A stretch of DNA of 64,000 nucleotides from Nitrospirota bacterium. Lineage in GTDB: Bacteria > Nitrospirota > Thermodesulfovibrionia > Thermodesulfovibrionales > JdFR-86. Where the stretch lies: contig CAVRJY010000002.1 of NCBI GenBank assembly GCA_963721805.1, forward strand, positions 64,001 through 128,000, read 5' to 3'. A model generated the notes under the pieces. It worked only from the letters and a program-made list of their open reading frames with translations, was not told the origin of the DNA and did no database searches. The first letter of the stretch is position 1, and each line of letters starts with the position of its first letter. Shown here piece after piece: positions 1 to 64,000 of the stretch. Made by a program: the position numbers and the translations under genes.

Positions 1-1292
1 AGTCCGAGCGAGTCATGCGCTGGTGGGCCGACGTATTCCCGATAGAGGCCGCGCCGGAGCCGGACCCCAAGCACACCGACAAGGTCATGCTGCGGCGAGA
101 CCGCCTCTCGCGGATATTCTTCCTCGGGAAGTTCTTCCCGTACCCGATCCGGCTGACTCTGGACGTGATGCGCAAGCTGGGCGCGCTTCGTGCATTTAAG
201 ATATGCCTGAGCTACCTCATGGTCCGCCTCAGGCCGATCAGGCCCGAGCGGTCGCTCGAGGACTTCTTCATCAACCGCTTCGGACGCGAGCTGTACCTCA
301 CGTTTTTTAAGGGCTACACCGAGAAGGTCTGGGGCGCGCCGTGCGCCGAGATCTCGCCCGAGTGGGGCGCTCAGAGGATCAAGGGCCTCTCGGTAGGGCG
401 GGCGGTCAGCCACGCGATAAGGCAGTCGCTTGGGGGTGGGCAGCCGGCCGTTGAGACGAGCCTGATCGAGAATTTTTTGTACCCCAAGCTCGGGCCGGGC
501 CAGCTCTGGGAGGAGGTCGCGGCGCGGGTGCAGCAGCGCGGGGGCAAGGTGATAACGGGCGCGGAGGTGGTGGGCGTCGAGACCTCGGGCAGGCGCGTGA
601 CTGCTGTCACGGCCAAAGACCGGCAGACGGGCGGGCTTCAGCGCCATGAGGCGGACTGGTTCTTCTCGACCATGCCGGTGCGCGAACTTGTCGCGGCGAT
701 GGGCGAGGCGGTGCCGCAAGATGTGAGGGACGCGGCTGCGGGCCTGCAATACCGCGATTTCATGACCGTGGGGCTGCTGCTTAAAAAGCTCAAGACTCCG
801 GTGCCGGACAACTGGATATACGTCCAGGAGCGCGGGGTCAGGATCGGGAGGCTACAGGTCTTCAATAACTGGAGCCCGTGGCTCGTAGCCGACCCGGAAG
901 GCACGGTATGGCTGGGGCTTGAGTACTTCTGCACCGAGGGGGACGGGATGTGGTCGATGCCTGACGACGAGTTCGCGCGGTTCGCGATAGGCGAGCTTGC
1001 CTCGATCGGGCTGATCGATCCAGCCGACGTCCTCGACCATAAGGTGCTTCGCGTGCCCAAGGCATATCCGGCATACATCGGCGGGTACGATAGATTCGGC
1101 GTGGTCAGGCGATACCTCGACGGACTCGAAAACCTCTTCCTGATCGGCCGAAACGGGATGCACCGGTATAACAATATGGACCACTCGATGCTGACCGCGA
1201 TGGCCGCGGTCGAAAACATCATCGCTGGGCGCACTGACAAGACCAATATATGGGCGATCAACGCTGAGGACGACTATCACGAGGGTTCATGA
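1..1292 (+). CDS. NAD(P)/FAD-dependent oxidoreductase (protoporphyrinogen oxidase / UDP-galactopyranose mutase-like), 5'-truncated by window
   Basis: Motifs FFKGYTEKVWG, FLYPKLGPGQLW, GRNGMHRYNNMDHSMLTAM typical of this polysaccharide-locus flavoprotein family; frame is open from the window start. Confidence 0.8.
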   Translation, partial: SERVMRWWADVFPIEAAPEPDPKHTDKVMLRRDRLSRIFFLGKFFPYPIRLTLDVMRKLGALRAFKICLSYLMVRLRPIRPERSLEDFFINRFGRELYLTFFKGYTEKVWGAPCAEISPEWGAQRIKGLSVGRAVSHAIRQSLGGGQPAVETSLIENFLYPKLGPGQLWEEVAARVQQRGGKVITGAEVVGVETSGRRVTAVTAKDRQTGGLQRHEADWFFSTMPVRELVAAMGEAVPQDVRDAAAGLQYRDFMTVGLLLKKLKTPVPDNWIYVQERGVRIGRLQVFNNWSPWLVADPEGTVWLGLEYFCTEGDGMWSMPDDEFARFAIGELASIGLIDPADVLDHKVLRVPKAYPAYIGGYDRFGVVRRYLDGLENLFLIGRNGMHRYNNMDHSMLTAMAAVENIIAGRTDKTNIWAINAEDDYHEGS

Positions 1293-1461
1293 AAGCGCTC
1301 CAAATCGCTTGATACTGCGTCACGCCTCGCAGCCCGATCCTCAACGTATGTCCATATACGCCTCCGGTCGGTCTGCTCGCCGCTCCTTGTCTGAAGACGA
1401 TTTGGGCGCGCTTTCGGGGGAGAGAATAACGTAGCCCCCCGCGCCCCACGAGGTCAACGGC
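1288..1461 (+). repeat. Palindromic RPE/MITE-like repeat, copy R1
   Basis: AAAGCGCTCCAAATCGCTTGATAC...GATTTGGGCGCGCTTTCGGGGG...GGTCAACGGC; close reverse-complement match to 24727-24905. Confidence 0.85.
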
Positions 1462-1524
1462 TTATATTAAGAGCATCATGACCGTTGCCCCTGCCGCACA
1501 TGGAATGGAAGGGAATTCAGTCGA

Positions 1525-2085
1525 TTAATCCTCAGCTCTCCATGCGATAAGGTCTAAGTGTATTCGATGATTAAAACTGTATTCATTTTTTGCCATATCT
1601 GTTGCAACTGACTGATAATTATCGTTTGTTACCTTATTTATTGCAGTTATCGTAGTCCATTTAGTGTTCTTATTATGGGAATCTAATTTTTTACCAACAT
1701 AGCTATCTAAAGGGACTTCAAGGAACGGCATTAAATGGCTCAACTGATATTTTTCATATATGAATCGATTATAACAAGCGTTGCGCATAAATATATTTAA
1801 ACATTTTCGCGCTATACCCCAAAGCGCAGTCTTTTCCTTAGAGTGATCTATGATTAAATATAATTTGTCAACCAAATTCTTTGTATGCTCGTCTATTATG
1901 TTTGAGTAATCCGCTTCATTCATAATCAACCTGAATTGATTGAAATCCATTCCGCCCAGATATTCTCTAACGCATTTACCAGTCCCCGTTGGATATCCCC
2001 TTACTGTACTAACCCCTATGGAAACGTTTGCGAGATGTTTCGTTAATGCCTTATAAAAATCAAATACATTGGCCTTATCATTCAT
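1525..2085 (-). CDS. Hypothetical protein, AT-rich accessory gene (possible HhH/DNA-glycosylase-like fold)
   Basis: 186 aa ORF with GGAGG RBS; composition much more AT-rich than the flanks; WGIARKCLNIFMR...VPLDSYV motif. Confidence 0.7.
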   Translation of the reverse strand: MNDKANVFDFYKALTKHLANVSIGVSTVRGYPTGTGKCVREYLGGMDFNQFRLIMNEADYSNIIDEHTKNLVDKLYLIIDHSKEKTALWGIARKCLNIFMRNACYNRFIYEKYQLSHLMPFLEVPLDSYVGKKLDSHNKNTKWTTITAINKVTNDNYQSVATDMAKNEYSFNHRIHLDLIAWRAED

Positions 2086-2225
2086 GTTTCATAGCCTCCA
2101 CTCTGTGATTTAATATGAAACAATAAAACTGAGAGAGTTAAATGGCACCAGCCAGTTCTCATCCCGATGTGCATCATGCTCCAAAGATACCACAACCGCT
2201 CGGAGTATACCAAACATTTTTCCGA

Positions 2226-2560
2226 GGGCTGCCGACGTTCATTAACCATAGTTAATCGAAAGTTAGTAGAAAACGCACGGGCATCAATTTTTCCTATCAA
2301 CTTAGGTTTATATATAAACCGTAGGATATCGCTTTTTTCATTTCTTTGTGATTTAATACGGGATGATGCTTAGATGGGTATTTTTGAGGTCGCGGAAAGC
2401 GAAGTTGGACGCCGATGGAGCGGTGGAAAACGTTTCTGAACGCATGAACATGGGAGTGGTCAAATTATCGATGAAATCCGCTGGCTTGGACTGTTTTTTC
2501 TCTGTTCATTTGAACGCTCAAAAAAAATGCGCGTACGCGCGCGGTAAGTATGTATATAAC
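2226..2560 (-). repeat. Origin-like non-coding module, copy A
   Basis: Reverse-complement homology to 20897-21232, including the perfect palindrome GGTTTATATATAAACC (2305-2320) and a CG-run/TATA motif. Confidence 0.7.
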
Positions 2561-2587
2561 TAAGGTGACGAGCGCAGGTCTAATTAA

Positions 2588-2762
2588 GCCGTTGACCACG
2601 AGGCGCGGAGGCAGCGGCTGGGCCGCGCACTTCGCAAAGCGCGATAAATCGCGTCAGGCTAGGAACGGCGAGGAAAACGTCCGCAAGTGTACTGAGACGT
2701 ACTCTGGAGGACGGATTTCCGAAGCCGTGACAACGTATCACGCGACTTTAGCGCGCTTTCAA
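2588..2762 (-). repeat. Palindromic RPE/MITE-like repeat, copy R2
   Basis: Reverse complement shares GTGATACGTTGTCACGGCTTCG...GAGTACGTCTCAGTACAC...CTCGCCGTTCCTAG with 20703-20876. Confidence 0.85.
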
Positions 2763-2809
2763 GAGGGCAAAGTTTGCAGCAGCTTTAGCCAAGAAGGTAT
2801 AATGCGTTG

Positions 2810-3937
2810 ATGAAGAAAGCGCTGATAACGGGCATCACCGGCCAGGACGGTTCCTATCTGGCCGAGCTGCTTCTGGAGAAGGACTACGAAGTCCACGGCA
2901 TGGTCCGCCGCTCCAGCATGTTCAACCGCGGCCGCATCGACCACATATACGTCGACCCGCACGCTAAGGGCGCGCACCTCTTCCTGCACTACAGCGACCT
3001 CGCGGACGCCGGCAACATCACGAGCCTGATCTACAACGTCGCGCCTGACGAGATATACCACCTCGGCGCGCAGAGCCACGTCCGCGTGAGCTTCGACGTC
3101 CCTGAGTACACGGGCGACGTGACCGGTCTCGGGACCACGCGCATACTCGACGCGATGCACAGGAGCGGCTCGAAGGCGCGGTTCTATCAGGCCTCGTCAA
3201 GCGAGATGTTCGGCGCCACACAGCCACCTCAGAACGAGAGTTCGCCGTTTTATCCGCGCAGCCCCTATGCGGCCGCGAAGGTCTACGCCTACTGGATGAC
3301 CGTCAACTACCGCGAGGCCTACGGGATGTATGCCTGTAACGGGATACTGTTTAACCACGAGAGCCCGCGCCGGGGCGAGAACTTCATCACGCGCAAGATC
3401 ACGCTCTCGCTCGCGAACATACTGGCCGGCCGCGCGGAGAAGCTCTACCTCGGCAACCTCGAGGCCCGGCGCGACTGGGGCTTCGCCCCGGAGTACGTCG
3501 AGTGCCAGTGGCGCATCCTGCAGCAGGACCGCCCGGCGGATTACGTTATCGGCACAGGCGAGAGCCACTCGGTCCGCGAGTTCCTGCTCGAGGCATTCGA
3601 GTACGCGGGGATAGGGCTTGAGCTTAAGGGCACGGGCGCGGGCATCAAGGGCGTCATAAGCTCGGTGCGCGGCGACTGCCCGCTCAAGCCCGGACACGTC
3701 GTGCTCGAGATAGACCCGAAGTTCTTCCGCCCGACCGAGGTCGACTACCTGCTTGCGGACATAACGCGTTCGCGCGAGGTTTTAGGATGGGAGCCGAAGG
3801 TCACGTTTAAGGAACTCGTGCGGATCATGGTGGACGCGGACCTCATCGGCCACGGGCTCGCTGCCCCCGGCGACGGCCAGCGCGTACTGAAGGAAAAGGG
3901 CCTCACCTGGTTTAAGGCCGACTCGACCTCCCGCTGA
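2810..3937 (+). CDS. gmd: GDP-mannose 4,6-dehydratase
   Basis: [47 protein letters not shown]. Confidence 0.97.
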
Positions 3938-3964
3938 CAGGCGCGGCCTGCCTCTCTTCTCTGA

Positions 3965-5059
3965 CTATCTGCCGAGTGGTATATGGATATGAAACGCGGT
4001 GCCCTTGCCGGGGTCGCTCTCCAGCGTGATATACCCCCGGTTGCGCTTGATGATGCGGTAGGTCATCGCGAGGCCGAGCCCCGTGCCCTCGCCCGGCGGC
4101 TTGGTTGTGTAGAACGGCTGGTAGACGTGCTCCATCGCATCCTGCGGGATGCCGCAGCCGGTGTCCGCGACGGTCACTATCGCATAGCGGCCGGGCGCGA
4201 TGAACTCGTTCGGCGCGGATGGGCGCTCCGGGATGTCCGCTGCACGGGTCGTGATCGTGAGGCGGCCCCCGTCGGGCATCGCGTCGCGGGCGTTTATGAT
4301 CAGGTTTATCAGCGCCTGCTCGATCTGTCCGGCAGAGCCCTCGACGTGAGGCAGGGATTGGTCGAGGTCGAGCCTGACCTCTATCGAGCTTGGTATGAGC
4401 CGGGAGGCCATCTGCATCGTCTCGCCCACGACCGCGTTGAGATCAACCGGCAGGCCCTCGACGTACTCCGAGCGCGCGAAGTCCAGAAGCTGCCCCACGG
4501 CCTCGGCGGCCTTGTCCGACGAGCGCTCGATGATGCGCGCATACTGCACGATCTCGGGGGTGGCGGCGGCGTGGGTGCTGATGAGTTCGGAGTACGAGCT
4601 GATGGAGGTTAGCACGTTTTTGAAGTAGTGCGTGATGCCGCCGGCGAGCATGCCGATGGCCTCCATCTTCTGGGAGTGCATGAGCTGCTTTTCGTGCTCG
4701 ACCTTCGAGGTCTCGTCCGTGACGACCATGAGCACCACGCTCGGGCTCGCATCGGCGCGCTCGCGTATGGGGTAGGCCTTGACGCCGAGCGTCCGCCTGC
4801 CGGTGTCGAGCGTGTGCGAGGCGGCCTCGCCCAGATTTAGCGCGGCCAGCACTGGGCACTTGCCCGGCTCATCGGAGCATGGGGCATCGCGCCCCATCAG
4901 CGCCCTGTGGCAGGCCATCCCGGCGATCGCGGCCTGGCCGATGCCGCTTAAGCGCGCGAAGGCGCGGTTGGCGTGCAGGATGCGGCGCTGGGGGCTTACC
5001 AGCGCGACCCCCTCCTCGACCTCGTCGAGCAGTGCACCTATGACGCTGTCCATCGGCAT
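3965..5059 (-). CDS. PAS-domain sensor histidine kinase
   Basis: N-terminal PAS; SQKMEAIGMLAGGITHYFKN H-box; NARDAM, DTGCG, FYTTK..GTGLGL. Confidence 0.9.
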   Translation of the reverse strand: MPMDSVIGALLDEVEEGVALVSPQRRILHANRAFARLSGIGQAAIAGMACHRALMGRDAPCSDEPGKCPVLAALNLGEAASHTLDTGRRTLGVKAYPIRERADASPSVVLMVVTDETSKVEHEKQLMHSQKMEAIGMLAGGITHYFKNVLTSISSYSELISTHAAATPEIVQYARIIERSSDKAAEAVGQLLDFARSEYVEGLPVDLNAVVGETMQMASRLIPSSIEVRLDLDQSLPHVEGSAGQIEQALINLIINARDAMPDGGRLTITTRAADIPERPSAPNEFIAPGRYAIVTVADTGCGIPQDAMEHVYQPFYTTKPPGEGTGLGLAMTYRIIKRNRGYITLESDPGKGTAFHIHIPLGR

Positions 5060-5081
5060 TATCTACTATACACGGAGGCGG

Positions 5082-5837
5082 CTATTTCTGCTCCAGCAGC
5101 CTGCGGCGCATCTTGTGCACCGCGATGGGGACGAGCGCGGACGTTACGGCCACGAGCCAGAGCATGTCGGCCCACGGCAGCTCGCCCCAGGCGGTGCCGC
5201 GCATCACGTTGACCATGTGGTACAGCGGGGTGAAGAACGCAACACCCCTGACGGCATCGGGCATCTGGTCCAGCGGGAAGAATATCCCGGAGAACAGGAA
5301 CATCGGCGTCATGAAGAGCGTGAAGTAGTAGTTGAAGTAGTAGATCACCGGGATGATCGAGGCGTAGATTATGCCGAGGGCCGCGAACAGCAGGCCGCTT
5401 ACGAGCAGCATCGGTATGCTCACCAGTATCATCGGCGAGTGCACGAGCCCGAACATCACGAGCACGAGGATGATGATGATGCCGTAGAGCACGCTCTTGC
5501 TCGCGCCCCAGAGCATCTCGCCGAGCACCAGCTCGGTGGCCGAGACCGGGGTGGCGAGTATCGCGTCGAACGTGTGCTGGTGGACCATGCGGATGTAGGT
5601 GTTGTACGTGCATTCGAACGTCGCGGCGAACATCGCCGAGGACGCCACGATGCCCGGCGCGATGAACTGCACGTAGCTCATCCCGTGTATCGGCTCGACG
5701 AACCCGCCGAGCCCCATGCCCATCCCGAGGAGGTAGAGCATCGGCTCGATAAAGTTTAGCGCGATGCTCGACTGGTAGAGCTTAGTAAATACGGTGTAGT
5801 TGCGCTGCCATACCCGAAACGCCCGCCGGAGCACCAT
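5082..5837 (-). CDS. ABC-2 exporter permease (NodJ-like)
   Basis: VWQRNY, EPMLYLLGMGMGLG, PMFLFSGIFFP; multiple TM segments. Confidence 0.88.
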   Translation of the reverse strand: MVLRRAFRVWQRNYTVFTKLYQSSIALNFIEPMLYLLGMGMGLGGFVEPIHGMSYVQFIAPGIVASSAMFAATFECTYNTYIRMVHQHTFDAILATPVSATELVLGEMLWGASKSVLYGIIIILVLVMFGLVHSPMILVSIPMLLVSGLLFAALGIIYASIIPVIYYFNYYFTLFMTPMFLFSGIFFPLDQMPDAVRGVAFFTPLYHMVNVMRGTAWGELPWADMLWLVAVTSALVPIAVHKMRRRLLEQK

Positions 5838-5839
5838 GC

Positions 5840-6598
5840 CTAGCCCTCCGCCTCGTGCGGGTTGATCAGGGGGCGGCCGGTTATCGCCATGTACAGCTCT
5901 TCGAGGTTCGTCACGCCGTGGGCCTTGATCAGCTCTTGCGGGGTGCCGGTGTCGATGACATGGCCGAGGTCTATGACCGCCACGCGGTCGCATAGCCGCT
6001 CGGCCTCCTCCATGTAGTGCGTCGTGATCAGGATGGTCGAGCCCCCGGCCTTCAGGCGCTCGATGTTGTCCCAGACTTCGTGGCGGCTGCGGGGGTCGAA
6101 CCCGGTAGTCGGCTCGTCGAGCACCATGACCTCGGGTTCGTTTATGAGCGCGCGAGCGAGGATGAGCTTGCGCTTCATGCCGCCCGACAGGGCCTCGATG
6201 TTCACCGAGGCCTTATCCGCGATGCCGAAGAACTTGAGCAGCTCGGCTGCACGCGGCACCGAGACCGACTTCGGGATGTCGAAGTACCTCGCATAGACCA
6301 CGAGGTTCTCTAACACCGTGAGGTCCGGGTCGAGGCTGTCTTCCTGCGGGGCCACGCCGAGGCGGGCCTTGATCTCTGACGGCTTTGCGGTGACGTCCAT
6401 CCCGAAGACCTTCACGCTGCCCGCGCTCGGCGGATAGAAGCAGGTGAGGATCTTCATCGTGGTAGTCTTGCCCGCACCGTTGGGGCCGAGGAAGCCGAAG
6501 CACTCGCCCTTCTTGATAGAAAAAGATATTCCGTCCAGCGCGCAGAGCTTGCCGTAGTATTTAGTCAGGCCTGAGACCTCTATGATTGAGTCAGTCAT
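5840..6598 (-). CDS. ABC exporter ATP-binding protein (NodI-like)
   Basis: GPNGAGKTT, LSGGMKR, LDEPTTG, TTHYMEEA. Confidence 0.93.
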   Translation of the reverse strand: MTDSIIEVSGLTKYYGKLCALDGISFSIKKGECFGFLGPNGAGKTTTMKILTCFYPPSAGSVKVFGMDVTAKPSEIKARLGVAPQEDSLDPDLTVLENLVVYARYFDIPKSVSVPRAAELLKFFGIADKASVNIEALSGGMKRKLILARALINEPEVMVLDEPTTGFDPRSRHEVWDNIERLKAGGSTILITTHYMEEAERLCDRVAVIDLGHVIDTGTPQELIKAHGVTNLEELYMAITGRPLINPHEAEG

Positions 6599-6628
6599 AG
6601 CTCAAATTATAGCAGAGGCACCGGAACC

Positions 6629-8008
6629 TTATGCGACTAATGGCAGGGTAATCGTGACGATCAGGCCGCCGCCCCCGGCATTTGAGGCCGCGACGGTGCC
6701 GTGATGGAAGGCTACCGCGCGCTCGGTGATCGAGAGCCCAAGCCCCGCGCCGCCGCTTCGGCGGTCGCGGGAGTATGATGCGCGGTAAAACGGACGGAAG
6801 ATGTTGGTGAGGTCAGCCTCGGGTATGCCGTGGCCGTGGTCGCGCACCGTGATCTCGGCGCATGGCGCAGGCGCTCCTGTTATGCGTCGAAGCGTGATGT
6901 CTACCGTAGTGTCCTCGCCGGTATGCCGGATAGCGTTTCTGACGACGTTTTCTATCGCGCGCCGAAGCAGCTCCTCGTTGCCATTGACTACGCACCCGGC
7001 GCACTCAATGACGCGCACGCCACGATTTCCCTGCGTCTCGAATTGTGCGTCCTTTGCGATCTCGCCGACGAGCCGCGCGAGATCCACCGGCCCTGTCTGA
7101 AGCGTCCGCACCCCGTTATCGAGGCTCGTGAGCGTAAGCACCTGGCCGATCATGTCCCCAAGCCTTGCCGATTCGAGCTCGATCCTGTCGAGTTCCCTGC
7201 GCGCCTCCTCGCCGGTCTTCTTCCGTGCGAGTTCCAGCGCCACGTTTAGGCGCGCCAGCGGAGAGCGCAGCTCGTGCGATATGTCGCCAAGCAGCTGTAT
7301 GTGCAGCCGCATAAGCGTTTCGAGGCGCTCGGCCATCTTATCGAAATCCCCGGCCAGATCCGATATCTCGTCGTTCCTCGGGGCAAGCGCTGGCCCGATC
7401 CGCGCCTTAAGGTCTCCGGCCGAGAATCTCTGCGTGGCCTCGCTGAGCTTTATGATCGGCGAGGTGATATACCGCGCAAGGATATAACAGCACGGGAGCC
7501 CAAGGACGATGATTACCGCTATCAGGCGCAGAAACAGCATAAACGGCTCTTTCGGGCCGGGCCTGAAAGGGTCGGGGGGCAGCACTCCTATCACGTTGTA
7601 CTGCCTGCCGTCGGCCCCCTTTATTGCCAGCGCCATGACATCTTTGCCATCGCGTGGCGGCGGGCCATCCTCTGGCTGCGGCCTGATCCTTATCGCGTCA
7701 GGCGGCAATTGCCGACCGCTTATCTCAACTCCGGACTCGTCCACGATGTATGCCTTTATGTCGTAGTCGTCCTCAAGGTGCTTCGTAAGTGCCGCGAGCG
7801 AGGCGGTGTCTCCGTGCAGGTATCGATCCAGTCCCGCCTGCCCGTAGATGTTAAGGGCGACGTTAAAGGGGTGCTGATGGTGGCCGGGCTGCGGCCATTT
7901 GTTTGTCAGCCTGTCGATCAGTAACTGCGCGGTGACCACTACAGCTATCGCCAACAGAAACCATAGGTAGATCTTGATGAATATGCGGGCGCTGGCGGGC
8001 TTAGGCAT
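6629..8008 (-). CDS. HAMP sensor histidine kinase (CpxA-like)
   Basis: Two TM segments, HAMP, DISHELRSPLARL, RRAIENVVRNAIR, GAGLGLSI. Confidence 0.88.
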   Translation of the reverse strand: MPKPASARIFIKIYLWFLLAIAVVVTAQLLIDRLTNKWPQPGHHQHPFNVALNIYGQAGLDRYLHGDTASLAALTKHLEDDYDIKAYIVDESGVEISGRQLPPDAIRIRPQPEDGPPPRDGKDVMALAIKGADGRQYNVIGVLPPDPFRPGPKEPFMLFLRLIAVIIVLGLPCCYILARYITSPIIKLSEATQRFSAGDLKARIGPALAPRNDEISDLAGDFDKMAERLETLMRLHIQLLGDISHELRSPLARLNVALELARKKTGEEARRELDRIELESARLGDMIGQVLTLTSLDNGVRTLQTGPVDLARLVGEIAKDAQFETQGNRGVRVIECAGCVVNGNEELLRRAIENVVRNAIRHTGEDTTVDITLRRITGAPAPCAEITVRDHGHGIPEADLTNIFRPFYRASYSRDRRSGGAGLGLSITERAVAFHHGTVAASNAGGGGLIVTITLPLVA

Positions 8009-8702
8009 CCGGGCTGTCCGTATAAATATATCCAGCGCTTCGTATGGTCTTGATGCGCTCGGCCCCTCCGGCCTTTTCTCCGAGCTTTTTCCTGAGCTTG
8101 CTGATATGCACGTCTATGCTGCGGTCGAAGGTCGAGAGGGGCCTGCCCAATACGGTCTTTGCCAGCTCCTTGCGCGAGACGAGCATGCCGGAGTTTCGGA
8201 GCAGGACTTCGAGCAGGCCGAACTCGACCGATGTGAGTTCCACGGGTTCGCCCTGGCGGAGCACGACGCGCATGCCGAGATCCATAGTCACATCGCCGAC
8301 CTCTATCTTTCTTTGCGCCCCGGCCTCTACCGGCTTCTCGGGCTTTGTGCGCCTGAGGATCGCCCGCAGCCGCGCGACCAGTTCTCTGGGACTGAAGGGC
8401 TTTGACAGGTAATCGTCGGCCCCCATCTCAAGGCCAACGACCCGGTCGGTCTCGTCACCGCGCGCAGTCAGCATCACTACGGGTGTGGAGATCCGGGTCC
8501 GGAGGCGGGTCAGCACCTCAAAACCGTTAAAGACCGGGAGCATGACGTCCAGTATTATGGCGTCATAGCTCCCCTCGATGGCGAGCGCGAGCCCCTGCCT
8601 GCCGTCATGGGCGGTATCAACCCTGAACCCCTCTCCCGAGAGGTGCTCCACGAGCAGTTCGCACAGCTCGGTGTCGTCGTCTATGACGAGCAGGCGTTTC
8701 AT
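8001..8702 (-). CDS. OmpR-family response regulator (CpxR-like)
   Basis: LLVIDDD, LDVMLP, LEMGADDYLSKPF, FDRSIDVHISKLRKKL. Confidence 0.92.
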   Translation of the reverse strand: MKRLLVIDDDTELCELLVEHLSGEGFRVDTAHDGRQGLALAIEGSYDAIILDVMLPVFNGFEVLTRLRTRISTPVVMLTARGDETDRVVGLEMGADDYLSKPFSPRELVARLRAILRRTKPEKPVEAGAQRKIEVGDVTMDLGMRVVLRQGEPVELTSVEFGLLEVLLRNSGMLVSRKELAKTVLGRPLSTFDRSIDVHISKLRKKLGEKAGGAERIKTIRSAGYIYTDSPDA

Positions 8703-8769
8703 GGTTTTGTCAGTCCAAATGACCTCAACATCGTTGATTTTACCCTATTTTTGGAGCGAGTCCGCGATA

Positions 8770-8784
8770 TTTACAAAACTTTAC
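8770..8784 (-). promoter_or_regulatory. CpxR-type box GTAAA-N5-GTAAA
   Basis: TTTAC-AAAAC-TTTAC on the plus strand, in the divergent gap between the regulator and the EF-hand gene. Confidence 0.65.
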
Positions 8785-8883
8785 AAAAGATTAATGTTTC
8801 TTAACGCGCAGGTTACATTCCTGCGCCGATAACAACAATTGAAGCGGTCAGCTTCGGACGGAAATTTTGGAAGGAGGACTCAA

Positions 8884-9813
8884 ATGTCAGTATCTTCAGT
8901 AGGAGGATCCAGCTCACAGTTCCTCAGCCAGCTGTTTAACAAGCTGGACACAAACAGCGACGGCAGCATCAGTACGGACGAACTCGGCAAAAGCGATCTC
9001 GCAAAGAAATCTGGTATGAGCTCAAGCGACTTAGTCACCCTTATGGACTCAAACGGTGACGGGAGCGTAAGCAAGGACGAGCTCGGCGCGGGAATGAAAA
9101 AGCTTCACGACCAGATGCAGTCACAAAAGATGTCGCAGATCTTCAGCGCCCTAGACTCAAGCGGCGACGGCTCAATCAGCCTGAGCGAGCTGAAGAGCGC
9201 GCTATCTTCAGCCACATCTGGCAGCTCTTCGAGTAACACGTCGAGCAGCTCTTCTAGCGACACATCGAGTAGCGATTCGACCGACGCGTCTAGCAGCACT
9301 TCAGGCGACGCCTCGAAACTGTTCAGCGCCCTGGATACAAATGGCGATGGCAGCATAAGCAAAAGCGAGTTTACGACCGCCATGCAAAACGCAGGCGGCC
9401 CCGGCGGCCCTCCCCCCGGCCCCCCTCCGTCGGACAGCGCCACCAGCGGCAACAGCAGCGACAACAGCATTTCGCTGAGTTCGCTTGTGGACGCCATCAA
9501 CTCGGCCAGCGGCAGCTCCAGCTCATCTTCCACAAGCTCAAGCTCGTCCTCAAGCACAAGCAGCAGTTCCTCGACCACCGACCCAAAGGACCTCAACGGA
9601 GACGGCACCGTAACCGCTGCCGAGGAGCTCAAGTACGACCTGCAGCACGGAACCGGCAACCTCTCGGCGGACGACGTGGCCAACGTCGTCATGAAGGCGA
9701 TAGAACAGTATGCGCAGACGAGCGCAAGCGGCAGCAGCTCGTCGGGGTCTGGCAGCACTAGCTCAACGGGCGGCGGCTCCACAGCGGGCGTAGGCACCAG
9801 CATCTATGCCTGA
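8884..9813 (+). CDS. Ser-rich multi-EF-hand Ca2+-binding protein
   Basis: AAGGAGG RBS; five DxxxDGxxxxxE loops (DTNSDGSISTDE, DSNGDGSVSKDE, DSSGDGSISLSE, DTNGDGSISKSE, DLNGDGTVTAAE); poly-Ser and GPPP linkers. Confidence 0.88.
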   Translation: MSVSSVGGSSSQFLSQLFNKLDTNSDGSISTDELGKSDLAKKSGMSSSDLVTLMDSNGDGSVSKDELGAGMKKLHDQMQSQKMSQIFSALDSSGDGSISLSELKSALSSATSGSSSSNTSSSSSSDTSSSDSTDASSSTSGDASKLFSALDTNGDGSISKSEFTTAMQNAGGPGGPPPGPPPSDSATSGNSSDNSISLSSLVDAINSASGSSSSSSTSSSSSSSTSSSSSTTDPKDLNGDGTVTAAEELKYDLQHGTGNLSADDVANVVMKAIEQYAQTSASGSSSSGSGSTSSTGGGSTAGVGTSIYA

Positions 9814-9854
9814 TAATGGCCGTATAGACTGACTCCACAGCTGACCGCCTCCTC

Positions 9855-9897
9855 ACTGCCCATGAGAGGACGCTACCCCCGTCCTTTCATGGGCAGT
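9855..9897. terminator. Hairpin between convergent genes (likely bidirectional terminator)
   Basis: ACTGCCCATGAGAGGACG...CGTCCTTTCATGGGCAGT. Confidence 0.6.
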
Positions 9898-9917
9898 CCC
9901 TCCCGCCGGACGCCGGT

Positions 9918-11216
9918 CTATAGTTTGTCCGTCCCCTCCATATGAGCCGAGAACATGCCCTTCAGGATGTTCGACGCGCAGAACTTGCCGCACATAGTGC
10001 AGGAGTCGGGCGAGTCCTCGCTCCGCTTTGCCTTGATCTCCCGTGCTCGCTCCGGGTCTATCGCAAGCTCCATCTGGCGCTTCCAGTCGATGTCGCGGCG
10101 GGCCTTGGACATCTCCTTGTCGCGGCCGCGCTTGCCAAGCTTGATCATGTCCCCGATATGGGCCGCGATCCTCGATGCCATCACGCCCTCGCGCACGTCC
10201 TCGGGGAACGGCAGACCGAGGTGCTCGGCCGGGGTGACATAGCAGATGAAGTCAGCGCCGAACGATGATGAGAGCGACGCGCCGATGGCGGCGGTGATGT
10301 GGTCATAGCCCGGCGCAACGTCTGTGGTGATCGGGCCGAGCATGTAAAACGGGGCCTCGCCGCTCATGCGCTTCTGCATTATCACGTTGGCCTCGATCTC
10401 GTCTATCGGAATGTGGCCCGGCCCCTCGACCATGGTCTGGCAGCCCATCTCTCTACCAAGTTCGGCGAGTTCGCAATTAATAAGCAGCTCCTGGATCTGC
10501 ACCCTGTCGCTGGAGTCGTGTATAGCGCCGGCCCTGAAGCCGTTTCCGAGGCTCAGGACGACGTCGTATTTCTTGAGCGTCTCTACGACCCTGTCGAATT
10601 TTTCGTAGAGGGGGTTCTCGCGGTCGTTGTGCATCATCCATGCGGTGAGGTACGAGCCGCCCTTCGAGACGAGCCCGCCGTAGCGGTATTTCTGGCGCTT
10701 CAGCATCTCTATCGTCATGCGGTTGATCCCGCAGTGTATCGCCATGAACGATACGCCCTCGCTGCACTGGCGTTCGAGCACGTCCCACAGAAGCTCCTCC
10801 GGCATATCGACCGCCGAGCCGTAGCGCTCGATAGCTGTGGCGAATGCCTCATATAGCGGGACAGTTCCCAGCGGCAGGCTGATCGCGCCCATGATCTCGC
10901 GCCGGACGCCTGCGATGTCGTCCCCGACGCTCAGGTCCATCAGCGTGTCTGCCCCGGCCCGCTCGGCCACGCGCGCCTTTTCCACTTCCATCTTGATGTC
11001 CGAGATCGCGGTCGACGTCCCGATGCTGGCGTTGATCTTGGTGCGCAGGCCCTTGCCGATGCCAAGGACATTGCACTTCGCGAGGTCGTTTGATGGGATC
11101 ACGATCTTCCCGGAGGCCACGCGCCGCCTGACTGTCTCGGGGTCGAGACCTTCGGCCTCTGCGACGGATACGATCTTGGGGGGCAGTCCGGATTGAGCGA
11201 GTTGAAGCTGAGTCAT
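9918..11216 (-). CDS. bzaF: ThiC-family radical SAM enzyme, most likely 5-hydroxybenzimidazole synthase BzaF
   Basis: ThiC fold with C-terminal CTMCGKFC; RYGGLVSKGG and SLGNGFRAGAIHDSSDR..IQELLINCELAE resemble deltaproteobacterial BzaF; preceded by a cobalamin rather than TPP riboswitch. Confidence 0.8.
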   Translation of the reverse strand: MTQLQLAQSGLPPKIVSVAEAEGLDPETVRRRVASGKIVIPSNDLAKCNVLGIGKGLRTKINASIGTSTAISDIKMEVEKARVAERAGADTLMDLSVGDDIAGVRREIMGAISLPLGTVPLYEAFATAIERYGSAVDMPEELLWDVLERQCSEGVSFMAIHCGINRMTIEMLKRQKYRYGGLVSKGGSYLTAWMMHNDRENPLYEKFDRVVETLKKYDVVLSLGNGFRAGAIHDSSDRVQIQELLINCELAELGREMGCQTMVEGPGHIPIDEIEANVIMQKRMSGEAPFYMLGPITTDVAPGYDHITAAIGASLSSSFGADFICYVTPAEHLGLPFPEDVREGVMASRIAAHIGDMIKLGKRGRDKEMSKARRDIDWKRQMELAIDPERAREIKAKRSEDSPDSCTMCGKFCASNILKGMFSAHMEGTDKL

Positions 11217-11389
11217 GAGGCACCTCTTTGAGCATGGGAATCCCTTGAACGATACGGATACTTGGGGAAGGTGAGCGGGTGTGCTCCGCCATTCCCGGTC
11301 CTCGCCAGGGGCCGCATTGCCTGAAAATCAGGTTGCGGCATAGGCGGTCATTTATCCCCGTGCGTTACCTCGCACGAGGTGGCCGTCTC

Positions 11390-11748
11390 TCCAGGCAGGT
11401 CTTCTGACTCCCGGTTCGTCCTACTCGTCCTGCCTTCCCGTCCTTTCGAACAGTGGCGTTGAACCTATCTCAAAATTGCTTCTGGCTGCAAGAGGCTGAA
11501 ATCGCGGGATACTGTGTCGTAAAGGGAAAAATCGTTCCTCGATGTAGCGCTGCTACACCTGCGTCCGATTTTTCCTTTACTCCTTGTCTGCCACGATTTC
11601 CCCTCTCTTTCGCTTCAGAATCAATTTTGAGACAGGTTCCGCTGAACTTTCGTCCCCGGTTACAGCGGCGGGACCGTCCCCGAATCCAACGGGGTTCCCT
11701 ATTAAGCCCCCGGTCTGAGATCAGACCGTATGGGCGCCTGGAGCAGAG
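11390..11748 (-). ncRNA. Cobalamin riboswitch with a 179-bp internal insertion
   Basis: Minus strand reads AGGCGCCC...TTAATAGGGAACCCCG...CGGGGACGGTCCCGCCGCTGTAACCGGGGACGAAA...GCCACTG...GGGAAGGC...GAGTCAGAAGACCTGCC. Confidence 0.9.
11461..11639. mobile_element. MITE-like palindromic element, copy R3, inside the riboswitch
   Basis: 24-bp terminal inverted repeats GAACCTRTCTCAAAATTGMTTCTG (2 mismatches); core GATACTG..GTAGCGCTGCTACAC..CTCCTTGTCTG shared with the other copies. Confidence 0.85.
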
Positions 11749-11871
11749 ATTATATGAAAAACCGGAGGACCAAAGCAAGATCGTATTTCAGCCCCCGGCG
11801 AGGCGGCCCCCTTCGGCGGGAAGAACTCTATGTTATTGACACTATTTCCTAAAGTTTGCTAAGGTTCTTAG

Positions 11872-12660
11872 ATGGGCAGAGGTATGTCTATTATATTATT
11901 GGCTGCCGCGGTTTTGCTGGCGGCAGCACAAGGGGCCTCTGCGGTGGACATCGCGGGGGTTCAGCCCACGTCTCCATACGGGATATTCTCCACGATAATG
12001 ACGAACTCCCCGGCCCAGGGCCACTCGGCCGTTAGCTTCGGCCTCGAGACCACGATCAAGCCCGGCTACACGCGGTTCGTGACCGGGCTCGCCACGGGCA
12101 TCACGGACACGATGGAGGCCGGCCTGACCATACCCTACATCAGCCGCCAGGGCGGCGGACTTGAGGACATCACGCTCAGCTTCAAGCACCGCGTGCTGGA
12201 GGAGACGGACTACACGCCCTCGGTCGCATATCTGCTGGACGCCGCGCTCGACTCCGGCGTGGAGGATTCCACTACCGACGGCGCGCTGGGCGCAGGCCTG
12301 CTGCTTTCGAAGCGCGCGGGGCCCTTGAGGGGCCATGTAAACCTCCTGTACAGCAAGCCGTTTCAGCCCGGCCTGCGCGGCGACGTGAGGTTTGCGGCAG
12401 GCGTGGATTTCTCCGCCAGCAACAGCTCGAAGCTCCTGGCCGAGTACGTCATGAGCAAGGGCTATGACTCCCCGAACTTCATCCAGGAGGGGGCGCGCTT
12501 CGGATACCGCTTCATATATGACGAAGGCGTTTTCACCACGGTCGGCATCGGGATGGACATCGGCCAGAGAGTACCCAACTACAGGGTGATCGCCTCGCTC
12601 TCGGTGCTGTTCCCGCGCGTCGGGCACATCATCGAGAAGGTCTACGAAGAGGGCAACTAA
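11872..12660 (+). CDS. Exported, putative outer-membrane beta-barrel protein
   Basis: Signal peptide (ASA cleavage), amphipathic beta-strand pattern; first gene of the tatBC operon. Confidence 0.6.
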   Translation: MGRGMSIILLAAAVLLAAAQGASAVDIAGVQPTSPYGIFSTIMTNSPAQGHSAVSFGLETTIKPGYTRFVTGLATGITDTMEAGLTIPYISRQGGGLEDITLSFKHRVLEETDYTPSVAYLLDAALDSGVEDSTTDGALGAGLLLSKRAGPLRGHVNLLYSKPFQPGLRGDVRFAAGVDFSASNSSKLLAEYVMSKGYDSPNFIQEGARFGYRFIYDEGVFTTVGIGMDIGQRVPNYRVIASLSVLFPRVGHIIEKVYEEGN

Positions 12661-12663
12661 GCC

Positions 12664-13179
12664 GTGTTCGATATAGGGTTTCAGGAGCTTATCGTGATAT
12701 TCCTCGTGGCGCTATTCGTGCTCGGGCCGGAGAAGCTCCCCGAGGCGGCCAGGTCCCTCGGAAAGCTGGTCGCACACCTGAAACGCTCCATGGGAGATCT
12801 CAAGTCCGAGATGGACAAAGAGATCAACGCAGCGAAATACACCGTCACCGAACACCAGGTCCCGAACCTCAGGGGCGAGCCTGTAACGCTCAAGAGCGTT
12901 ACCGAAAAAGAAGAGCCGTCCCCTCCTGCCGGAGACAAGGCCGCCGCAGATGTCAAGCCAGAGGGGTCCGAGACCCCAGTCGGGCCGCCCATTGACGGGG
13001 AGCCCGCTCCCGTAGAAAGGCCCGCTCCCGAGGCGCCTTTAGAGAAGGGGGCCGTCGCCCCCGCCCCCACCCGGCCCCAGACCTCTGCGTGGCCCACGGC
13101 AACGTCCGTCCAGCCGGAGCCTCACTCAGAGCAGCGGGAGCCTGAATCAGAAAAGCACGATGCGGAGGGGAAGGCCTGA
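12664..13179 (+). CDS. tatB: Twin-arginine translocase subunit TatB
   Basis: MFDIGFQELIVIFLVALFVLGPEKLPEAARSLG. Confidence 0.92.
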   Translation: MFDIGFQELIVIFLVALFVLGPEKLPEAARSLGKLVAHLKRSMGDLKSEMDKEINAAKYTVTEHQVPNLRGEPVTLKSVTEKEEPSPPAGDKAAADVKPEGSETPVGPPIDGEPAPVERPAPEAPLEKGAVAPAPTRPQTSAWPTATSVQPEPHSEQREPESEKHDAEGKA

Positions 13180-13970
13180 TGGCGGACGAGGCCAAGCTTC
13201 CGATCATGGGGCACCTGGCCGAGCTGCGGCGCAGGCTGTTTCAAAGCGCGGTGGCCATAGCGCTCCTGTTTACGGTCACCTTCACCTATTCGGAGTACAT
13301 CTTCCGCGCGCTAGTCCTGCCGATGTCGAGCGACGTCGAGTTCTCGACCTCAGCGCCCTTCCTGAAATTCGTCCCCCGCGAGGGAGGCATCTCGAAGCTC
13401 GTCTTCCTCGCCCCGGCCGAGGCCTTCTGGGCCCACATGAAGATCGCGCTGATCGCGGCCGTGATACTTTGCGTCCCGGTGCTGCTTTTCCATGTCTGGA
13501 GGTTCATCTCCCCCGGGCTGAAGGACGAGGAGCGCCGCTACGTGCTGCCGTTTATCGTGATCGGCACGGGGCTGTTCGTGGCGGGGGCGGCGTTTTGTTT
13601 TTTCCTCGTCCTGCCGTTTGCGATGAAGTTCCTGCTCACGTACAAGACCGAGAACATGACCGCGATGATCACGGTCGAGAAGTACGTGGACTTCACCCTG
13701 AAGTTCGTCCTGGCCTTCGGCATCGTCTTTGAGCTCCCTATCGTGCTCGTCTTCCTGACCCGCATGGGGATAGTCTCGACCGACACGCTCGCCAAGAACC
13801 GCAAGTACGCGGTGCTCGCCGCGTTCGTCGTCGCGGCCTTCCTGACGCCGACCCCCGACGCCTTCAACCAGACGCTGATGGCCGTGCCGATGATCGTGCT
13901 CTATGAGGGCGGCATCTGGGCCTCGCGCCTCATCGCGGCCGCCTCCAGGAAGAAGGCGCCAGCGCAATGA
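13179..13970 (+). CDS. tatC: Twin-arginine translocase subunit TatC
   Basis: HLAELRRRL, FISPGL, FGIVFELP, TPTPDAFNQ, LYEGGI. Confidence 0.96.
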   Translation: MADEAKLPIMGHLAELRRRLFQSAVAIALLFTVTFTYSEYIFRALVLPMSSDVEFSTSAPFLKFVPREGGISKLVFLAPAEAFWAHMKIALIAAVILCVPVLLFHVWRFISPGLKDEERRYVLPFIVIGTGLFVAGAAFCFFLVLPFAMKFLLTYKTENMTAMITVEKYVDFTLKFVLAFGIVFELPIVLVFLTRMGIVSTDTLAKNRKYAVLAAFVVAAFLTPTPDAFNQTLMAVPMIVLYEGGIWASRLIAAASRKKAPAQ

Positions 13971-14239
13971 TACGCGGCAAGAACATAAAGATGGCCGTCA
14001 TCGACATAGCCGACGGCTATACGATAGTAAACCCCATACTCCTGAAGCCCCTCGACGACGAGACGCTCAAGGAGCTCTACGTCGGGCTCCAGAAGGCGAT
14101 GGTCGACATACGCCGCGAGAAGTTCCCTTTCCACGACTCCGAGGCCCTGAGGTTTCGGAACATGAAGCTCCAGAGGCTCAACACCTCCGCGATGGTCGTC
14201 AGGGCCTACGCGAAGACCAAGCGCATACTGCTGTTCTGA
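13967..14239 (+). CDS. Hypothetical protein (90 aa)
   Basis: ATGA overlap with tatC; host-like codon usage. Confidence 0.7.
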   Translation: MIRGKNIKMAVIDIADGYTIVNPILLKPLDDETLKELYVGLQKAMVDIRREKFPFHDSEALRFRNMKLQRLNTSAMVVRAYAKTKRILLF

Positions 14240-14301
14240 GGGCCTCACGCGGGCGGGTTTTCGTTGACACCCCAAGGTGTCTGATGCTATCGTTAATAAG
14301 A

Positions 14302-15987
14302 GTGGATAACCCTCTTGATGCATCAAAACAGGCGGAAAAACGCGAACTTTCGTGGGATGCCCACATGGTGCGGGATCTCATACAGTCGTTCCTGAAGGCG
14401 CGCAAGAACCTCAAGCTCTACCCCGAGAACAACCCCATATTCGTCAACACCATCGAGGACGTCTTCAAGCGCACCTCCGAGCTGCTCTCGGAACGCGACG
14501 GCATCACGCTGCGCATCACCCGAAACGAGATCCACTATAACGGCGAGCAGGTCTACGAGGGCTCGGGCAAGGACGACAACCTCGCGCTTTTCTTCTTCCG
14601 CGACGGCCTCAGGGAGCTGACGCTCAAGCCCGGTATCGAGAAGGCCGAGCTGAGACGGTTCCTGGACATCATCTCGGCCGACCTCGAACGCGAGAACGCC
14701 GAGGACGACCTCGTCACGCTGCTTTGGCAGAGCGACTTCAGCAGCATAACGTACAAGGTCGACGAGGCGCTGGTGCTTGAGGAGGACATGGGCTACGAGG
14801 AGAGCGCCACTGAGCAGGCCAGGGAGGGCGCGGACACCGGGGAGGGCATCAAGCAGGCATACGACGAGGCCAAAGCCGCGCCCGATCCCGCCGTGGACAT
14901 CCAGATCGCGCTGCTCACTGGCGAGGACCTCAAGTACCTCCAAGCCGAGATCGAGATGGACGGCGAGGACAAGACCGGCAAGGCGGTCGAGATAATCTTC
15001 GGCATGCTGGCCAAGACGACCACGGTAACCGAGATCAGGGATATGGCCCAGGTCCTGTGCAACGCGATCGACTACTGCATGCAGCAGGGCAACTTAAAAG
15101 CCCTTGCCCGGATCGTCACCCGCACGAAGGCCGCCATCGGCCGCATTCAAAACGACGAGGTCAGGGGCCTCCTGCGCACCGTCTCCGCCTACGCGTCCTC
15201 ACAGGGGACGGTGCGGGGGCTGGGCGTGCTCCTGGAGGCCGGCCGCACCGTCAACGAGGAGGCGCTCTCTGAGTACGTCGCGGTGCTGGAGCCCGGCGCG
15301 GTCGGATCGTTCATGGCGCTGTTGGGCGAGGTCAGGACGCCCTCGGTGCGCGAGATCATAATGAAGACGCTCGTCAGGATCGGCCGCGGCAACGTCGAGG
15401 CGGTCGCCCGCGGGCTCAAGGACAGGCGCGAGGGCTACGTGGCCGCGACCGTCAACCTGCTGCGCGCCATCGGCGGCAGGCAGGCGGCCGACAGCCTCAT
15501 GAGGTTCCCCATGCACCCGGACGCGCGCGTGCGGCGCGAGGTCGTGCGCGCGATAGGCGAGATCGGCGGCCCCGATGCCGCCGGCGCGATGATGCCCTAC
15601 CTCGACGACGCCGAGCCGGCCGTGAGGGCCGCGGCCGTCAGGGCGCTCGCGGCCAACGGCAGCGAGCTCTCGCGCATGGTGCTTATGACGCGCGCCTCCG
15701 ACAAGGGAGCGCTTTCGATGGAGTACGAGGATCTCAGGATCTATTTCGAGGCCCTCGCCAAGTGGCCGGACTCCGAGATGGTCGGGTTCATGGAAGGCAT
15801 ACTCAGGGAGTCGAGCCTTTTTAACCGCGCCAAGCGCGCCGAACTGAAGGCATGCGCCGCATACTCCCTGGGCCTCATGGGCGTGCCGGGGGCCGTGCCG
15901 ATCCTCCAGAAGTACGCGGGCTCCGGCAACAAGCTGATAGCCGACCAGGCGGGCATCGCGCTTAGGAGGTACGGCCATGGAAGATAG
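14302..15987 (+). CDS. HEAT-repeat domain protein
   Basis: LYPENNP N-terminal motif; C-terminal HEAT repeats (HPDARVRREVVRAIG, DAEPAVRAAAVRALA); GTG start chosen from the upstream TTGACA/TATCGT promoter. Confidence 0.82.
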   Translation: MDNPLDASKQAEKRELSWDAHMVRDLIQSFLKARKNLKLYPENNPIFVNTIEDVFKRTSELLSERDGITLRITRNEIHYNGEQVYEGSGKDDNLALFFFRDGLRELTLKPGIEKAELRRFLDIISADLERENAEDDLVTLLWQSDFSSITYKVDEALVLEEDMGYEESATEQAREGADTGEGIKQAYDEAKAAPDPAVDIQIALLTGEDLKYLQAEIEMDGEDKTGKAVEIIFGMLAKTTTVTEIRDMAQVLCNAIDYCMQQGNLKALARIVTRTKAAIGRIQNDEVRGLLRTVSAYASSQGTVRGLGVLLEAGRTVNEEALSEYVAVLEPGAVGSFMALLGEVRTPSVREIIMKTLVRIGRGNVEAVARGLKDRREGYVAATVNLLRAIGGRQAADSLMRFPMHPDARVRREVVRAIGEIGGPDAAGAMMPYLDDAEPAVRAAAVRALAANGSELSRMVLMTRASDKGALSMEYEDLRIYFEALAKWPDSEMVGFMEGILRESSLFNRAKRAELKACAAYSLGLMGVPGAVPILQKYAGSGNKLIADQAGIALRRYGHGR

Positions 15988-17371
15988 GGCCCTGCAGGAC
16001 CTCGCGCGCGACCTCATCAACCAGATCGCGGTCATGGTCAAGACCTCGCAGCTGCACGACCCCTCCAACGTTGCCGTAAAGAGCTCGATAGAGAAATTCG
16101 TGGCGCTCGCCGCAACGGCTACCGCTGAAGGCCCCTTCATGGTCGAACTGGTGGGGGAGTATTTCTACGCCGACGGCACGCGCATCAAGTACGCGATGGA
16201 GCTGATCGTGAACTTCGACTTCCTGATGCGCGAGTTCCGGAAGCACGCGATGGGGAGCATCACGTTTAACGGCCCGGTGACGGCCGACGAGATGGTCGTG
16301 TTCCTCAAGGCCTTCATAGCCACCGGGTTTGCTGCCGAGCCCTACGAGGAGCTCAGGGCCGCGCTCGAGGGGCTCCCGAACATAGAGATAGGCGTGATCA
16401 GGAAGGTCCGCGACGAGGACGGCGAGGTCGACATACGCAAGGCCGTGAAGTCCACTTATTTCAACGCGGTCACCCAGACGAAGGGCATGATGAACAAGAT
16501 CCGCAACGGCGAGCGCGTCGACGTAAAGCGCGCCAAGCGCATGATGCAGTCCGTCGTCGACATGCTGCTGTCGGAGGAGGAGACCCTCCTGGGCATGACC
16601 GCTATCAAGGACTATGACGACTACACGTTCCACCACTCGGTCAACGTGAGCATACTGTCCGTCTCGCTCGGGCAGAAACTCGGGCTGTCCAAAAACGCGC
16701 TTATGGAACTGGGGCTCGCGGCCCTGTTCCACGACGTAGGCAAGACCGAAGTCCCGGCCGAGGTGCTCAACAAGCCCACCTCGTTCACCGAGGAGGAGTG
16801 GGACATCATGCGCCGCCACCCGCTGTGGGGCGTGCGCGCGATACTGAAGATGAAGGGCTTCGACTCGCTCTCGGTGCGCGCCGCTATCGTAGCCTACGAG
16901 CACCACATACACCTCGACAACGCCGGATACCCGGAGAAGACCTACGCCGAGGGGCTTGACCTCTACTCCCGGATCATCAGCATCGCCGACCAGTACGACG
17001 CCGTGACCTCGGCGCGCGTATACTCGCGCACCCCGCTTCAGCCGGACAAGGCGCTGAGCCTGCTCGTGGAGCGCTCCGGGGTGCAGCTCGACGCGCGCCT
17101 GCTGAAGCTGTTCATCAACATGGTCGGCCTGTTCCCGGTCGGCTCGGGCGTCATGCTCGACACCGGCGAGATGGCCCTCGTCTTCGGCAACAACATGGCC
17201 TTCCCCACGCGCCCCAAGGTGATGATCATCGCAGATAGCAAGGGCAACAAGGTCCAGGGCAGGATGGCGGACCTCACCGAGAAGGACGCCGCTGGCGGCT
17301 ATAAGCACTCGATCTCAAGCACACTCGATCCCCACAAATACAAGATAAACCTCGCCGAATACATGCTCTAG
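15977..17371 (+). CDS. HD-GYP domain phosphodiesterase
   Basis: YTFHHSVNV, LFHDVGK, EHH..DNAGYP, IADQYDA. Confidence 0.9.
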   Translation: MEDRALQDLARDLINQIAVMVKTSQLHDPSNVAVKSSIEKFVALAATATAEGPFMVELVGEYFYADGTRIKYAMELIVNFDFLMREFRKHAMGSITFNGPVTADEMVVFLKAFIATGFAAEPYEELRAALEGLPNIEIGVIRKVRDEDGEVDIRKAVKSTYFNAVTQTKGMMNKIRNGERVDVKRAKRMMQSVVDMLLSEEETLLGMTAIKDYDDYTFHHSVNVSILSVSLGQKLGLSKNALMELGLAALFHDVGKTEVPAEVLNKPTSFTEEEWDIMRRHPLWGVRAILKMKGFDSLSVRAAIVAYEHHIHLDNAGYPEKTYAEGLDLYSRIISIADQYDAVTSARVYSRTPLQPDKALSLLVERSGVQLDARLLKLFINMVGLFPVGSGVMLDTGEMALVFGNNMAFPTRPKVMIIADSKGNKVQGRMADLTEKDAAGGYKHSISSTLDPHKYKINLAEYML

Positions 17372-17504
17372 GGGTGCCACGGGCACCTCTTACTCTCAGC
17401 AATCGGTCGACTGATTTCTAATTGGGGCAAGGTTGCCACGGAACTGGTGCTGCATGATGGGGTGCGCGGCCGAATAAGACAAAGTTTCGAGCTGAGGCCG
17501 CGGC

Positions 17505-19058
17505 TTAGGCTTCCGCCTTTTTCTTCTTCATCACGTAGAGCTGCTGCGAGATCGACAGCAGGTTGTTGACCAGCCAGTAGAGCACGAGCCCGGAGGCGAA
17601 GTTAAGGAACATGAAGGTGAAGATGACGGGCATGAGCATCATGACCTTCCGCTGGGTCGCATCTCCGGTGGCGGGGGTCATCTTCTGCTGCACTAACATG
17701 GAGACGCCCATCACGAGCGGCAGGACGTAGTAGGGGTCCTTCCCCGAGAGGTCGTGGATCCATAGCGCGAACGGCGCGCCGCGCAGCTCTATCGATACCA
17801 GCAGCACCTTGTAGAGCGCGAAGAACACCGGTATCTGCAGCAGCATCGGCAGGCAGCCGCCCATTGGGTTTACCTTGTGTTTCTTGTACAGCTCCATCGT
17901 CTCCTGCTGCATGCGGGCCGGGTCCTTGGCGAATTTTTCCTTGATCTCGGCCATCCGCGGCTGCAGGTCCTGCAGCCTGCGCATGGATTCCTGCCCCTTG
18001 TTGACTATCGGGATAAACGGGATGCGGATCAGGATCGTCAGTATGATGATGGACCAGCCGTAGTTGTGGACGAGGCCGTTTATGCGGTTGAGCATCCAGA
18101 ATATCGGGCGGGCGATGATCGAGAAAAACCCGAAGTCCACGATGCTCTCGATGCCGAGGTTGAGTTTCTTTAGGTTGTCGAGTTCCTTCGGCCCGGCATA
18201 GAGCGTGAAGTCGTACGAGCCGGTGCCCTGTGCCCCGAATATCCCGATCGCACCTTCTGCGCCCTTGCCCTTCCATACGCGCGCACCGCCAACGCTGGTG
18301 CCGGGCACGAGCGCCGAGAAGAAATACTTGTCCTCGAGCGCGACCCACTTAAGCGGGCCGGTCAGCGTCTCGGTCGTCTCGATCTTGCCTTCCTTGTACT
18401 CCTTGCGGTCGGTGTCCACCAGGGCTACCGGCCCGGTATGGAGGCTCTTGTCCGGCACGTTGATGCCGAGCGCGGTGCCGAGCGTGATCTCATACTCCGG
18501 GAGCCCGCGCACGTCGTCATGAATGTTGATCAGGTAGGAGTCCTGCTTGAACGTATATGTGCGCTGAACCGCCCGGCTGCTGTCAGAGAACTTGCATATC
18601 AGCGTGGCGCTCTCATGGCCCGGCCCGAGCGTGATGGCGTCCGGGGCGTCGCACTCAAACGGCTGCTCGGAGAGCGAGAAATCTTCCTTCGAGCCTATGG
18701 CGAGGGCCGGGGAGCCGTCATTGAGTATCGAGATCGGGCTGCCGTCGGGGTTCTGGAACTTCTTGAGCGTCATCGCGGTCATCGTGCCGCCGCGAGTGCT
18801 GAATGTTGCGGTGTAGAAGTCGGTCGAGACGGTGATCGAGCGGGCGGCTGGCGCGGCTGCCGCGGTGGCGTTCTGGACGCCCGTGGGCGGCGCAGTGGCC
18901 GCCGGGACCGTGAGCGCCGCGTTTGCGGGCGCGGCCGCGGGGGCGTTGACCGCCTGCGGTGACGCCTTCTGCACCGGGGCGCTCGGGATGTAGAAGTACT
19001 GGTATGCCAGGAGCACCAGGACAGAGAGTCCGACGGCTACCAGCGCCCTTCTTTCCAT
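17505..19058 (-). CDS. yidC: Membrane protein insertase YidC
   Basis: YAGPK, VDFGFF, NYGWSIIILT, NPMGGCLPMLLQIPVFFALY. Confidence 0.97.
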   Translation of the reverse strand: MERRALVAVGLSVLVLLAYQYFYIPSAPVQKASPQAVNAPAAAPANAALTVPAATAPPTGVQNATAAAAPAARSITVSTDFYTATFSTRGGTMTAMTLKKFQNPDGSPISILNDGSPALAIGSKEDFSLSEQPFECDAPDAITLGPGHESATLICKFSDSSRAVQRTYTFKQDSYLINIHDDVRGLPEYEITLGTALGINVPDKSLHTGPVALVDTDRKEYKEGKIETTETLTGPLKWVALEDKYFFSALVPGTSVGGARVWKGKGAEGAIGIFGAQGTGSYDFTLYAGPKELDNLKKLNLGIESIVDFGFFSIIARPIFWMLNRINGLVHNYGWSIIILTILIRIPFIPIVNKGQESMRRLQDLQPRMAEIKEKFAKDPARMQQETMELYKKHKVNPMGGCLPMLLQIPVFFALYKVLLVSIELRGAPFALWIHDLSGKDPYYVLPLVMGVSMLVQQKMTPATGDATQRKVMMLMPVIFTFMFLNFASGLVLYWLVNNLLSISQQLYVMKKKKAEA

Positions 19059-19059
19059 T

Positions 19060-19335
19060 TTATTTCATCCCCGGATCAGGCCTTAGATTTGTGCGGTTAG
19101 ATGGGATCTGCAAAAGCGGCACCGGGTCGTACCCGCCCGGGTGCCATGGATGGCAGCGCGAGATGCGGCAAATTGCCAGCCATGAGCCTCGAAGCGCACC
19201 GTGGCGCTCTATGGCCTCGCGGGCGTAGTCCGAACACGTGGGCGCGAACCTGCAGCTGCCCCCTAATAGCGGGGAGAGCAGGAGCTTATAAAGCCCGATG
19301 AGGAGTATGAGGGACTTCCTTGGCAGATTGGGCAT
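19060..19335 (-). CDS. yidD: Membrane protein insertion efficiency factor YidD
   Basis: [19 protein letters not shown]...[14 protein letters not shown]. Confidence 0.95.
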
Positions 19336-19364
19336 GGGGGAGCGTGGCGGTGAGAGACGGAGCG

Positions 19365-19505
19365 CTACAGCGAGAGCCTTCTACGGCCCTTTGCGCGCCT
19401 TCTCCTGATGACCTCGCGTCCGCCCGGCGTGCGCATCCTCTTGCGGAACCCGTGGACCCTGCTCCTTTTCTTCTTGTGCGGATTGTATGTTGTGTATGCA
19501 GGCAT
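19365..19505 (-). CDS. rpmH: 50S ribosomal protein L34 (missing from the ORF track)
   Basis: Manual translation [46 protein letters not shown]. Confidence 0.95.
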
Positions 19506-19548
19506 AGTTCGATACTATAATCTCCGGCCCCCCGGAATGTCAACCGGG

Positions 19549-20646
19549 CTATACCAGCAGCCTGTCGCGCTTCGAGGTGATGTCTTTTAAAAGGGACTCG
19601 AACGAGGCGATGAAGGACTTGACCCCGTCGGCCTCGAGCTTCTCCGTGCAGGCGTCTATGTCTATGCCGCGGCCGCGGAGCTTATCGAATACGCCCGCGG
19701 CCTCGCCGATCCCGTCGTCTATCGCGACGCGCACCGAGCCCTTGGCCTTGAAGGCGTGCAGCGTGGCCTCCGGCAGCGTGTTTACGGTGTCCGGGGCGAT
19801 GATCTCCTCTACGTACTTCACTGGGCTGTAAGCGGGGTTCTTCGTCCCGGTGCTGGCCCAGAGCAGGCGCTGCACCGATGCGCCCTTAAGCGCGCCAAAG
19901 CGCGCCGAGCCGAACGCGGAGCGGAAGTGGCTGTACGCGACCTTCGCGTTTGCGACCGCAGCGAGGCCCATCAGCGAGGCGTCCGCGCCCTGCGACTCGA
20001 GGATGCCGTCGACCATCGTATCTACGCGGCTTACGAAGAAGCTCGCGACCGATGCTATGCCCGAGACCGGCTTGCCCTCCGCCGCTCGGCGCTCAAGCCC
20101 GCGCAGGTAAGCCTCGGTGACGTCGATGTAGCGCGCGACCGAAAACAGCAGCGTGACGTTTACGCTCACGCCCTGATATATGAGTTCCTCTATCGCGGGG
20201 ATGCCCTCGCGGGTGGCCGGGACCTTGATCAGGATATTAGGAAGGTTGAGGCGCGAATACAGCTCGCGGGCCTCGGCCACCGTGGCCGCCGCGTCGTATG
20301 CGATATCCGGGGAGACCTCGATGCTCACGAAGCCGTCAGCCCCAGCCGTGGCGTCGAACACCGGGCGGAGCACCGCCGCCGCATCCGCGATGTCGTCGAG
20401 CGCGAGGCCGAAAAACAGCTCCTTCTCGCCGCGCATGCCGCCCTTGAGCAGGGCGCGCAGGCGCGAGTCGTAGTCGCTGCTCCCCACTATCGCCTTTTGG
20501 AAGATCGTGGGGTTGGAGGTCACTCCGGTGATCGCGTCTTCCGAGACCCAGCGCTGCAGTTCGCCGGAGTCGACCAGTTTGCGGCTTAGGTTATCCAGCC
20601 AGACGCTCTGGCCCACACGATTCAATTGACGAAGATTGTTCCCCAT
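19549..20646 (-). CDS. tal: Transaldolase
   Basis: GQSVWLDNLSR, GVTSNPTIF, IKVPAT, NVTLLFS, ASFFVSR, LWASTGTKNP. Confidence 0.95.
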   Translation of the reverse strand: MGNNLRQLNRVGQSVWLDNLSRKLVDSGELQRWVSEDAITGVTSNPTIFQKAIVGSSDYDSRLRALLKGGMRGEKELFFGLALDDIADAAAVLRPVFDATAGADGFVSIEVSPDIAYDAAATVAEARELYSRLNLPNILIKVPATREGIPAIEELIYQGVSVNVTLLFSVARYIDVTEAYLRGLERRAAEGKPVSGIASVASFFVSRVDTMVDGILESQGADASLMGLAAVANAKVAYSHFRSAFGSARFGALKGASVQRLLWASTGTKNPAYSPVKYVEEIIAPDTVNTLPEATLHAFKAKGSVRVAIDDGIGEAAGVFDKLRGRGIDIDACTEKLEADGVKSFIASFESLLKDITSKRDRLLV

Positions 20647-20702
20647 TTTAAAAACCCTCCCCAAGATTGGATGTGGGTATTCTAACAATTCCGGCTGCCT
20701 GC

Positions 20703-20876
20703 ATGAAAGTGCGCGAAAGTCGCGCCAAATCGCGTGATACGTTGTCACGGCTTCGAAGACGCGCCCTCGGAGTACGTCTCAGTACACCGTCGGGCGGTCT
20801 TCTCGCCGTTCCTAGTCTGACGCTGATTTCTCGCGCTTTAAGTTTCTGATGTCTCCATGAGCGAGCGGTCAACGGC
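20703..20876 (+). repeat. Palindromic RPE/MITE-like repeat, copy R4
   Basis: Core shared with R2; tail CGCGCTTTAAGTTTCT...GCGAGCGGTCAA shared with R6. Confidence 0.85.
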
Positions 20877-20896
20877 ATGGTTTGAGGGCCGGTCAT

Positions 20897-21232
20897 ACGC
20901 ATATATACGCATATCGCGCGCGCGCGTTTTATTTTATGTGTTCGGATGTTTGAGGCAAATAAGCGGCTAACCATCTGGAAAACATCGTTTTTCTGAGTCC
21001 GGCGCTGTTCGGATGTTCGGATAATTCGCGCGGTTTTCGACCCTGCCTCCGAACGCGCGTCGATGCCCGCCTCATTCGCTTCACAGCCCATCGGATATGC
21101 ATCTATCTTGCTCATAGCACCACTATACAACAAACAATGCGATACTTTGGTTTATATATAAACCGAAGTTGATAGGAAAAATTGACCCTCGTGCGTTTTC
21201 TATTAACTATAGTTAGTGAAGATGGCAGTCTG
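20897..21232 (+). repeat. Origin-like non-coding module, copy B
   Basis: CATATATACGCATA-(CG)n-TTTTATTTTAT, TGTTCGGATG repeats, palindrome GGTTTATATATAAACC (21149-21164). Confidence 0.75.
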
Positions 21233-21429
21233 AATCGAGGCATTCTTGTGAAATAATGAACCGTGACTATTTTAGAACGAACCTTTGCCGGGTATCCCGC
21301 GGCCATAGCCGCTTTCACAATAGCCCTCGTGCTTTATGGGTATTGCCCGGCCACCGTGGAAATATTTCGATTGGATTTTAATACACCAATGCGGCGGATA
21401 GTGCTATGCTACAAGCGAACAACATTTTT

Positions 21430-21485
21430 TTAAGGAGAAAACCTTAAGGAGAAAACCTTAAGGAGAAAACCTTAAGGAGAAAACC
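21430..21485 (+). repeat. 4x tandem 14-mer TTAAGGAGAAAACC containing the Shine-Dalgarno sequence
   Basis: Four perfect copies ending 4 nt before the ATG at 21490. Confidence 0.95.
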
Positions 21486-21489
21486 ATAC

Positions 21490-22617
21490 ATGGATGATTC
21501 AAAGGAAATCCGTAAATACGAAAAAACCATCGAAGAGAAAAATGTTCTCATCGAGAAGTTACGGGATTCAGTTGCTCTTTTTTCCCGGCAAGCAGATGAC
21601 GCGCAAGTAGCGCGAATTTTCGCTGAGTATATATTCAATACGGTACACGAACCAGTTTTGATCATTGATGGTGAATTCAAGGTCATCACCGCCAATGTCT
21701 CTTTTTATCGCGACTTTGCTGTTACAGAGCAAGACATTGCAAAGAAGTCCCTCTTCAGCATGGCGGACAACAAGTTGGACATCCCGGGATTAAGGAATCT
21801 CCTCAATGAGATATTGCCAGGCAGCGGCCGGATACATAATTTTCAGGTGGAAATCGAACTGGCCGGGATCGGGCTCAGAAAGTTCCTCCTGAATGCCACT
21901 AAAGTCCCCCAAACGGACGATACGAGAGAGTTTATCCTGCTTGCATTCAATGACGTAACCGAGCAATCCCGGATGGATGAGCAAAAAGACACCCTGATGA
22001 GAGAGATGCACCACAGGATAAAAAACAACCTCGCCGTCATCCAGGCGCTGCTGAGGCTTCAGTCAAAGGATATCGACGATGAAATAGCCAGGGAATATTT
22101 CGATGAGACCCATGCGCGTGTGCAATCGATATCCCTGATCCATGAGATGCTGTATCAATCCCGCGACCTTTCAAACATCAATTTCCTGGAATACATAGGC
22201 AAGCTGATTAAATCCCTCGTCCGTTACAATAAAGAAAATTCAATGGTAAGCATTTCGTTAAACATCGAGTCTATTACCCTTGACCTTGACAGCATGCTGC
22301 CGCTTGGATTAATAGTCACCGAACTTGTGACAAACGCATTCAAGTACGCGTTCCCTGATGGAAGGAGCGGGCATATAACGATCGGGCTTTCAAGCAAGGA
22401 TAATGATCACCATGTCCTCAGCGTAAAGGATGACGGGGTAGGCATCCCTCAGGACTTCGATATCAATAAGGCCGATTCTTTTGGGATGAAGATCATATCA
22501 TCCCTGGTCAAGCAGATCAGGGGGGGCTTGGAAATCCTCAGAGATGGCGGGTCGGAATTCAGGATCAGCTTCCGCAACTTGAAGCCATCCGATTTAGCGG
22601 AAAAAAGCGGTTCATAG
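21490..22617 (+). CDS. PAS + HisKA_2 signal-transduction histidine kinase
   Basis: REMHHRIKNNL, TELVTNAFKYAFP, DDGVG, SFGMKII. Confidence 0.88.
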   Translation: MDDSKEIRKYEKTIEEKNVLIEKLRDSVALFSRQADDAQVARIFAEYIFNTVHEPVLIIDGEFKVITANVSFYRDFAVTEQDIAKKSLFSMADNKLDIPGLRNLLNEILPGSGRIHNFQVEIELAGIGLRKFLLNATKVPQTDDTREFILLAFNDVTEQSRMDEQKDTLMREMHHRIKNNLAVIQALLRLQSKDIDDEIAREYFDETHARVQSISLIHEMLYQSRDLSNINFLEYIGKLIKSLVRYNKENSMVSISLNIESITLDLDSMLPLGLIVTELVTNAFKYAFPDGRSGHITIGLSSKDNDHHVLSVKDDGVGIPQDFDINKADSFGMKIISSLVKQIRGGLEILRDGGSEFRISFRNLKPSDLAEKSGS

Positions 22618-22664
22618 GCTGCGCTGGTCCCGGATAGCATTGACGGTTCAACTCCCGGTCGCAT

Positions 22665-22729
22665 GTCTTTAAAGGAAACTTCCCAAGATGGACGATCTGT
22701 TCAAGGGCGCCGGGGGACTCTTGGCCCGC
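22665..22729 (+). pseudogene. Degenerate duplicate of the selA 5' end
   Basis: Translates RKLPKMDDLFKGAGGLLAR versus SelA RKLPKVDDLLKAAGGLIAR (24980-25044). Confidence 0.75.
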
Positions 22730-22846
22730 GCCATCGCCAATCACGCATATACCGTTTCATAATTTTGAACGCATATTTTTCTTGATTTATTATTTCCCCC
22801 GGCACATAATACTCGGCAGAAATATATCTCGCTGGGGAGGCGAACA

Positions 22847-22969
22847 ATGGCTAAGGATAAATTTTTAAGGTTGTTGTGTCTTTTGGTGTCTGTTGTGCTC
22901 GTTTCATTTGTCGCAGGCTGCACTGGCAGCGGCAGCAGCGGGAGCGTCTTTACTGGACGAACAGCTTGA
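22847..22969 (+). pseudogene. Truncated lipoprotein gene remnant
   Basis: GGGGAGG RBS; MAKDKFLRLLCLLVSVVLVSFVAG-C lipobox and Gly/Ser linker, then stop inside the convergent gene. Confidence 0.5.
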
Positions 22970-24531
22970 ATTTCTTTTGCGTAATTCTCAGGTACCATTT
23001 CAGGAAAGCGGGAGTGTAAATAACCTTTATGAATTTACTGAGGAACTTATAACGTTTGCTCTGCGCCCAAAACCTCTTGAGGCAATGCCTGCATTGCACG
23101 AGCTTGTTGAAATACCGCAATGAAGCCGGGAAAAGCCATAACTCGGTATTTTCTTGCAGGACATTGAAATTCTTATAGGTGTTGAGTTTGTTGCAGTGCG
23201 GGCACTCGACGCTCAAAGAAGTATCGTCGACCTGCTCCGGGACGGAGGAGGGACTATGATTTATCCTCGCCTTGGTGATTTCCGTCAGGATATAGCAGAT
23301 ATCGTCGACGGGCATCTGGGTCATATTGTACTGGTCGAAGAAATGATTTTCTATATAGTCGATCTTGTCGGAGATGATGCCTTTTTCCACGCAATAGCGG
23401 TAGAGGACGCTGTCGGGGCACGGGAATATAAAATGCAAGAATATGGCGGCCCAGCTGTGCTCCTTCCAGAAAGCCATCGTCTCGTTGAAGGTTTCAAGCG
23501 TTTCTGCGACGTCGCCGAAGATAAAGCCCGCCTGCAGGCCGATGTTATTTTCGAAGGTCATATGCAGGGCCGCGTGGATCTGCTCGGGGGATATTTTCTT
23601 TTTCATGCTTTTCAGTATCGTGTCGCTGTAGCTCTCAAACCCGAAGCTGACGAGATAGCAGCCGGCTTCCTTCATCGCCTTCAGCATTTCGGAAGAAATC
23701 CTGTCGACGCGGAGCTGGCAGAACCATACCACGTCCCACTGGACCGTTTTCTTCAATTCGGAAAACTTCCTGCAGAACTCAAAGACCCTGTCCTCGTTAT
23801 ACGCAAACAGCTCGTCATAAATCGAGACGAGGTTGATGCGGTACTTCGGGATGGCCAGGCTTAGCTCCTCGATTATCGAGTCTATCGAGCGCTGCCTGTA
23901 TTTGTTGCCCAGCGGGTGATAGCAAAATGTGCACTGGTAGGGGCAGGAACGCGACGCGATGAGCGGGTAGACCCGCGGATAATCGAATAAATAATTGACG
24001 ATATTGTCGGAGGACTTGGCCGCATCCAGCGACAGGCCCAGTTCGAGCGCTTCCCAATCCGGCAAGGGCAATGCGTCTAGGGCGTCTATGGGTTTCCTCT
24101 TGCCGGTGCATACAAACTTGCCGTTGTCGAAAAAACCGATGCCGTCCACCCCGTCGACGGGCGCGCCGCTTCGGATGGCCGTGACAAGTTCGACTATGGT
24201 GACCTCTCCCTCGCCTATAACCGCATAATCGATCCCAAGGTGCGACGATATAAGTTTCGGGTTCGGAGGTTATTATGCCGCCGCCCACTATCAGCTTGCA
24301 GCCGAAAGGCTTCGCGGTCTGGATTATCTTCCTTATCTCTTTCAGCTCGCAGGAGAGGCCGCCTGTGGCGACGATATCGTACTTGTTGTCTCTCAGGACC
24401 TGCGGCAGCGTGCCGGCCCTGTGTTTGCTCAGACAATCGACGTCAAAACCCGCTTGTTTCAAGGAGGCGACGATATAAGCGATACCTGGAGACTCAAGTG
24501 AGTTCGGCGGATTTACACATAAAATTTTCAT
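22950..24531 (-). CDS. B12-binding domain radical SAM protein (frameshift near 24240)
   Basis: N-terminal B12-binding part in ORF 23815-24531; SRSCPYQCTFC CxxxCxxC motif in ORF 22950-24149. Confidence 0.85.
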
Positions 24532-24726
24532 ATATTTATAAGCGGTTTCCCCTTAGAGATATATTTATTTTCGATAGCATAGCACATGGACAACCGCCAT
24601 TGTGAGAAATATAGGCATTAAATAGCCGAAATTATCTTGCGGCAACCATGGGCTGCTTACCGCCCCTGTGATATAATTCACGATGGCCAGGGACACCGCG
24701 CGGGCGTATTATTAAATCCAATCTAA

Positions 24727-24905
24727 GTCTTTGACCTCGTGGGGGTGCGGGGGGGCGTCCGTTGTCCTCTCCCCCCGAAAGCGCGCCCAAATCGGCTTCA
24801 GACTAGGAACCGGACGAAAAACGACCGCAGTCGTATATGGACATACTTCGAGGATCGTTTTTCGGACGGTGACGACGTATCAAGCGATTTGGAGCGCTTT
24901 GAAAA
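24727..24905 (-). repeat. Palindromic RPE/MITE-like repeat, copy R5
   Basis: Reverse complement closely matches R1. Confidence 0.85.
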
Positions 24906-24963
24906 AAAGCCAGTGCAGCCATTTTCTAATTAATGGGCCTCTTTCCCTATGATATAATTGCCA

Positions 24964-26355
24964 ATGGCTGCCGATAAAGGTCTCTTAAGGAAGCTCCCCA
25001 AGGTGGACGACCTGCTGAAGGCCGCCGGGGGGCTGATCGCACGATACCCGAGGCGCTACGTCCTCGACGCGATCCGCTCGACTATAGAGGCCCGGCGCGC
25101 CGATATCCTCGCTGGCAACAAAGTAGACCTCTCCCCCGATGCGATCATGCCTGAGGTCGAGGCCGCGGTCGAGGGGATGTGGGCCCTGAGCCTCGTGCCG
25201 GTTATCAACGCCACCGGCATCGTCATCCATACCAACCTCGGCCGCTCGCCGTTGAGCGAGGCCGCGATAGAGAACGTCGTGAGGGCCAGCCGGGGGTACT
25301 CGAACCTCGAATACGATATCGAACGCGGCGAGCGCGGCGAGCGCTACAGCCACATCACGCGCCTGCTTCAGGAGACGACCGGGGCCGAGGACGGCATCGC
25401 GGTCAACAACAACGCGGCCGCGGTGCTCGTCTGCCTGAGCGCGCTCGCGCGCGGCCGCGAGGTCGTGGTATCGCGAGGCGAGCTGGTCGAGATCGGCGGC
25501 TCGTTCCGCATCCCGGACGTCATGGCCCAAAGCGGCGCGGTCCTTCGCGAGGTCGGCTCTACGAACAAGACGCACCTTGGCGACTACGAGCGCGCGGTCA
25601 ACGAAAACACCGCGCTCATCCTCAAGGTCCACCAGTCGAACTACCGCATCACCGGCTTCACGTCCGAGGTCTCGATCCCGGAGCTCGTCGCGCTTGGGGC
25701 CAGAAACGGCATCCCTGTGATGCACGACCTCGGCAGCGGCTGCCTCATCGAGCTTGCCGGCCACGGCATGCCCGGCGAGCCCTCGGTGCGCGAGGTAGTT
25801 AAGTGTTGCCCGGATAAATCCGGCCCCGATATAGTCACCTTCAGCGGGGACAAGCTATTGGGCGGCCCGCAGGCCGGGCTGATCGTTGGGGCAAAGAGAT
25901 ACATCGACGGGATACGCAGGCACCCGCTGCTGCGTGCGGTGCGCATAGACAAGCTCACTCTGGCCGCCTTGGAGGCGACCCTGCGCGCGTATATCGACGA
26001 GGACGCAGCGCTTCGAGAGATCCCGGCGCTACGCATGCTCTTGGAGCCTTCCGAGTCCGTGAGGCTGAGGGCGCAGAAGCTCAGCCGCATGCTGAAGGGG
26101 GTCGCGGCGCGCGTCGTGGAGGACGAGACATACTCCGGCGGCGGCGCGCTCCCGATGCAGAAGGTGCGGTCGTGGGCCGTGGCGATACCGCCCGAGGGGG
26201 GGCTTTCGGTCAACGCGCTTGAACTTAAGTTGCGCACAGGCGAGCCGCACGTAATCGCGCGCATAAGCGGCGACGCGCTCCTGCTTAACATGCGCACCGT
26301 CCCGGACGCGGAGCTGGCGCCGCTGGCCGCGCGGGTCAGGGAGGCCCTGGGATGA
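24964..26355 (+). CDS. selA: L-seryl-tRNA(Sec) selenium transferase
   Basis: VINATGIVIHTNLGRSPL, YSNLEYD, VNNNAAAV, SRGELVEIGGSFRIPDVM, FSGDKLLGGPQAG. Confidence 0.97.
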   Translation: MAADKGLLRKLPKVDDLLKAAGGLIARYPRRYVLDAIRSTIEARRADILAGNKVDLSPDAIMPEVEAAVEGMWALSLVPVINATGIVIHTNLGRSPLSEAAIENVVRASRGYSNLEYDIERGERGERYSHITRLLQETTGAEDGIAVNNNAAAVLVCLSALARGREVVVSRGELVEIGGSFRIPDVMAQSGAVLREVGSTNKTHLGDYERAVNENTALILKVHQSNYRITGFTSEVSIPELVALGARNGIPVMHDLGSGCLIELAGHGMPGEPSVREVVKCCPDKSGPDIVTFSGDKLLGGPQAGLIVGAKRYIDGIRRHPLLRAVRIDKLTLAALEATLRAYIDEDAALREIPALRMLLEPSESVRLRAQKLSRMLKGVAARVVEDETYSGGGALPMQKVRSWAVAIPPEGGLSVNALELKLRTGEPHVIARISGDALLLNMRTVPDAELAPLAARVREALG

Positions 26356-27032
26356 GCTGGTACAATTCGGCCGATACCCAGGAGGCCTTGATACGGCTTT
26401 TGGTGGCGGCCGTCCTGGGCGGCATAATCGGTTTCGAGCGCCAGCGCCATGGCCGCCCGGCCGGGTTTCGCACCCACCTGCTCGTCTCCGTGGCATCGGC
26501 GCTCCTGATGGTGCTGGCCGGGCAGCTCCAGCACCGCTTCACCGACCCCCTGTATCGCATCGACCCCACGCGCGTCGCGGCCGGGGCGATCACGGGCATA
26601 GGATTTCTGGGCGCGGGCGTGATATTCCGGGCAGGCGCGACCGTGCAGGGCCTGACCACCGCGGCCTGCCTCTGGATGGCCACCGCTGTCGGGCTTGCGG
26701 CCGGGGCCGGGGCGTATACGCCGAGCGTCATCGCGGTCTGCATCACGATCTTCGCGCTCCTGGCGCTCCGGTACGTCGAGCGCCGTACGCTCCAGATAAT
26801 GTTCCGCACGATCTCGATAGCGTCGGACTCGATCATGTCCGAAGACGAGATCAAGGCCGTGCTCGACCGCCACGGGCTGCAGATCAACAACATCGACTAC
26901 GAGGCCGACATCGCGGCCGGCACGTCCCACTATACGATCTCGGTGGCGTATGACAGCATCGTCAGGATGGCCCCGCTGCTTTCGGACCTCTCGGCGCTCA
27001 AGGGCATGCGCCGCGTCGCTATCCGCGTATAG
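26352..27032 (+). CDS. MgtC/SapB family membrane protein
   Basis: IGFERQ..GRPAGFRTH, DPTRVAAGAITGIGFLGAGVI, GLTTAA. Confidence 0.92.
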   Translation: MSWYNSADTQEALIRLLVAAVLGGIIGFERQRHGRPAGFRTHLLVSVASALLMVLAGQLQHRFTDPLYRIDPTRVAAGAITGIGFLGAGVIFRAGATVQGLTTAACLWMATAVGLAAGAGAYTPSVIAVCITIFALLALRYVERRTLQIMFRTISIASDSIMSEDEIKAVLDRHGLQINNIDYEADIAAGTSHYTISVAYDSIVRMAPLLSDLSALKGMRRVAIRV

Positions 27033-27140
27033 TAAATCGCTTCGGCCGCCAGAGGCTGAGATCGCGGCAAAGAAAAGGGGCCAGTCGGCCCCATACCACC
27101 AATCGGGCTGTCCCAGATGCTATAATATAGATTCAAAATC

Positions 27141-28142
27141 ATGGCAACTTATCTGGATTTCGAGAGGCCGATCGAGGACCTGGAGCTCAAGATCGAGGAG
27201 CTCCGGCGCATCTCGGACGGCACGGACCTGGACATATCCTCCGAGCTCAAGAAGCTCGACCGCAAGGCCGGGGAGCTTAGGGCCGAGATATTTTCGGGCC
27301 TCACGCGCTGGCAGAAGACCCAGCTCGCGCGCCACCCCGACCGCCCATACACGCTCGACTATATCGGGCTGATTGTAAAGGATTTTATCGAGCTGCACGG
27401 CGACCGCCGCTTCAGCGACGACCTCGCGATAGTCGGCGGCCTCGGCAGGATAGGGGACGTCTCGGTGATGGTCATAGGCCACCAGAAGGGCAGGGGCGTG
27501 AAGCGCCGCATCGAGCGCAACTTCGGCCAGCCCCACCCGGAGGGCTACCGCAAGGCGATGCGCCTGATGCGCCTGGCCGAGCGGTATAAAAAGCCGGTCG
27601 TCACGTTCATCGACACCCCCGGCGCATACCCCGGCATCGGGGCCGAGGAGCGCGGGCAGGCCGAGGCGATAGCGACGAACCTGATGGAGATGTCCCGCCT
27701 GCGCGTGCCGATAGTCTCGGTCGTGATCGGCGAGGGCGGCAGCGGCGGGGCGCTCGCATTGGGCGTGGCCGACCGCCTCTATATGCTCGAACACTCGGTG
27801 TATTCCGTGATATCCCCCGAGGGCTGCGCCTCGATACTCTGGCGCAAGAGCGGGGCGCTCACGGCCGAGGACTTCGCGCGCGCCGCGGACGCCCTGAAGC
27901 TCACCGCGCAGGACCTGCAGGAGTTCAAGGTCATAAACGGCATCATCCCCGAGCCGATGGGCGGCGCCCACCGCGACCCGGCCGAGGTCGCCCGCGGCAT
28001 CGAGGCGGCCGTCACACAGGCGCTTGCCGAGCTGATGCCGAAGGCCCCCGGAAAGCTCACCGAGGAGCGCTACCGCAAGCTCCGCCGCCTCGGCGAGTAC
28101 ACGGACGAGCAGAAGACCGCGGCCAACGCGGACGAAGGCTAA
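27141..28142 (+). CDS. accA: Acetyl-CoA carboxylase carboxyltransferase alpha subunit
   Basis: [36 protein letters not shown]. Confidence 0.97.
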
Positions 28143-28178
28143 ATTGCCCAACATATATCCGACAGGAGACGCTCACCG

Positions 28179-29493
28179 ATGATCGCACGCTATACGAGGA
28201 CCGAGATGGGCAGGCTCTGGGAGCTTGAAAACAAATACCGCACGTGGCTCGACGTAGAGCTGGCGGCCTGCGAGGCATGGGCCAGCCACGGCGAGATCCC
28301 AAAGGAAGCCCTCCGCGAGATCAAAAAGACCGCGGCCTTCAACGTCGAGCGCATCGAGGAGATAGAGGCCGAGGTCAAGCACGACGTGATCGCCTTCCTC
28401 ACCTCGGTGGCCGAGTACGTCGGCCCGGACAGCAGGTATATCCACAAGGGGCTCACGTCATCGGACGTCGTCGATACCGCGACCTCGATCCTGATGCGTC
28501 AGGCCTCGGACATCATCATACAGGACCTCGGCGAGCTCCTCGACGTGCTAAAGCGCCAGGCCTTCGCCCATAAAGACACGGTCTGCATAGGCCGGAGCCA
28601 CGGCGTTCACGCCGAGCCGATGGTCTTCGGGCTCAAGTTCGCGCTGTGGTATGAGGACATGAGGCGCAACCTCTGCCGCATGGAGCGCGCCCGTGAGGTC
28701 ATAAGCGTGGGCAAGCTCTCCGGGGCCGTGGGGACGTTTTCGAACATCCCGCCGGCGATAGAGGAGAAGGTGTTAAAGAAGCTCGGCCTCGCGCCCGAGC
28801 CGGTCGCCACGCAGGTAGTCCAGCGCGACCGCCACGCCGAATACATGACCACGCTGGCGCTGATCGCGGCCGGGATAGAGAAGATCTCGATAGAACTCCG
28901 CCACCTCCAGCGCACGGAGGTCCTCGAGGCCGAGGAGCCGTTTAGCAAGGGCCAGAAGGGATCCTCCGCGATGCCGCACAAGCGCAACCCGATAGGGGCC
29001 GAGAACCTCTCCGGCCTGTCGCGCATCGTGCGCACCAATGCCATAGCCGCGCTTGAGTCCGTCGCGCTCTGGCACGAGCGCGACATATCGCACTCCTCGG
29101 TCGAGCGCGTCATCATCCCAGACAGCACGATACTGGTCGACTACATGCTCGTGCGGCTGCGCGGCATCCTCGACGGGCTGCTCGTCTACCCGGAGCGAAT
29201 GAAGAAGAACATGGACGCCTCGTTCGGGCTTTATAACTCTCAGCGCGTGATGCTCGCGCTTGATCGCCAAGGGCATGACGCGCGAGGACGCTTACGCCCT
29301 CGTGCAGCGCAACGCGATGGCCGCCTGGAAGCAGAAGAAGGACTTCCAGCTGCTGCTCGACAAAGACCGCGAGGTCAGAAAGCATATGAGCAAGGACGAG
29401 CTGAAGTCCGCGTTCGACCTGCAGCCGTACCTGAAGAACATAGGATACATCTATAAACGCGTGTTCGGGGGCCGCCTGGCCCATCGCGCTTAA
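28179..29493 (+). CDS. purB: Adenylosuccinate lyase (frameshift near 29260)
   Basis: [28 protein letters not shown]-terminus [13 protein letters not shown] continues in another frame. Confidence 0.95.
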
Positions 29494-29550
29494 TAACATC
29501 AGCGCCCTGTTGTTTCGGGCGGACTCAGCGAGTTGAAAGGACATGCCGGT

Positions 29551-29958
29551 ATGGGCGGTATCAAGCTGACGACTTTCAGGTGCGGCACCGGGAGGACTCC
29601 CGGCGAGGGGCTGCGCATAGGAACCGTGCGGTATCTCCCGCGCGGAGTCAAGAAAGAAAACTACGCCAAGGAAAACTTCTTCGACGTCTGGCTCCCGATC
29701 GTCGCGCCATCGAGGGAGCTGCTGACCGAGTTCAAGAAGCACGACATAAACGACCCCAAGACACTGGAGACGTTCTTCGGCCGGTACGAGCACGAGATGA
29801 AAAACAGCACCGACGCCAGACAGACGATCCACCTGCTTGCCGCTGTTGCCGCGGAGACGCCGATAGCCATTGGCTGCTATTGCGAGGACGAGAGCCAGTG
29901 CCACCGGATCGTGCTTAAGCGGATCATCCACGAGGTCTCCAAAGGGCAATGGGCATGA
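29551..29958 (+). CDS. DUF488 (YeaO-like) family protein
   Basis: GLRIGTVRYLPRGVKKE, VAPSRELL, CYCEDESQCHR. Confidence 0.8.
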   Translation: MGGIKLTTFRCGTGRTPGEGLRIGTVRYLPRGVKKENYAKENFFDVWLPIVAPSRELLTEFKKHDINDPKTLETFFGRYEHEMKNSTDARQTIHLLAAVAAETPIAIGCYCEDESQCHRIVLKRIIHEVSKGQWA

Positions 29959-30551
29959 GACGCACGCTCTGGATAGCACTCGCGTTGCTCATCTGCGCCA
30001 TGATGTCCGGCGAGGCCAGCGCCGCGCGCACCGCCGAGGTGAGGCCGAAGGAGTTAGTGGTGCATAAGCGCGCCTCGGCCGCATCCCCTGTGCTTACGAG
30101 GCTCATGACCGGGCAGAGGGTGGTCGTGCAATCCGAGGCCTCGGGCTGGTGCCGGATCTCGGTGCCCGGCGGGAAGAAGCCCATCGGCTACGTGCCATGC
30201 GACGCCTTGCAAACCCCATCCGCGCCGCAGCCGGCCGCATCCGTGCCGGCCGCGCCTCAGCAGCTCGCCTCGCTGCCCGCCCCGGGTCCGCGCCCGTATT
30301 CGGACATCACCGTGAAGCTTTACATGGCCGACTGGTGAGGGTACTGCAAGAGGGCGCGTGCGTTCCTCAAGGGCCTTGGGGTGAAGGTCGTGGAATATAA
30401 CATCGAGAAGGACGAGGCAGCAGCCGAGCGCCATCGCGCGCTCGGGGGCCGTGGCGTGCCCCTGATCGACGTCGAGGGCATTATCATCCCCGGCTACGGA
30501 GAGGACGAGGTAAAAGCTGCGATCGAGAAACGCTCCAGGGAACCTAAATAG
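29955..30551 (+). CDS. Exported SH3b + glutaredoxin (NrdH-like) selenoprotein; in-frame TGA at 30336-30338 read as Sec
   Basis: Signal peptide, SH3-like domain, Pro/Ala linker, then KLYMADW-U-GYCKRARAFL...GGRGVPLIDVEG; frame stays open to TAG at 30549-30551. Confidence 0.85.
30350..30368 (+). promoter_or_regulatory. Putative bacterial SECIS hairpin
   Basis: GAGGGCGC-GT-GCGTTCCTC begins 11 nt after the UGA, with G in the apical region. Confidence 0.65.
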
Positions 30552-31915
30552 TAAAAGTTATCCTGAACTCCGTCCCGCGCTCCCTGCTTATCCGCACCGC
30601 GCCGCCGATCTGTCCGACGAGCGACCGTATGATCACGAGCCCGAGGGATTTCGAGCTCTCCAGATCCACCTCGGGCGGAAGCCCGATGCCGGTATCCCTG
30701 ACGGCCAGCTCGTATGCGCAATCGCCCGCGGACCTGAGCGAGACGCTCAGCTCACCGCCCGCCTCGCCGGGGAAAGCGTGCTTCAGCGCGTTTGAGACGA
30801 GCTCGTTTACGATCAGCCCCAGCGGTATGACGGTATCGACGTCGAGCATGACGTCTTCTATGTCGCAGCTAAGCGTCACGGCCCTCGTGTCGTCGTCATA
30901 GGCGTCGAAGACCAGGGCCGCGAGGTCGCGGAAATATTTTGATGCGTCTACCTTCGAGGTGCCGCCGGCGTCCTGCAGGATCTGGTGTATCATCGATATG
31001 CTCTTGACCCGGTTTCTGGCGTCGATGAGGTAGCCCTTCGAGAGCTTGTCGTCGACGTTTGCGAGCTGCGACGAAAGCAGACTCTGCACTATCGCGAGGT
31101 TGTTCTTGACCCTGTGGTGTATTTCCCTGATGAGCATCTCTTTCTCGTCGAGCGACCTGCGGAGCTCGGCCTCCATCCGGTGGACGGCCTCGTACGCGGC
31201 CTCCATGTTGCTGAAGATCGACCGCCAGTAGGTCTGCTGCCTCCTGCCCTCGGCCATGAGCCCGAGGCACTTGCACAGCAGGTCGCGCGCCTCGCCGCCC
31301 TGCAACGTCAGGTCCGGCGGGCAGGCGTCCGCTGCCAGGAGCGCGTTTACGCGTGCTCCGCCATGGCCGTGGAACCTGATCCTGAAGAAGTCCCTGTTGT
31401 CGCCGTTGTCGACCTCGATCAGGTCGAGGTCCATCGCGGCCGACATCCCGCCGAGGATGATCCCCCGTTCGAGGTCGCGGTTAAACGGGGTTGTGCTGCG
31501 CACGAGCGCGGTGCCGGCCCTGTTCGTCGATCGAGACGAGGCTGAAGTTGCCGAGCATCGCCTCGGGGCCGCGCACGACGCTGCGGTATCCGTCCGAGCC
31601 GCCCTGGAAGCGGAGGAAGTCCACGCCGCTTTTTATGAGCTCGCGGCCTGGGCCGAAGTTATACCAGTTGTCCATCATGCTCTGGCCGATCCGCTCGAGG
31701 ATCGGCTCGGGGTCGCGGTATTTCTCGACCACGATCCCCTGGAGCTCGAAGAGCACCTTAAGCGGATACCAGCCCGTGACGCTGATGTCCTGTATGATAT
31801 CGTCGACCGCGCCGCCGGCGATAATCTGGAGGTTCACGCTGGAAGTGACGAACCCGTATAGCAGCGCGCCCAGCACCTCGAGCCCGGCATAGTCCTTTTG
31901 AGGGCTATTGTCCAT
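30544..31915 (-). CDS. HisKA_2 sensor kinase with an uncharacterised (V4R-like?) N-terminal domain (frameshift near 31520)
   Basis: REIHHRVKNNL, NELVSNALKHAFP, DTGIG, SLGL; N-terminal part in ORF 31481-31915. Confidence 0.8.
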
Positions 31916-32534
31916 AGACCTCCGCCGAGAAGAAGTTCTCGGCCTTTTCGCGCCCTATGGTGGTGGCCGGGCCGTGGCCCGGCAGCACGGCCGTATCGTC
32001 AGGCAGCGACATGAGCCTCTTGTACGACTGCTTTGAGCTTCTGCCATGCTGCCGCCGGGGAAGTCCGTCCTGCCGACCGAGCCCATGAAGAGCGTGTCTC
32101 CGGTGAGCACGACGCCCTGCGCATAGAGGCTGATGCTGCCGGGGCTGTGGCCCGGAGTGTGGATTACGGTGAAGGACAGCTCTCCGGCGTCGACCGTGTC
32201 GCCTTCTTTCAGGAGCACGTCGGGCGGGGGCATCGCGGGCATCTTGTACCCCCACATCGCGCCCTGCTCCGTGACGGCCGCGTACATCTCGCTGCTCGTC
32301 GCGGTGCAGGGCCAGCTTCGCGCCGGTCTTCTCCTTGAGCGCGGGCACCGCGCCCACGTGGTCGAAGTGGCCGTGCGTGAGCACGATCATGCGGACGTCG
32401 AGCCCCTCGATGGCCTCTTCAATGGTATCGGGGTCGTCGCCGGGGTCCACGATTATCGCCTTGCCGGTCGCCTCGTCGGCCAGTATGTAGCAGTTGACCT
32501 CAAGCGGCCCGGTCTGCACGCTGGTTACGATCAT
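31905..32534 (-). CDS. MBL-fold metallo-hydrolase (YcbL/GloB-like), frameshifted
   Basis: [44 protein letters not shown] spread across frames. Confidence 0.88.
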
Positions 32535-34108
32535 CCGTTTGCTCTCCCGGAGAATTTTCTCTTTGCCGCCGCGAGCAGGAAATCGAACTCGTCGCTGCGA
32601 AGCAGCCTGCTTGCGCCCGCGTATACCGCGGCGCACAGTATAATCGTACCACACAGCCAGAGCGCCTTCACGGCCGAGTGGCCCGGGGCCTCCCATATGC
32701 GGGCCGCGCACCACGGCCCACGCCAGGGCGCCCATCACGGCCGAGGCCAGCGCGGAGCGCGCGACCGAGATGAGCGTCCCGCGCGCCCCGATGCCCCCGA
32801 GCTGGCGGCGCAGCAGATAAAACAGCACGCTGAAGTTGAGCATCGAGGCCAGCGCGTTTGCGAGCGCCAGGCCGTCGTGCTTCATCGGGCCCATCAGGGC
32901 GAGGCTCAGGACGATGTTCGCCCCCAGCGCGCAGGCGGCCACCATCACCGGGGTCCGCGTGTTCTGCATCGAATAGAACGTGGCCACGACGACGCGCACG
33001 CCGACGTACGCCCATATCCCGAGCGAATAGTACAGAAGCGCGCTCGCGGTGCCGAGCGTCGCGGCGTGGTCGAACCTCCCGCGCTCGAAGAGCATGTTTA
33101 TGATCGGCACCCGAAGCGCGATGAGCCCGGCCATCGCGGGCAGGCAGATAAACAGCAGCAGCCGGAGCGCGAACGCGAAGTCCTCCTTGAGCTTGCCGTA
33201 CTCGCGCCGCGCGGCGTGGCCCGAAAGCGAGGGCAGCACGGCCGTGCTCATCGCCACGCCGAAAACCCCGATGGGAAACTGCGCGAGCCGCATCGAGTAA
33301 AACAGGTACGTGATGCTGCCCTCGTGCAGGTACGAGGCCATGATGTTGCTGACCACGGTGTTGAGCTGCGCCACGGCCATCCCGACCGTGGCCGGCAGGA
33401 CGAGCTTCAGTATCTTGATGAGGCCCGGGTGCCGCAGGTCGCTGCTCAGGCTCAGGCTGTAGCCCTCGCGCCGGAACGCCGGGTGCTGTATCGCGAACTG
33501 CACCATGCCGCCGAGCACGACCCCGAGCGCCACCGCTGTAAGCGGGTCGACCCCCTGCCATCGAGAGCCCGACCATCGTGACGATGATCGCGACGTTAAG
33601 CGCGGCCGGGGCGAGCGCCGGGATGAAGAACACGCGCCTGCACGTTCAGCGCGCCCATCTGCAGCGCCGCGAGGCTGATGAACAGCAGGAAGGGCATCAT
33701 GATGCGCGTGAGCGCCACGGTGGTCGCGAACTTCTCCGGCTGCCCGGCGAAGCCCGGCGCTATCAGGGCTACTACGGCCGGGGCGAACACGATGCCAGCG
33801 ATACATACCGCCCCGGCCGCGATCAGTATGAACGTAAAGCACGACCTCACGACGTTTTTGGACTCGGCGGGGTTGGTGGCCTCGTACTCAGAGAGCACCG
33901 GGATCACGGCCGCGGACATCGAGCCCTCGGCGAAGAGGTCGCGCATGAGGTTCGGCACCCGGAAGGCGACGAAGAACGTGTCCGAGAGCCCGGTGGCGCC
34001 AAGGTAAAACGCGATCAGCATGTCGCGCATGTACCCCAGCACGCGGCTGATCATCGTCGCCGCGGACATCACGCCCGCGGCCCGCGCGATTTTCCCTTGT
34101 TCGCTCAT
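32531..34108 (-). CDS. murJ: Lipid II flippase MurJ, several frameshifts
   Basis: SRVLGYMRD, AFRVPNLMRDLFAEGSMS, RLAQFPIGVFGVA, FERGRF, HDGLALA. Confidence 0.93.
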
Positions 34109-34180
34109 TTACCAGAACCGCTCATCGCTCATTTACCAGAACCGCTCATCGCTCATTTATCAGATCCGCTCATCGCTCAT
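34109..34180 (-). repeat. 3x tandem 24-mer, each unit an ATG...TAA mini-ORF, directly upstream of murJ
   Basis: Minus strand: ATGAGCGATGAGCGGATCTGATAA then ATGAGCGATGAGCGGTTCTGGTAA twice, then the murJ ATG. Confidence 0.92.
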
Positions 34181-34279
34181 CCGTAATTATACACAAGGGG
34201 CGCAGGATATTTATGTTATTAATCAGGCTTATAAAACGTGCTTGCAAAGCGCGCGGTTAATTACTTATAATAAAAACTA

Positions 34280-35194
34280 ATGGGAATGGAAGACCACAAG
34301 CTGCGCGTGTTCTGCACCGTGGCCGAGACCAAGAGCTTTTCGAAGGCCTCGGAGATCATCCACCTGACCCAGCCCGCCGTGAGCCTCCAGATTCAGGCCC
34401 TCGAGGAGATCTACGAGACCAAGTTCTTCGACCGTTCGAGCAACACCGTCACGATGACGCCGGCCGGGGAGGCGCTCTACCGCTACGCCAAGGAGATCCT
34501 CACGCTGTATGCCACGCTGGACAAGGAGATCGGCGAGATCACGAACCTCGTCAAGGGCAGCATCAGCATCGGGGCGAGCACGACGATAGGCAACTACGTC
34601 CTGCCTGCCGTGATCTCGGAGTTCAAGCTCAAAAACCCGAAGCTCAAGATCCACCTCCTCGTCGGCAACACCAAGCGCATCGTCGACATGCTGAATTCCG
34701 GCAACGTGGACCTGGGGCTCGTCGAGGGCGAGGTCAGCAAATACCGGATCACGACCGAGAAGCTCGTAGGCGACGAGCTCACGTTGATCGTCCCGGCCAA
34801 CCACCCGTGGGCCAAGCGCAAGGAGGTCTCGATGGGGGAGCTCGCGCGCGAGCCGTTCATCTTCCGCGAGGAGGGCTCCGGCACCCGGCAGGTGATCGAG
34901 AAATACCTGTTAAAGCGCGGCATCACGGCCAACAGCATGAACATCACGACCGTGCTCGGCAGCACCGAGGCGCTCAAGGAGGCCGTGGAGAGCGGCATCG
35001 GGGTGTCTATCGTGTCGAGGTGGGCCGTGCGCCGCGAGAACCGCTACGGGAGCCTCAAGATCGTGAAGTTCAAGGAAGGCAAGATGCCGCGCGATTTCAG
35101 CCTGATCTTCAACAAAAACGCGATTTCCACCTATCCGGTCGAGGAGTTCCTCGCGTTCATCAGGAAGTTCAATTATTCAAAGCTTCTATCTTAA
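34280..35194 (+). CDS. LysR-family regulator (CysL-like / selenium-metabolism-associated type)
   Basis: SFSKASEIIHLTQPAVSLQIQALE, IGASTTIGNYVLP, REEGSGTR. Confidence 0.9.
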   Translation: MGMEDHKLRVFCTVAETKSFSKASEIIHLTQPAVSLQIQALEEIYETKFFDRSSNTVTMTPAGEALYRYAKEILTLYATLDKEIGEITNLVKGSISIGASTTIGNYVLPAVISEFKLKNPKLKIHLLVGNTKRIVDMLNSGNVDLGLVEGEVSKYRITTEKLVGDELTLIVPANHPWAKRKEVSMGELAREPFIFREEGSGTRQVIEKYLLKRGITANSMNITTVLGSTEALKEAVESGIGVSIVSRWAVRRENRYGSLKIVKFKEGKMPRDFSLIFNKNAISTYPVEEFLAFIRKFNYSKLLS

Positions 35195-35239
35195 CCCCCA
35201 GGCACCTCTCGTAATCCGCAAAAAAATTACCTCGTACGA

Positions 35240-36317
35240 TCACTCCGGAATTTTCGTGTAAAAACGCACTCCCACGACAGCGAAGACCGCCGGCACCGTC
35301 CATGCCGCAACGGCCGGCGGCACGATCCCGGCGTACCCCAGCGAGACCATCATCGCGTATCCGAAGAAATACAGCAGGCTTATCATGATGCCGAAGGCCG
35401 CCGCCACCATGCCCTTTAGCGTCCCTCGCCGCGGCGAACGAGACGCCGAGCATGACCATGATGAAGGATATCAGCGGGTATGCCACTTTCCCGTGCAGGT
35501 CGACCTCGAGGCTCTGGTTTTTGAAACCCGCGGACTTCAGCCTGCCGAGGTATGACGAAAGCTCGACGATGCCCATCTCGTTTGAATCCTGGGTGCTTTC
35601 CTTCAGCAGCTCGGGCGAGCCCAGGGAGTTGAAGATCATGCTCTTTTCGGTTGTAGTGACTCCGGTGTCGGTATCGAGCCTCGTCACGCCGCTGAGCGTC
35701 CAGTGCGGCGGGTTGCCCCCGGGCGCGTAGGTGGCCTCGGCGGCCTCTACTATCTCGGCCACGCGGTCGTCCGCGATGCGGTATATGCTCAGGCCCTTAA
35801 ACGTGTCGGTGTGCGGGACGTACAGGTCTATGCGCACCAGCGAGCCGTCGTCGGCCCTGATCCACATCGAGCCGTCTTTAAACATCGTGGTGGCGCTATG
35901 CCGGTGCTTGAGCTTGTCTTTGAGCACCCGCGCGGCGTGCGCGGTCTTGGGCACGCCGAACTCCCCGAGCGCGAACCCCCCGAGGCTGATCAGGACGCCG
36001 GCTATGAGGAAGGGCGCGAAGATGACCTTCAGCCTCCCACCCGCGGCCATCGCGGCCACGGTCTCTCTGGCGCGCACCGCGTTGCTCACGACGAAGATGC
36101 TGCACAGCAGCGACGACATCGGGATGACGTAGAGCAGGAACCCCGGAAACTTCAGGGCCGCGTACTTAAGCAGGCCGCTCGGGGGCGGGTCGAACTGTAT
36201 GAATCCGCCCAGTGACGAGAGCAGGTCCAGCAGGCTCACCGAGACCGAGAGCCCCAGCGAGAGCACCACGAAGAGCACTATGAAGTCCTTTAGGAAATAC
36301 CGCTGGAGGATGCTCAC
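35240..36317 (-). CDS. lptG: LPS export permease LptG (frameshift near 35420)
   Basis: ILQRYFLKDF, IPMSSLL, ETVAAMAAG, HGKVAYP; follows lptF. Confidence 0.8.
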
Positions 36318-37399
36318 AGCCTGTCGGCCCTCCTGAAGGTCCAAAACGATATCGCGCCCAGGACCATAGCGGGCCCCCAGGCCCCGAGCCATACCGGCAC
36401 CTTCCCGCCTAGCGCGAGGTTCTCGGCGTACATCAGCGACGCGTAATAGGAGGCGAACACCGCGATGCCGAGCACGAGGCCGCCGAGCCTCCCGGTCTTG
36501 CCGGCCTTGAGCGAGAGCGGAGGGCCGAGCACCATCAGGAGCATGCATATCGCGGGCATCGTGATCCGCCGCCAGAACTCCAGCAGCGCCCGTAGTTTGT
36601 CCTTGCCCGCGGCCTTCCCGGCCTCCTCAAGCAGCGAGAGCGTGCCGGCCTCGGTGTACCGCTCCGAGGGCCCCTCGTCCATCGCGCTTAGAGGCAGGCT
36701 GTAGCTGCCGAACTTAATCTCCGTCACGGCGCCGCCGCGTATGGCCTCGATCTGCCCGTCCCTGAGTTCGAGGACCGGGCCGCCCGCGCCTGCGGCGTTG
36801 ATGAGCCCGGTCTTCGCATAGAGCACCACCGGGGAGTCCTTGCGCCGCTGGTCGCGTATGAATACGCCGCCCAGGGTGTCGGGCGTGGGCTTGTCCCTGA
36901 CGTAGAGCACGACGTCTCCAAACGCGGTCTGGAATATCCCGGCCTCTATGGCGTACGGCGCGCGCCGGGCGAAGATGTCGTGGATCGAGAGGCGCAGCTC
37001 GCGCACGCACGCCGGGGCGAGCGAGGTGCTGAGTATTATCGAGCAGATGAACGCCCCGGCGCCCATCACTACCGAGCCGAGCGCGATGCGCCTGAAGGGC
37101 ATCCCGCTTGCGCGCAGCACGATCAGCTCGCTGTCCGTGTTCATGCGGCCGAAGCACAGCAGGATCGAGATCAGGAGCGCCATCGGTATCGTCAGCACCG
37201 TCACCTGCGGCTGGATCAGCGAGATGATGCGCATGAAGTCCGCGGCCGAGGCCCCCACAGAGGAAAGCGTCTGCGTCAGGCGGAGTATCTGCTCGGTCAT
37301 CATGATGAAATTCAGCGCGACCACCGAAAGCAGGAACGTGTGCATGAGCTCTTTGATGATCGCGCGGTCGATGGTCTTCATTACGGATATGATCCTCAT
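36314..37399 (-). CDS. lptF: LPS export permease LptF
   Basis: TIPMALLISILLCFGRMNTDSELIVLRASG. Confidence 0.85.
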   Translation of the reverse strand: MRIISVMKTIDRAIIKELMHTFLLSVVALNFIMMTEQILRLTQTLSSVGASAADFMRIISLIQPQVTVLTIPMALLISILLCFGRMNTDSELIVLRASGMPFRRIALGSVVMGAGAFICSIILSTSLAPACVRELRLSIHDIFARRAPYAIEAGIFQTAFGDVVLYVRDKPTPDTLGGVFIRDQRRKDSPVVLYAKTGLINAAGAGGPVLELRDGQIEAIRGGAVTEIKFGSYSLPLSAMDEGPSERYTEAGTLSLLEEAGKAAGKDKLRALLEFWRRITMPAICMLLMVLGPPLSLKAGKTGRLGGLVLGIAVFASYYASLMYAENLALGGKVPVWLGAWGPAMVLGAISFWTFRRADRL

Positions 37400-37544
37400 A
37401 ACAATGGAGATTTTACCGTAACCCCCCCGCATTTGAAAAGCAGGCGGCCCGGTGTGTTGTTTTTATGCCTCCAGTGTTGCAGATTTCATACGGTCTCTCG
37501 CCCCGCAATAATCGGAAATCGTTACGTTTTAGCGATATTCCCTT

Positions 37545-37560
37545 TGGCGTGCATATTGCA
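37545..37560 (+). promoter_or_regulatory. Sigma54-type promoter
   Basis: TGGCGTGCATATTGCA fits GG-N10-GC. Confidence 0.55.
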
Positions 37561-37688
37561 TGCAATTATTTGCGTGCTTATGCTGCTAGACTGTGTGTGT
37601 GTGGCAGGGTGCGTTGCCGGGTTGATGCCGGCTGCGTTCGGGAATACAAGGAGAATCCCGGAGGCATGGCGGGCGTAAGCCAAAAAGC

Positions 37689-37718
37689 TTGACAAAAAAA
37701 GCGGCGGCATGTTATATA
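37689..37718 (+). promoter_or_regulatory. Sigma70-type promoter of the porin gene
   Basis: TTGACA-N18-TATATA with extended TG. Confidence 0.6.
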
Positions 37719-37936
37719 TTCTGCCAATAGGTTAAACGGCGTATCTTTAAATGATTCATTAATTTATAGATCCCCGCCTCGGCGGGGGCCATAAAACTTA
37801 ATGGAGGTGATAGGAGGACGAGAGGGGCATCAAGGTAACGAACTGGCTTTCCCCGCCCCTGAAAAGGGGTGATTGAGACCGCCATAGGCGGCAGAGCCCG
37901 AGGGGGCGACCCCGAAGGCAAAAGATTCAAGGAGGG

Positions 37937-39262
37937 GTGAACTTGAAGAAGTTTATCGCAATAATACTTGGCACGATGTTCGTGCTTGCCCTCGCCGGAA
38001 GCGTATACGCTGCCGATCTCAGGGTCGGCGGGGACGCATACGTCGAAGGCGTCTGGACGGATAACTACGGCGGCATGCCGGGCGAGATACCGAACGGTGC
38101 AACCTTCGACAAGAACGAGAGATCCGACAGCAGGTATTGGGCTGAGAGGGTCGTCCTGAAGCTCGACGCGGTTTTGGAGAACGGCATCGAACTCAGGACC
38201 GCCTATGACGTCGTAGGCGGGTTCAAGTACCCCGCCCCGTGGGGCGAGGCGTACAGCAGTAGCAACAACCTTTTCGCAACGACCTATAACGACGGTTTCA
38301 TGACCGAGTACGCCTATATCCACGTGCCGCTCGGCAAGTTCACGGTCGACGCCGGCCACATGCTCTCAAGCTGGGGCGACGGCTTCGACAGCTTCGAGAC
38401 CCCCTGCGACCGCCTGAAGGTCTACTACAAAGTCAACGACACGGTCACCGTCGCCGGCTACGTCCGCAAGGACTACGAGTCGTTCTCGGTTGACAACGGC
38501 AAGGGCGACACCGACACCTATGAGCTGGAAGCCGTAGTCACCCCCGATGCCGCGACCAAGGCCGGCCTGGCCCTCTACTTCACGCAGGACCAGCAGGACA
38601 AGAGCTTCGACGATAGAGGCCCCGTATCACGTTCCAGGACGACCTGGAAGGCTGACGTATTTGCTAACACCAAGGTCGGCCCGGTGGCCGTCATGTCCGA
38701 GTTTGCCTACAGGAGCGCCAACAAGTCTTACGATCCGTCGAATAGTGCCGCTGATTCCCAGGGCTATGTCAACGGCTTCGGCCAGTTCGGCGGCTTCGTG
38801 CTCGTGCAGGGCGACGTAGCCCCCGTGACCCTGACCGGCGCGGTCGCGTTTGCGACTAACGGTTACGCCGCTGACGACGACTTCCAGCCGACGCTGCTGT
38901 TCGGCACGCGCAACAACCCGGTTGCCCTCATGGACTTCCAGTCCCTCGGCCGCCGCTCGACCACCTGGGCCGCACTTGCAGCCGCCGACTTCAAGGCCAA
39001 TGACTGCACGACCCTCCACGGCCTGCTCGCATATGCAAGCCTGGGCGATGGCCTGGGTGACGTAGCTGAGCATCCGGATGCGGACAAGGCCCTCGGCCTG
39101 GTCGAGGCCGACGCCACTGTCAAGTATCAGATCTCAAAGAGCACCGCATGGACCGTCGGCGCGACGATCGGAATCCCGACCGTCGTCCCGCACGAGACCG
39201 TATTTGACGGCCACAACAACAACGTCTACGGCGCGTTCCAGAGGCTGAGCGTCAGCTTCTAA
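37937..39262 (+). CDS. Major outer-membrane porin-like protein
   Basis: Signal peptide (VYA), Asp/Gly/Tyr-rich beta strands, C-terminal Phe, strong RBS and terminator. Confidence 0.8.
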   Translation: MNLKKFIAIILGTMFVLALAGSVYAADLRVGGDAYVEGVWTDNYGGMPGEIPNGATFDKNERSDSRYWAERVVLKLDAVLENGIELRTAYDVVGGFKYPAPWGEAYSSSNNLFATTYNDGFMTEYAYIHVPLGKFTVDAGHMLSSWGDGFDSFETPCDRLKVYYKVNDTVTVAGYVRKDYESFSVDNGKGDTDTYELEAVVTPDAATKAGLALYFTQDQQDKSFDDRGPVSRSRTTWKADVFANTKVGPVAVMSEFAYRSANKSYDPSNSAADSQGYVNGFGQFGGFVLVQGDVAPVTLTGAVAFATNGYAADDDFQPTLLFGTRNNPVALMDFQSLGRRSTTWAALAAADFKANDCTTLHGLLAYASLGDGLGDVAEHPDADKALGLVEADATVKYQISKSTAWTVGATIGIPTVVPHETVFDGHNNNVYGAFQRLSVSF

Positions 39263-39290
39263 GACAAACCGCATAAGCAGTCCCCTTGAG

Positions 39291-39326
39291 ACGGGGCGGG
39301 CCATGAAAAGCCCGCCCCGTTTTTTT
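39291..39326 (+). terminator. Rho-independent terminator
   Basis: ACGGGGCGGGC...GCCCGCCCCGT followed by a T run. Confidence 0.85.
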
Positions 39327-39586
39327 GTTGTCCGCGCGGCCCGGCGGGCCGCAATGAGCTGCCCCGCAGGCCCCCGCCGCAGGCCCTGACAGGGGCGCAT
39401 TTTTTGTCCCCCCTGGCGCAATGCAAAAAAACCTTTATTTCCCCGGCGATTTGGTCTATACTTTAAGCCAATACAGACAGAACGATAAGTTTCGCAACAC
39501 TGAAACCGTGTCGGCGCCTGTGGCGCGGGCACCCGGTGGTGCCGGACTTTTCCGGCAGGGGACGAAAAGCATGAAGGAGGGAGTGA

Positions 39587-40978
39587 ATGCACAGGAAGGG
39601 ATTATTGTTTTTGATGGTTTTCGTGGCGGCGGCATTATGTCTGGGGACCGCCCCGGCATGGGCCACCAACGGGTATCAGCTTATCGGAGTAGGAGCCGAG
39701 GAGATCGGCATGGGCGGCGCGGACACCGCGGCCCCGATGGACGCCATGACCGCGGTGACGAACCCGGCCGGGATGTCGCGCGTCGGCAGCAGGGCGGACT
39801 TCAGCCTGGAGGCATTCATGCCCGCGCGCAGGGCGGACTTCAGGGATTCAGGCGAGGGCTTCGGAGTGCCGGGCGGAGATAAGGTCTCCGGCGGTACGCC
39901 GCTTTACGGCATACCCGCGATCGGCTGGACCGCGCCTGCCTTCGGCACGAGCAACGTCTATTTCGGCGGAGGCATGTATGTCACGTCAGGCCTCGGAGTC
40001 GACTACGGCCAGACGGTCTTCATACCGTCCTCGTCCCTGGGCCTGCCGGATGACGTCACCTTCAGCGGGTACAGTTCGATACAGTTCTGGAAGATGGCCC
40101 CCTGCGTCGCCTGGAACATCACGCCGAGCCTCAGCGTCGGCCTCGCGGCGAACATCGACTACCAGTCCGTCACGATAGACGAGCGGATCAACGGCGTGCC
40201 GTTTTCAGCGGGCCCGTTAGCCGGGACGCAGCAGGACGTGAAGTTCGACCTCGGCCGCCCGACCAACCAGATAGGCGGCGGCGCGAGCTTGGGCCTCATA
40301 TATGACGTCAACAAATACCTAAGCGTCGGCGCGGTCTATACCTCCGAGCAGTTCTTCGCGCCCGGCGAGTACCGCCTCGGCGATGGCGACATCTACCTGT
40401 TTAACGGCGCCACCGGCAAGGCCGGCACTTACAAGCTGGACCTCAACTTCCCGCAGCAGGCCTCGGTCGGCATCGCGGTCAAGCCGATCGCGCCGCTCCT
40501 CATAGCGATGGACGTCAAGTGGATCGACTGGTCATCGACCCACGACAAGGTAAGGCTTGACGGTCCTAGCGACTCATTCCAGAAGAGCGACGGATCGTTC
40601 ACCGACCACACCGACCTGAACTTCGGCTGGTCCGACCAGTGGGTCTATGCCATCGGCGTGCAGTACACCCCGATCACGCCGCTCAGCCTCCGCCTGGGCT
40701 ACAACTACGCCAACTCCCCCATCGGCAAGAGCGACGTGTTCAACAACCTCGTATTCCCGGCCGTTGTTACGCAGCACGCCACAGCGGGCATGAGCTACAT
40801 GCTCGGCGACCACTGGGGGGTCTCGCTGGCCTACGAGAAGGCGTTTAAAAACACGATCAAGGGCAAGCACGACGTTAGCAGCGACTTCCAGGCCGTAACC
40901 CCGTTTAAGGCTGACTCCAATACGAAGATATCACTGGAGGAAGACGCGGTCAGCATGCAGCTGACCTATAAGTTCTAG
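39587..40978 (+). CDS. OmpP1/FadL-family outer-membrane transporter
   Basis: ATNGYQLIGVG..IGMGG, NPAGM hatch motif, WSDQWVYAIG, LRLGYNY, C-terminal Phe. Confidence 0.88.
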   Translation: MHRKGLLFLMVFVAAALCLGTAPAWATNGYQLIGVGAEEIGMGGADTAAPMDAMTAVTNPAGMSRVGSRADFSLEAFMPARRADFRDSGEGFGVPGGDKVSGGTPLYGIPAIGWTAPAFGTSNVYFGGGMYVTSGLGVDYGQTVFIPSSSLGLPDDVTFSGYSSIQFWKMAPCVAWNITPSLSVGLAANIDYQSVTIDERINGVPFSAGPLAGTQQDVKFDLGRPTNQIGGGASLGLIYDVNKYLSVGAVYTSEQFFAPGEYRLGDGDIYLFNGATGKAGTYKLDLNFPQQASVGIAVKPIAPLLIAMDVKWIDWSSTHDKVRLDGPSDSFQKSDGSFTDHTDLNFGWSDQWVYAIGVQYTPITPLSLRLGYNYANSPIGKSDVFNNLVFPAVVTQHATAGMSYMLGDHWGVSLAYEKAFKNTIKGKHDVSSDFQAVTPFKADSNTKISLEEDAVSMQLTYKF

Positions 40979-41001
40979 GCTGACCTCACAAATGACCTTG
41001 C

Positions 41002-41038
41002 GCTAAGGCGGGCTCCTGAGAACGGGGCCCGCCTTAGC
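41002..41038 (+). terminator. Stem-loop, probable terminator
   Basis: GCTAAGGCGGGCTCC...GGGGCCCGCCTTAGC. Confidence 0.6.
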
Positions 41039-41151
41039 CGTTTATAAGCGGGACGCAGCCCCATGATAAGATGGTGCCCGCGGCGTTCCTGAAGGAAGGG
41101 TGGCGGTCCGCCACCTTTACACATCTATCATTACCGGGGTAGACTTAAATC

Positions 41152-42420
41152 ATGGAACTCTTTGACTCGCTGCCCGAGGACGAACCGGCATCAGCCCCGC
41201 CGGAGGGCCGTGACGCGCCGCTTGCCTACCGCATGAGCCCTCGGACGCTCGACGAGTACGCCGGGCAGTCCCACATCGTCGGCGAGGGACGGCTGCTGAG
41301 GCGTGCTATCGAGGCCGACCGCGTGACCTCGATCATCCTCTACGGCCCGCCCGGCACCGGGAAGACCGCGCTTGCTCGCATCATCGCGCACATGACGCGC
41401 TCGACCTTCAGGTGGCTCAATGCGGCCACCATCGGGCTGGACGACCTCAGGAAGGTCCTCCGCGAGGCCCGCGCGCTGAAGTCCAAGGGCAGAAAGACCA
41501 TCCTCTTCCTCGACGAGATCCACCGCTTCAACAAGCTGCAGCAGGACGCCCTGCTGCCGGACGTCGAGGAGGGCGCGCTCACGCTAATCGCCGCGACGGT
41601 CGAAAACCCGTATTTCTACGTCAACTCCGCTCTGCTTTCGCGAAGCCAGGTCTTCGAGCTCAAGAGCCTCGGCCGAGACGACATAGTCGCGCTCCTTAAC
41701 AGAGCCATAACCGACAAGGAACGAGGCCTGGGCTCGATGGGCATCGAGGCCGACCCCGAGGCGCTCGAGCACATAGCGATCCTCTCGGACGGCGACGCCA
41801 GAAAGGCGCTCTCCGCGCTCGAACTCGCGGCGCTTACCACCTTGCCTGACGAACGGGGCGTGAAACATATCACGCGCTCCGTGGCTGAGGAGTCGATACA
41901 GAAAAAGGCGATAGTCTATGACCGCGACGGCGACCGCCACTACGACACCGCATCGGCGTTCATCAAAAGCATGCGCGGCGGCGACCCGGACGCCGTGGTC
42001 TACTACATTGCCAAGATGCTCACCGGGGGCGAGGACCCGCGGTTCATAGCGCGCCGGGTGGTGATATGCGCCTCGGAGGACGTCGGAGACGCCGACCCGA
42101 TGGCGCTCGTGCTGGCGACCTCGGCGCTTAAGGCGATTGAGTTCGTCGGGATGCCGGAGGCCCGCATACCGCTTGCGCAGGCCGCGATATACGTCGCGAT
42201 GGCGCCCAAGAGCAACGCGTGCTACGTCGCCATAGAGGCCGCGATGGCCGACATCCAGAAGGAGGAGACCGAGGAGGTCCCGGACTACCTGAAGGATGCG
42301 AGCTACAAGAGCGCGAAGAAGCTGGGGCATGGGGAGGGGTACTTATACACCCACGACCACCCCAACGAACCGCAGGAGTTTACTCGGAAGAAGAGGTCGT
42401 ATTATAAAAAACCCAAGTAA
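41152..42420 (+). CDS. rarA: Replication-associated recombination protein A
   Basis: GPPGTGKT, DEIHRFNKLQQDALLP, SAFIKSMRG, ASEDVG. Confidence 0.95.
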   Translation: MELFDSLPEDEPASAPPEGRDAPLAYRMSPRTLDEYAGQSHIVGEGRLLRRAIEADRVTSIILYGPPGTGKTALARIIAHMTRSTFRWLNAATIGLDDLRKVLREARALKSKGRKTILFLDEIHRFNKLQQDALLPDVEEGALTLIAATVENPYFYVNSALLSRSQVFELKSLGRDDIVALLNRAITDKERGLGSMGIEADPEALEHIAILSDGDARKALSALELAALTTLPDERGVKHITRSVAEESIQKKAIVYDRDGDRHYDTASAFIKSMRGGDPDAVVYYIAKMLTGGEDPRFIARRVVICASEDVGDADPMALVLATSALKAIEFVGMPEARIPLAQAAIYVAMAPKSNACYVAIEAAMADIQKEETEEVPDYLKDASYKSAKKLGHGEGYLYTHDHPNEPQEFTRKKRSYYKKPK

Positions 42421-42434
42421 GCCCTTATGCAGTC

Positions 42435-42599
42435 TTTTTCAAAGCCGCACTAAATCGCTTGATACTGCGTCATCAGTCGAAAATCGCCCTCGGAGTACAT
42501 CCCAGTACACCTGCGGGACGATTTTCTCCTTCTTCCTTGTCTGACGCGATTTATCGCGCTTTAAGTTTCTATCGCATAATCGTGCGAGCGGTCAATGGC
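42435..42599 (+). repeat. Palindromic RPE/MITE-like repeat, copy R6 (solo)
   Basis: AAATCGCTTGATACTGCGTC...GGAGTACATCCCAGTACAC...CCTTGTCTGACGCGATTT...GGTCAATGGC. Confidence 0.85.
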
Positions 42600-42618
42600 A
42601 TTGATTGGATTATATGAA

Positions 42619-42654
42619 AAGCGCCCCGCATGCCATCGAGCATGCGGGGCGCTT
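42619..42654. terminator. Bidirectional terminator hairpin
   Basis: AAGCGCCCCGCATGC...GCATGCGGGGCGCTT between convergent genes. Confidence 0.75.
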
Positions 42655-42675
42655 AATTTTAGCCGCTAGTGCTTC

Positions 42676-43110
42676 TTACGCCGCTGCCGCGCCTAAGACC
42701 AGCACAGGGCAGGGTGCGTTGCGGATGACCTTCTCGACCGTACGGTCGCCGCCGAACAGCTTTCTGATGATGCCCGGCTTCTCGGCCGCGCCCATCACGA
42801 TCAGGTCGCAGCGCTCCTCAGAGGCGGCCTCGATGATCCTCTCTGAGGGCTCGCCGTGCTCGATGCGGGTCTTTACGAGCGACCGCTCAGAGCGGGCCTC
42901 GCCGTCGATGCTGCAGTATGCAGAGCGCTCTCCGCCGGTCAGCACGTCCTCTATGTCCTTGATGCCGGTCAGGCAGACGTCGCCCTCATACGCGGGCAGG
43001 ACCTTCACGACCGTTACCCAGGTCTGCTCGTCCTGTGCAAGACGCAGCCCGTCATGGAGCACGCCCATCCTGCCGTTTACCGCGATGAGGATCTTCCTGA
43101 CCTGTTTCAC
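42676..43110 (-). CDS. Universal stress protein
   Basis: KILIAVNG, GEPSERII, DLIVMG, VIRNAPCPVLV. Confidence 0.85.
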   Translation of the reverse strand: MKQVRKILIAVNGRMGVLHDGLRLAQDEQTWVTVVKVLPAYEGDVCLTGIKDIEDVLTGGERSAYCSIDGEARSERSLVKTRIEHGEPSERIIEAASEERCDLIVMGAAEKPGIIRKLFGGDRTVEKVIRNAPCPVLVLGAAAA

Positions 43111-43978
43111 TACAGTATCCTCCTTGCCACGAGCACCGGGCACGGGGCGTTGATTATGACGTGCTGCGCGGTGCTGCCAAGCAGGGCGCGGTTCATGCCC
43201 CTGTAGCCGTGGCTGCCCATCACGATTATGTCCGCCCCGATCTTCGCTGCGGTCTCGGTGATCACGTCCGCGGCGTTGCCCTCGGCGGTGAGCGTCTTGA
43301 TCTTCATGCCCTTGGCCGAGGCCGCCCCGGAGGCCATCGCCAAAAGCCGCTGCGCCTCTTTGTCCAGGGCCTGCCTTACGCTCTTGGTCTTGATGAAGTC
43401 GATCATCTCCTCGTAGCGCGGGATGACGTACAGCGCGGTCACCTCTCCGCCGTCGAGCTTCGATAGCTCGACCGCGAGTGTCTAGGGCCGCGGCGCTGTA
43501 TGGCGAGCCGTCATATGAGACGAGGGACGAGACGTAGGTGCCGCTGCAGTCCTCGCACGGCTTCTTGACCACGAGGACGTCGCACGAGGAGCTGGTGACG
43601 ACGTGGGCCGTGACGCTGCCCAAAAGCAGGCGCGTTAAGCCCTTGCGGCCGTGAGTGCCGATCACTATCAGGTCGGGCTTCACCTCGGTCGCGACGTCGC
43701 TGATGACGTCGGCGGGCTCGCCCTCGCGTATCACAGTTGTGACCTTCACGCCGGTTGCGGAGGTTACTTCACCGGCCGCGCGCGCGCAGAGCTCCTGCAG
43801 CGTGCTTGATGCGTTTGTCGCGGTGCGTCTTCATGATCCCGAACTCCTCGGTGTCGAAGTACACGGCATGGAGCATGGTGAGTTCGCCGCCGTGCTTCTT
43901 GACCCATAGGGCCGCTTCGCGCAGCGCGGCGCGGCCCTGTTCAGAGCCGTCATAACATGTCAGAAGTTTCTTGTACAT
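43110..43978 (-). CDS. Tandem-domain universal stress protein (frameshifted)
   Basis: CYDGSE, IGTHGRKGLTRLLLGSVT, MGSHG...LLGSTA..VIINAPCPVLV across frames. Confidence 0.82.
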
Positions 43979-43980
43979 GA

Positions 43981-44755
43981 TCAGTGTGACCCCCCGCCGC
44001 CCTTGCCGAATATAAGTCCGACGCCGACGCCCGCGGCAATGGCCGCCGCTATGGATAGCACGCCGTATAAGGCGCCGTTGTTTTTGGCCATGTTCGATAG
44101 GTACTTCACCGACCCGACCTGTTCGACCGTTATGGCGGCGTCCGAGACCTCTACGACCTTGCCGCCGCGCACCGCGTAGACCGTCGCCTTATAGTCGCCG
44201 GGCGGGGCCTGATAGGGCCACTGGGTCATTATGCTGTATTCGGCCTTGCCGTCCTTGGTGCTGACCGTTATGTCGCTGGCGCTCTCGCTATAAAGGCCCG
44301 TCGCCTCCTTGTACTTGACGAACTCGGCCATGAGCGTCATCCTTGCGGGCCGGGTCCTTGAGGTCCTCGATCTCGGCCACGTGGGTCAGGGCCGCGAGGC
44401 CGAGGCCGTACTTCTGGGCCTCCTCGGGGCTGAGTATGTCCTCGACCTTCTTGGTTGCAGTGGATGAAGTAGACGTTCGGGACCTTTGCGAACTCGAACG
44501 ACTCGGTGTTCATCCATAGCACGCCGCCGACCTTGTTCTTGCGCTTCAGGGCGTCCTTCGTCTCCGGGGAGGCTATCTTTATGATCAAGTCCGTATCCGG
44601 GTCGGCTCACGCCCTGGACGCTGACGCTGCTCGCCGTGGTAGAAAAATCCTATCGAAATGTGGTCATGGTCTGTCGAGATCGAAAGCTGGGCCGAGGCCG
44701 TCGAGGCCACGAGCAGCACGAGGGCCGCGATCAGTATTATCATGCGTGTCTTCAT
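43981..44755 (-). CDS. TauE-associated membrane protein (TIGR02186-like), frameshifted
   Basis: Signal peptide, LKRKNKVGGVLWMN, PYQAPPGDY, C-terminal TM GALYGVLS; follows the TSUP gene. Confidence 0.7.
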
Positions 44756-44756
44756 A

Positions 44757-45678
44757 TTAGTGGCCGCCTCCGTGCGAAAGCAGAATCTCCGGGGTCAGCG
44801 TGAGGTCGAATATCATCTTGACGGTAACGGCGAGCACGATGCTCGCGAGGATTATCTTCAGCTGGTCGGCCTTGAGCTTGCGGCCGAACACGGTGCCGAT
44901 CTGCGCGCCGAAGGTCGAGCCCAGCAGCAGGATCACCGCGAGGATGAAGTCGACGTTGTGGTTCGTCGTCGCCTGCAGGAACGTGACCTCGATGCAGTTA
45001 AAGAGTATCTGGAAAAGGCTGGTCCCGACGACGACGTGCATCGGCATCCTGAGCATGTAGACCATGACCGGGACCATCAGAAAACCGCCGCCGACGCCCA
45101 TTACGGCCGCAAGCACGCCGACGAACACGCCGAACAGCAGCGGCAGCAGCGCCGAGTGCTTTACGCCGGACTTCTCAAACATGGTCTGAAACGGCAGGGA
45201 CGCCAGGAACTGGCCTATGCCGGACGCCTTCTTCGGGGCCTCGGGGGCCGCGTCTTTCTTTGCGCGTCATCGCCTTGACGGCGTCATAGAACATGTATGC
45301 GCCGACGATGCCGAGCATCAGGACGTACGTGACCTTGATGAGGAAGTCCGCGTTGCCGGTGGCCCTGAGGATCTTGATCGCGTAGACGCCGCCGAAGCCG
45401 CCGAGGAAACCGCCCGCGAGCAGGTAGAGGCCCATCTTGAAGTCCACGTTGCCGACCTTCCAGTGGGCGTATGTGCCCGAGGTCGATGCCGCGACGATCT
45501 GGTTTGAGTCGGTTGCGGCGGCTACGGTCGAGGGGATGCCGAGCATTATAAGCAGCGGGGTCATCAGAAACCCGCCTCCGACCCCGAAGAGGCCGGAGAG
45601 GAGCCCTACAGCGAGCCCCAGCCCCAGCGGTATGAGAACGTTAACACTGGTTAATGCGACTGGCAGGTAAAGGTACAT
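44757..45678 (-). CDS. Sulfite exporter TauE/SafE (TSUP) family protein (frameshift near 45265)
   Basis: MYLYLPVA, GLFGVGGGFLMTP, MGVGGGFLMVP, VVGTSLFQ. Confidence 0.9.
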
Positions 45679-46184
45679 TTAGGCAGCGGCCTCCTTTGTG
45701 GCCGCAGAGGTGCGGCCGTTATTAGTGATCGTGACGATCGGGATTGAGCTGCTTTTCAGCAGCTTTGCCAGGGTGCGGACGCTCTTGCCCCCCGCCGTGG
45801 TTATCGAGGGGCTCAGAATCACCATGTCGATCCCCTTGTTTTTCGCTAGTACGGCCTTGATCGCATCCGGGGCCTCATCGGTCGAGGTCATGACTGCGGG
45901 CTTCATGCCCGGAGTTCTTAAAGAGCGCCTCGATCAGTTTAAGGCCCTCTTCGTTTTGCTTCGTGGCCGGCGTGCCTAGGAGCTCCCTCGCGGTCTCGGT
46001 GCTCTCCGGAGTCGGCGAACGTGATCGCGCTTATCACGGCGTCGAAGCTTTCGCCCAGGGTCTTGCGCCTGAGGAGCAGGACCTCGACCCCCTTGCTGAT
46101 CATCCTTGCCAGGTCCATCGTGTAGGAGAAGCCCTCACTGATGTCCCCGTCGAGGTCCGCTACGAACAAGATGTTTCTGCTCAT
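45679..46184 (-). CDS. Hypothetical USP-like protein (frameshifted)
   Basis: AGGAGG RBS; AITFADSGE motif; two ORF pieces in tandem. Confidence 0.6.
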
Positions 46185-46231
46185 AAGTTTGAAACCTCCT
46201 TATTGAGAGTACGCTTCTGCTTATTAATGGA

Positions 46232-46248
46232 AGCACGATTGATGCCAA
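46232..46248 (-). promoter_or_regulatory. Sigma54 promoter of the TauE/USP operon
   Basis: Minus strand TTGGCATCAATCGTGCT fits GG-N10-GC. Confidence 0.7.
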
Positions 46249-46296
46249 TACCAAACTGCTTGAATAATAATGATTATTTTGAAGGTGCTTAAGCAG

Positions 46297-46407
46297 CGTT
46301 CATATTATGAACGGTAGGGCGTTTTATGGAAACATCTTGTATTAATTGAAAATTACGGCATATAATGCCGCGATTCTGGCCGAAACGATACTGTTCATAA
46401 TATGAAC
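46297..46407. promoter_or_regulatory. Two palindromic GTTCATA-W-TATGAAC sites (putative activator enhancer)
   Basis: Copies at 46298-46312 and 46393-46407. Confidence 0.65.
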
Positions 46408-46480
46408 GTTGAACGGAAGCGGGCGGGGATGCCGCGCCATGTTATTGATTGTCCGGGCGCAAGGGAGTAGAATCATACAT

Positions 46481-47155
46481 ATGACGGTCGAGATATTGCT
46501 GCTTGCGCTGGAATCCGCGCTGCTCGTCTTTACGATAGCGCTCCTGATCCTGAGCCGCAGGGAGGGGAAGGGCCGCGACGCCCTGATCATGCAGGTCACC
46601 TCGGCCATGCGCATGCTCACCCGCCACGAGTACTTCATCAGCGTCATCGACTGCATGATGGACGCTAAGGAGGAGATCGTGGCGAGCATCACCGGCCGCA
46701 TGCCGAGCAACCCCGACGACGCAAAGCGCGTGCGCGAGATCGCCGATACGATCGAGAAGTTCACCTCGCAGGGCGTCATCGTGCGCTACCTGATGCCGAA
46801 GTTCCAGGACCGCCTGCACATGGGCTGGCTCTATACCAAGGCCGGGGCCGAGGTGCGCTACAACAGCTGCCCGAGCTCGCTCGGGTTCCGCTACACGGTC
46901 GTGGACGCGAAGGTCGTGATCGTCGGCATCCCGGAGGAGACCGGGGAGCGCGAGGCCACGCGCAAGGGCGACCGCCTGCCGTCGGAGGAACTCGGCGCCA
47001 TCCTTAAGAAGTACTTCTACGACTGCTGGGACACGCAGGTCACGTTCGAGGCCTACCTGAAAGAGACGATGCTGCACACCGGGGCCTCGGCCAAGACGCT
47101 CAGCCACGAACTGCAGATCGACGAGTCATACCTGGAGCGGATCTCGGCGGATTAG
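46481..47155 (+). CDS. Hypothetical membrane-anchored protein
   Basis: N-terminal TM helix; host-like codon usage. Confidence 0.7.
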   Translation: MTVEILLLALESALLVFTIALLILSRREGKGRDALIMQVTSAMRMLTRHEYFISVIDCMMDAKEEIVASITGRMPSNPDDAKRVREIADTIEKFTSQGVIVRYLMPKFQDRLHMGWLYTKAGAEVRYNSCPSSLGFRYTVVDAKVVIVGIPEETGEREATRKGDRLPSEELGAILKKYFYDCWDTQVTFEAYLKETMLHTGASAKTLSHELQIDESYLERISAD

Positions 47156-47697
47156 CGGCCGCCGATCTCCTCCAAGGCGCGCACCAGCTCCACGGTCGCG
47201 TCTCGGTTGAGGTATATCTCCTCCGGTGGGACCATATCAAGGCTCTCTATAACGCGCTCGACCGGCACCTGAAAGGCGCTGGCGAGGGCCGTCGCGGTGA
47301 CAAACAGCTCCTTGCGCCTCATCATGTCCTCGGGTGCGGTGCCCGCACGGGAGAGGGCAATGTCCATGCCCCTCAGGCGCTGCACCGCGGCCCTGATGAC
47401 CGCGGTGACTATCGGAGGGGTCTTTGAGAGTATGGCCTTAAAATCCTCGGCGCTGATCTCGACGAGCTCGGAGTCGGCTATCGCGCGCACCGTCGCGCTC
47501 CTCGTGTGGTCGGGGCTGAATATCGACATCTCGCCCACGATCTCGCCCTCGCCGATCTCGCCCAGTACGATCCTGTGGTCGCCCGCAAGCCGCGTGGCCT
47601 GCAGCCTCCCTGAGCGGACGATATATAGCATCTCGCCCTTCTGGCCCTCGGCGAGCACCGTGTCCCCGGCGCGGTATGTCCTGAGCGGAAAACGCAT
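47152..47697 (-). CDS. Cyclic-nucleotide-binding domain protein
   Basis: EGQKGEMLYIVRSG, GEIVGEMSI, RSATVRA. Confidence 0.85.
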   Translation of the reverse strand: MRFPLRTYRAGDTVLAEGQKGEMLYIVRSGRLQATRLAGDHRIVLGEIGEGEIVGEMSIFSPDHTRSATVRAIADSELVEISAEDFKAILSKTPPIVTAVIRAAVQRLRGMDIALSRAGTAPEDMMRRKELFVTATALASAFQVPVERVIESLDMVPPEEIYLNRDATVELVRALEEIGGR

Positions 47698-47731
47698 GGC
47701 TAATTATAGACCTTCCGGCACGCTGAGTGTC

Positions 47732-47920
47732 TCATGAACCGCTCCGTGGCGGCTTGGGTTTGAAGCTCCGGCATTCGCTGCCCGAGGACTCGAACACCAG
47801 CCTTGAGGGCATCTCCTTGGACTTGAACTTCATGGCCTTGCACCCGTGCGGCTTCGCCGGGTCCCACGTGACGACGTAATACGCGCACCTTGTGCACTGC
47901 GGCCGCTTGAGCTCTGCCAT
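47732..47920 (-). CDS. Small Cys-rich protein
   Basis: CTRCAYYVVTWDPAKPHGCKAMKFKS...SSGSEC. Confidence 0.7.
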   Translation of the reverse strand: MAELKRPQCTRCAYYVVTWDPAKPHGCKAMKFKSKEMPSRLVFESSGSECRSFKPKPPRSGS

Positions 47921-47978
47921 GGGCAATATAATACACGATTTTTAATGCGGCCGCGGGCGTCTGCTGATATAATCGGCT

Positions 47979-49004
47979 ATGAAGGAAGCACTGCTCTGGG
48001 AGAAGCTCGACCGAGACCGCGTCAAGTGCGCGATGTGCGCCCACCGCTGCACGATCGAGCCAGGCCGCCGCGGGATATGCGGTGTGCGCGAAAACCGGGA
48101 AGGCACGCTCTACTCCCTCGTCTACGGAGTGCTCGTCTCGGGCAACGTCGACCCGATAGAGAAAAAGCCGCTCTTTAACTTCCTTCCCGGCACGAAGTCC
48201 TACTCCATAGCCACGGTCGGCTGCAACCTGCGCTGCGCCCATTGCCAGAACGCGGACATCTCGCAGTTCCCGATCAACGCCGTACCCGGCGAGGAGATGC
48301 CCGGCGAGCGGATGACGCCCGAACAGGTCGTCGCGGCGGCCGAGCGCACCGGATGCGCGAGCATCGCCTACACCTACACAGAGCCCACGATCTTCATGGA
48401 GTTCTGCCTCGACACGGCGAAGCTCGCCCGCGGGCGCGGGATCAGGAACGTCTTCGTGAGCAACGGTTTTATGACGCCCGAGAGCGCCCGCCTCATCGCC
48501 CCTTACCTCGACGCCGACAACATCGACCTCAAGGGCAACGACGAGTTCTACCACAAGGTCTGCAAGGCCCGCCTGGGCCCGGTGCTCGACACGATCCGCC
48601 TGATGAAGGAACTCGGCGTATGGGTCGAGGTGACTACTCTGGTAATCCCCGGCTGGAACGACTCGGACAAGGACCTGACCGAGATCGCCGCGTTCATCCA
48701 TTCCGTGGACCCGGCGATGCCCTGGCACGTTACCGGGTTTTATCCCACATACCACATGCTCGACCGGCCCTCGACACCGGTCGAGACGCTCAGGCGCGCA
48801 CGCAAGATCGGCATTGACGCGGGGCTCAAATACGTATATGAGGGCAACAGGCCGGGGGAGGGCGGGGAGAACACGTATTGTCCCCAATGCCACGAACTCC
48901 TGATCGAGCGGATGGGATTCTATTTGTCCCGCATCGCTCTCATGAACGGGAAGTGCCCGAAGTGCGGGACTCTCCAATCTGGCGTGTGGGGTTCTGATAC
49001 CTAA
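47979..49004 (+). CDS. amrS: AmmeMemoRadiSam system radical SAM enzyme
   Basis: DPIEKKPL, GCNLRCAHCQN, AYTYTEP, NIDLK, NTYCPQC. Confidence 0.92.
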   Translation: MKEALLWEKLDRDRVKCAMCAHRCTIEPGRRGICGVRENREGTLYSLVYGVLVSGNVDPIEKKPLFNFLPGTKSYSIATVGCNLRCAHCQNADISQFPINAVPGEEMPGERMTPEQVVAAAERTGCASIAYTYTEPTIFMEFCLDTAKLARGRGIRNVFVSNGFMTPESARLIAPYLDADNIDLKGNDEFYHKVCKARLGPVLDTIRLMKELGVWVEVTTLVIPGWNDSDKDLTEIAAFIHSVDPAMPWHVTGFYPTYHMLDRPSTPVETLRRARKIGIDAGLKYVYEGNRPGEGGENTYCPQCHELLIERMGFYLSRIALMNGKCPKCGTLQSGVWGSDT

Positions 49005-49020
49005 GTCTGTTATCGTGACT

Positions 49021-49199
49021 TTCTTCAAAGCGCACCAAATCGCTTGATACTGCGTTGGGCATCAAAGACTCGCCCTCTATGTACGCCCAAGTACACCATC
49101 GGGCGGTCTTCTCGCCCTGCCTTGTCTTAAGCCGATTTGGGCGCGCTTTCGGGGGTGTGGAAGCCAACATACGCCCCCCGGCCCCCCAAGGTCAAAGGC
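49021..49199 (+). repeat. Palindromic RPE/MITE-like repeat, copy R7
   Basis: CAAATCGCTTGATACTGCG...GATTTGGGCGCGCTTTCGGGGG...GGTCAAAGGC. Confidence 0.85.
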
Positions 49200-49212
49200 A
49201 TGATTGGAATAG

Positions 49213-49372
49213 GCAACTCGTGAGACAGTAACCGCGCTCCGTCTGAAAGCGAGCGATATTTCGGCAGACAAGGAACGCCGAGGAAAACGTCCGAAGGTGT
49301 ACTGATTGTACATCGAGGACGGATTTCCGAGGCAGTGACGCAGTATCCCGGAATTGCAGCCGCTTTCAGCGC
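49213..49372 (-). repeat. Palindromic RPE/MITE-like repeat, copy R8 (inverted relative to R7)
   Basis: CAAGGAACGCCGAGGAAAACGTCCG..TGTACTGATTGTAC..GAGGACGGATTTCCGA matches the R2 core. Confidence 0.75.
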
Positions 49373-49375
49373 GCT

Positions 49376-49703
49376 TAGGCATATATACGCATACCCCGCG
49401 CGCGCGCCTTTTATTTTATAGTGTTCGGATGTCAGCGTTAAAACGGCCCTAACATTGCGGAAAACAACGCTATTATGGGTTCCACCCTGTTCGGATGTTC
49501 GGATGTTTTTGACCGAAAAAAGGGTAATGTTCGAGTCCAGTTTTGCGGTTGGTTTAAGTCCGTAATCGTTCCCAATCTCCGGCGTTATTAAATTGGTGTT
49601 TTTGTATATCACGCGCGAGGATAGAACGCAAAAGCGGAACCCGTCAATGGGAACTGGTTCCTAGGAACCAGTTCCATGGAACCAGTTCCTAGGAGTTGGT
49701 TCC
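49376..49703 (+). repeat. Origin-like non-coding module, copy C, with GGAAC-NN-GTTCC palindrome array
   Basis: 49376-49510 aligns with 20897-21030; four 12-bp units at a 14-bp period at 49650-49703. Confidence 0.75.
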
Positions 49704-49706
49704 GCT

Positions 49707-50906
49707 TGTAAAGGTTACGCTCTTACCGGACAGTATCAGGCTGGAAAAAGCAGGCGGCAGCCAGCCCTTCCATCGGTTAGAATGTTTCACCACAAAACAC
49801 AGACCGAAGGAGGAAGGGCATGACTGCCAAAGAAAAGATATCACAAGGGAGGCTTTCAATGCTTCAGCTGGCCGAGAGGCTCAGGAACGTGTCGGAGGCC
49901 TGTCGCCGCCGGGGGGTGAGCCGCAGCCAGTTTTACGAGTACAAGCGGGCGTTTCAGGAGCAGGGGTTTGCGGGGCTCGCGGACCTTCCGCCGATAGCGC
50001 GTAGCTGTCCCCACAAGACGCCTGAGGAGGCCCGCAAGCGAGTGATCGAGATGAGCCTTGCTCACCCCCGGTGGGGGAAGCAGCGCATCTTCGAGCACCT
50101 GCTTCTGGAGGGCATATTGGTGCGTCCCTCAACTGTGTATCGCATCCAGGTTCGCGAGGGGCTGGAGTCGAAGGCCAAGCGCATCCTCCGGCTTGAGCAG
50201 GAGGCTAACGGCAAGGAGATCGAGCTAACGGAGGAGCAGGTCAAGCTCATCGAGCGGGCCAATCCGTGCTTCAGGGAAAGGCATGTGGAGAGCGCATATC
50301 CGGGCTATCTGCTCAGCCAGGACACCTTCACGGTGGGCAAGCTCAAGGGCATCGGGACCGTGTATCTGCAGGCCGTGGTGGACACGTACGGCTCTTATGC
50401 CTTCGGCAAGCTGTACACGTCGAAGAGGCCCGAGACGGCGGCCGACGTGCTCTACGACCGCGTGCTGCCGTTTTACGAGGACCATGGCATCAGGGTCCAG
50501 CATGTCCTGACGGACAACGGCTCGGAGTACTGCGGCAAGCTGCTGCGGCATCCGTACGAGCTGTTTCTGGCGCTTCACGACATCGCGCATCGAAGGACGA
50601 AGGTGGCGACACCGAGGACAAACGGATTCGTGGAGCGGTTTAATCGCACCATCCTGGACGAGTTCTTCTCGGAGACGTTCAGGTACCGGTTCTACGCATC
50701 GCTCGATGAGCTGCAGTATGACCTCGACCGGTGGCTGCACCACTACAACAACGAGCGCCCTCACAAGGGCTATCGCAACATGGGCAGACGGCCAATAGAA
50801 ACTATCGAGCTGGGCAAAAAGCTAAGACAGAAAGCTGAGGAGGAGGCCGCCTGATCAGTGCGACCGATGAGATGGAAAACTGTCCGGAGAGCACTGGACT
50901 TTTACA
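49707..50906 (+). mobile_element. IS481-family insertion sequence
   Basis: TGT...ACA imperfect TIRs (TGTAAAGGTTACGCTCTTACCGGACAGT / TGTAAAAGTCCAGTGCTCTCCGGACAGT); 7-bp target duplication TTCCGCT. Confidence 0.92.
49820..50854 (+). CDS. IS481-family DDE transposase
   Basis: NVSEACRRRGVSRSQFY HTH, SQDTF, LTDNGSEY, PRTNGFVERFNRT, YNNERPH. Confidence 0.95.
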   Translation: MTAKEKISQGRLSMLQLAERLRNVSEACRRRGVSRSQFYEYKRAFQEQGFAGLADLPPIARSCPHKTPEEARKRVIEMSLAHPRWGKQRIFEHLLLEGILVRPSTVYRIQVREGLESKAKRILRLEQEANGKEIELTEEQVKLIERANPCFRERHVESAYPGYLLSQDTFTVGKLKGIGTVYLQAVVDTYGSYAFGKLYTSKRPETAADVLYDRVLPFYEDHGIRVQHVLTDNGSEYCGKLLRHPYELFLALHDIAHRRTKVATPRTNGFVERFNRTILDEFFSETFRYRFYASLDELQYDLDRWLHHYNNERPHKGYRNMGRRPIETIELGKKLRQKAEEEAA

Positions 50907-50986
50907 TTCCGCTAACGGCGTGGTCGGAGGGCCAACAATTTTTCTTTCCCTTTCATTCCCAATACACAGCGATGTAAAATAGATGC

Positions 50987-52447
50987 ATGTTGGCCAATAT
51001 TGACTCGATGAGGATTGAAGCCTCTTCACGACTTCATCCAACTAGAAAATCAGCCTTGGGACAATTCATGACCCCAAATTCAATCGCCGAGTTTATGGTT
51101 ACACTTTTTAACAAATTCGATAAAGATATACGGCTATTGGATGCAGGTGCGGGAATAGGTTCACTTTCCCTTGCGTTCCTTGATAAAGCTATTTCTAATG
51201 CAGCCTCAATTCATATAGATGCATGGGAAATGGAACAGATACTATTGCCGTATTTGAAATCAAATTTAATTCATTATCAAAAAGAAGCAATGTATAATGG
51301 TGCGCTTTTGCAGTTCAATATTCATGATGATGATTTCATTGAGAATGCAGTTTTGAGTTTAGCCGCCAACAGGAGCAGCCAATACACCCATTGCATTATT
51401 AATCCTCCGTACAAAAAGATAAACTCTAATTCAAAGCATAGGTTTCTTTTGCGGAAATTAGGCATAGAAACAGTCAACCTCTATACAGCTTTTCTTGCTC
51501 TATGTATTCGGCAGCTTCAAAGTAAAGGGCAATTAGTTGCGATAGTACCGCGCAGTTTTTGCAATGGCACATACTATAAACCATTTAGACAGCTTCTTCT
51601 TGAAACCTGCTGCATTTCTCATATCCATGTATTTGAGTCAAGAAAAAAAGCATTCAAGGACGAAGGTGTATTGCAGGAGAACATTATTGTTAAACTCATT
51701 AAGAATCGTCCTCAATCAAAGATTAGAATTTCATCATCTCACGATGATAGCTTTTTAGATTACACTGTTCGTGAGGTTGAGGCGAATGATGTAATAATGA
51801 ATGGAGAGACTGATTATTTTATCCGCATACCAATAAAATCAAAACCTGTGACAAGTTCACCCCTATTCGAGTACTCACTTGGTCAGCTTCTACTCGGGGT
51901 CTCTACTGGGCCAGTGGTTGATTTTAGGGTTAAAGAATATTGCTCTAATAAGCCCAATAGCAAATCTGTTCCATTGCTATATCCAAAGCACTTCTCCAAT
52001 GGTGAACTTATTCATCCAAAGGAAATAAAAAAGCCAAGTTGGATCACATTAAATTCTGAAACAAGCAAATGGTTGATGCCGAAAGGCTTCTATACTCTTG
52101 TGAAACGTTTTTCTGCGAAAGAAGAAAAAAAGAGAATTGTCGCCTATGTTGTAAATCCAAATGAATTAATAGGAGACTATTTTGGATTCGAAAATCATTT
52201 CAATATATTTCATGTCAATAAACATGGCTTAGATGAGAACATGGCATACGGACTTGCTTTGTTTCTCAACTCATCCTTAGTCGATAACTATTTCAGAACT
52301 TTTTCAGGACATACCCAAGTTAATGCAAATGATTTACGTTTAATCAAATATCCAAGTAAGAGGTTATTGATGGAGCTTGGCAGAAAGTATAAACATAAGA
52401 TACTTACTCAAACACAAATAGACCAAGCAATTTCCATCAATGAGTAA
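50987..52447 (+). CDS. Type II N6-adenine DNA methyltransferase (BsuBI/PstI-like)
   Basis: LGQFMTP, LLDAGAGIGSL, INPPYKK, FSGHTQVNA. Confidence 0.9.
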   Translation: MLANIDSMRIEASSRLHPTRKSALGQFMTPNSIAEFMVTLFNKFDKDIRLLDAGAGIGSLSLAFLDKAISNAASIHIDAWEMEQILLPYLKSNLIHYQKEAMYNGALLQFNIHDDDFIENAVLSLAANRSSQYTHCIINPPYKKINSNSKHRFLLRKLGIETVNLYTAFLALCIRQLQSKGQLVAIVPRSFCNGTYYKPFRQLLLETCCISHIHVFESRKKAFKDEGVLQENIIVKLIKNRPQSKIRISSSHDDSFLDYTVREVEANDVIMNGETDYFIRIPIKSKPVTSSPLFEYSLGQLLLGVSTGPVVDFRVKEYCSNKPNSKSVPLLYPKHFSNGELIHPKEIKKPSWITLNSETSKWLMPKGFYTLVKRFSAKEEKKRIVAYVVNPNELIGDYFGFENHFNIFHVNKHGLDENMAYGLALFLNSSLVDNYFRTFSGHTQVNANDLRLIKYPSKRLLMELGRKYKHKILTQTQIDQAISINE

Positions 52448-53380
52448 AAAGCAACGAATAAAAGAAGCGCTTAGCATTTTAGCTGACCTTGGAATGCCAC
52501 GTGCGCAATTGAATGAACGGAGTGCACTCTGTCTTTTGGCCTTATTAAATTTGCGCCCCGACAAAGGTTGGGCTTCGTCGGAAAGCCCTCTTATCGGAAT
52601 TACTCCGATTATGGATTGGAGCAGAGATTTTTATGGTACACATTATGCGCCGAATACACGAGAAACATTTCGAAGGCAAACAATACACCAATTCATTCAG
52701 GCTGGGATTGCATTGATAAATCCAGATAAGCTTGACAGAGCAGTGAATAGCCCTCACACTGTATATCAGATAGAGCCTCAGCTATTGAATATACTAAAAC
52801 AGTTTGGGACTAAGCGCTATAGAACGCAACTCGCGTCTTTTCAAGAAAAACGACCCTCTTTAGCAAAGCAATATGCTAAGAATAGAGATATGCTACAAAT
52901 TCCCGTCAAGTTAACCGATAAATTGGAGATTCGGCTAAGTGCTGGGCATCATAGCCAGCTTATTACGGCTATCATTGAAGAATTTGCTTCTAGATTCGTC
53001 CCTGGCGGGATTCCGATTTATGTGGGTGACACAGGGGATAAATTTGCATATTTTGATGAGGTAAAGTTATCCGGCCTTGGAGTGCAAACGGACAACCACG
53101 GCAAAATGCCTGATGTTGTGATTTATTACCGTGAAAAAAACTGGCTTGTTCTTGTAGAGGCTGTTACAAGCCATGGGCCTATGGATGGGAAGCGGCATCT
53201 TGAACTTTCAGAGTTATTTAACAAATGTTCCGCTGGTTTAGTGTTTGTTTCAGCATTTCCTGATAAAAAACGATGAATAAATACCTTGAAGTAATTGCTT
53301 GGGAGACGGAAGTATGGATAGCCGATAATCCAACACATTTAATTCATTTTAACGGTATAAGATTCTTAGGCCCATACTGA
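52440..53380 (+). CDS. BsuBI/PstI-family restriction endonuclease (frameshift in A6 run at 53265-53270)
   Basis: [30 protein letters not shown]-terminus IAWETEVW...HFNG.RFLGPY lies in the shifted frame. Confidence 0.9.
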
Positions 53381-53672
53381 CGGGAAAATAGTGACAGAGC
53401 TCATTGTCTGACGGAAACAGGGACGTTCCTATCTATCCAAGTTCTAACTAGCTATTCAAAAAATCCTCATTGCATATTGGAATAATTACTAATTCATCGG
53501 ATCTGTTTGGTAAATGGCATCACGAGCTCGGTGCGGGGGCGCATAGCATCCCGCCTAAGATCAAATGGGTTTTAATCGCATTACGCTAGTGTCGCGTGCT
53601 TTCACATGCCCCATTGCCATGCGCTAGTGAAAATGCTTTAATATATTGACAGGTCGAATCAACAGGAGGCTG

Positions 53673-53855
53673 ATGCACATGGGCAAGGCGGCAGACATGG
53701 TGGAGATACCGAAAGAGGAGTACTCGCTTCTGAAGGAACTGTTCAGGACCGTAAAGCGGCAGAACCTGCTCCTTCGTATCTCCGAGGCTGAGAAGAACCT
53801 CAAGGCGGGCAAGGTCAAAAAGGTCTCGGCGGACAAATTCATCGACGGCATATAA
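53673..53855 (+). CDS. Putative antitoxin
   Basis: Small ORF with AGGAGG RBS directly upstream of the toxin; AEKNLKAGKVKK. Confidence 0.65.
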   Translation: MHMGKAADMVEIPKEEYSLLKELFRTVKRQNLLLRISEAEKNLKAGKVKKVSADKFIDGI

Positions 53856-53862
53856 TCCCCCT

Positions 53863-54141
53863 GTGAAACCCAGATACATACTCTTTGATTCGGCGTTTGA
53901 AAAACGATTTTCCAAGTATAAATCCCGCCTTGACGAAGCCGGACGAAGTCACCTTAAGCAAAGGTTTGAACTTTTCAAGGAAGATGTTTTTGACAAGCGG
54001 CTCAAGACGCATAAGCTGAAAGGCAACCTTGGTGCGTACTATGCCTTCTCAGTAAACCATTCCGACAGGATAGTCTTCAAGGTACTCGACGATGAGGGCG
54101 TGTTTCTCATCGAGGTAGGAAGCCACGACGAGTGTTATTGA
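53863..54141 (+). CDS. RelE/YafQ-family mRNA interferase toxin
   Basis: LKTHKLKGNL..YYAFSV...RIVF...EVGSHDECY. Confidence 0.85.
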   Translation: MKPRYILFDSAFEKRFSKYKSRLDEAGRSHLKQRFELFKEDVFDKRLKTHKLKGNLGAYYAFSVNHSDRIVFKVLDDEGVFLIEVGSHDECY

Positions 54142-54163
54142 TCTGAGGGGAAAACAGGGACAG

Positions 54164-54958
54164 TCATCGGATCTGTTTCGTGAATGGCATCAAGATGAGG
54201 GTTGGGAGGCCGAGCTTGTCCGGTTCGCGGTAAGGGCCGACGCCGATTACGATGGTTTCCTGTGACACGTCCCTGACCAGCGTGCCTAACATCCTGTCCC
54301 ACACAGAGAGGATCGTCCCATAGTTCGTGTCGCGCTCGAAGACCTTCACGGAATGGTGTATGCGGTGCATCGATGGCGGGACGAAGACCGTCCAAAACAC
54401 GCTTTCAAGCGATTTCGGCACACGGAGGCTGCTGTGCTGAAACTGGGCCGCGAGCACAAGCAGGCTCTCAAAAATAATGACGCCGACCATTCCGGCTCCA
54501 AGGAAATAGATGAGCCCAAGCTTGATGACCGCGGAGATCGAGAGTTCCCCGATGTGGAACCGTGATGCCGTCGAGACATCCATGTTGATGTCGCTGTGGT
54601 GCACGCGGTGAAAGCGCCAAAACAGCGGGACCTTGTGGTTCAGCATATGCCAGACATAGAGCATGAAGTCCATGACCAAAACCGTCAATGTGACATTCGC
54701 CCATAGCGGCAGCGCGACCATATTAAGGAGCCCGACCCGGTGTTCGGTCACGTACGCGGCTTCATTGGCCGTGGCGGCGGCGAATAAGATTGTGAGGATC
54801 GCGCTGTTTATGATCGCGAGCGAGATGTTCGTCATGACCCGCTTCGCCTTCGCGACCGTCGGGTTGCGATAAGGCCTGACGTATTCCAGCAGCAGGAAAA
54901 AGAAGAACCCACCCCAAAAGGCCATGAGGCGTATCAAGACGGCGTTTAGGTGGATCAT
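54164..54958 (-). CDS. Sterol desaturase / fatty-acid hydroxylase family protein
   Basis: His boxes YVWHMLNH, FHRVHHSD, FQHS, HRIHHS. Confidence 0.9.
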   Translation of the reverse strand: MIHLNAVLIRLMAFWGGFFFFLLLEYVRPYRNPTVAKAKRVMTNISLAIINSAILTILFAAATANEAAYVTEHRVGLLNMVALPLWANVTLTVLVMDFMLYVWHMLNHKVPLFWRFHRVHHSDINMDVSTASRFHIGELSISAVIKLGLIYFLGAGMVGVIIFESLLVLAAQFQHSSLRVPKSLESVFWTVFVPPSMHRIHHSVKVFERDTNYGTILSVWDRMLGTLVRDVSQETIVIGVGPYREPDKLGLPTLILMPFTKQIR

Positions 54959-55095
54959 TAAAACATTGTAGGCTAATCCGTATGCTAAGACAAGATCAGC
55001 TCAATTAGCGATCTGCCCCGAAAAGACTTATTATTTCACTATTAACGCGAGCGAAATTCCGGCAGACAAGGGGCGCTGCCCCCTAAAATTATAAC

Positions 55096-55133
55096 TTGAC
55101 TATTGCGCAGAAATCGGATAAGATTGATCTTAT
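55096..55133 (+). promoter_or_regulatory. Sigma70 promoter with overlapping palindromic operator
   Basis: TTGACT-N17-TAAGAT; palindrome ATAAGATTGATCTTAT (55118-55133) abuts the ATG. Confidence 0.6.
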
Positions 55134-55547
55134 ATGCAGGTGACGCGACTTTCAGACTACGCGATCCGTGCGGTGCTGCACCTCTCCCAAAACGAGGGGC
55201 GCGTCGTAGGCGTGCCCGATATAGTCAAAGAGCAGGGCATCCCAAAGCCCTTCGCATCGAAGATCCTCCAGAGGCTGGCCAAGGCGGGAATCGTGCGCTC
55301 GGTGCAGGGGGTGCGCGGCGGCTACGTGCTCGCCCGCAAGGCCTCCGAGATCACGCTACTCGACGTATACGAGGCCGCCTCGGGGCCCCTGTGCCTCAAC
55401 GTCTGCGTCGACCGCTCCAGGGGCTGCGACCGGAGCAATGAATGCCCTGCCCACCCGGTATGGAGCAAGCTCACTTCACAATTGCGGCAAAGCATGAGAC
55501 AATGGACCATTAAGAAGGTCCTGGATTCTTGCGGACGCGATAAATGA
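55134..55547 (+). CDS. Rrf2-family transcriptional regulator
   Basis: DYAIRAV, KILQRL..AGIVRSVQGVRGGYVLA, ITLLDV, Cys cluster. Confidence 0.92.
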   Translation: MQVTRLSDYAIRAVLHLSQNEGRVVGVPDIVKEQGIPKPFASKILQRLAKAGIVRSVQGVRGGYVLARKASEITLLDVYEAASGPLCLNVCVDRSRGCDRSNECPAHPVWSKLTSQLRQSMRQWTIKKVLDSCGRDK

Positions 55548-55560
55548 AAGGAGCGTTCAG

Positions 55561-56986
55561 ATGCAAACTGAAGGGGGTTACCACTACTCGGTAGTGCGGG
55601 GCTTCACGCTCTCGGCCCTGTTCTGGCTGATCATCGGGCTCGTCGTCGGCCTATGGATCTCGGCCGAGCTGTTCATGCCCGGCCTGAACCTGACCTCATG
55701 GCTCGGATACGGAAGGCTGCGCGTCATCCACGTCAACGGCCTCGCGTTCGGCTTCGGCCTCGCCGGGATATTCGCGTGCAGCTATTACATCCTGCAGAAG
55801 CTCGGCCGCACGCCGCTTGCCTTCCCCGGCCTCGCGCGCTTCCACCTCTGGCTGTTTAACGCCGCGATCACGCTGGCCGCCCTGAGCCTGTTTATGGGCA
55901 TGAACACCTCCAAGGAATACGCTGAGCTCGAATGGCCGCTGGACATCGGGGTCGTGATCATGTGGGTGATATTCGCGATAAACGTCTTCGGCACCCTGAT
56001 TAAGCGCAAAGAGAAGGACATGTACATCTCGATCTGGTACATCCTGGCCACGACCGTCACGGTCGCGGTCATCTACATCGGCAACAACCTCGAGATCCCG
56101 GTCAACCTCTTTAAGTCCTACCCGGTCTACGCCGGGCGTAAACGACGCCAACGTCGAGTGGTGGTACGCGCATAACGCGGTCGGGTTCGTCTTCACCGTC
56201 CCGATACTCGCGATGTTCTACTACTTCCTCCCCAAGTCCACCGGGCTGCCGATCTTCAGCCACCGCCTCTCGATAGTCGCGTTCTGGTCGCTGGTGTTCG
56301 CCTACCTCTGGACGGGCGCGCACCACCTTATGCTCACCCCGCTTCCGGAGTGGATACAGACCGTCGGCATAGCGTTCAGCATATTTTTGATCGCGCCCTC
56401 GTGGGGCTCGGTCGTAAACGGCTACTACACGATGCGCGGCAACTGGGGGCAGCTCCAGAGCAACTACCTCGCGAAGTTCTTCCTGCTCGGGGTCACGTTC
56501 TACGGCCTGCAGACGATACAGGGCCCGACGCAGGGCCTCCGCACGCTGACCGCGTTTTTCCACTACAGCGACTACATCATCGGCCACGTCCACATGGGCA
56601 CGATGGGCTGGGTGACGATGATCATCTCGGGCTCGTTCTACTACATGATCCCCAAGACGACCGGCCGCGAGGTATACAGCGTGCAGCTCGCCAACGTGCA
56701 CTTCTACCTCGTCCTGATCGGGCAGCTCCTCTATACCGTGACGATGTGGATGGCCGGGATCGAGCAGGGCGCGATGCTCAAGGCCACGAACGCCGACGGC
56801 TCGCTAACCTACAGCTTCCTCGAGACGATGCAGACCCTCCTGCCGTACTGGAAGATCAGGTTCATAGGCGGGGCGGTCTACTTCATCGGGATCATCGTGT
56901 TTGCGTACAACATCGTCATGACCATACGCGCGGGCAGGCCCGTCGGAGAGAAGCCCGCGCCAGCCGTGGCCGAGGGGGTGCAATAA
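55561..56986 (+). CDS. ccoN: cbb3-type cytochrome c oxidase subunit I (frameshift near 56135)
   Basis: YGRLRVIHVN, KEYAELEWPLD, WWYAHNAVGF, WTGAHHL, GHVH. Confidence 0.95.
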
Positions 56987-56987
56987 G

Positions 56988-57701
56988 ATGAGCGACAGCG
57001 TATACAGCAGACCCATCGTATTTGCGGTGCTCTCGGCGGTCGTGATCCTGGTGGGCACGGTTGTCACGACGTTCTACCCTATGGTCATGCCCTCTACCCA
57101 GCCCAAGAGCGGGTACGTCAAGCCCTATACCGCGCTCGAGCTCGAGGGCCGCGACGTCTATATCCGCGAGGGCTGCAACAACTGTCACACGCAGACGATC
57201 CGCCCGCTTCGCACCGAGGTCCTCAGGTACGGCGACTACTCCAAGCCCGAGGAGTTCGCCTACGACAGCCCGCACCTCTGGGGCTCGCGGCGCGTCGGGC
57301 CGGACCTGGCGCGCATAGGCGGCAAGTACGCCGACAGCTGGCACTACGTCCATACCGTCGACCCGCAGAAGATGTTCGCGGCCTCGAACATGCCGCGCTA
57401 CGTGTGGCTCGCGGACTCAAAGCTCGACACCTCATACACGCTCAAAAAGTCCCAAGTCCTCGGCTTCGGCTACTCGGAGGCCGACGTGCAAAAGCAGCTC
57501 GACGACGAGCGTGCGCGGCTTACTTCGCCGCAGTACCGGTACAAGCCGCAGCGCGACAACGCCATCCCGGCCGGGCTGCGCGGAGACCTGACCGAGCTTG
57601 ACGCCCTCATCGCGTACCTCCAGAAGCTCGGGCGCGACTACAAGGACAGCCAGAAGACCGAGGCGGCGGTGGCCTCGGCCGCTCCGGCCGGGGGCAACTG
57701 A
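56988..57701 (+). CDS. ccoO: cbb3-type oxidase subunit II
   Basis: LELEGRDVYIREGCNNCHTQ, WGSRRVGPDLARIGGKY. Confidence 0.96.
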   Translation: MSDSVYSRPIVFAVLSAVVILVGTVVTTFYPMVMPSTQPKSGYVKPYTALELEGRDVYIREGCNNCHTQTIRPLRTEVLRYGDYSKPEEFAYDSPHLWGSRRVGPDLARIGGKYADSWHYVHTVDPQKMFAASNMPRYVWLADSKLDTSYTLKKSQVLGFGYSEADVQKQLDDERARLTSPQYRYKPQRDNAIPAGLRGDLTELDALIAYLQKLGRDYKDSQKTEAAVASAAPAGGN

Positions 57702-57702
57702 C

Positions 57703-57849
57703 ATGCACTGGAGCGCTCTGGTTTATCTGGGCTTCACGGCGGCGCTTCTGGCGGTGCTTGGCGGAATCGCGTATTATAGCTATAAACCATCTCGCAGAGA
57801 TGCGGTCGAGGAGCCGAAGTTCCGGATGCTCGACGACAACGACGAGTAA
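57703..57849 (+). CDS. ccoQ: cbb3-type oxidase subunit CcoQ
   Basis: Short TM protein ending VEEPKFRMLDD between ccoO and ccoP. Confidence 0.8.
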   Translation: MHWSALVYLGFTAALLAVLGGIAYYSYKPSRRDAVEEPKFRMLDDNDE

Positions 57850-57864
57850 GGAAGGGGACGCCCG

Positions 57865-58695
57865 ATGAGCGATATAGCCAAGATGGAGCTGGAAAACAAG
57901 ATTCCCAAAGGTTGGGCGGCGTTTTACATCGCGGCCATCCTGTTCGTGATCGTATACGTTGCCTCATACACGCCCGAATTCAGCGGGTGGTCGTTCAACA
58001 AGCGCTTCGACGCTGCCCACTCGGCCGAGCTGGCGGGCATGGCCCATCCCGTACAAAACGTCAACCCATACGCCGGCGACCTGAAGGCTATCGAGGAGGG
58101 CGAGGCCCACTATAAGAGCATGTGCGCGGGCTGCCACGGCGAGGGCCTGAAAAACCCTGCGATAGGCCAGGACATCCTCAAGGCGCCGGCCCTTACTGAC
58201 GAGGCGATCTACGATTTCATATACAAAGGGAGCGTCAACGGGATGCCGGCCTTCGGCTCGCAGCTCGGCCCGGACCGCACCTGGAAGCTCGTCGCATACA
58301 TCCAGCACGAGCGCGCCGAGGGGGGCATGGCCCCGTCAACCGAGGCTGGTGAGAATAACCCAGTGCAGATGGCCGCGAAGGGCGGGGGCGGATCGCACGG
58401 GGGCGGCAGCGGAGGCGTTGGCGGACAACAGGGCAACAAAAGGAAGAACATGACCGAGGACGGGCTGATCGTCTATAACAGGACCTGCGCCGGATGCCAC
58501 GGCCTCGGGCTTAAAAACCCGCCGGTCGGGGCGGACCTCCTCGGTACGCTCAAATACGGTGACACCACCCTGGCGCTCACCGAGACGATCACAAACGGCA
58601 GGCCGGGCGGCATGCCCAGCTTCGGCTCGCAATTCAGCCCGGAGCAAATACATAAGATAGTCATATATATCCAGCAAGAGCGCATGAGGCGCTAA
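57865..58695 (+). CDS. ccoP: cbb3-type oxidase subunit III (diheme cytochrome c)
   Basis: ENKIPKGW N-terminus, two CAGCH motifs each followed by GMP. Confidence 0.85.
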   Translation: MSDIAKMELENKIPKGWAAFYIAAILFVIVYVASYTPEFSGWSFNKRFDAAHSAELAGMAHPVQNVNPYAGDLKAIEEGEAHYKSMCAGCHGEGLKNPAIGQDILKAPALTDEAIYDFIYKGSVNGMPAFGSQLGPDRTWKLVAYIQHERAEGGMAPSTEAGENNPVQMAAKGGGGSHGGGSGGVGGQQGNKRKNMTEDGLIVYNRTCAGCHGLGLKNPPVGADLLGTLKYGDTTLALTETITNGRPGGMPSFGSQFSPEQIHKIVIYIQQERMRR

Positions 58696-58762
58696 GGGGC
58701 TCGGGCCCGGCCGCTCCCCCCTCACATGGTGGGGCCGCCGGGCGCCGCCACTCGGACCTGTC

Positions 58763-59896
58763 ATGCAACAGCACTCCAGGGCGCACCACGACAGATGGCT
58801 CACCAGGAGGCGCGCGGCCGCGGCGCTCGAGGCCGCCGTGATCCTGGGCCTGCCGTTTCTGACCATCCACGGGCAGAGCGCGCTTCGCTTCGACATCCCC
58901 AGCCTCACGCTCTTCGCCTTCGGGGCCGAGATCCCGATCAGCCAGTTCCTCTCGGTGCTGTTGATCATGCTGTTTCTGGGGGTGCTGTTTATCGGCATCA
59001 CGACGGTATTCGGCCGCATCTGGTGCGGGTGGCTCTGCCCTCAGAGCGTGCTGGAGGAATTCGCCGAGGACCTGTCCTCGGCCATAAACAGGAAACACCG
59101 CCTGCTCATCAAGCGCCTGATCCTCGTGCCGGTCTCGGCGCTCGTCTCGGTCTCTATGATCTGGTATTTCATCCCCCCGGCCGGGAGCCTCGATGCGATA
59201 GCCTCGGGCGGCGCGGCCATGTGGTTTTTCATCGTCATGGCGCTCGCGATTTACGCGATGCTCGCGCTTCTGGGCAGGCGGTTCTGCGCCACGGTCTGCC
59301 CCTACTCGATGCTGCAGAGCGCGTTTTTCGACCGCGACACGGTCGTGGTCGGGTTCGACCCCGCGCGGGCGGACGAGTGCATGGGCTGCGAGATGTGCGT
59401 AAAGTCCTGCCCGATGGGCATAGACATCAGGCGCGGCCTCCAGCGCGAGTGCATCGCCTGCGCGCGGTGCATAGACGCGTGCGAGACGATGAGGCGCGGC
59501 CTCCCCCCGCTCGTGCGCTACATGGGCAGGCCGCTGAGGGCGAAGGCGGCCGTCTGGGCCGCGGCGGCGGCGCTGTTCGCCCTGGCCGCGATCGTAGCCG
59601 TCGGTGCGAGGCCGAGCGCCGAGGTCACTTTTTACAGGAACGCCGTGCAGCCCGCCAAGGGCCACGTCAACACCTATACCTACAGCATCCGCAACAACAC
59701 CTCCGCGCCGCTGGATTTTACGGTAGTGCCGGGCCCGCCGTTTGAGGTCGTGGGCGGAGCCGTCGAGGTCATGGTCCTGCCCGCAGAGCGGGCGAACGGC
59801 ATCATCGTCCTCTCGCCTGCCGGCCCCGCGACGAGCGTGCGCGTGACGTTCCGCGCACGGGGGGTCGAGATCACGAAGGAGGCCGGATACCTTTGA
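58763..59896 (+). CDS. ccoG: CcoG/FixG-like 4Fe-4S membrane protein
   Basis: GRIWCGWLCPQ, FCATVCPY, CMGCEMCVKSCP, CIACARCIDAC. Confidence 0.88.
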   Translation: MQQHSRAHHDRWLTRRRAAAALEAAVILGLPFLTIHGQSALRFDIPSLTLFAFGAEIPISQFLSVLLIMLFLGVLFIGITTVFGRIWCGWLCPQSVLEEFAEDLSSAINRKHRLLIKRLILVPVSALVSVSMIWYFIPPAGSLDAIASGGAAMWFFIVMALAIYAMLALLGRRFCATVCPYSMLQSAFFDRDTVVVGFDPARADECMGCEMCVKSCPMGIDIRRGLQRECIACARCIDACETMRRGLPPLVRYMGRPLRAKAAVWAAAAALFALAAIVAVGARPSAEVTFYRNAVQPAKGHVNTYTYSIRNNTSAPLDFTVVPGPPFEVVGGAVEVMVLPAERANGIIVLSPAGPATSVRVTFRARGVEITKEAGYL

Positions 59897-60333
59897 AACG
59901 CTTCATCTACGCGCTTTTTATAGGCTTCGCGCTGATCACGGCATATACGTTTTATAAGGCCAGTTCGGTCTACGACGGACTGGTCGAGCCCTCATACTAC
60001 GAGCGCAGCAAGGACTGGTTCGAGACCCGCAAGGCCGAGGTCAGCATGGGACTCGCCATAGACCTCCGGAAGATGCCGGTCTCGGCAGGCACGCAGGAGA
60101 TGGCGGTCTCGGTCCGAAACGCCAAGGGCCCGCTTACCTCAGGCCATGCGACGCTCACGCTCGGCAGGCCGAGTTCGTCGTCGACCGACCGGGCGTACGA
60201 GGCAGGCGAGGTCTCGCCCGGCGTATATTCGGCCAGCGTCGAACTCCCTGAGCGCGGGATATGGCTCGTTCGGTTTGAGCTTCAGCACCCCTCGATATCG
60301 ACCGAGCGGCGATGGACCATAACCATAAACTGA
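59893..60333 (+). CDS. FixH/CcoH family protein
   Basis: N-terminal TM, DGLVEPSYYE, PGVY...GIW. Confidence 0.75.
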   Translation: MKRFIYALFIGFALITAYTFYKASSVYDGLVEPSYYERSKDWFETRKAEVSMGLAIDLRKMPVSAGTQEMAVSVRNAKGPLTSGHATLTLGRPSSSSTDRAYEAGEVSPGVYSASVELPERGIWLVRFELQHPSISTERRWTITIN

Positions 60334-60707
60334 TAACGCTCTGCGTCCTGATATTGCTGATGGGCTGCTCCGCGCAGGCCCCGCCCCCGGCCGACTGCGA
60401 CCCGGACGCCGGGCCGTGCGCCAAGCCCGCCGCTACTCTTGAGATCACGCCGCGCCCCGTGGCCGCTATGCGCGAGCTGACCTTCAGCGTGATAACGAAA
60501 GGCGCGCCCGCGCCGGACATGATCGACCTCTCGATGCCGGGTATGACGATGGGGGTCAACCGCGTGCCGCTTAAGCGGGTAGCGCCCGGTACTTACGCGG
60601 GCCAAGGCGTGATCGTGCGCTGCCCGAGCGGGGCCACGCTGTGGCGTGCGGCGGTGTATAACGGCGATGCGCTGGTCGCGGAGTATCTCTTCGATGTCAG
60701 GCGGTAG
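60312..60707 (+). CDS. Putative metal-binding lipoprotein
   Basis: LMGC lipobox, CDPDAGPC, LSMPGMTMG, RCPSG. Confidence 0.7.
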   Translation: MDHNHKLITLCVLILLMGCSAQAPPPADCDPDAGPCAKPAATLEITPRPVAAMRELTFSVITKGAPAPDMIDLSMPGMTMGVNRVPLKRVAPGTYAGQGVIVRCPSGATLWRAAVYNGDALVAEYLFDVRR

Positions 60708-63096
60708 GCTCTGCTGCAGCCACTGCGAGCTGCCAGTCCCCGAGGCCGAGGCGATCCGCGAGGGCCCGCTCGCGTTTTGCTGCGAGGGCTGCCGCTCCGT
60801 GTACCATATACTGCGCGCCGGGGGCTTCGACGAGTTCTACTCGCACCGCCCGGGCTGGAGGCCCGGCCCGCCGCCGGATGCCGCCGAACTAGAGCCCTCG
60901 GCCTTCGCAGGCTCGGTGCGGCAGGCCGGGGATACTCTTACGCTCGACGTGCAGATCAGCGGGATCAGGTGCGCCTCGTGCGTCTGGCTGATAGAGAACT
61001 TCCTCAAGCGCAAGGTCGGGGTGAGCGAGGCGCGCATCAACTACGCCACGCACCGCGGCCGCATCACATGGCGCTCCGCCGGCCCTTCACTTAAGGACAT
61101 CCTCCACGCGATCCGCTCTATCGGGTATATCGCGCTGCCGTATTCCGCGGCAGCCCGTGACTCGCTCATAGACCGCGAGCGGCGCGACCTCCTCTTGCGC
61201 TTCGGCACGGCCGCGTTTTTCTCGATGCAGCTGATGCTCTTTACGGTCGCGCTCTACGCCGGGTACTTCAAGGGCATGGACCCGTCGCTCAAGAGCTTTT
61301 TCCAGTACGTCACCTGGGCGCTCGCCACCCCGGTCGTGTTCTATTCGGGCTGGCCGTTTTTCGTCAACTCGATCAGGTCGGTCCGCAACCGCGTGCTCGG
61401 CATGGACGTGCTCGTGTTCGCGGGCTCGTTCTCTGCGTATCTCTACAGCATCGCGATGATATTCTATGGCGGCGAGGTCTACTTCGACACCTCCGCGATG
61501 ATCATCACCCTGATCCTGCTGGGCCGCTACATCGAGGCCAATGCCAAGGGCCGCGCCTCGGAGGCCATAACCGCGATGCTCGGGCTTCAGCCGCGCGAGG
61601 TAAGGCTCCGCGGCGGCGGAGCTGCGGCCATCGAGTCCGTCAAGGCCGGAGACGAGATCGAGGTGATGCCCGGCGGCCGCGTGCCGCTCGACGGTGAGAT
61701 CGCAGAGGGCGAGGCCGAGATAGACGAGTCGATGCTCACCGGAGAGTCCCGCCCTGTATCGAAGCGCCGCGGCGACGAGGCGCTCGCCGGCACGGTATGC
61801 CTCAACGGCCACCTCACCCTGAAGGTGACGCGCACGGGCGACGAGACCGTGCTCTCCTCTATCGTGCGTGCGGTGGAGGAGGCCCAATCCAGGCGCGCGC
61901 CGATACAGGCTGTTTCGGACCGCGTGGTCGGGTGGTTCGTCCCGGCCGTGCTCGCGATAGCCGCGGGCACGGCGGCATGGTGGCTGCACGCGGGTGGGGG
62001 GCCGTCGCGCGCGCTATCGGCCTCGGTCGCGGTGCTCGTGATAGCCTGCCCGTGCGCGCTGGGGCTCGCGACCCCGCTTGCGGTGCTGCGCGGTACGTGG
62101 CTCGCCTCTGCGCGCGGGATACTCGTGCGAGGCGGCGACGTGCTGGAGCGCGCGGCGCATACCGACACGCTCGTGTTCGACAAGACCGGGACGCTCACGC
62201 GCGGCAGCCCTGTGCTGACGGACGTGATCGAGACCGGCAACCATACCGCCGAAGACGTGCTGCGCCTCGCGGCATCCCTTGAGGCGCACTCCGAGCACTC
62301 CTTCGGCCGCGCGGTGCTCGCGGCCTCGCGCGCTGTCGAGCCCCTGCCCGTTGAGGCATTCAGCGTGGTCGCGGGACGCGGAGTGGTCGGCATGGCCAAC
62401 GGCTGGCGCGCGCTGCTCGGCACGAAAGGGTTGCTCGAAGACGAAGGCGTGGCCATACCCGAGGCGCTCGTCGAGCAGGCGAGGAAGCTCGCGCTTCAGG
62501 GCAAGACAGTCTCGTTTCTCGCCTCGGGCGGGCGGGCCGCCGGGCTGGTCGCGGTGGCCGACGGCATCAGGGACGAGGCGCGCGATATAGGCAAGACGGC
62601 TGATGCGATAGACCTGCGCATGGTCACCGGAGACAACGCCGCCGCTGCGGCGCATATCGCGGCCGAGGCCGGGCTGAAGGCCGTGCACGCGGGCGTCACG
62701 CCGGAGGGCAAGGCGCGGCTCATCCGGGAACTCAAGGACCATGACCGCACGGTGATGATGCTCGGAGACGGGATCAACGACGCCCCGGCGCTGAGCGAGG
62801 CGCAGGTGGGGGTATCGATGGGCCGCGCCTCGGACATCGCGCTGCTGAGCTCCGACGCGGTGCTGATGCGCAACGACCCGCGCGCAGCGCTCGAGCTAGT
62901 CGATATCGCGCGGCGCACCCTGCGGCTGATCAAGCAAAACCTCTTCTGGGCGTTCTCTTATAACCTGCTGGCGATACCCCTTGCCGCGGCCGGGCTGCTG
63001 CACCCGATAGTCTCGGCCCTGTGCATGGCCGCCAGTTCGCTCCTGGTCGTCGCCAACTCCATGAGGCTCCGCCCTCGCCGCACCGGGGCGCGATAG
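60694..63096 (+). CDS. ccoI: Heavy-metal P-type ATPase (CcoI/FixI)
   Basis: CSHC, FCCEGC, CASC, TGES, CPCALGLATP, DKTGT, GDGINDAP. Confidence 0.92.
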   Translation: MSGGRLCCSHCELPVPEAEAIREGPLAFCCEGCRSVYHILRAGGFDEFYSHRPGWRPGPPPDAAELEPSAFAGSVRQAGDTLTLDVQISGIRCASCVWLIENFLKRKVGVSEARINYATHRGRITWRSAGPSLKDILHAIRSIGYIALPYSAAARDSLIDRERRDLLLRFGTAAFFSMQLMLFTVALYAGYFKGMDPSLKSFFQYVTWALATPVVFYSGWPFFVNSIRSVRNRVLGMDVLVFAGSFSAYLYSIAMIFYGGEVYFDTSAMIITLILLGRYIEANAKGRASEAITAMLGLQPREVRLRGGGAAAIESVKAGDEIEVMPGGRVPLDGEIAEGEAEIDESMLTGESRPVSKRRGDEALAGTVCLNGHLTLKVTRTGDETVLSSIVRAVEEAQSRRAPIQAVSDRVVGWFVPAVLAIAAGTAAWWLHAGGGPSRALSASVAVLVIACPCALGLATPLAVLRGTWLASARGILVRGGDVLERAAHTDTLVFDKTGTLTRGSPVLTDVIETGNHTAEDVLRLAASLEAHSEHSFGRAVLAASRAVEPLPVEAFSVVAGRGVVGMANGWRALLGTKGLLEDEGVAIPEALVEQARKLALQGKTVSFLASGGRAAGLVAVADGIRDEARDIGKTADAIDLRMVTGDNAAAAAHIAAEAGLKAVHAGVTPEGKARLIRELKDHDRTVMMLGDGINDAPALSEAQVGVSMGRASDIALLSSDAVLMRNDPRAALELVDIARRTLRLIKQNLFWAFSYNLLAIPLAAAGLLHPIVSALCMAASSLLVVANSMRLRPRRTGAR

Positions 63097-63098
63097 CT

Positions 63099-63311
63099 GT
63101 GTGGAGCGTGTATTTTCTCGTGCTCGTGGCGGGATTCCTCGGGCTCGCGGCATGGCTGATATTCCTGTGGGCCGCCAAGAGCGGACAGTACGACGACCCC
63201 GAGGGCCCCAAGTACCGCATGCTCGATGACGATGACGGGCCCACGGGGCCGACTGGCCCCCCTCCGGACACGGCCAGGAAACCTCCAACCGAGCCTTCGC
63301 CAAAGGGCTGA
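63099..63311 (+). CDS. ccoS: cbb3 oxidase assembly protein CcoS
   Basis: FLWAAKSGQYDDPEGPKYRML. Confidence 0.88.
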   Translation: MWSVYFLVLVAGFLGLAAWLIFLWAAKSGQYDDPEGPKYRMLDDDDGPTGPTGPPPDTARKPPTEPSPKG

Positions 63312-63316
63312 GCGCA

Positions 63317-63997
63317 ATGCCCTCTGACCTGCTCTGGCTCTCGGCCCTGATGCTCGGCACCGGTCTCAGCGGCGGCTTCGGCCACTGCCTCGGGATGTGC
63401 GGCCCTATCGTTGTGACGTATGCCTCGGCATACCGCGTGGCTGGCATCCGGCCCCACGTACTCTACGGGCTCGGGCGCGTGACCACATACGCGCTGATGG
63501 GCGCTGCGGCAGGGCTCGCGGGCTCGCTCGTGCCCGTGGCCAGCCCGGCCGCCCAGCGCTGGGTGATGGCCGGGGCCGGGGCGCTCGTAGTGCTGATGGG
63601 GCTCGGGATGGCCGGGCGTGGGCCGGTGCTCAGGGTGCTCGAGCGCGTTGGGCTGGGCATCGGATTCATCAGGCGCGCCGGAGCTTTCTTCGGCGCTGGG
63701 CTCACGGCCGGGGCGTACTATCCGCTTGGGGTGGTGATGGGCTTCATACCCTGCGGGCTCGTATACACCGCGCTTGTGGCCTCGGCTCGCGCCTCGATGG
63801 ATGCGGCGCCGCCGGCCGCCGTGGCGCGCGGGATGGTGCTGATGGCCGCGTTCGGCGCGGGCACGATGCCGGGTATGGTGCTCGCCGGGCGGGCCTCGGC
63901 CCTGATCGGCACGCGCATGCGCGGCGCGCTCACGGCCGTAGGCGCGGCCCTGATGGTCGCGGCCGGGGTGATGTTCATCATAAGGGCTCTCCGGTAG
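63317..63997 (+). CDS. DsbD_2 / TauE-like membrane protein of cco loci
   Basis: HCLGMCGP, GRVTTY, GFIPCGLVY, FGAGT. Confidence 0.88.
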   Translation: MPSDLLWLSALMLGTGLSGGFGHCLGMCGPIVVTYASAYRVAGIRPHVLYGLGRVTTYALMGAAAGLAGSLVPVASPAAQRWVMAGAGALVVLMGLGMAGRGPVLRVLERVGLGIGFIRRAGAFFGAGLTAGAYYPLGVVMGFIPCGLVYTALVASARASMDAAPPAAVARGMVLMAAFGAGTMPGMVLAGRASALIGTRMRGALTAVGAALMVAAGVMFIIRALR

Positions 63998-64000
63998 CAG

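Follow-up and report, generated by a model that had tools for sequence, protein, structure and literature searches.

Polar folded repeats border small low-GC gene cassettes in a Nitrospirota genome

Correia/NEMIS elements, the MITEs of Neisseria, are characterised by a TA duplication. They are small, non-coding, palindromic and high-copy, occupy intergenic DNA at the ends of genes and lack a transposase of their own (passages of PMC10969869). Mobile insertion cassettes, as presented in PMC3129680 and PMC5444012, consist of inverted IS-type ends around passenger genes without a transposase, and would have to be mobilised in trans. The dif modules of Acinetobacter plasmids are small accessory modules, often with toxin-antitoxin genes, between inversely oriented 28-bp Xer sites, and their mechanism is only partly understood (PMC6449649, PMC13141974). 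REP/REPIN-RAYT systems comprise abundant extragenic hairpin-forming repeats of 20-40 nt at gene ends, and integron cassettes form an attC array of one orientation beside intI/attI.

The repeat family analysed here, SRE, comprises 234 copies of a ~185-nt folded repeat in a 2.78 Mb genome (nhmmer; assembly completeness 94%). The copies, of 130-185 nt, make up 1.29% of the genome, are small and non-coding, as MITEs are, and are 70-96% identical to one another. An SRE has a short T-rich tail, and its head is an extension of ~50 nt that terminates in GGTCAAMGG, the best-conserved end of the repeat; tail and head of one copy are unlike and are not inverted repeats of each other, the paired arms being those of the core. 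The family resembles Correia elements in all the traits cited above from PMC10969869, but the 185-nt SRE has dissimilar ends, no detectable duplication, a fixed polarity with respect to foreign DNA and an accompanying module of 400 nt (module X), and the cognate autonomous IS with the same ends by which MITEs are recognised was not found for it. Pairs of SREs enclose passenger genes without a transposase, as in mobile insertion cassettes; here, however, no resident IS shares the ends, there is no flanking duplication and no duplicated cassette among the matches listed, the ends are 185 nt long and structured, and the module stands at one end only. Like the dif modules, the SRE cassettes are small accessory modules, often with toxin-antitoxin genes, between inversely oriented sites, but they are chromosomal, are bordered by 185-nt repeats instead of 28-bp sites and hold the candidate recombinase-type palindrome at most once each. 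The SRE shares with REP/REPIN its abundance, its hairpins and its position at gene ends, whereas its core is ~130 nt long and no RAYT is present, the sole Y1 transposases being six identical IS200 copies with hairpins of their own; Y1_Tnp is absent from at least three core-bearing genomes (G002, G003, G006). In contrast to integron cassettes, SRE pairs are inverted and dispersed, with no tyrosine recombinase near them.

The window, a stretch of 64,000 nt from contig CAVRJY010000002.1 of assembly GCA_963721805.1, contains three islets (Table 1). An earlier note on this DNA had recognised them from the sequence, and its placement of R1, R2, R4, R5, R7 and R8 was reproduced by nhmmer; the GGTCAA(C/A)G ends do point inward in both of the first two islets and islet cargo is low in GC (0.388 and 0.484), as it had described. 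Modules A, B and C share sequence (BLAST). The tail of R1 overlaps the TGA stop (1290-1292) of an upstream oxidoreductase ORF, and its head (GGTCAACGG) is directed towards the cargo; the variant head of R4 ends in the same GGTCAACGG at 20867-20875. The gmd gene (Pfam GDP_Man_Dehyd, E 1.6e-135) starts ~45 nt beyond the tail end of R2, and the tail of R5 lies ~60 nt upstream of the next gene, labelled selA in the earlier note. The 186-aa ORF of islet 1 gave no match in Pfam, PADLOC or NCBIfam, and its nearest clusters are uncharacterised bacterial proteins (Atlas feature search, score 0.97); the cargo of islet 2 gave a weak PADLOC match, PDC-M51A. Of the two repeats assigned to the third islet, R7 opens it as proposed, and R8 proved to be a nested core-only copy rather than an islet end. 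A weak closing remnant of 33 nt, 85% like R8, may be present there, although nhmmer did not confirm it. The IS481-family element of islet 3 has TGT...ACA inverted ends of its own, is flanked by a TTCCGCT duplication and matches the K43 cassette copy at 100% over 1200 bp; it inserted secondarily and does not belong to the cassette machinery. The matching of end subtypes by position holds for the four named copies (identity of 0.83 for R2-R4 and 0.82 for R1-R5, against 0.73-0.79 for cross pairs) and is weak genome-wide, where module-end SREs are 0.80 identical among themselves, other-end SREs 0.737 and the two classes 0.761 to each other. Within a cassette, the opposite ends (0.78 over 46 pairs) are no closer to each other than random pairs (0.765). 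An Rfam scan of the window at gathering thresholds returned a cobalamin riboswitch only and no SRE match, and a permissive scan of 48950-49700 returned one chance-level miRNA match outside the repeats.

Table 1. Repeats, modules and cargo of the three islets and one solo repeat in the window
Feature	Position	Strand	Basis
R1, full-length SRE	1285..1463	+	nhmmer model 4-184, E 5e-46
Islet 1 cargo, AT-rich 186-aa ORF, no known family	1525..2085	-	ORF list
Module A (module X family), between R2 head and cargo	2131..2590	-	BLAST to module copies; consensus
R2, full-length SRE, inverted	2586..2764	-	nhmmer 6-184, E 8e-27
R4, core (20715-20839) plus variant head	20715..20875	+	nhmmer 10-133, E 2e-29; sequence
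Module B (module X)	20876..21235	+	TGTTCGGAT iterons; palindrome at 21149-21164
Islet 2 cargo (three ORFs)	21490..24531	.	Pfam, NCBIfam, PADLOC
Islet 2 histidine kinase	21490-22617	+	Pfam HisKA_2/HATPase_c
Islet 2 B12-type radical SAM protein	22950-24149	-	Pfam Radical_SAM; NCBIfam
Islet 2 238-aa ORF	23815-24531	-	ORF
R5, full-length SRE, closes islet 2	24725..24907	-	nhmmer 4-184, E 9e-43
R6, solo core-only SRE, native-GC DNA	42434..42562	+	nhmmer 4-133; GC profile
R7, full-length SRE, opens islet 3	49019..49201	+	nhmmer 3-184, E 5e-54
R8, core-only SRE between R7 head and module C	49241..49368	-	nhmmer 9-138; sequence
Module C, 5' part of module X (iterons); 3' palindrome part absent	49369..49640	+	
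IS481-family insertion sequence, 1200 bp	49707..50906	+	rve/HTH transposase of 344 aa
Islet 3 cargo (four genes)	50987..54958	.	PADLOC; NCBIfam
Islet 3 type II methyltransferase	50987-52447		PADLOC MTase_II, E 2.5e-172
Islet 3 restriction enzyme	52440-53276		PADLOC REase_II, E 5e-111
Islet 3 RelE/YafQ-like toxin	53863-54141		NCBIfam
Islet 3 OlsE-like hydroxylase	54164-54958	-	NCBIfam
Putative closing repeat of islet 3, decayed (33 nt)	55044..55076	-	85% identity to R8

The recurring order that had been read from the window, namely repeat, module, variable low-GC cargo and inverted repeat with no integrase inside, extends to about 55 cassettes. These 55 inward SRE pairs, 47 of them with cargo GC below 0.52, have a median length of 1863 nt and sum to 4.4% of the genome; all cassette counts leave out K09, K16, K40, K41, K47 and K53, inward pairs with a native-looking interior (GC 0.58-0.65), five of which have gaps above 5 kb. 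Bracketing by chance, through repeats lying in random orientation, does not account for the data: among next-neighbour SRE pairs with a gap of 500-3000 nt, 45/75 face inward against 19 expected (binomial p 1.4e-10) and 7/75 face outward, and GC below 0.52 is found at the head side of 112/230 copies and at the tail side of 5/230 (Fisher p 1e-34). Viewed from the foreign segments, 84 of the 156 stretches of low GC that reach 500 nt or more are bordered by an inward SRE head. The cargo consists of toxin-antitoxin, restriction-modification and abortive-infection genes and orphans. A Pfam scan, which left out K60, identified HepT/MNT (3 pairs), DUF4258/DUF2283, DUF2442/DUF4160, Gp49+HTH, PemK, ParE/Phd, HicA, MmeI, methylase+Mrr, Abi_C and KAP NTPase; no Pfam family was assigned to 78 of the 140 cassette ORFs. 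These genes are typical selfish or defence passengers. About 93 SREs lack a partner and have DNA of native GC on the head side, so the repeat spreads or persists by itself and not just as a cassette end; 23 of them carry an alternative head extension of ~95 nt. Head-to-head dimers without cargo also occur, one of them at C5:25037/25210 with a spacer of 8 nt, and one SRE copy (C5:73523) has a 16-nt duplication.

Module X, of ~400 nt, is located between SRE head and cargo and was found at 44 heads. It occupies exactly one end in 32/55 cassettes and both ends in none, whereas independent placement at the ends predicts 4.7, and the ORF nearest to it reads away from the module in 21/29. The module harbours a GC hairpin with a T-run at its start, TGTTCGGAT iterons, two 16-nt palindromes and, in the consensus, a near-perfect 26-nt palindrome with an AT-rich centre; the palindrome occurs once in 22/55 cassettes and twice in 0/55. 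In module A the palindrome GGTTTATATATAAACC lies at 2305-2320 and the hairpin plus T-run, a terminator-like site, at 2542-2529. A simple consensus scan of module X revealed no promoter-like sites above shuffles, and a search of 150 other genomes of the order did not return the module.

Outside this genome, the repeat was absent from 30 relatives in a BLAST-type DNA search (0/30), while a covariance model of the core detected it in 12/150 other genomes of the order. The element of these relatives has both outer inverted repeats and a fixed length of 177 nt in 22/41 copies, with TA on both sides in 12 of these 22, and in these terminal inverted repeats and TA flanks it resembles MITEs; it is neither paired nor GC-polar (40 loci, four related genomes). 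The SRE core is homologous to this TA-flanked element. This relationship is new here, and the element, a candidate undescribed one in the earlier note, is at its root not of an undescribed kind. The SRE derives from a palindromic miniature transposable element and is specific to its lineage; in this genome the outer inverted repeats of the 177-nt form have been replaced by an unlike tail and head, and the family has expanded to 234 copies.

We favour, at a probability of roughly one in three (0.35), the reading that the islets are passenger-carrying, non-autonomous transposon-like cassettes built on MITE-derived ends. They would then be units of the mobile insertion cassette type, with two inverted SREs, tails outermost, acting as long terminal repeats. 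The module, ~400 nt long and next to one of the heads, would be the vestigial leader of a lost transposase gene, whose place the passenger genes would now occupy. Insertion would target TA, commonly within or next to TAG/TAA stops of host genes, and movement of the cassettes would depend on a transposase supplied in trans, which would be unrecognised or missing from the assembly, 94% complete as it is. In favour of this reading are the copy number and polarity, the one-sided module, the foreign-type cargo, the descent from a transposable element, the dimers without cargo and the location of tails at TAG/TAA stops. In 133/220 SREs a frame of at least 100 codons enters the tail and ends within -40..+20 nt, against a background of 10.9%, and TAG accounts for 63/133 of these stops against 31% genome-wide (p 4e-5).

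That cassettes move as wholes in trans, as had been suggested for the islets of the window, was not borne out by the analyses. No direct repeats beyond shuffled pairings were found flanking 48 cassettes, the fuzzy tail terminus keeping a 2-nt TA out of the score, and direct repeats of at least 7 nt around single SREs showed no excess over shuffles (221 copies). IS copies and module aside, no cargo recurs among the best matches listed, and thus there is no sign of recent cassette transposition; the cassette ends are unmatched and the solo copies are numerous. No transposase sharing SRE ends was found in the genome, where IS481 and IS200 were the only IS seen, each with ends unrelated to SRE. 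The genome search yielded no IS110, TnpB, relaxase or IS630-type DDE, and one resolvase within a large low-GC region; DDE_3 is absent from G000, G002, G003 and G067. The oxidoreductase, transaldolase or far-side neighbour was adjacent in none of the 11 gmd loci and 19 loci of the selA-labelled gene in relatives, which have 50-70% protein identity and no synteny, so that the empty-site comparison is uninformative.

Two candidate mobilisers were rejected. The hairpins of IS200 are unrelated to SRE, though 2/6 copies lie at the same module position. IS481 has its own ends, and its 1200-bp unit shows 100% identity between copies, against ~93% for the modules beside it. In a search for a rolling-circle/HUH mobiliser, no IS91, Rep_1 or relaxase was found, the IS91 and Rep_1 blanks saying little since control genomes gave no match either.

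The repeats may instead have been kept by selection as insulators or 3'-end elements. SREs would then insert singly, in the manner of MITEs, the cassettes would not be mobile units, and an RNA hairpin running from tail to head would end or stabilise the host transcript and shield it from the islet, in line with proposals for Correia, ERIC and REP sequences. The core fold is conserved, in support of such a role: paired cells reach 88.6%, compared with 29-44% when the partners are slid, and 22/44 core pairs have changes on both sides against 4-14 for slid controls. Both scores use the structure of one SRE copy, which tilts the comparison with the slid controls towards the observed structure. From the raw MAFFT alignment, RNAalifold returned 10 pairs only. 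Paired changes can also arise from the matched inverted arms of a palindromic element, so that an RNA role does not follow from them. A U-G pair kept in 71/72 copies suits folding of the tail-to-head strand, and the GC hairpin with T-run at the start of module X has the same direction; neither strand of the SRE consensus, however, has a hairpin directly followed by a U-run. Position also fits the insulator reading in that the same 133/220 SREs stand directly behind a frame reading into the tail, yet both genes flanking islet 2 read away from it. The solo copies in native DNA, the unrelated left and right ends and the lack of a duplication around cassettes agree with this reading, as does the finding that Correia elements contain promoters and that RNase III cleaves them (passages of PMC10969869). 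The module at 44 heads, never at both cassette ends, and the near-absence of foreign DNA at the tail side are left unexplained, and we regard insulation as a somewhat doubtful account of the islets.

Homologous recombination would offer another route, one that needs neither flanking duplication nor enzyme. Head-to-head SRE pairs would be resident slots, and cargo would be swapped between strains, after DNA uptake, by recombination within the 130-185-nt repeats. Empty head-to-head dimers are present, each cargo seen is unique among the best matches listed, and the ends belong to a shared family at 70-96% identity. Two freshwater-sediment DNA runs contain hundreds of contigs covering the repeats at 80-99% likeness, so a pool of related repeats exists in that habitat; summed depth over the repeats was ~600 in X2, with 18-36 over the module and 0 over the cargo ORF, where lack of cover is not evidence. 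In the same two runs no presence/absence polymorphism was seen at the cassette, however; no joint spanned it, and the only joint at the repeats, from 1420 to 2555 on opposite strands, is explained by repeat similarity. The exact core and module motifs gave 0 matches in metagenome_contigs and 0 in viral_contigs, and a looser core motif gave six single matches to unrelated taxa in genome_contigs, about the number estimated for chance. Such swapping also leaves the origin of inward polarity and of the one-sided module unexplained, and we consider it unlikely. Further down in probability is a novel acquisition system, in effect a dispersed, chromosome-wide integron, in which inward SRE pairs would serve as docking slots, an unrecognised enzyme, possibly reading the folded repeat or the module iterons, would file foreign genes between the heads, and the hairpins would insulate the slots; we hold this to be distinctly unlikely. 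Least probable is site-specific recombination of the dif-module or integron type, by a tyrosine recombinase acting on the head motif or the module palindromes. Inverted sites around toxin-antitoxin-rich modules recall the Acinetobacter dif modules (PMC6449649, PMC13141974), and the strong conservation of the GGTCAAMGG head motif and the near-perfect 26-nt palindrome with its AT-rich centre would suit such an enzyme. That palindrome, though, never occurs twice in a cassette, the repeats are 185 nt long instead of 28-nt sites, neither same-orientation arrays nor an intI/attI arrangement is present, and all seven tyrosine recombinase genes lie away from the palindromes and more than 3 kb from any SRE head (nearest 3.3 kb), which makes this reading very improbable.

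Whether or not the islets are transposon-like cassettes on MITE-derived ends, as we tentatively prefer, more than half of the small low-GC segments of this genome (84/156) are bordered by one repeat family in a fixed polarity. If a mechanism and not selective retention lies behind this, it would amount to a new way to organise or capture acquired defence and toxin-antitoxin genes, and such a capture system, if true, would be built from a domesticated or modified MITE. One element family is found in two states, a plain TA-inserting MITE in the relatives and, in this genome, a polar, cargo-associated derivative with a module, and this contrast makes the transition between them testable.

The studied genome comprises 2.78 Mb in 9 contigs (94% complete, GC ~60%); the window corresponds to C2:64001-128000, and the islet 1 finding spans positions 1288-2762 of the window, a 1.48-kb stretch of 39% GC between an oxidoreductase ORF and gmd. 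A repeat search within the window united the copies R1, R2, R4, R5, R7 and R8 in a single family of structured repeats (SREs) and added a further copy at 42.4 kb; with these seven copies as queries, BLAST matched 238 places in the genome, and an nhmmer profile built from 84 long copies gave 234 matches. The whole 185-nt model is covered by ~129 copies and its first ~133 nt alone (the "core") by ~61, the family totalling 1.29% of the genome. The two ends are named here tail, for the one starting ...TTTTT[C/G]AAAGCGCNCCAAATCG, and head, for the one reading ...CCCCACAAGGTCAAMGGCAT. On the tail side, conservation tapers off 8-12 nt ahead of AAAGCGC, where a weak GCCTTCTTT consensus is found, often preceded by TA. 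A compound form is present at four places, in which a truncated copy (model ~4-75) and then a full copy stand in tandem, joined by a 28-nt linker that has a head-like GGTCAAGCG at its end; the two on contig C4 share 94% identity across 273 nt. A cobalamin riboswitch (11614-11756, minus strand; Rfam, 38.1 bits) adjoins a weak partial core match (11490-11599, plus strand; nhmmer E 1e-6). The window also contains a 24-nt tandem repeat (34101-34180; three copies, 94-100% identity) and a 76-nt direct repeat (58239-58314 and 58608-58683; 72% identity, 369 nt apart), the latter probably reflecting tandem paralogous coding sequence.

Next-neighbour SREs 500-3000 nt apart face inward in 45/75 cases, outward in 7 and in tandem in 23, against ~19 inward expected (p 1.4e-10), and mean GC between the repeats is 0.47 for inward (56 pairs) versus 0.627 for outward pairs (22). 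In the 500 nt past the head, GC is below 0.52 in 112/230 copies, versus 5/230 past the tail and 8.2% of all genome windows. With six inward pairs of native-looking interior left out, 55 cassettes were kept (inward-facing SRE pairs enclosing cargo; median length 1863 nt; 4.4% of the genome), 47 of them with cargo GC <0.52. The architecture proposed in the earlier note stands. Conversely, of the 156 low-GC segments that reach 500 nt, 84 are bordered by one or more inward heads, and the other 72 include several much longer ones (up to ~21 kb; contigs C2, C4 and C5). SRE bracketing of low-GC DNA thus exceeds chance. Among unpaired SREs, head-side DNA is low-GC in 27 and native-GC in 93, and 23 of these 93 have another head extension of ~95 nt with GC-rich hairpins. 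In two head-to-head pairs cargo is nearly absent, the spacer being 8 nt (C5:25037/25210) or ~65 nt (C1:34163/34439).

Behind the head of 44/234 SREs, and in the same orientation, lies a conserved ~400-nt block, module X. It starts with a CG-rich hairpin and a T-run (terminator-like by score in module A, the islet 1 copy), continues with TGTTCGGAT iterons and ends AT-rich with the palindromes GGTTTATATATAAACC and ATTAACTATAGTTAAT, beyond which similarity between copies ceases. By BLAST, the module is present at one end of 32 of the 55 cassettes, at both ends of none (4.7 expected) and at neither end of 23, at least one of which has a short form. Of 31 genomic occurrences of the first palindrome, 28 are 0-500 nt inside a head, and no cassette has more than one. 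The module-adjacent ORF points away from module X in 21/29 cassettes, and a consensus promoter scan of the module gave no sites above shuffles. Module X was not found among 150 genomes of the order, where three 28-37-nt matches were obtained (E 1e-4 to 1e-3).

The cargo set comprised 140 ORFs with a minimum length of 70 aa, drawn from 54 cassettes; 62 had Pfam matches (E <=1e-4) and 78 had none. Matched families comprise type II toxin-antitoxin systems (HepT/MNT three times, DUF2442/DUF4160, DUF4258/DUF2283, Gp49 with HTH, PemK/MazE, ParE/Phd and HicA), restriction-modification (MmeI, and a methylase with Mrr), Abi_C, KAP NTPase, HEPN, HNH, PLD, HD-CE with TPR, SRAP, GNAT, sensor kinases and two insertion sequences. 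Islet 1 (R1-R2) carries a 186-aa ORF without a family, its nearest Atlas clusters being uncharacterised bacterial proteins; islet 2 (R4-R5) a histidine kinase and a B12-type radical SAM protein; and islet 3, opening at R7, a type II restriction-modification pair and a RelE-like toxin. Just 5' of the ATG of the islet 2 kinase, a 14-nt unit with AAGGAG is repeated four times in tandem (21433-21488), and these copies scored terminator-like on the minus strand.

Both insertion sequences move independently and were rejected as mobilisers, each having its own ends, which are not those of the SRE. The IS481-family element is 100% identical among the window copy and seven cassettes (K04, K21, K24, K26, K33, K41 and K43), whereas the module copies beside it are only ~93% alike; it adjoins the inner end of module X in every case examined, pointing to a preference for this region as target. 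Directly left of the insertion point, positions 49632-49708 form a dense nested palindrome (GGAACCAGTTCCTAGGAAC...). The 601-bp IS200 has six identical copies with their own CCCCGTGGCTTGCCACGGGG hairpins, all in or beside cassettes, two of them at the same module X position.

Coordinates of flanking genes, insertion sequences and compound SREs (window positions, or contig:position in the studied genome, G000)
Feature	Position	Description
Oxidoreductase ORF	15-1292	NCBIfam PRK07208 family
gmd	2810-3937	Pfam E 1.6e-135
IS481-family element	49707-50906	1200 bp; 344-aa rve transposase; TGT...ACA ends; TTCCGCT duplication
IS200 copies	C1:42301, 366622, 1252034, 1452182; C4:138543, 146508	
Compound SRE form	C4:172686-172960, C4:189261-189538, C5:86995-87302, C1:1221052-1221333	

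The fold computed for one SRE copy is a rod-like hairpin spanning the core (-81.5 kcal/mol). Across 72 full copies, which include the sequence from which the fold derives, its 44 pairs have 88.6% of cells as standard pairs versus 29-44% with slid partners; both sides changed in 22 pairs (127 cells) versus 4-14 when slid, and the covariation score observed was above that of every shuffle. A U-G pair kept in 71/72 copies indicates the tail-to-head strand. No Rfam family matches the SRE, and covariation is not proof of an RNA role, as matched arms of a palindromic transposable element can co-vary without one.

By BLAST, the repeat was found in 0/30 relatives. A covariance model of the 72 copies, with up to 17 candidates scored per genome, placed the core (model 9-129) in 12/150 other genomes of the order, including 3/10 of the same family and 7/12 of another. 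In 40 loci fetched from four core-positive genomes, a second copy was present in just two and head-side and tail-side GC were similar; the islet-bracketing habit was not seen in these four relatives. Outer inverted repeats (GAACCTRTCTCAAAAT..., or GGCAAYCTCTAAAAAT... in genome G003) delimit 22/41 relative copies as a 177-nt element whose centre is homologous to the SRE core (loci L113-L127 in G067, L093-L107 in G002, L128-L132 in G095 and L108-L112 in G003), 12 of the 22 having TA on both sides. Some G002 copies have a hairpin-containing sequence in place of the left outer repeat, and the first outer motif occurs 7 times in G000. A Y1 transposase is absent from at least three core-positive genomes (G002, G003 and G006), and a full IS630-type DDE domain from the four genomes checked. 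Neither motif, core or module, had an occurrence in the metagenome or viral contig collections. Two freshwater-sediment DNA runs with parts of the islet 1 stretch were compared at 80% likeness: the few short contigs matched in X1 differ from the stretch at 0-1 positions, which places the organism or a near twin in that run, and X2 gave hundreds of contigs on the two repeats (summed depth ~600), a module depth of 18-36 and none for the cargo ORF. No contig of either run joins the flanks across the islet 1 cassette.

The likeliest reading, at a probability of about 0.35, takes the cassettes for non-autonomous, transposon-like units that carry passenger genes and have SREs for long ends; module X would then be what remains of the leader of a transposase gene since lost. 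Mobilisation in trans, as proposed in the earlier note, was not demonstrated: the flanks of 48 cassettes have no direct repeats beyond shuffled pairings, and among the cargo-to-cargo best matches listed only insertion sequence copies and the module recur. Nor is there general duplication around single SREs (221 copies); one copy, at C5:73523, has a 16-nt duplication. Core identity between the left and right ends of one cassette is 0.78, versus 0.765 for random pairs, and the matched end subtypes of the earlier note were not demonstrated. IS110, TnpB, relaxase and IS630-type DDE domains were searched for in the genome and none was found; IS91 and Rep_1 were not found either, negatives that are weak because control genomes also gave no match. 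Somewhat less probable is that SREs are instead insulator or 3'-end elements retained by selection. Frames of at least 100 codons enter the tail and stop within -40 to +20 nt at 133/220 SREs (10.9% at random positions), with stops TAG 63, TAA 39 and TGA 31 against 31, 28 and 41% in long frames genome-wide (TAG excess p 4e-5).

Less probable still is that SRE pairs are landing pads exchanged via homologous recombination. A site-specific recombination system is improbable: the genome encodes one resolvase and seven tyrosine recombinases, several within larger low-GC regions and one Xer-sized, and none of the seven is near an SRE head or a module palindrome. Whichever applies to the cassettes, the SRE itself derives, with high confidence, from a palindromic MITE that inserted at TA. 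In the G000 lineage its outer repeats disappeared, the head was extended, module X was acquired as a companion, and the repeat became linked to foreign DNA in a fixed polarity.

Follow-up and report, generated by a model that had tools for sequence, protein, structure and literature searches.

We report that positions 29955–30551 of the forward strand in the 64-kb window (the whole stretch of 64,000 nucleotides that was analysed) very probably form one intact gene encoding an exported selenoprotein. The apparent stop codon at 30336–30338 is almost certainly read as selenocysteine (Sec). The overall explanation that we consider likely is that the product is an exported Sec-containing glutaredoxin (Grx) carrying an SH3b module, which would work as a thiol reductase outside the cytoplasm.

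The gene is a single frame of 198 codons followed by a TAG stop (30549–30551), and contains one in-frame TGA when translated with TGA as Sec (U). The start codon at 29955 shares the sequence ATGA with the TGA stop of the preceding DUF488-N3a gene (29533–29958, + strand), and an alternative ATG is present at 29949 (+). The two genes are probably co-transcribed; the pairing of DUF488-N3a with the Grx gene is not kept at other loci of the family. At the 3' end the gene runs into a convergent histidine-kinase ORF (30544–31503, − strand) with an overlap of 8 nt, in agreement with the original prediction that the two genes end together. Under translation table 11 the ORF is 29949–30338 and its C-terminus reads ...KLYMADW; the called protein for this locus, P0002, likewise ends at Trp127. 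The codon context is ...TACATGGCCGACTGG TGA GGG TAC TGC..., and beyond U-G-Y-C the translation reads KRARAFL...VEYNIEKD...GGRGVPLIDVEG. The TGA specifies U128, the N-terminal residue of U-G-Y-C within a W-U-G-Y-C motif, and the TGC at 30345–30347 (+) specifies the resolving cysteine, Cys131, which is present in at least 90% of 45 sequences.

The strongest domain assignment is to the Pfam Glutaredoxin family (PF00462), with 52.2 bits against a cut-off of 22.9 (E 6.9e-14, residues 120–175). The match runs across the TGA, which is beyond chance. Together with the translation, it bears out the earlier proposal that the TGA occupies the first Cys position of the motif and that a Grx frame continues behind it. 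On the combined evidence of Pfam, AF2 and Foldseek, the Grx-fold domain covers residues 119–195 (30309–30539, +). AF2 models it with a pLDDT of 96–98 and places U128-G-Y-C131 ahead of a helix at residues 129–141. The features by which a Grx is recognised are all found: besides the PF00462 score, helix 1 opens with a CxxC-type site, and there is a cis-Pro loop (V-P), with a proline (P169) that does not vary among 45 sequences. Foldseek gave 7c10 as the nearest structure (TM 0.91 on the target, rmsd 1.0), the closest solved folds being small dithiol proteins of the Grx/NrdH type. The entry 7c10, a "dithiol cGrx1" that we take to be the Cys version of Clostridium oremlandii Grx1, was also found by phmmer (E 5.9e-5), with low sequence identity.

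Assignment to a narrower family was less successful, no NCBIfam model being matched at its cut-off. The best match is to the YruB-family model TIGR02196 (65.2 bits against 88.55), which we regard as a resemblance only, and TIGR02200 gave 44.5 bits against 89.5. The gene had originally been described as NrdH/glutaredoxin; the glutaredoxin part of this description stands, and the NrdH part does not, the NrdH-redoxin model TIGR02194 scoring 21.3 bits against a cut-off of 85.75. UXX-star proteins (NF041212 and relatives) were also rejected, both on score (32.1 bits, cut-off 66) and on layout: the Sec codon lies 70 codons before the stop here, compared to three residues before the C-terminus in UXX-star.

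The N-terminal part of the protein carries the features expected for export. Residues encoded at 29955–30023 (+) form a predicted Sec-type signal peptide, MRRTLWIALALLICAMMSGEASA, in which inspection by eye finds a basic n-region (MRR), a hydrophobic core (TLWIALALLICAMM) and the sequence SGEASA, with a putative cleavage site after A-S-A. Hydropathy peaks at 2.69 over 13 residues, residues 2–17 are helical in the AF2 model, and a strongly hydrophobic N-terminal segment is found in 48 of 49 homologues. These features fit the signal peptide first noted in the sequence; Tat export (an RR pair is present), or retention as an uncleaved anchor, may be alternatives to cleavage by SPase I. The SH3b module (SH3_3, PF08239; residues 34–81, 30054–30197, +) had likewise been recognised at the outset, and passes its Pfam cut-off narrowly, with 29.6 bits against 27, a margin of 2.6 bits. 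AF2 gives strands at residues 32–34, 56–60, 65–69 and 78–81 with moderate pLDDT (56–88). A pair of cysteines, C66 and C82, is present in 13 of the 14 members of the SH3b subfamily, and the fourteenth has Ser at both positions. Between the two domains is a Pro/Ala-rich linker (residues 86–117, 30210–30305, +) with a low pLDDT of 60–73.

Evidence for recoding of the TGA comes from the homologues. A search of 317 genomes of the same order found 50 homologous loci in 46 genomes, in which the codon at this position is TGA in 24 and Cys in 26 (17 TGC, 8 TGT, and one row, L067, judged by eye). The TGA forms are spread over 23 genomes in five GTDB families. TGA at the identical codon in 24 of 50 loci is beyond chance, and in each of the 23 other TGA loci a full-length open frame continues past it. 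This is the alternation of Sec and Cys, with conserved flanks on both sides, that is used to recognise bacterial selenoproteins. Two metagenome relatives, P0003 (78% identical) and P0067 (50% identical), have been called with their end at the same Trp. At least nine protein clusters combine the same layout of signal peptide, SH3b and Grx with Cys, and three of these same-architecture Cys forms (P0057, P0062 and P0064) have the motif WCGYC. A metagenome scan with a single protein gave 12 loci, and the seven that were translated are all Cys forms (five of DUF4124 type, two or three of a short cytoplasmic type, and none of SH3b type); the contig scan for relatives used the pattern YxT[DST]WC[PG]YC, which could return Cys forms only.

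A maximum likelihood tree of the family, built on 82 columns, needs seven Sec/Cys changes. The number and direction of the switches are nevertheless uncertain, because well-supported branches force only one change. The placement of the present locus is itself unreliable, since it forms a long, poorly placed branch.

Bacterial SECIS elements are expected just downstream of the UGA, and at the level of the family a hairpin sits at this position in the UGA forms only. In the present gene the candidate SECIS hairpin (30350–30368, +) begins 11 nt past the UGA, exactly as the original prediction had it, and consists of 7 bp with one bulged U and the loop CGUG (30357–30360), at −7.4 kcal/mol. The register conserved in the family is offset by one nucleotide (30352–30367, loop GUGC), the hairpin lying 11–14 nt after the UGA in the TGA forms. 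In this register the TGA forms retain on average 5.1 of the six pairs, with all six in 12 of 22, compared to a mean of 3.3 and all six in none of 24 for the Cys forms; the present locus retains five. Over the TGA forms 85.6% of cells are paired, with a covariation of 0.310, a result matched by none of 500 shuffles, and in slid controls the value is at most 56%. The same structure laid on the Cys forms gives 55.6%, which was reached by 495 of 500 shuffles. The pair at columns 21–28 alternates between C-G (7), G-C (5) and G-U (6), and these are compensatory changes within the TGA forms. All of these counts call for two cautions: the sequences counted are kin, and they also served to derive the structure.

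Folding energy was uninformative, and therefore the evidence for a SECIS is taken from the conservation of pairs in register. The local RNA folds no better than shuffled sequence (z −0.37, and 64 of 200 shuffles fold as well or better), nor does the segment +10 to +48 (z +0.98), and minimum free energy does not separate TGA from Cys forms (Mann-Whitney p 0.17). The published bSECIS model, as described in the legend to Fig. 2 of PMC13188914, has G then U among the first loop positions and an energy limit of −7.5 kcal/mol. The present hairpin fits this model in its loop (CGUG), its distance of 18 nt from UGA to loop and its 7-bp stem with one bulge, and falls 0.1 kcal/mol short in energy. Rfam gave no RNA family match at this locus; its sole match in the 64-kb window is a cobalamin riboswitch at 11614–11756.

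The genome has the complete machinery for Sec insertion. The selA gene, for L-seryl-tRNA(Sec) selenium transferase, lies at 24958–26355 (+), about 3.6 kb upstream of the gene start, where it had been placed from the outset, does not share an operon with the gene, and scores 576 bits with TIGR00474 (cut-off 268). The genome also has selB (380 bits), selD (356 bits, and itself containing a TGA) and selC, a tRNA-Sec with anticodon TCA.

Three other explanations of the locus need to be weighed. In the first, translation truly ends at the TGA, the gene being a pseudogene, or encoding a 127-residue SH3b protein, after a recent nonsense mutation from TGY to TGA, with the Grx frame left as a decaying relic. 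This would be in keeping with the gene callers, which terminate the protein at Trp127, with the unexceptional local RNA energy, and with a search of 10 further genomes of its GTDB family that did not find the gene; the frame-split genes nearby could also be genuine pseudogenes. However, a relic would not be expected to keep 70 intact codons beyond the TGA that score, and are modelled, as a complete Grx domain, and a recent mutation does not explain why relatives as diverged as P0003 and P0067 end at the same residue. The occurrence of TGA at the same codon in 23 other loci with full-length frames, the retention of five of the six pairs of a hairpin specific to TGA forms, and a full set of Sec genes all argue in the same direction, and we consider a true stop very improbable. 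An error of assembly or base calling, the true codon being TGC or TGT and the exported SH3b-Grx protein one of the usual Cys forms, deserves attention because the base accuracy of the assembly is imperfect: within 2 kb the frame is split in at least two genes, purB and one for an MBL-fold protein. Cys forms with this architecture and with WCGYC do exist, as noted above. The visible errors, though, are changes of frame, where a substitution that keeps the frame is needed, and the stop at the same residue is found in independent assemblies (again P0003 and P0067). A hairpin typical of the TGA forms, with more pairs than the average Cys form, also speaks against a misread Cys codon. An error of this kind thus has very little chance of being the explanation.

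The third alternative accepts a genuine exported Sec enzyme and differs in its function, making it an oxidant or isomerase (similar to DsbA or DsbC), or a sulfur or selenium carrier, and not a reductase supplied by a CcdA-type protein. Its attraction lies in gene order, which otherwise says little: among 126 flanking ORFs at 48 loci there is nothing common across the family, and the neighbours that do recur are specific to clades (rhodanese and redoxin in g11/g106, SmpB in g39, an HD-domain gene in g41). In g11 and g106 loci, of which L022, L023, L033 and L055 are examples, rhodanese, Grx and AhpC/TSA-redoxin genes follow in this order on one strand. The rhodanese carries a signal peptide, and its frame has a TGA within the motif CRGxxU; in one genus the orthologue is flanked by an exported Sec-rhodanese and a TlpA-like redoxin. 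The present genome encodes a rhodanese orthologue (47% identity) elsewhere, but there is no rhodanese or redoxin neighbour beside the present gene. Reductases, and not strong oxidants, typically have a CPYC or CGYC motif and Sec as the attacking residue, which speaks against this alternative. We regard an oxidant, isomerase or carrier as a somewhat unlikely alternative. As for the direction of activity considered separately, the odds that the enzyme acts as a reductase seem to us about even.

The protein is related to the Sec-Grx enzymes (PF00462, UxxC), with which it shares the small Grx fold and Sec as the first residue of UxxC. To our knowledge, these enzymes are single-domain cytoplasmic proteins; the present one differs in that a signal peptide, SH3b module and linker precede its Grx domain. 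The literature searched does not connect Sec-Grx with a signal peptide, the periplasm or SH3, and a search for a Grx-like bacterial selenoprotein with a signal peptide found nothing relevant. The Grx domain itself belongs to a family of uncharacterised exported proteins annotated as "glutaredoxin" or "DUF4124 domain-containing protein". It is 45–64% identical to the Grx part of exported DUF4124-Grx proteins, and shares with them a signal peptide, a variable N-terminal module or linker, and the motifs Y-x-T-x-W-C-[PG]-Y-C and G-V-P-x-I-D-V-E-G. These records differ in having Cys rather than Sec, and DUF4124 rather than SH3b. They come from Pseudomonas, Methylophilaceae, Geobacteraceae and others, as found with a pattern limited to Cys forms; no literature linking DUF4124 with glutaredoxin was found. 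The best sequence match in the PDB is to the mycoredoxin-like Rv3198.1 (2lqo, E 4.8e-6), which has the identical W-C-G-Y-C motif, and NrdH-redoxin (1h75) has a similar fold (TM 0.83). Unlike the present multidomain protein, both are stand-alone. Tables in reviews list exported UxxC selenoproteins of the thioredoxin fold, namely DsbA-like, DsbG-like and thiol:disulfide interchange proteins. The predicted role here, as an extracytoplasmic thiol oxidoreductase with Sec for the first Cys of CxxC, is similar, but these proteins belong to other subfamilies of the fold, none of which the present protein matches above cut-off. The idea of an exported Sec redox enzyme therefore holds, whereas its location and domain fusion are less unusual than first described: exported Grx proteins are widespread, the SH3b-Grx fusion is known with Cys, and exported UxxC selenoproteins are already in the reviews.

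On the basis of these observations, a possible mechanism can be outlined. SelB carrying Sec-tRNA(Sec) would bind the hairpin and lead to insertion of Sec at the UGA. The signal peptide would direct export of the unfolded chain by the Sec translocon, with cleavage after A-S-A. Outside the cytoplasm, a C66–C82 disulfide may stabilise the SH3b module, which in turn would tether the enzyme to the cell wall or to a partner, and the flexible Pro/Ala linker would give the Grx domain reach to its substrates. The Grx domain would function as a reductase of disulfides (or selenylsulfides), with Sec128 attacking the substrate and Cys131 resolving the mixed bond. The oxidised U-C pair could then be reduced again by a membrane electron shuttle, for which the candidates are two CcdA/DsbD-type proteins of this genome (two DsbD_TM matches). 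A candidate substrate is the membrane-anchored Sec-MsrA encoded in the same genome. According to Kim et al. 2011 (as cited in PMC13188914 and PMC9312934), the Sec-Grx1 of Clostridium/Alkaliphilus oremlandii OhILAs reduces the Sec-MsrA found in the same bacterium, and the present genome is similar in having a Sec-MsrA too. Sec-MsrA occurs in 18 of the 46 genomes with the Grx family compared to 34 of 271 others (11 of 19 genera compared to 20 of 103), an association confounded by shared ancestry and by the use of Sec as such, and it is missing from 28 of the 46. We think a partnership with Sec-MsrA unlikely, and the full selenium-based repair relay outside the cytoplasm, from CcdA-type shuttle to wall-tethered Sec-glutaredoxin to anchored Sec-MsrA, is equally unlikely. 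If true, the relay would mirror, outside the cytoplasm, the C. oremlandii Sec-Grx/Sec-MsrA tandem, and the operon that this Grx forms in related genera with an exported Sec-rhodanese and a TlpA-like redoxin would extend it to the trafficking of sulfur or selenium.

The enzyme class is known, and what is new appears to be limited to the location outside the cytoplasm and the extra domain. Sec-glutaredoxins and exported UxxC selenoproteins have already been described, and a specialist would be interested rather than surprised, because textbooks already cover the enzyme class, the logic of UxxC and the recoding mechanism. There is a consequence for annotation: in the public record, this locus and at least two of its metagenome relatives end at Trp127, the product being labelled as a bare SH3 protein, and 24 loci across one bacterial order are mis-called in the same way. 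The subfamily will continue to be truncated, because no NCBIfam model reaches its cut-off. Proteins with the glutaredoxin fold are usually regarded as cytoplasmic. A large family of exported Grx proteins, many with Sec, in anaerobes that also export Sec-MsrA and Sec-rhodanese, points to redox reactions in the cell envelope that depend on selenium.

Under translation table 11, the open reading frame 29949-30338 stops after KLYMADW, the sequence around the site being CTT TAC ATG GCC GAC TGG TGA GGG TAC TGC AAG with the TGA at 30336-30338. When this TGA is read as selenocysteine (U), there is one frame of 198 codons (29955-30551, terminator TAG 30549-30551), with a single recoded position, U128, in W-U-G-Y-C. 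The original prediction of a TGA at the first Cys position of a frame that then runs on to the convergent gene is thus borne out, the latter being a histidine kinase ORF (HisKA_2 + HATPase_c, 30544-31503, minus strand) that overlaps the end of the gene by 8 nt. It was also correct in its other factual statements: selA (24958-26355, plus strand; TIGR00474, 576 bits) lies 3.6 kb upstream, and a hairpin begins 11 nt past the UGA. The only gene in the window linked to the selenoprotein gene is a DUF488-N3a ('active subclade') gene (29533-29958, plus strand), whose TGA stop overlaps the selenoprotein ATG (ATGA); this pairing was seen in none of 47 other loci. Elsewhere, the window carries a cobalamin riboswitch (RF00174, 11614-11756, minus strand; 38.1 bits, gathering score 31.5).

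The selB, selC and selD genes that the prediction presupposes were all found in the same genome: selB at 380 bits (cut-off 242), tRNA-Sec at 71 bits with anticodon TCA, and selD at 356 bits with its own in-frame TGA. All six frames of 317 genomes from the order Thermodesulfovibrionales were searched, giving matches in 47, the window's own genome counted in, one match (G007) being confined to the SH3b part. The homologues have either TGA or Cys at the U128 codon, as the prediction had envisaged: among 50 re-aligned matches there are 24 TGA and 26 Cys, the latter comprising 17 TGC, 8 TGT and one locus (L067) assigned from its WCPYC motif, outside the regex-based count. Twenty-three genomes, spread over five GTDB families, supply the TGA forms, and every one of these forms runs on in frame through the full glutaredoxin (Grx) domain. 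Among metagenome proteins, two SH3b-subtype members, P0003 (78% identical, 128 aa) and P0067 (50% identical, 141 aa), have their called end at the same Trp; they are known as proteins alone, which do not give the following codon. One TGA form, L059:431-961 (plus strand; G316, contig C71), has T-U-P-Y-A in place of W-U-P-Y-C, and may be a single-selenol variant, because it has neither the resolving Cys nor the Trp.

The candidate SECIS hairpin (30350-30368) has 7 bp, one bulged U, a CGUG loop and a folding energy of -7.4 kcal/mol. The bacterial model, as set out in the Fig. 2 legend of PMC13188914, has a loop of 3-9 nt with a G in its first two positions, a UGA-loop spacing of 16-37 nt and an MFE of -7.5 kcal/mol or lower. 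The window hairpin fits in loop length, carries a suitably placed G, followed by U, and has an in-range spacing of 18 nt; its MFE falls short by 0.1 kcal/mol. Local RNA stability is no better than that of shuffled sequences (z -0.37; second test z +0.98), and MFE does not tell TGA from Cys forms (p 0.17). Folding stability by itself is no proof of a SECIS, and it is conservation in register that carries weight. The family helix has six pairs (columns 16-19 with 30-33 and 21-22 with 27-28, the U of UGA being column 1), of which TGA forms keep a mean of 5.1 (all six in 12 of 22 distinct sequences), Cys forms 3.3 (all six in none of 24) and the window hairpin five. In the TGA alignment 85.6% of cells are paired with a covariation score of 0.310, reached by 0 of 500 shuffles, as against 36-56% paired in slid controls, with the proviso that the structure was derived from the same, related sequences on which it was scored. 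On the Cys alignment the same structure pairs 55.6% of cells, a figure equalled or exceeded by 495 of 500 shuffles. The pair between columns 21 and 28 is C-G in seven, G-C in five and G-U in six TGA-form sequences. Five TGA forms (L048, L054, L060-L062) have a shifted hairpin, and selD and the Sec-msrA of the same genome have hairpins at comparable distances.

It is unlikely that the TGA is a true stop, or that the gene is a pseudogene: the Grx domain past the TGA is intact, diverged relatives share its called end point, and the gene carries the hairpin characteristic of TGA forms. A base error in the assembly might be suspected, given the frame-split genes close by, but these nearby defects are frame errors rather than substitutions, and we consider such an error improbable. 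One of them is purB (28179-29493, plus strand), with Lyase_1 and TIGR00928 positions 1-371 in 28179-29456 and the C-terminal ADSL_C in another frame (29260-29493), by either a frameshift or an assembly indel. The other is an MBL-fold hydrolase gene (31905-32600, minus strand), where Lactamase_B profile positions 2-96 and 99-171 lie in different frames; a 645-aa ORF there (31905-33842) appears to be several frames run together. That both genes are frame-split suggests indel errors in the assembly.

The product has a Pfam SH3_3 domain at residues 34-81 (29.6 bits, cut-off 27) and a Glutaredoxin domain at residues 120-175, which spans the TGA (52.2 bits, E 6.9e-14, cut-off 22.9). On this score (PF00462) the glutaredoxin assignment in the original prediction stands, while its NrdH label is not supported (NCBIfam, 21.3 against a cut-off of 85.75). 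The 198-codon product matches NCBIfam over no curated cut-off; the top score is for the YruB-type TIGR02196 (65.2 against 88.55), and Mycoredoxin (44.5 against 89.5) and UXX-star (32.1 against 66) also fall short. An AlphaFold2 model built on a 45-sequence alignment (mean pLDDT 83) shows an N-terminal helix (residues 2-17). Four strands with pLDDT 56-88 are modelled in the SH3b region, the Pro/Ala linker (residues 86-117) is predicted with low confidence, and residues 119-195 adopt a Grx fold with pLDDT 96-98. By Foldseek, this Grx part falls among small dithiol redoxins (7c10, BC3987, NrdH 1h75 and an Archaeoglobus Grx), 7c10, 'dithiol cGrx1', superimposing with a TM of 0.91 and an rmsd of 1.0. 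The top solved sequence relative is the M. tuberculosis mycoredoxin-like Rv3198.1 (E 4.8e-6), with an identical W-C-G-Y-C motif. The N-terminus, MRR-TLWIALALLICAMM-SGEASA/ART, shows by inspection the tripartite make-up of a Sec-type signal peptide; given the RR pair, Tat export or an uncleaved anchor is a possible alternative to the predicted Sec signal peptide.

The Grx domain is a member of a large exported family whose proteins have a signal peptide or an anchor, then an N-module that varies (most commonly DUF4124), a linker, and a Grx with Y-x-T-x-W-[C/U]-[PG]-Y-C. A strongly hydrophobic 13-mer is found in 48 of 49 upstream regions, the sole exception (L035) having just 29 codons of open frame upstream. 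A motif scan whose pattern matches Cys forms only found these in Pseudomonas, Methylophilaceae, Geobacteraceae, Nitrospirota MAGs and others. The exported SH3b-Grx layout of the original prediction is supported by inspection and Pfam. Its supposed rarity is not: a full scan of 1.8 billion representatives for single-stretch full-length matches gave nine proteins with Cys (P0054, P0056, P0057, P0059, P0060, P0062, P0064, P0119 and P0129), and the layout is not peculiar to this gene. Its Sec-type members are P0003, P0067 and L030 (genome G272; TGA, 39% identical over residues 10-194). The subfamily conserves W65, C66, Y79-V80 and C82, with C66 and C82 (30150-30200) present in 13 of 14 proteins and both Ser in P0060. 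The conservation of this Cys pair, and its joint loss in P0060, hint at a disulfide, or else at a further redox pair beside the U-x-x-C site; a structural disulfide would fit, and would point to an extracytoplasmic location. A tree built from 82 alignment columns, in which the window's row is a long branch, needs seven Sec/Cys changes, one of them forced by well-supported branches, the number of exchanges being beyond its resolution. One locus (L068, G046:C13:57200-61125) has two near-identical short exported Cys-Grx copies 2.8 kb apart, with a papain-family peptidase gene and a caspase-domain (Peptidase_C14) gene between them.

The recoding signals, domain order and fold were computed directly. 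We propose that Sec128 would be inserted by SelB, that the protein would be exported by the Sec translocon, cleaved after Ala23 and tethered via its SH3b module, and that the Sec128 selenolate would attack a substrate disulfide, or a sulfenate/selenenate, with Cys131 resolving. A membrane shuttle would re-reduce the Grx. Two genes of the DsbD_TM/CcdA type are present in the genome, as is a second Grx that lacks a signal. A role as oxidant or carrier is rather less probable than one as reductase. For a reductase, a possible substrate would be the Sec-MsrA of the same genome (C1:533238-534053; L071:1318-2136), which has an N-terminal hydrophobic anchor and G-U-F-W-G; a Sec-Grx is reported to reduce the Sec-MsrA of C. 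oremlandii (Kim et al., 2011, as cited in PMC13188914 and PMC9312934). TGA-containing orthologues of the MsrA from the window's genome, scoring 143 bits or more, are present in 52 of the 317 genomes: in 18 of 46 with the exported Grx family (absent from 28) against 34 of 271 without, or by genus 11 of 19 against 20 of 103, and in 11 of 23 genomes having the Sec-form Grx. This is an association and not a rule, confounded by kinship and general Sec use.

No family-wide conserved gene neighbourhood was found among 126 flanking ORFs. In genera g11 and g106 the Grx gene has an exported rhodanese on one side and a TlpA-like redoxin on the other; the rhodanese carries its own in-frame TGA in C-R-G-x-x-U. 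In g11 this small rhodanese gene lies upstream of the Sec-Grx (L022:997-1389, plus strand), and it is also present in L023, L039, L043, L045, L053, L055, L056 and L058. It is probably another selenoprotein cut short in annotation, because about 38 more conserved codons follow the TGA context FYCRGxxU-G-L-S. On the 3' side of the g11 Grx gene, on the same strand, is the redoxin (AhpC/TSA, WCxEC, with a signal peptide). L033 (g106) has the identical three-gene order, but a Cys Grx.

Neither the enzyme class nor the logic of its recoding is new. In the portions available, PMC13188914, PMC9312934, PMC1794560 and PMC1088965 count Grx (PF00462, UxxC) as a verified selenoprotein of bacteria and treat DsbA-like, DsbG-like and thiol:disulfide interchange proteins as predicted. 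In the same portions 'signal peptide' is absent from all four, 'SH3' from PMC13188914, and 'periplasm' from PMC13188914 and PMC1794560, occurring in PMC9312934 solely in connection with selenite reduction. A full-text literature search, covering main texts, gave no match for DUF4124 together with glutaredoxin. The literature searched, in the parts available, describes neither selenocysteine members of the exported Grx family nor the SH3b-fused subtype. The finding is of use chiefly in correcting annotation and in hinting at redox chemistry based on selenium in the cell envelope of these anaerobes.
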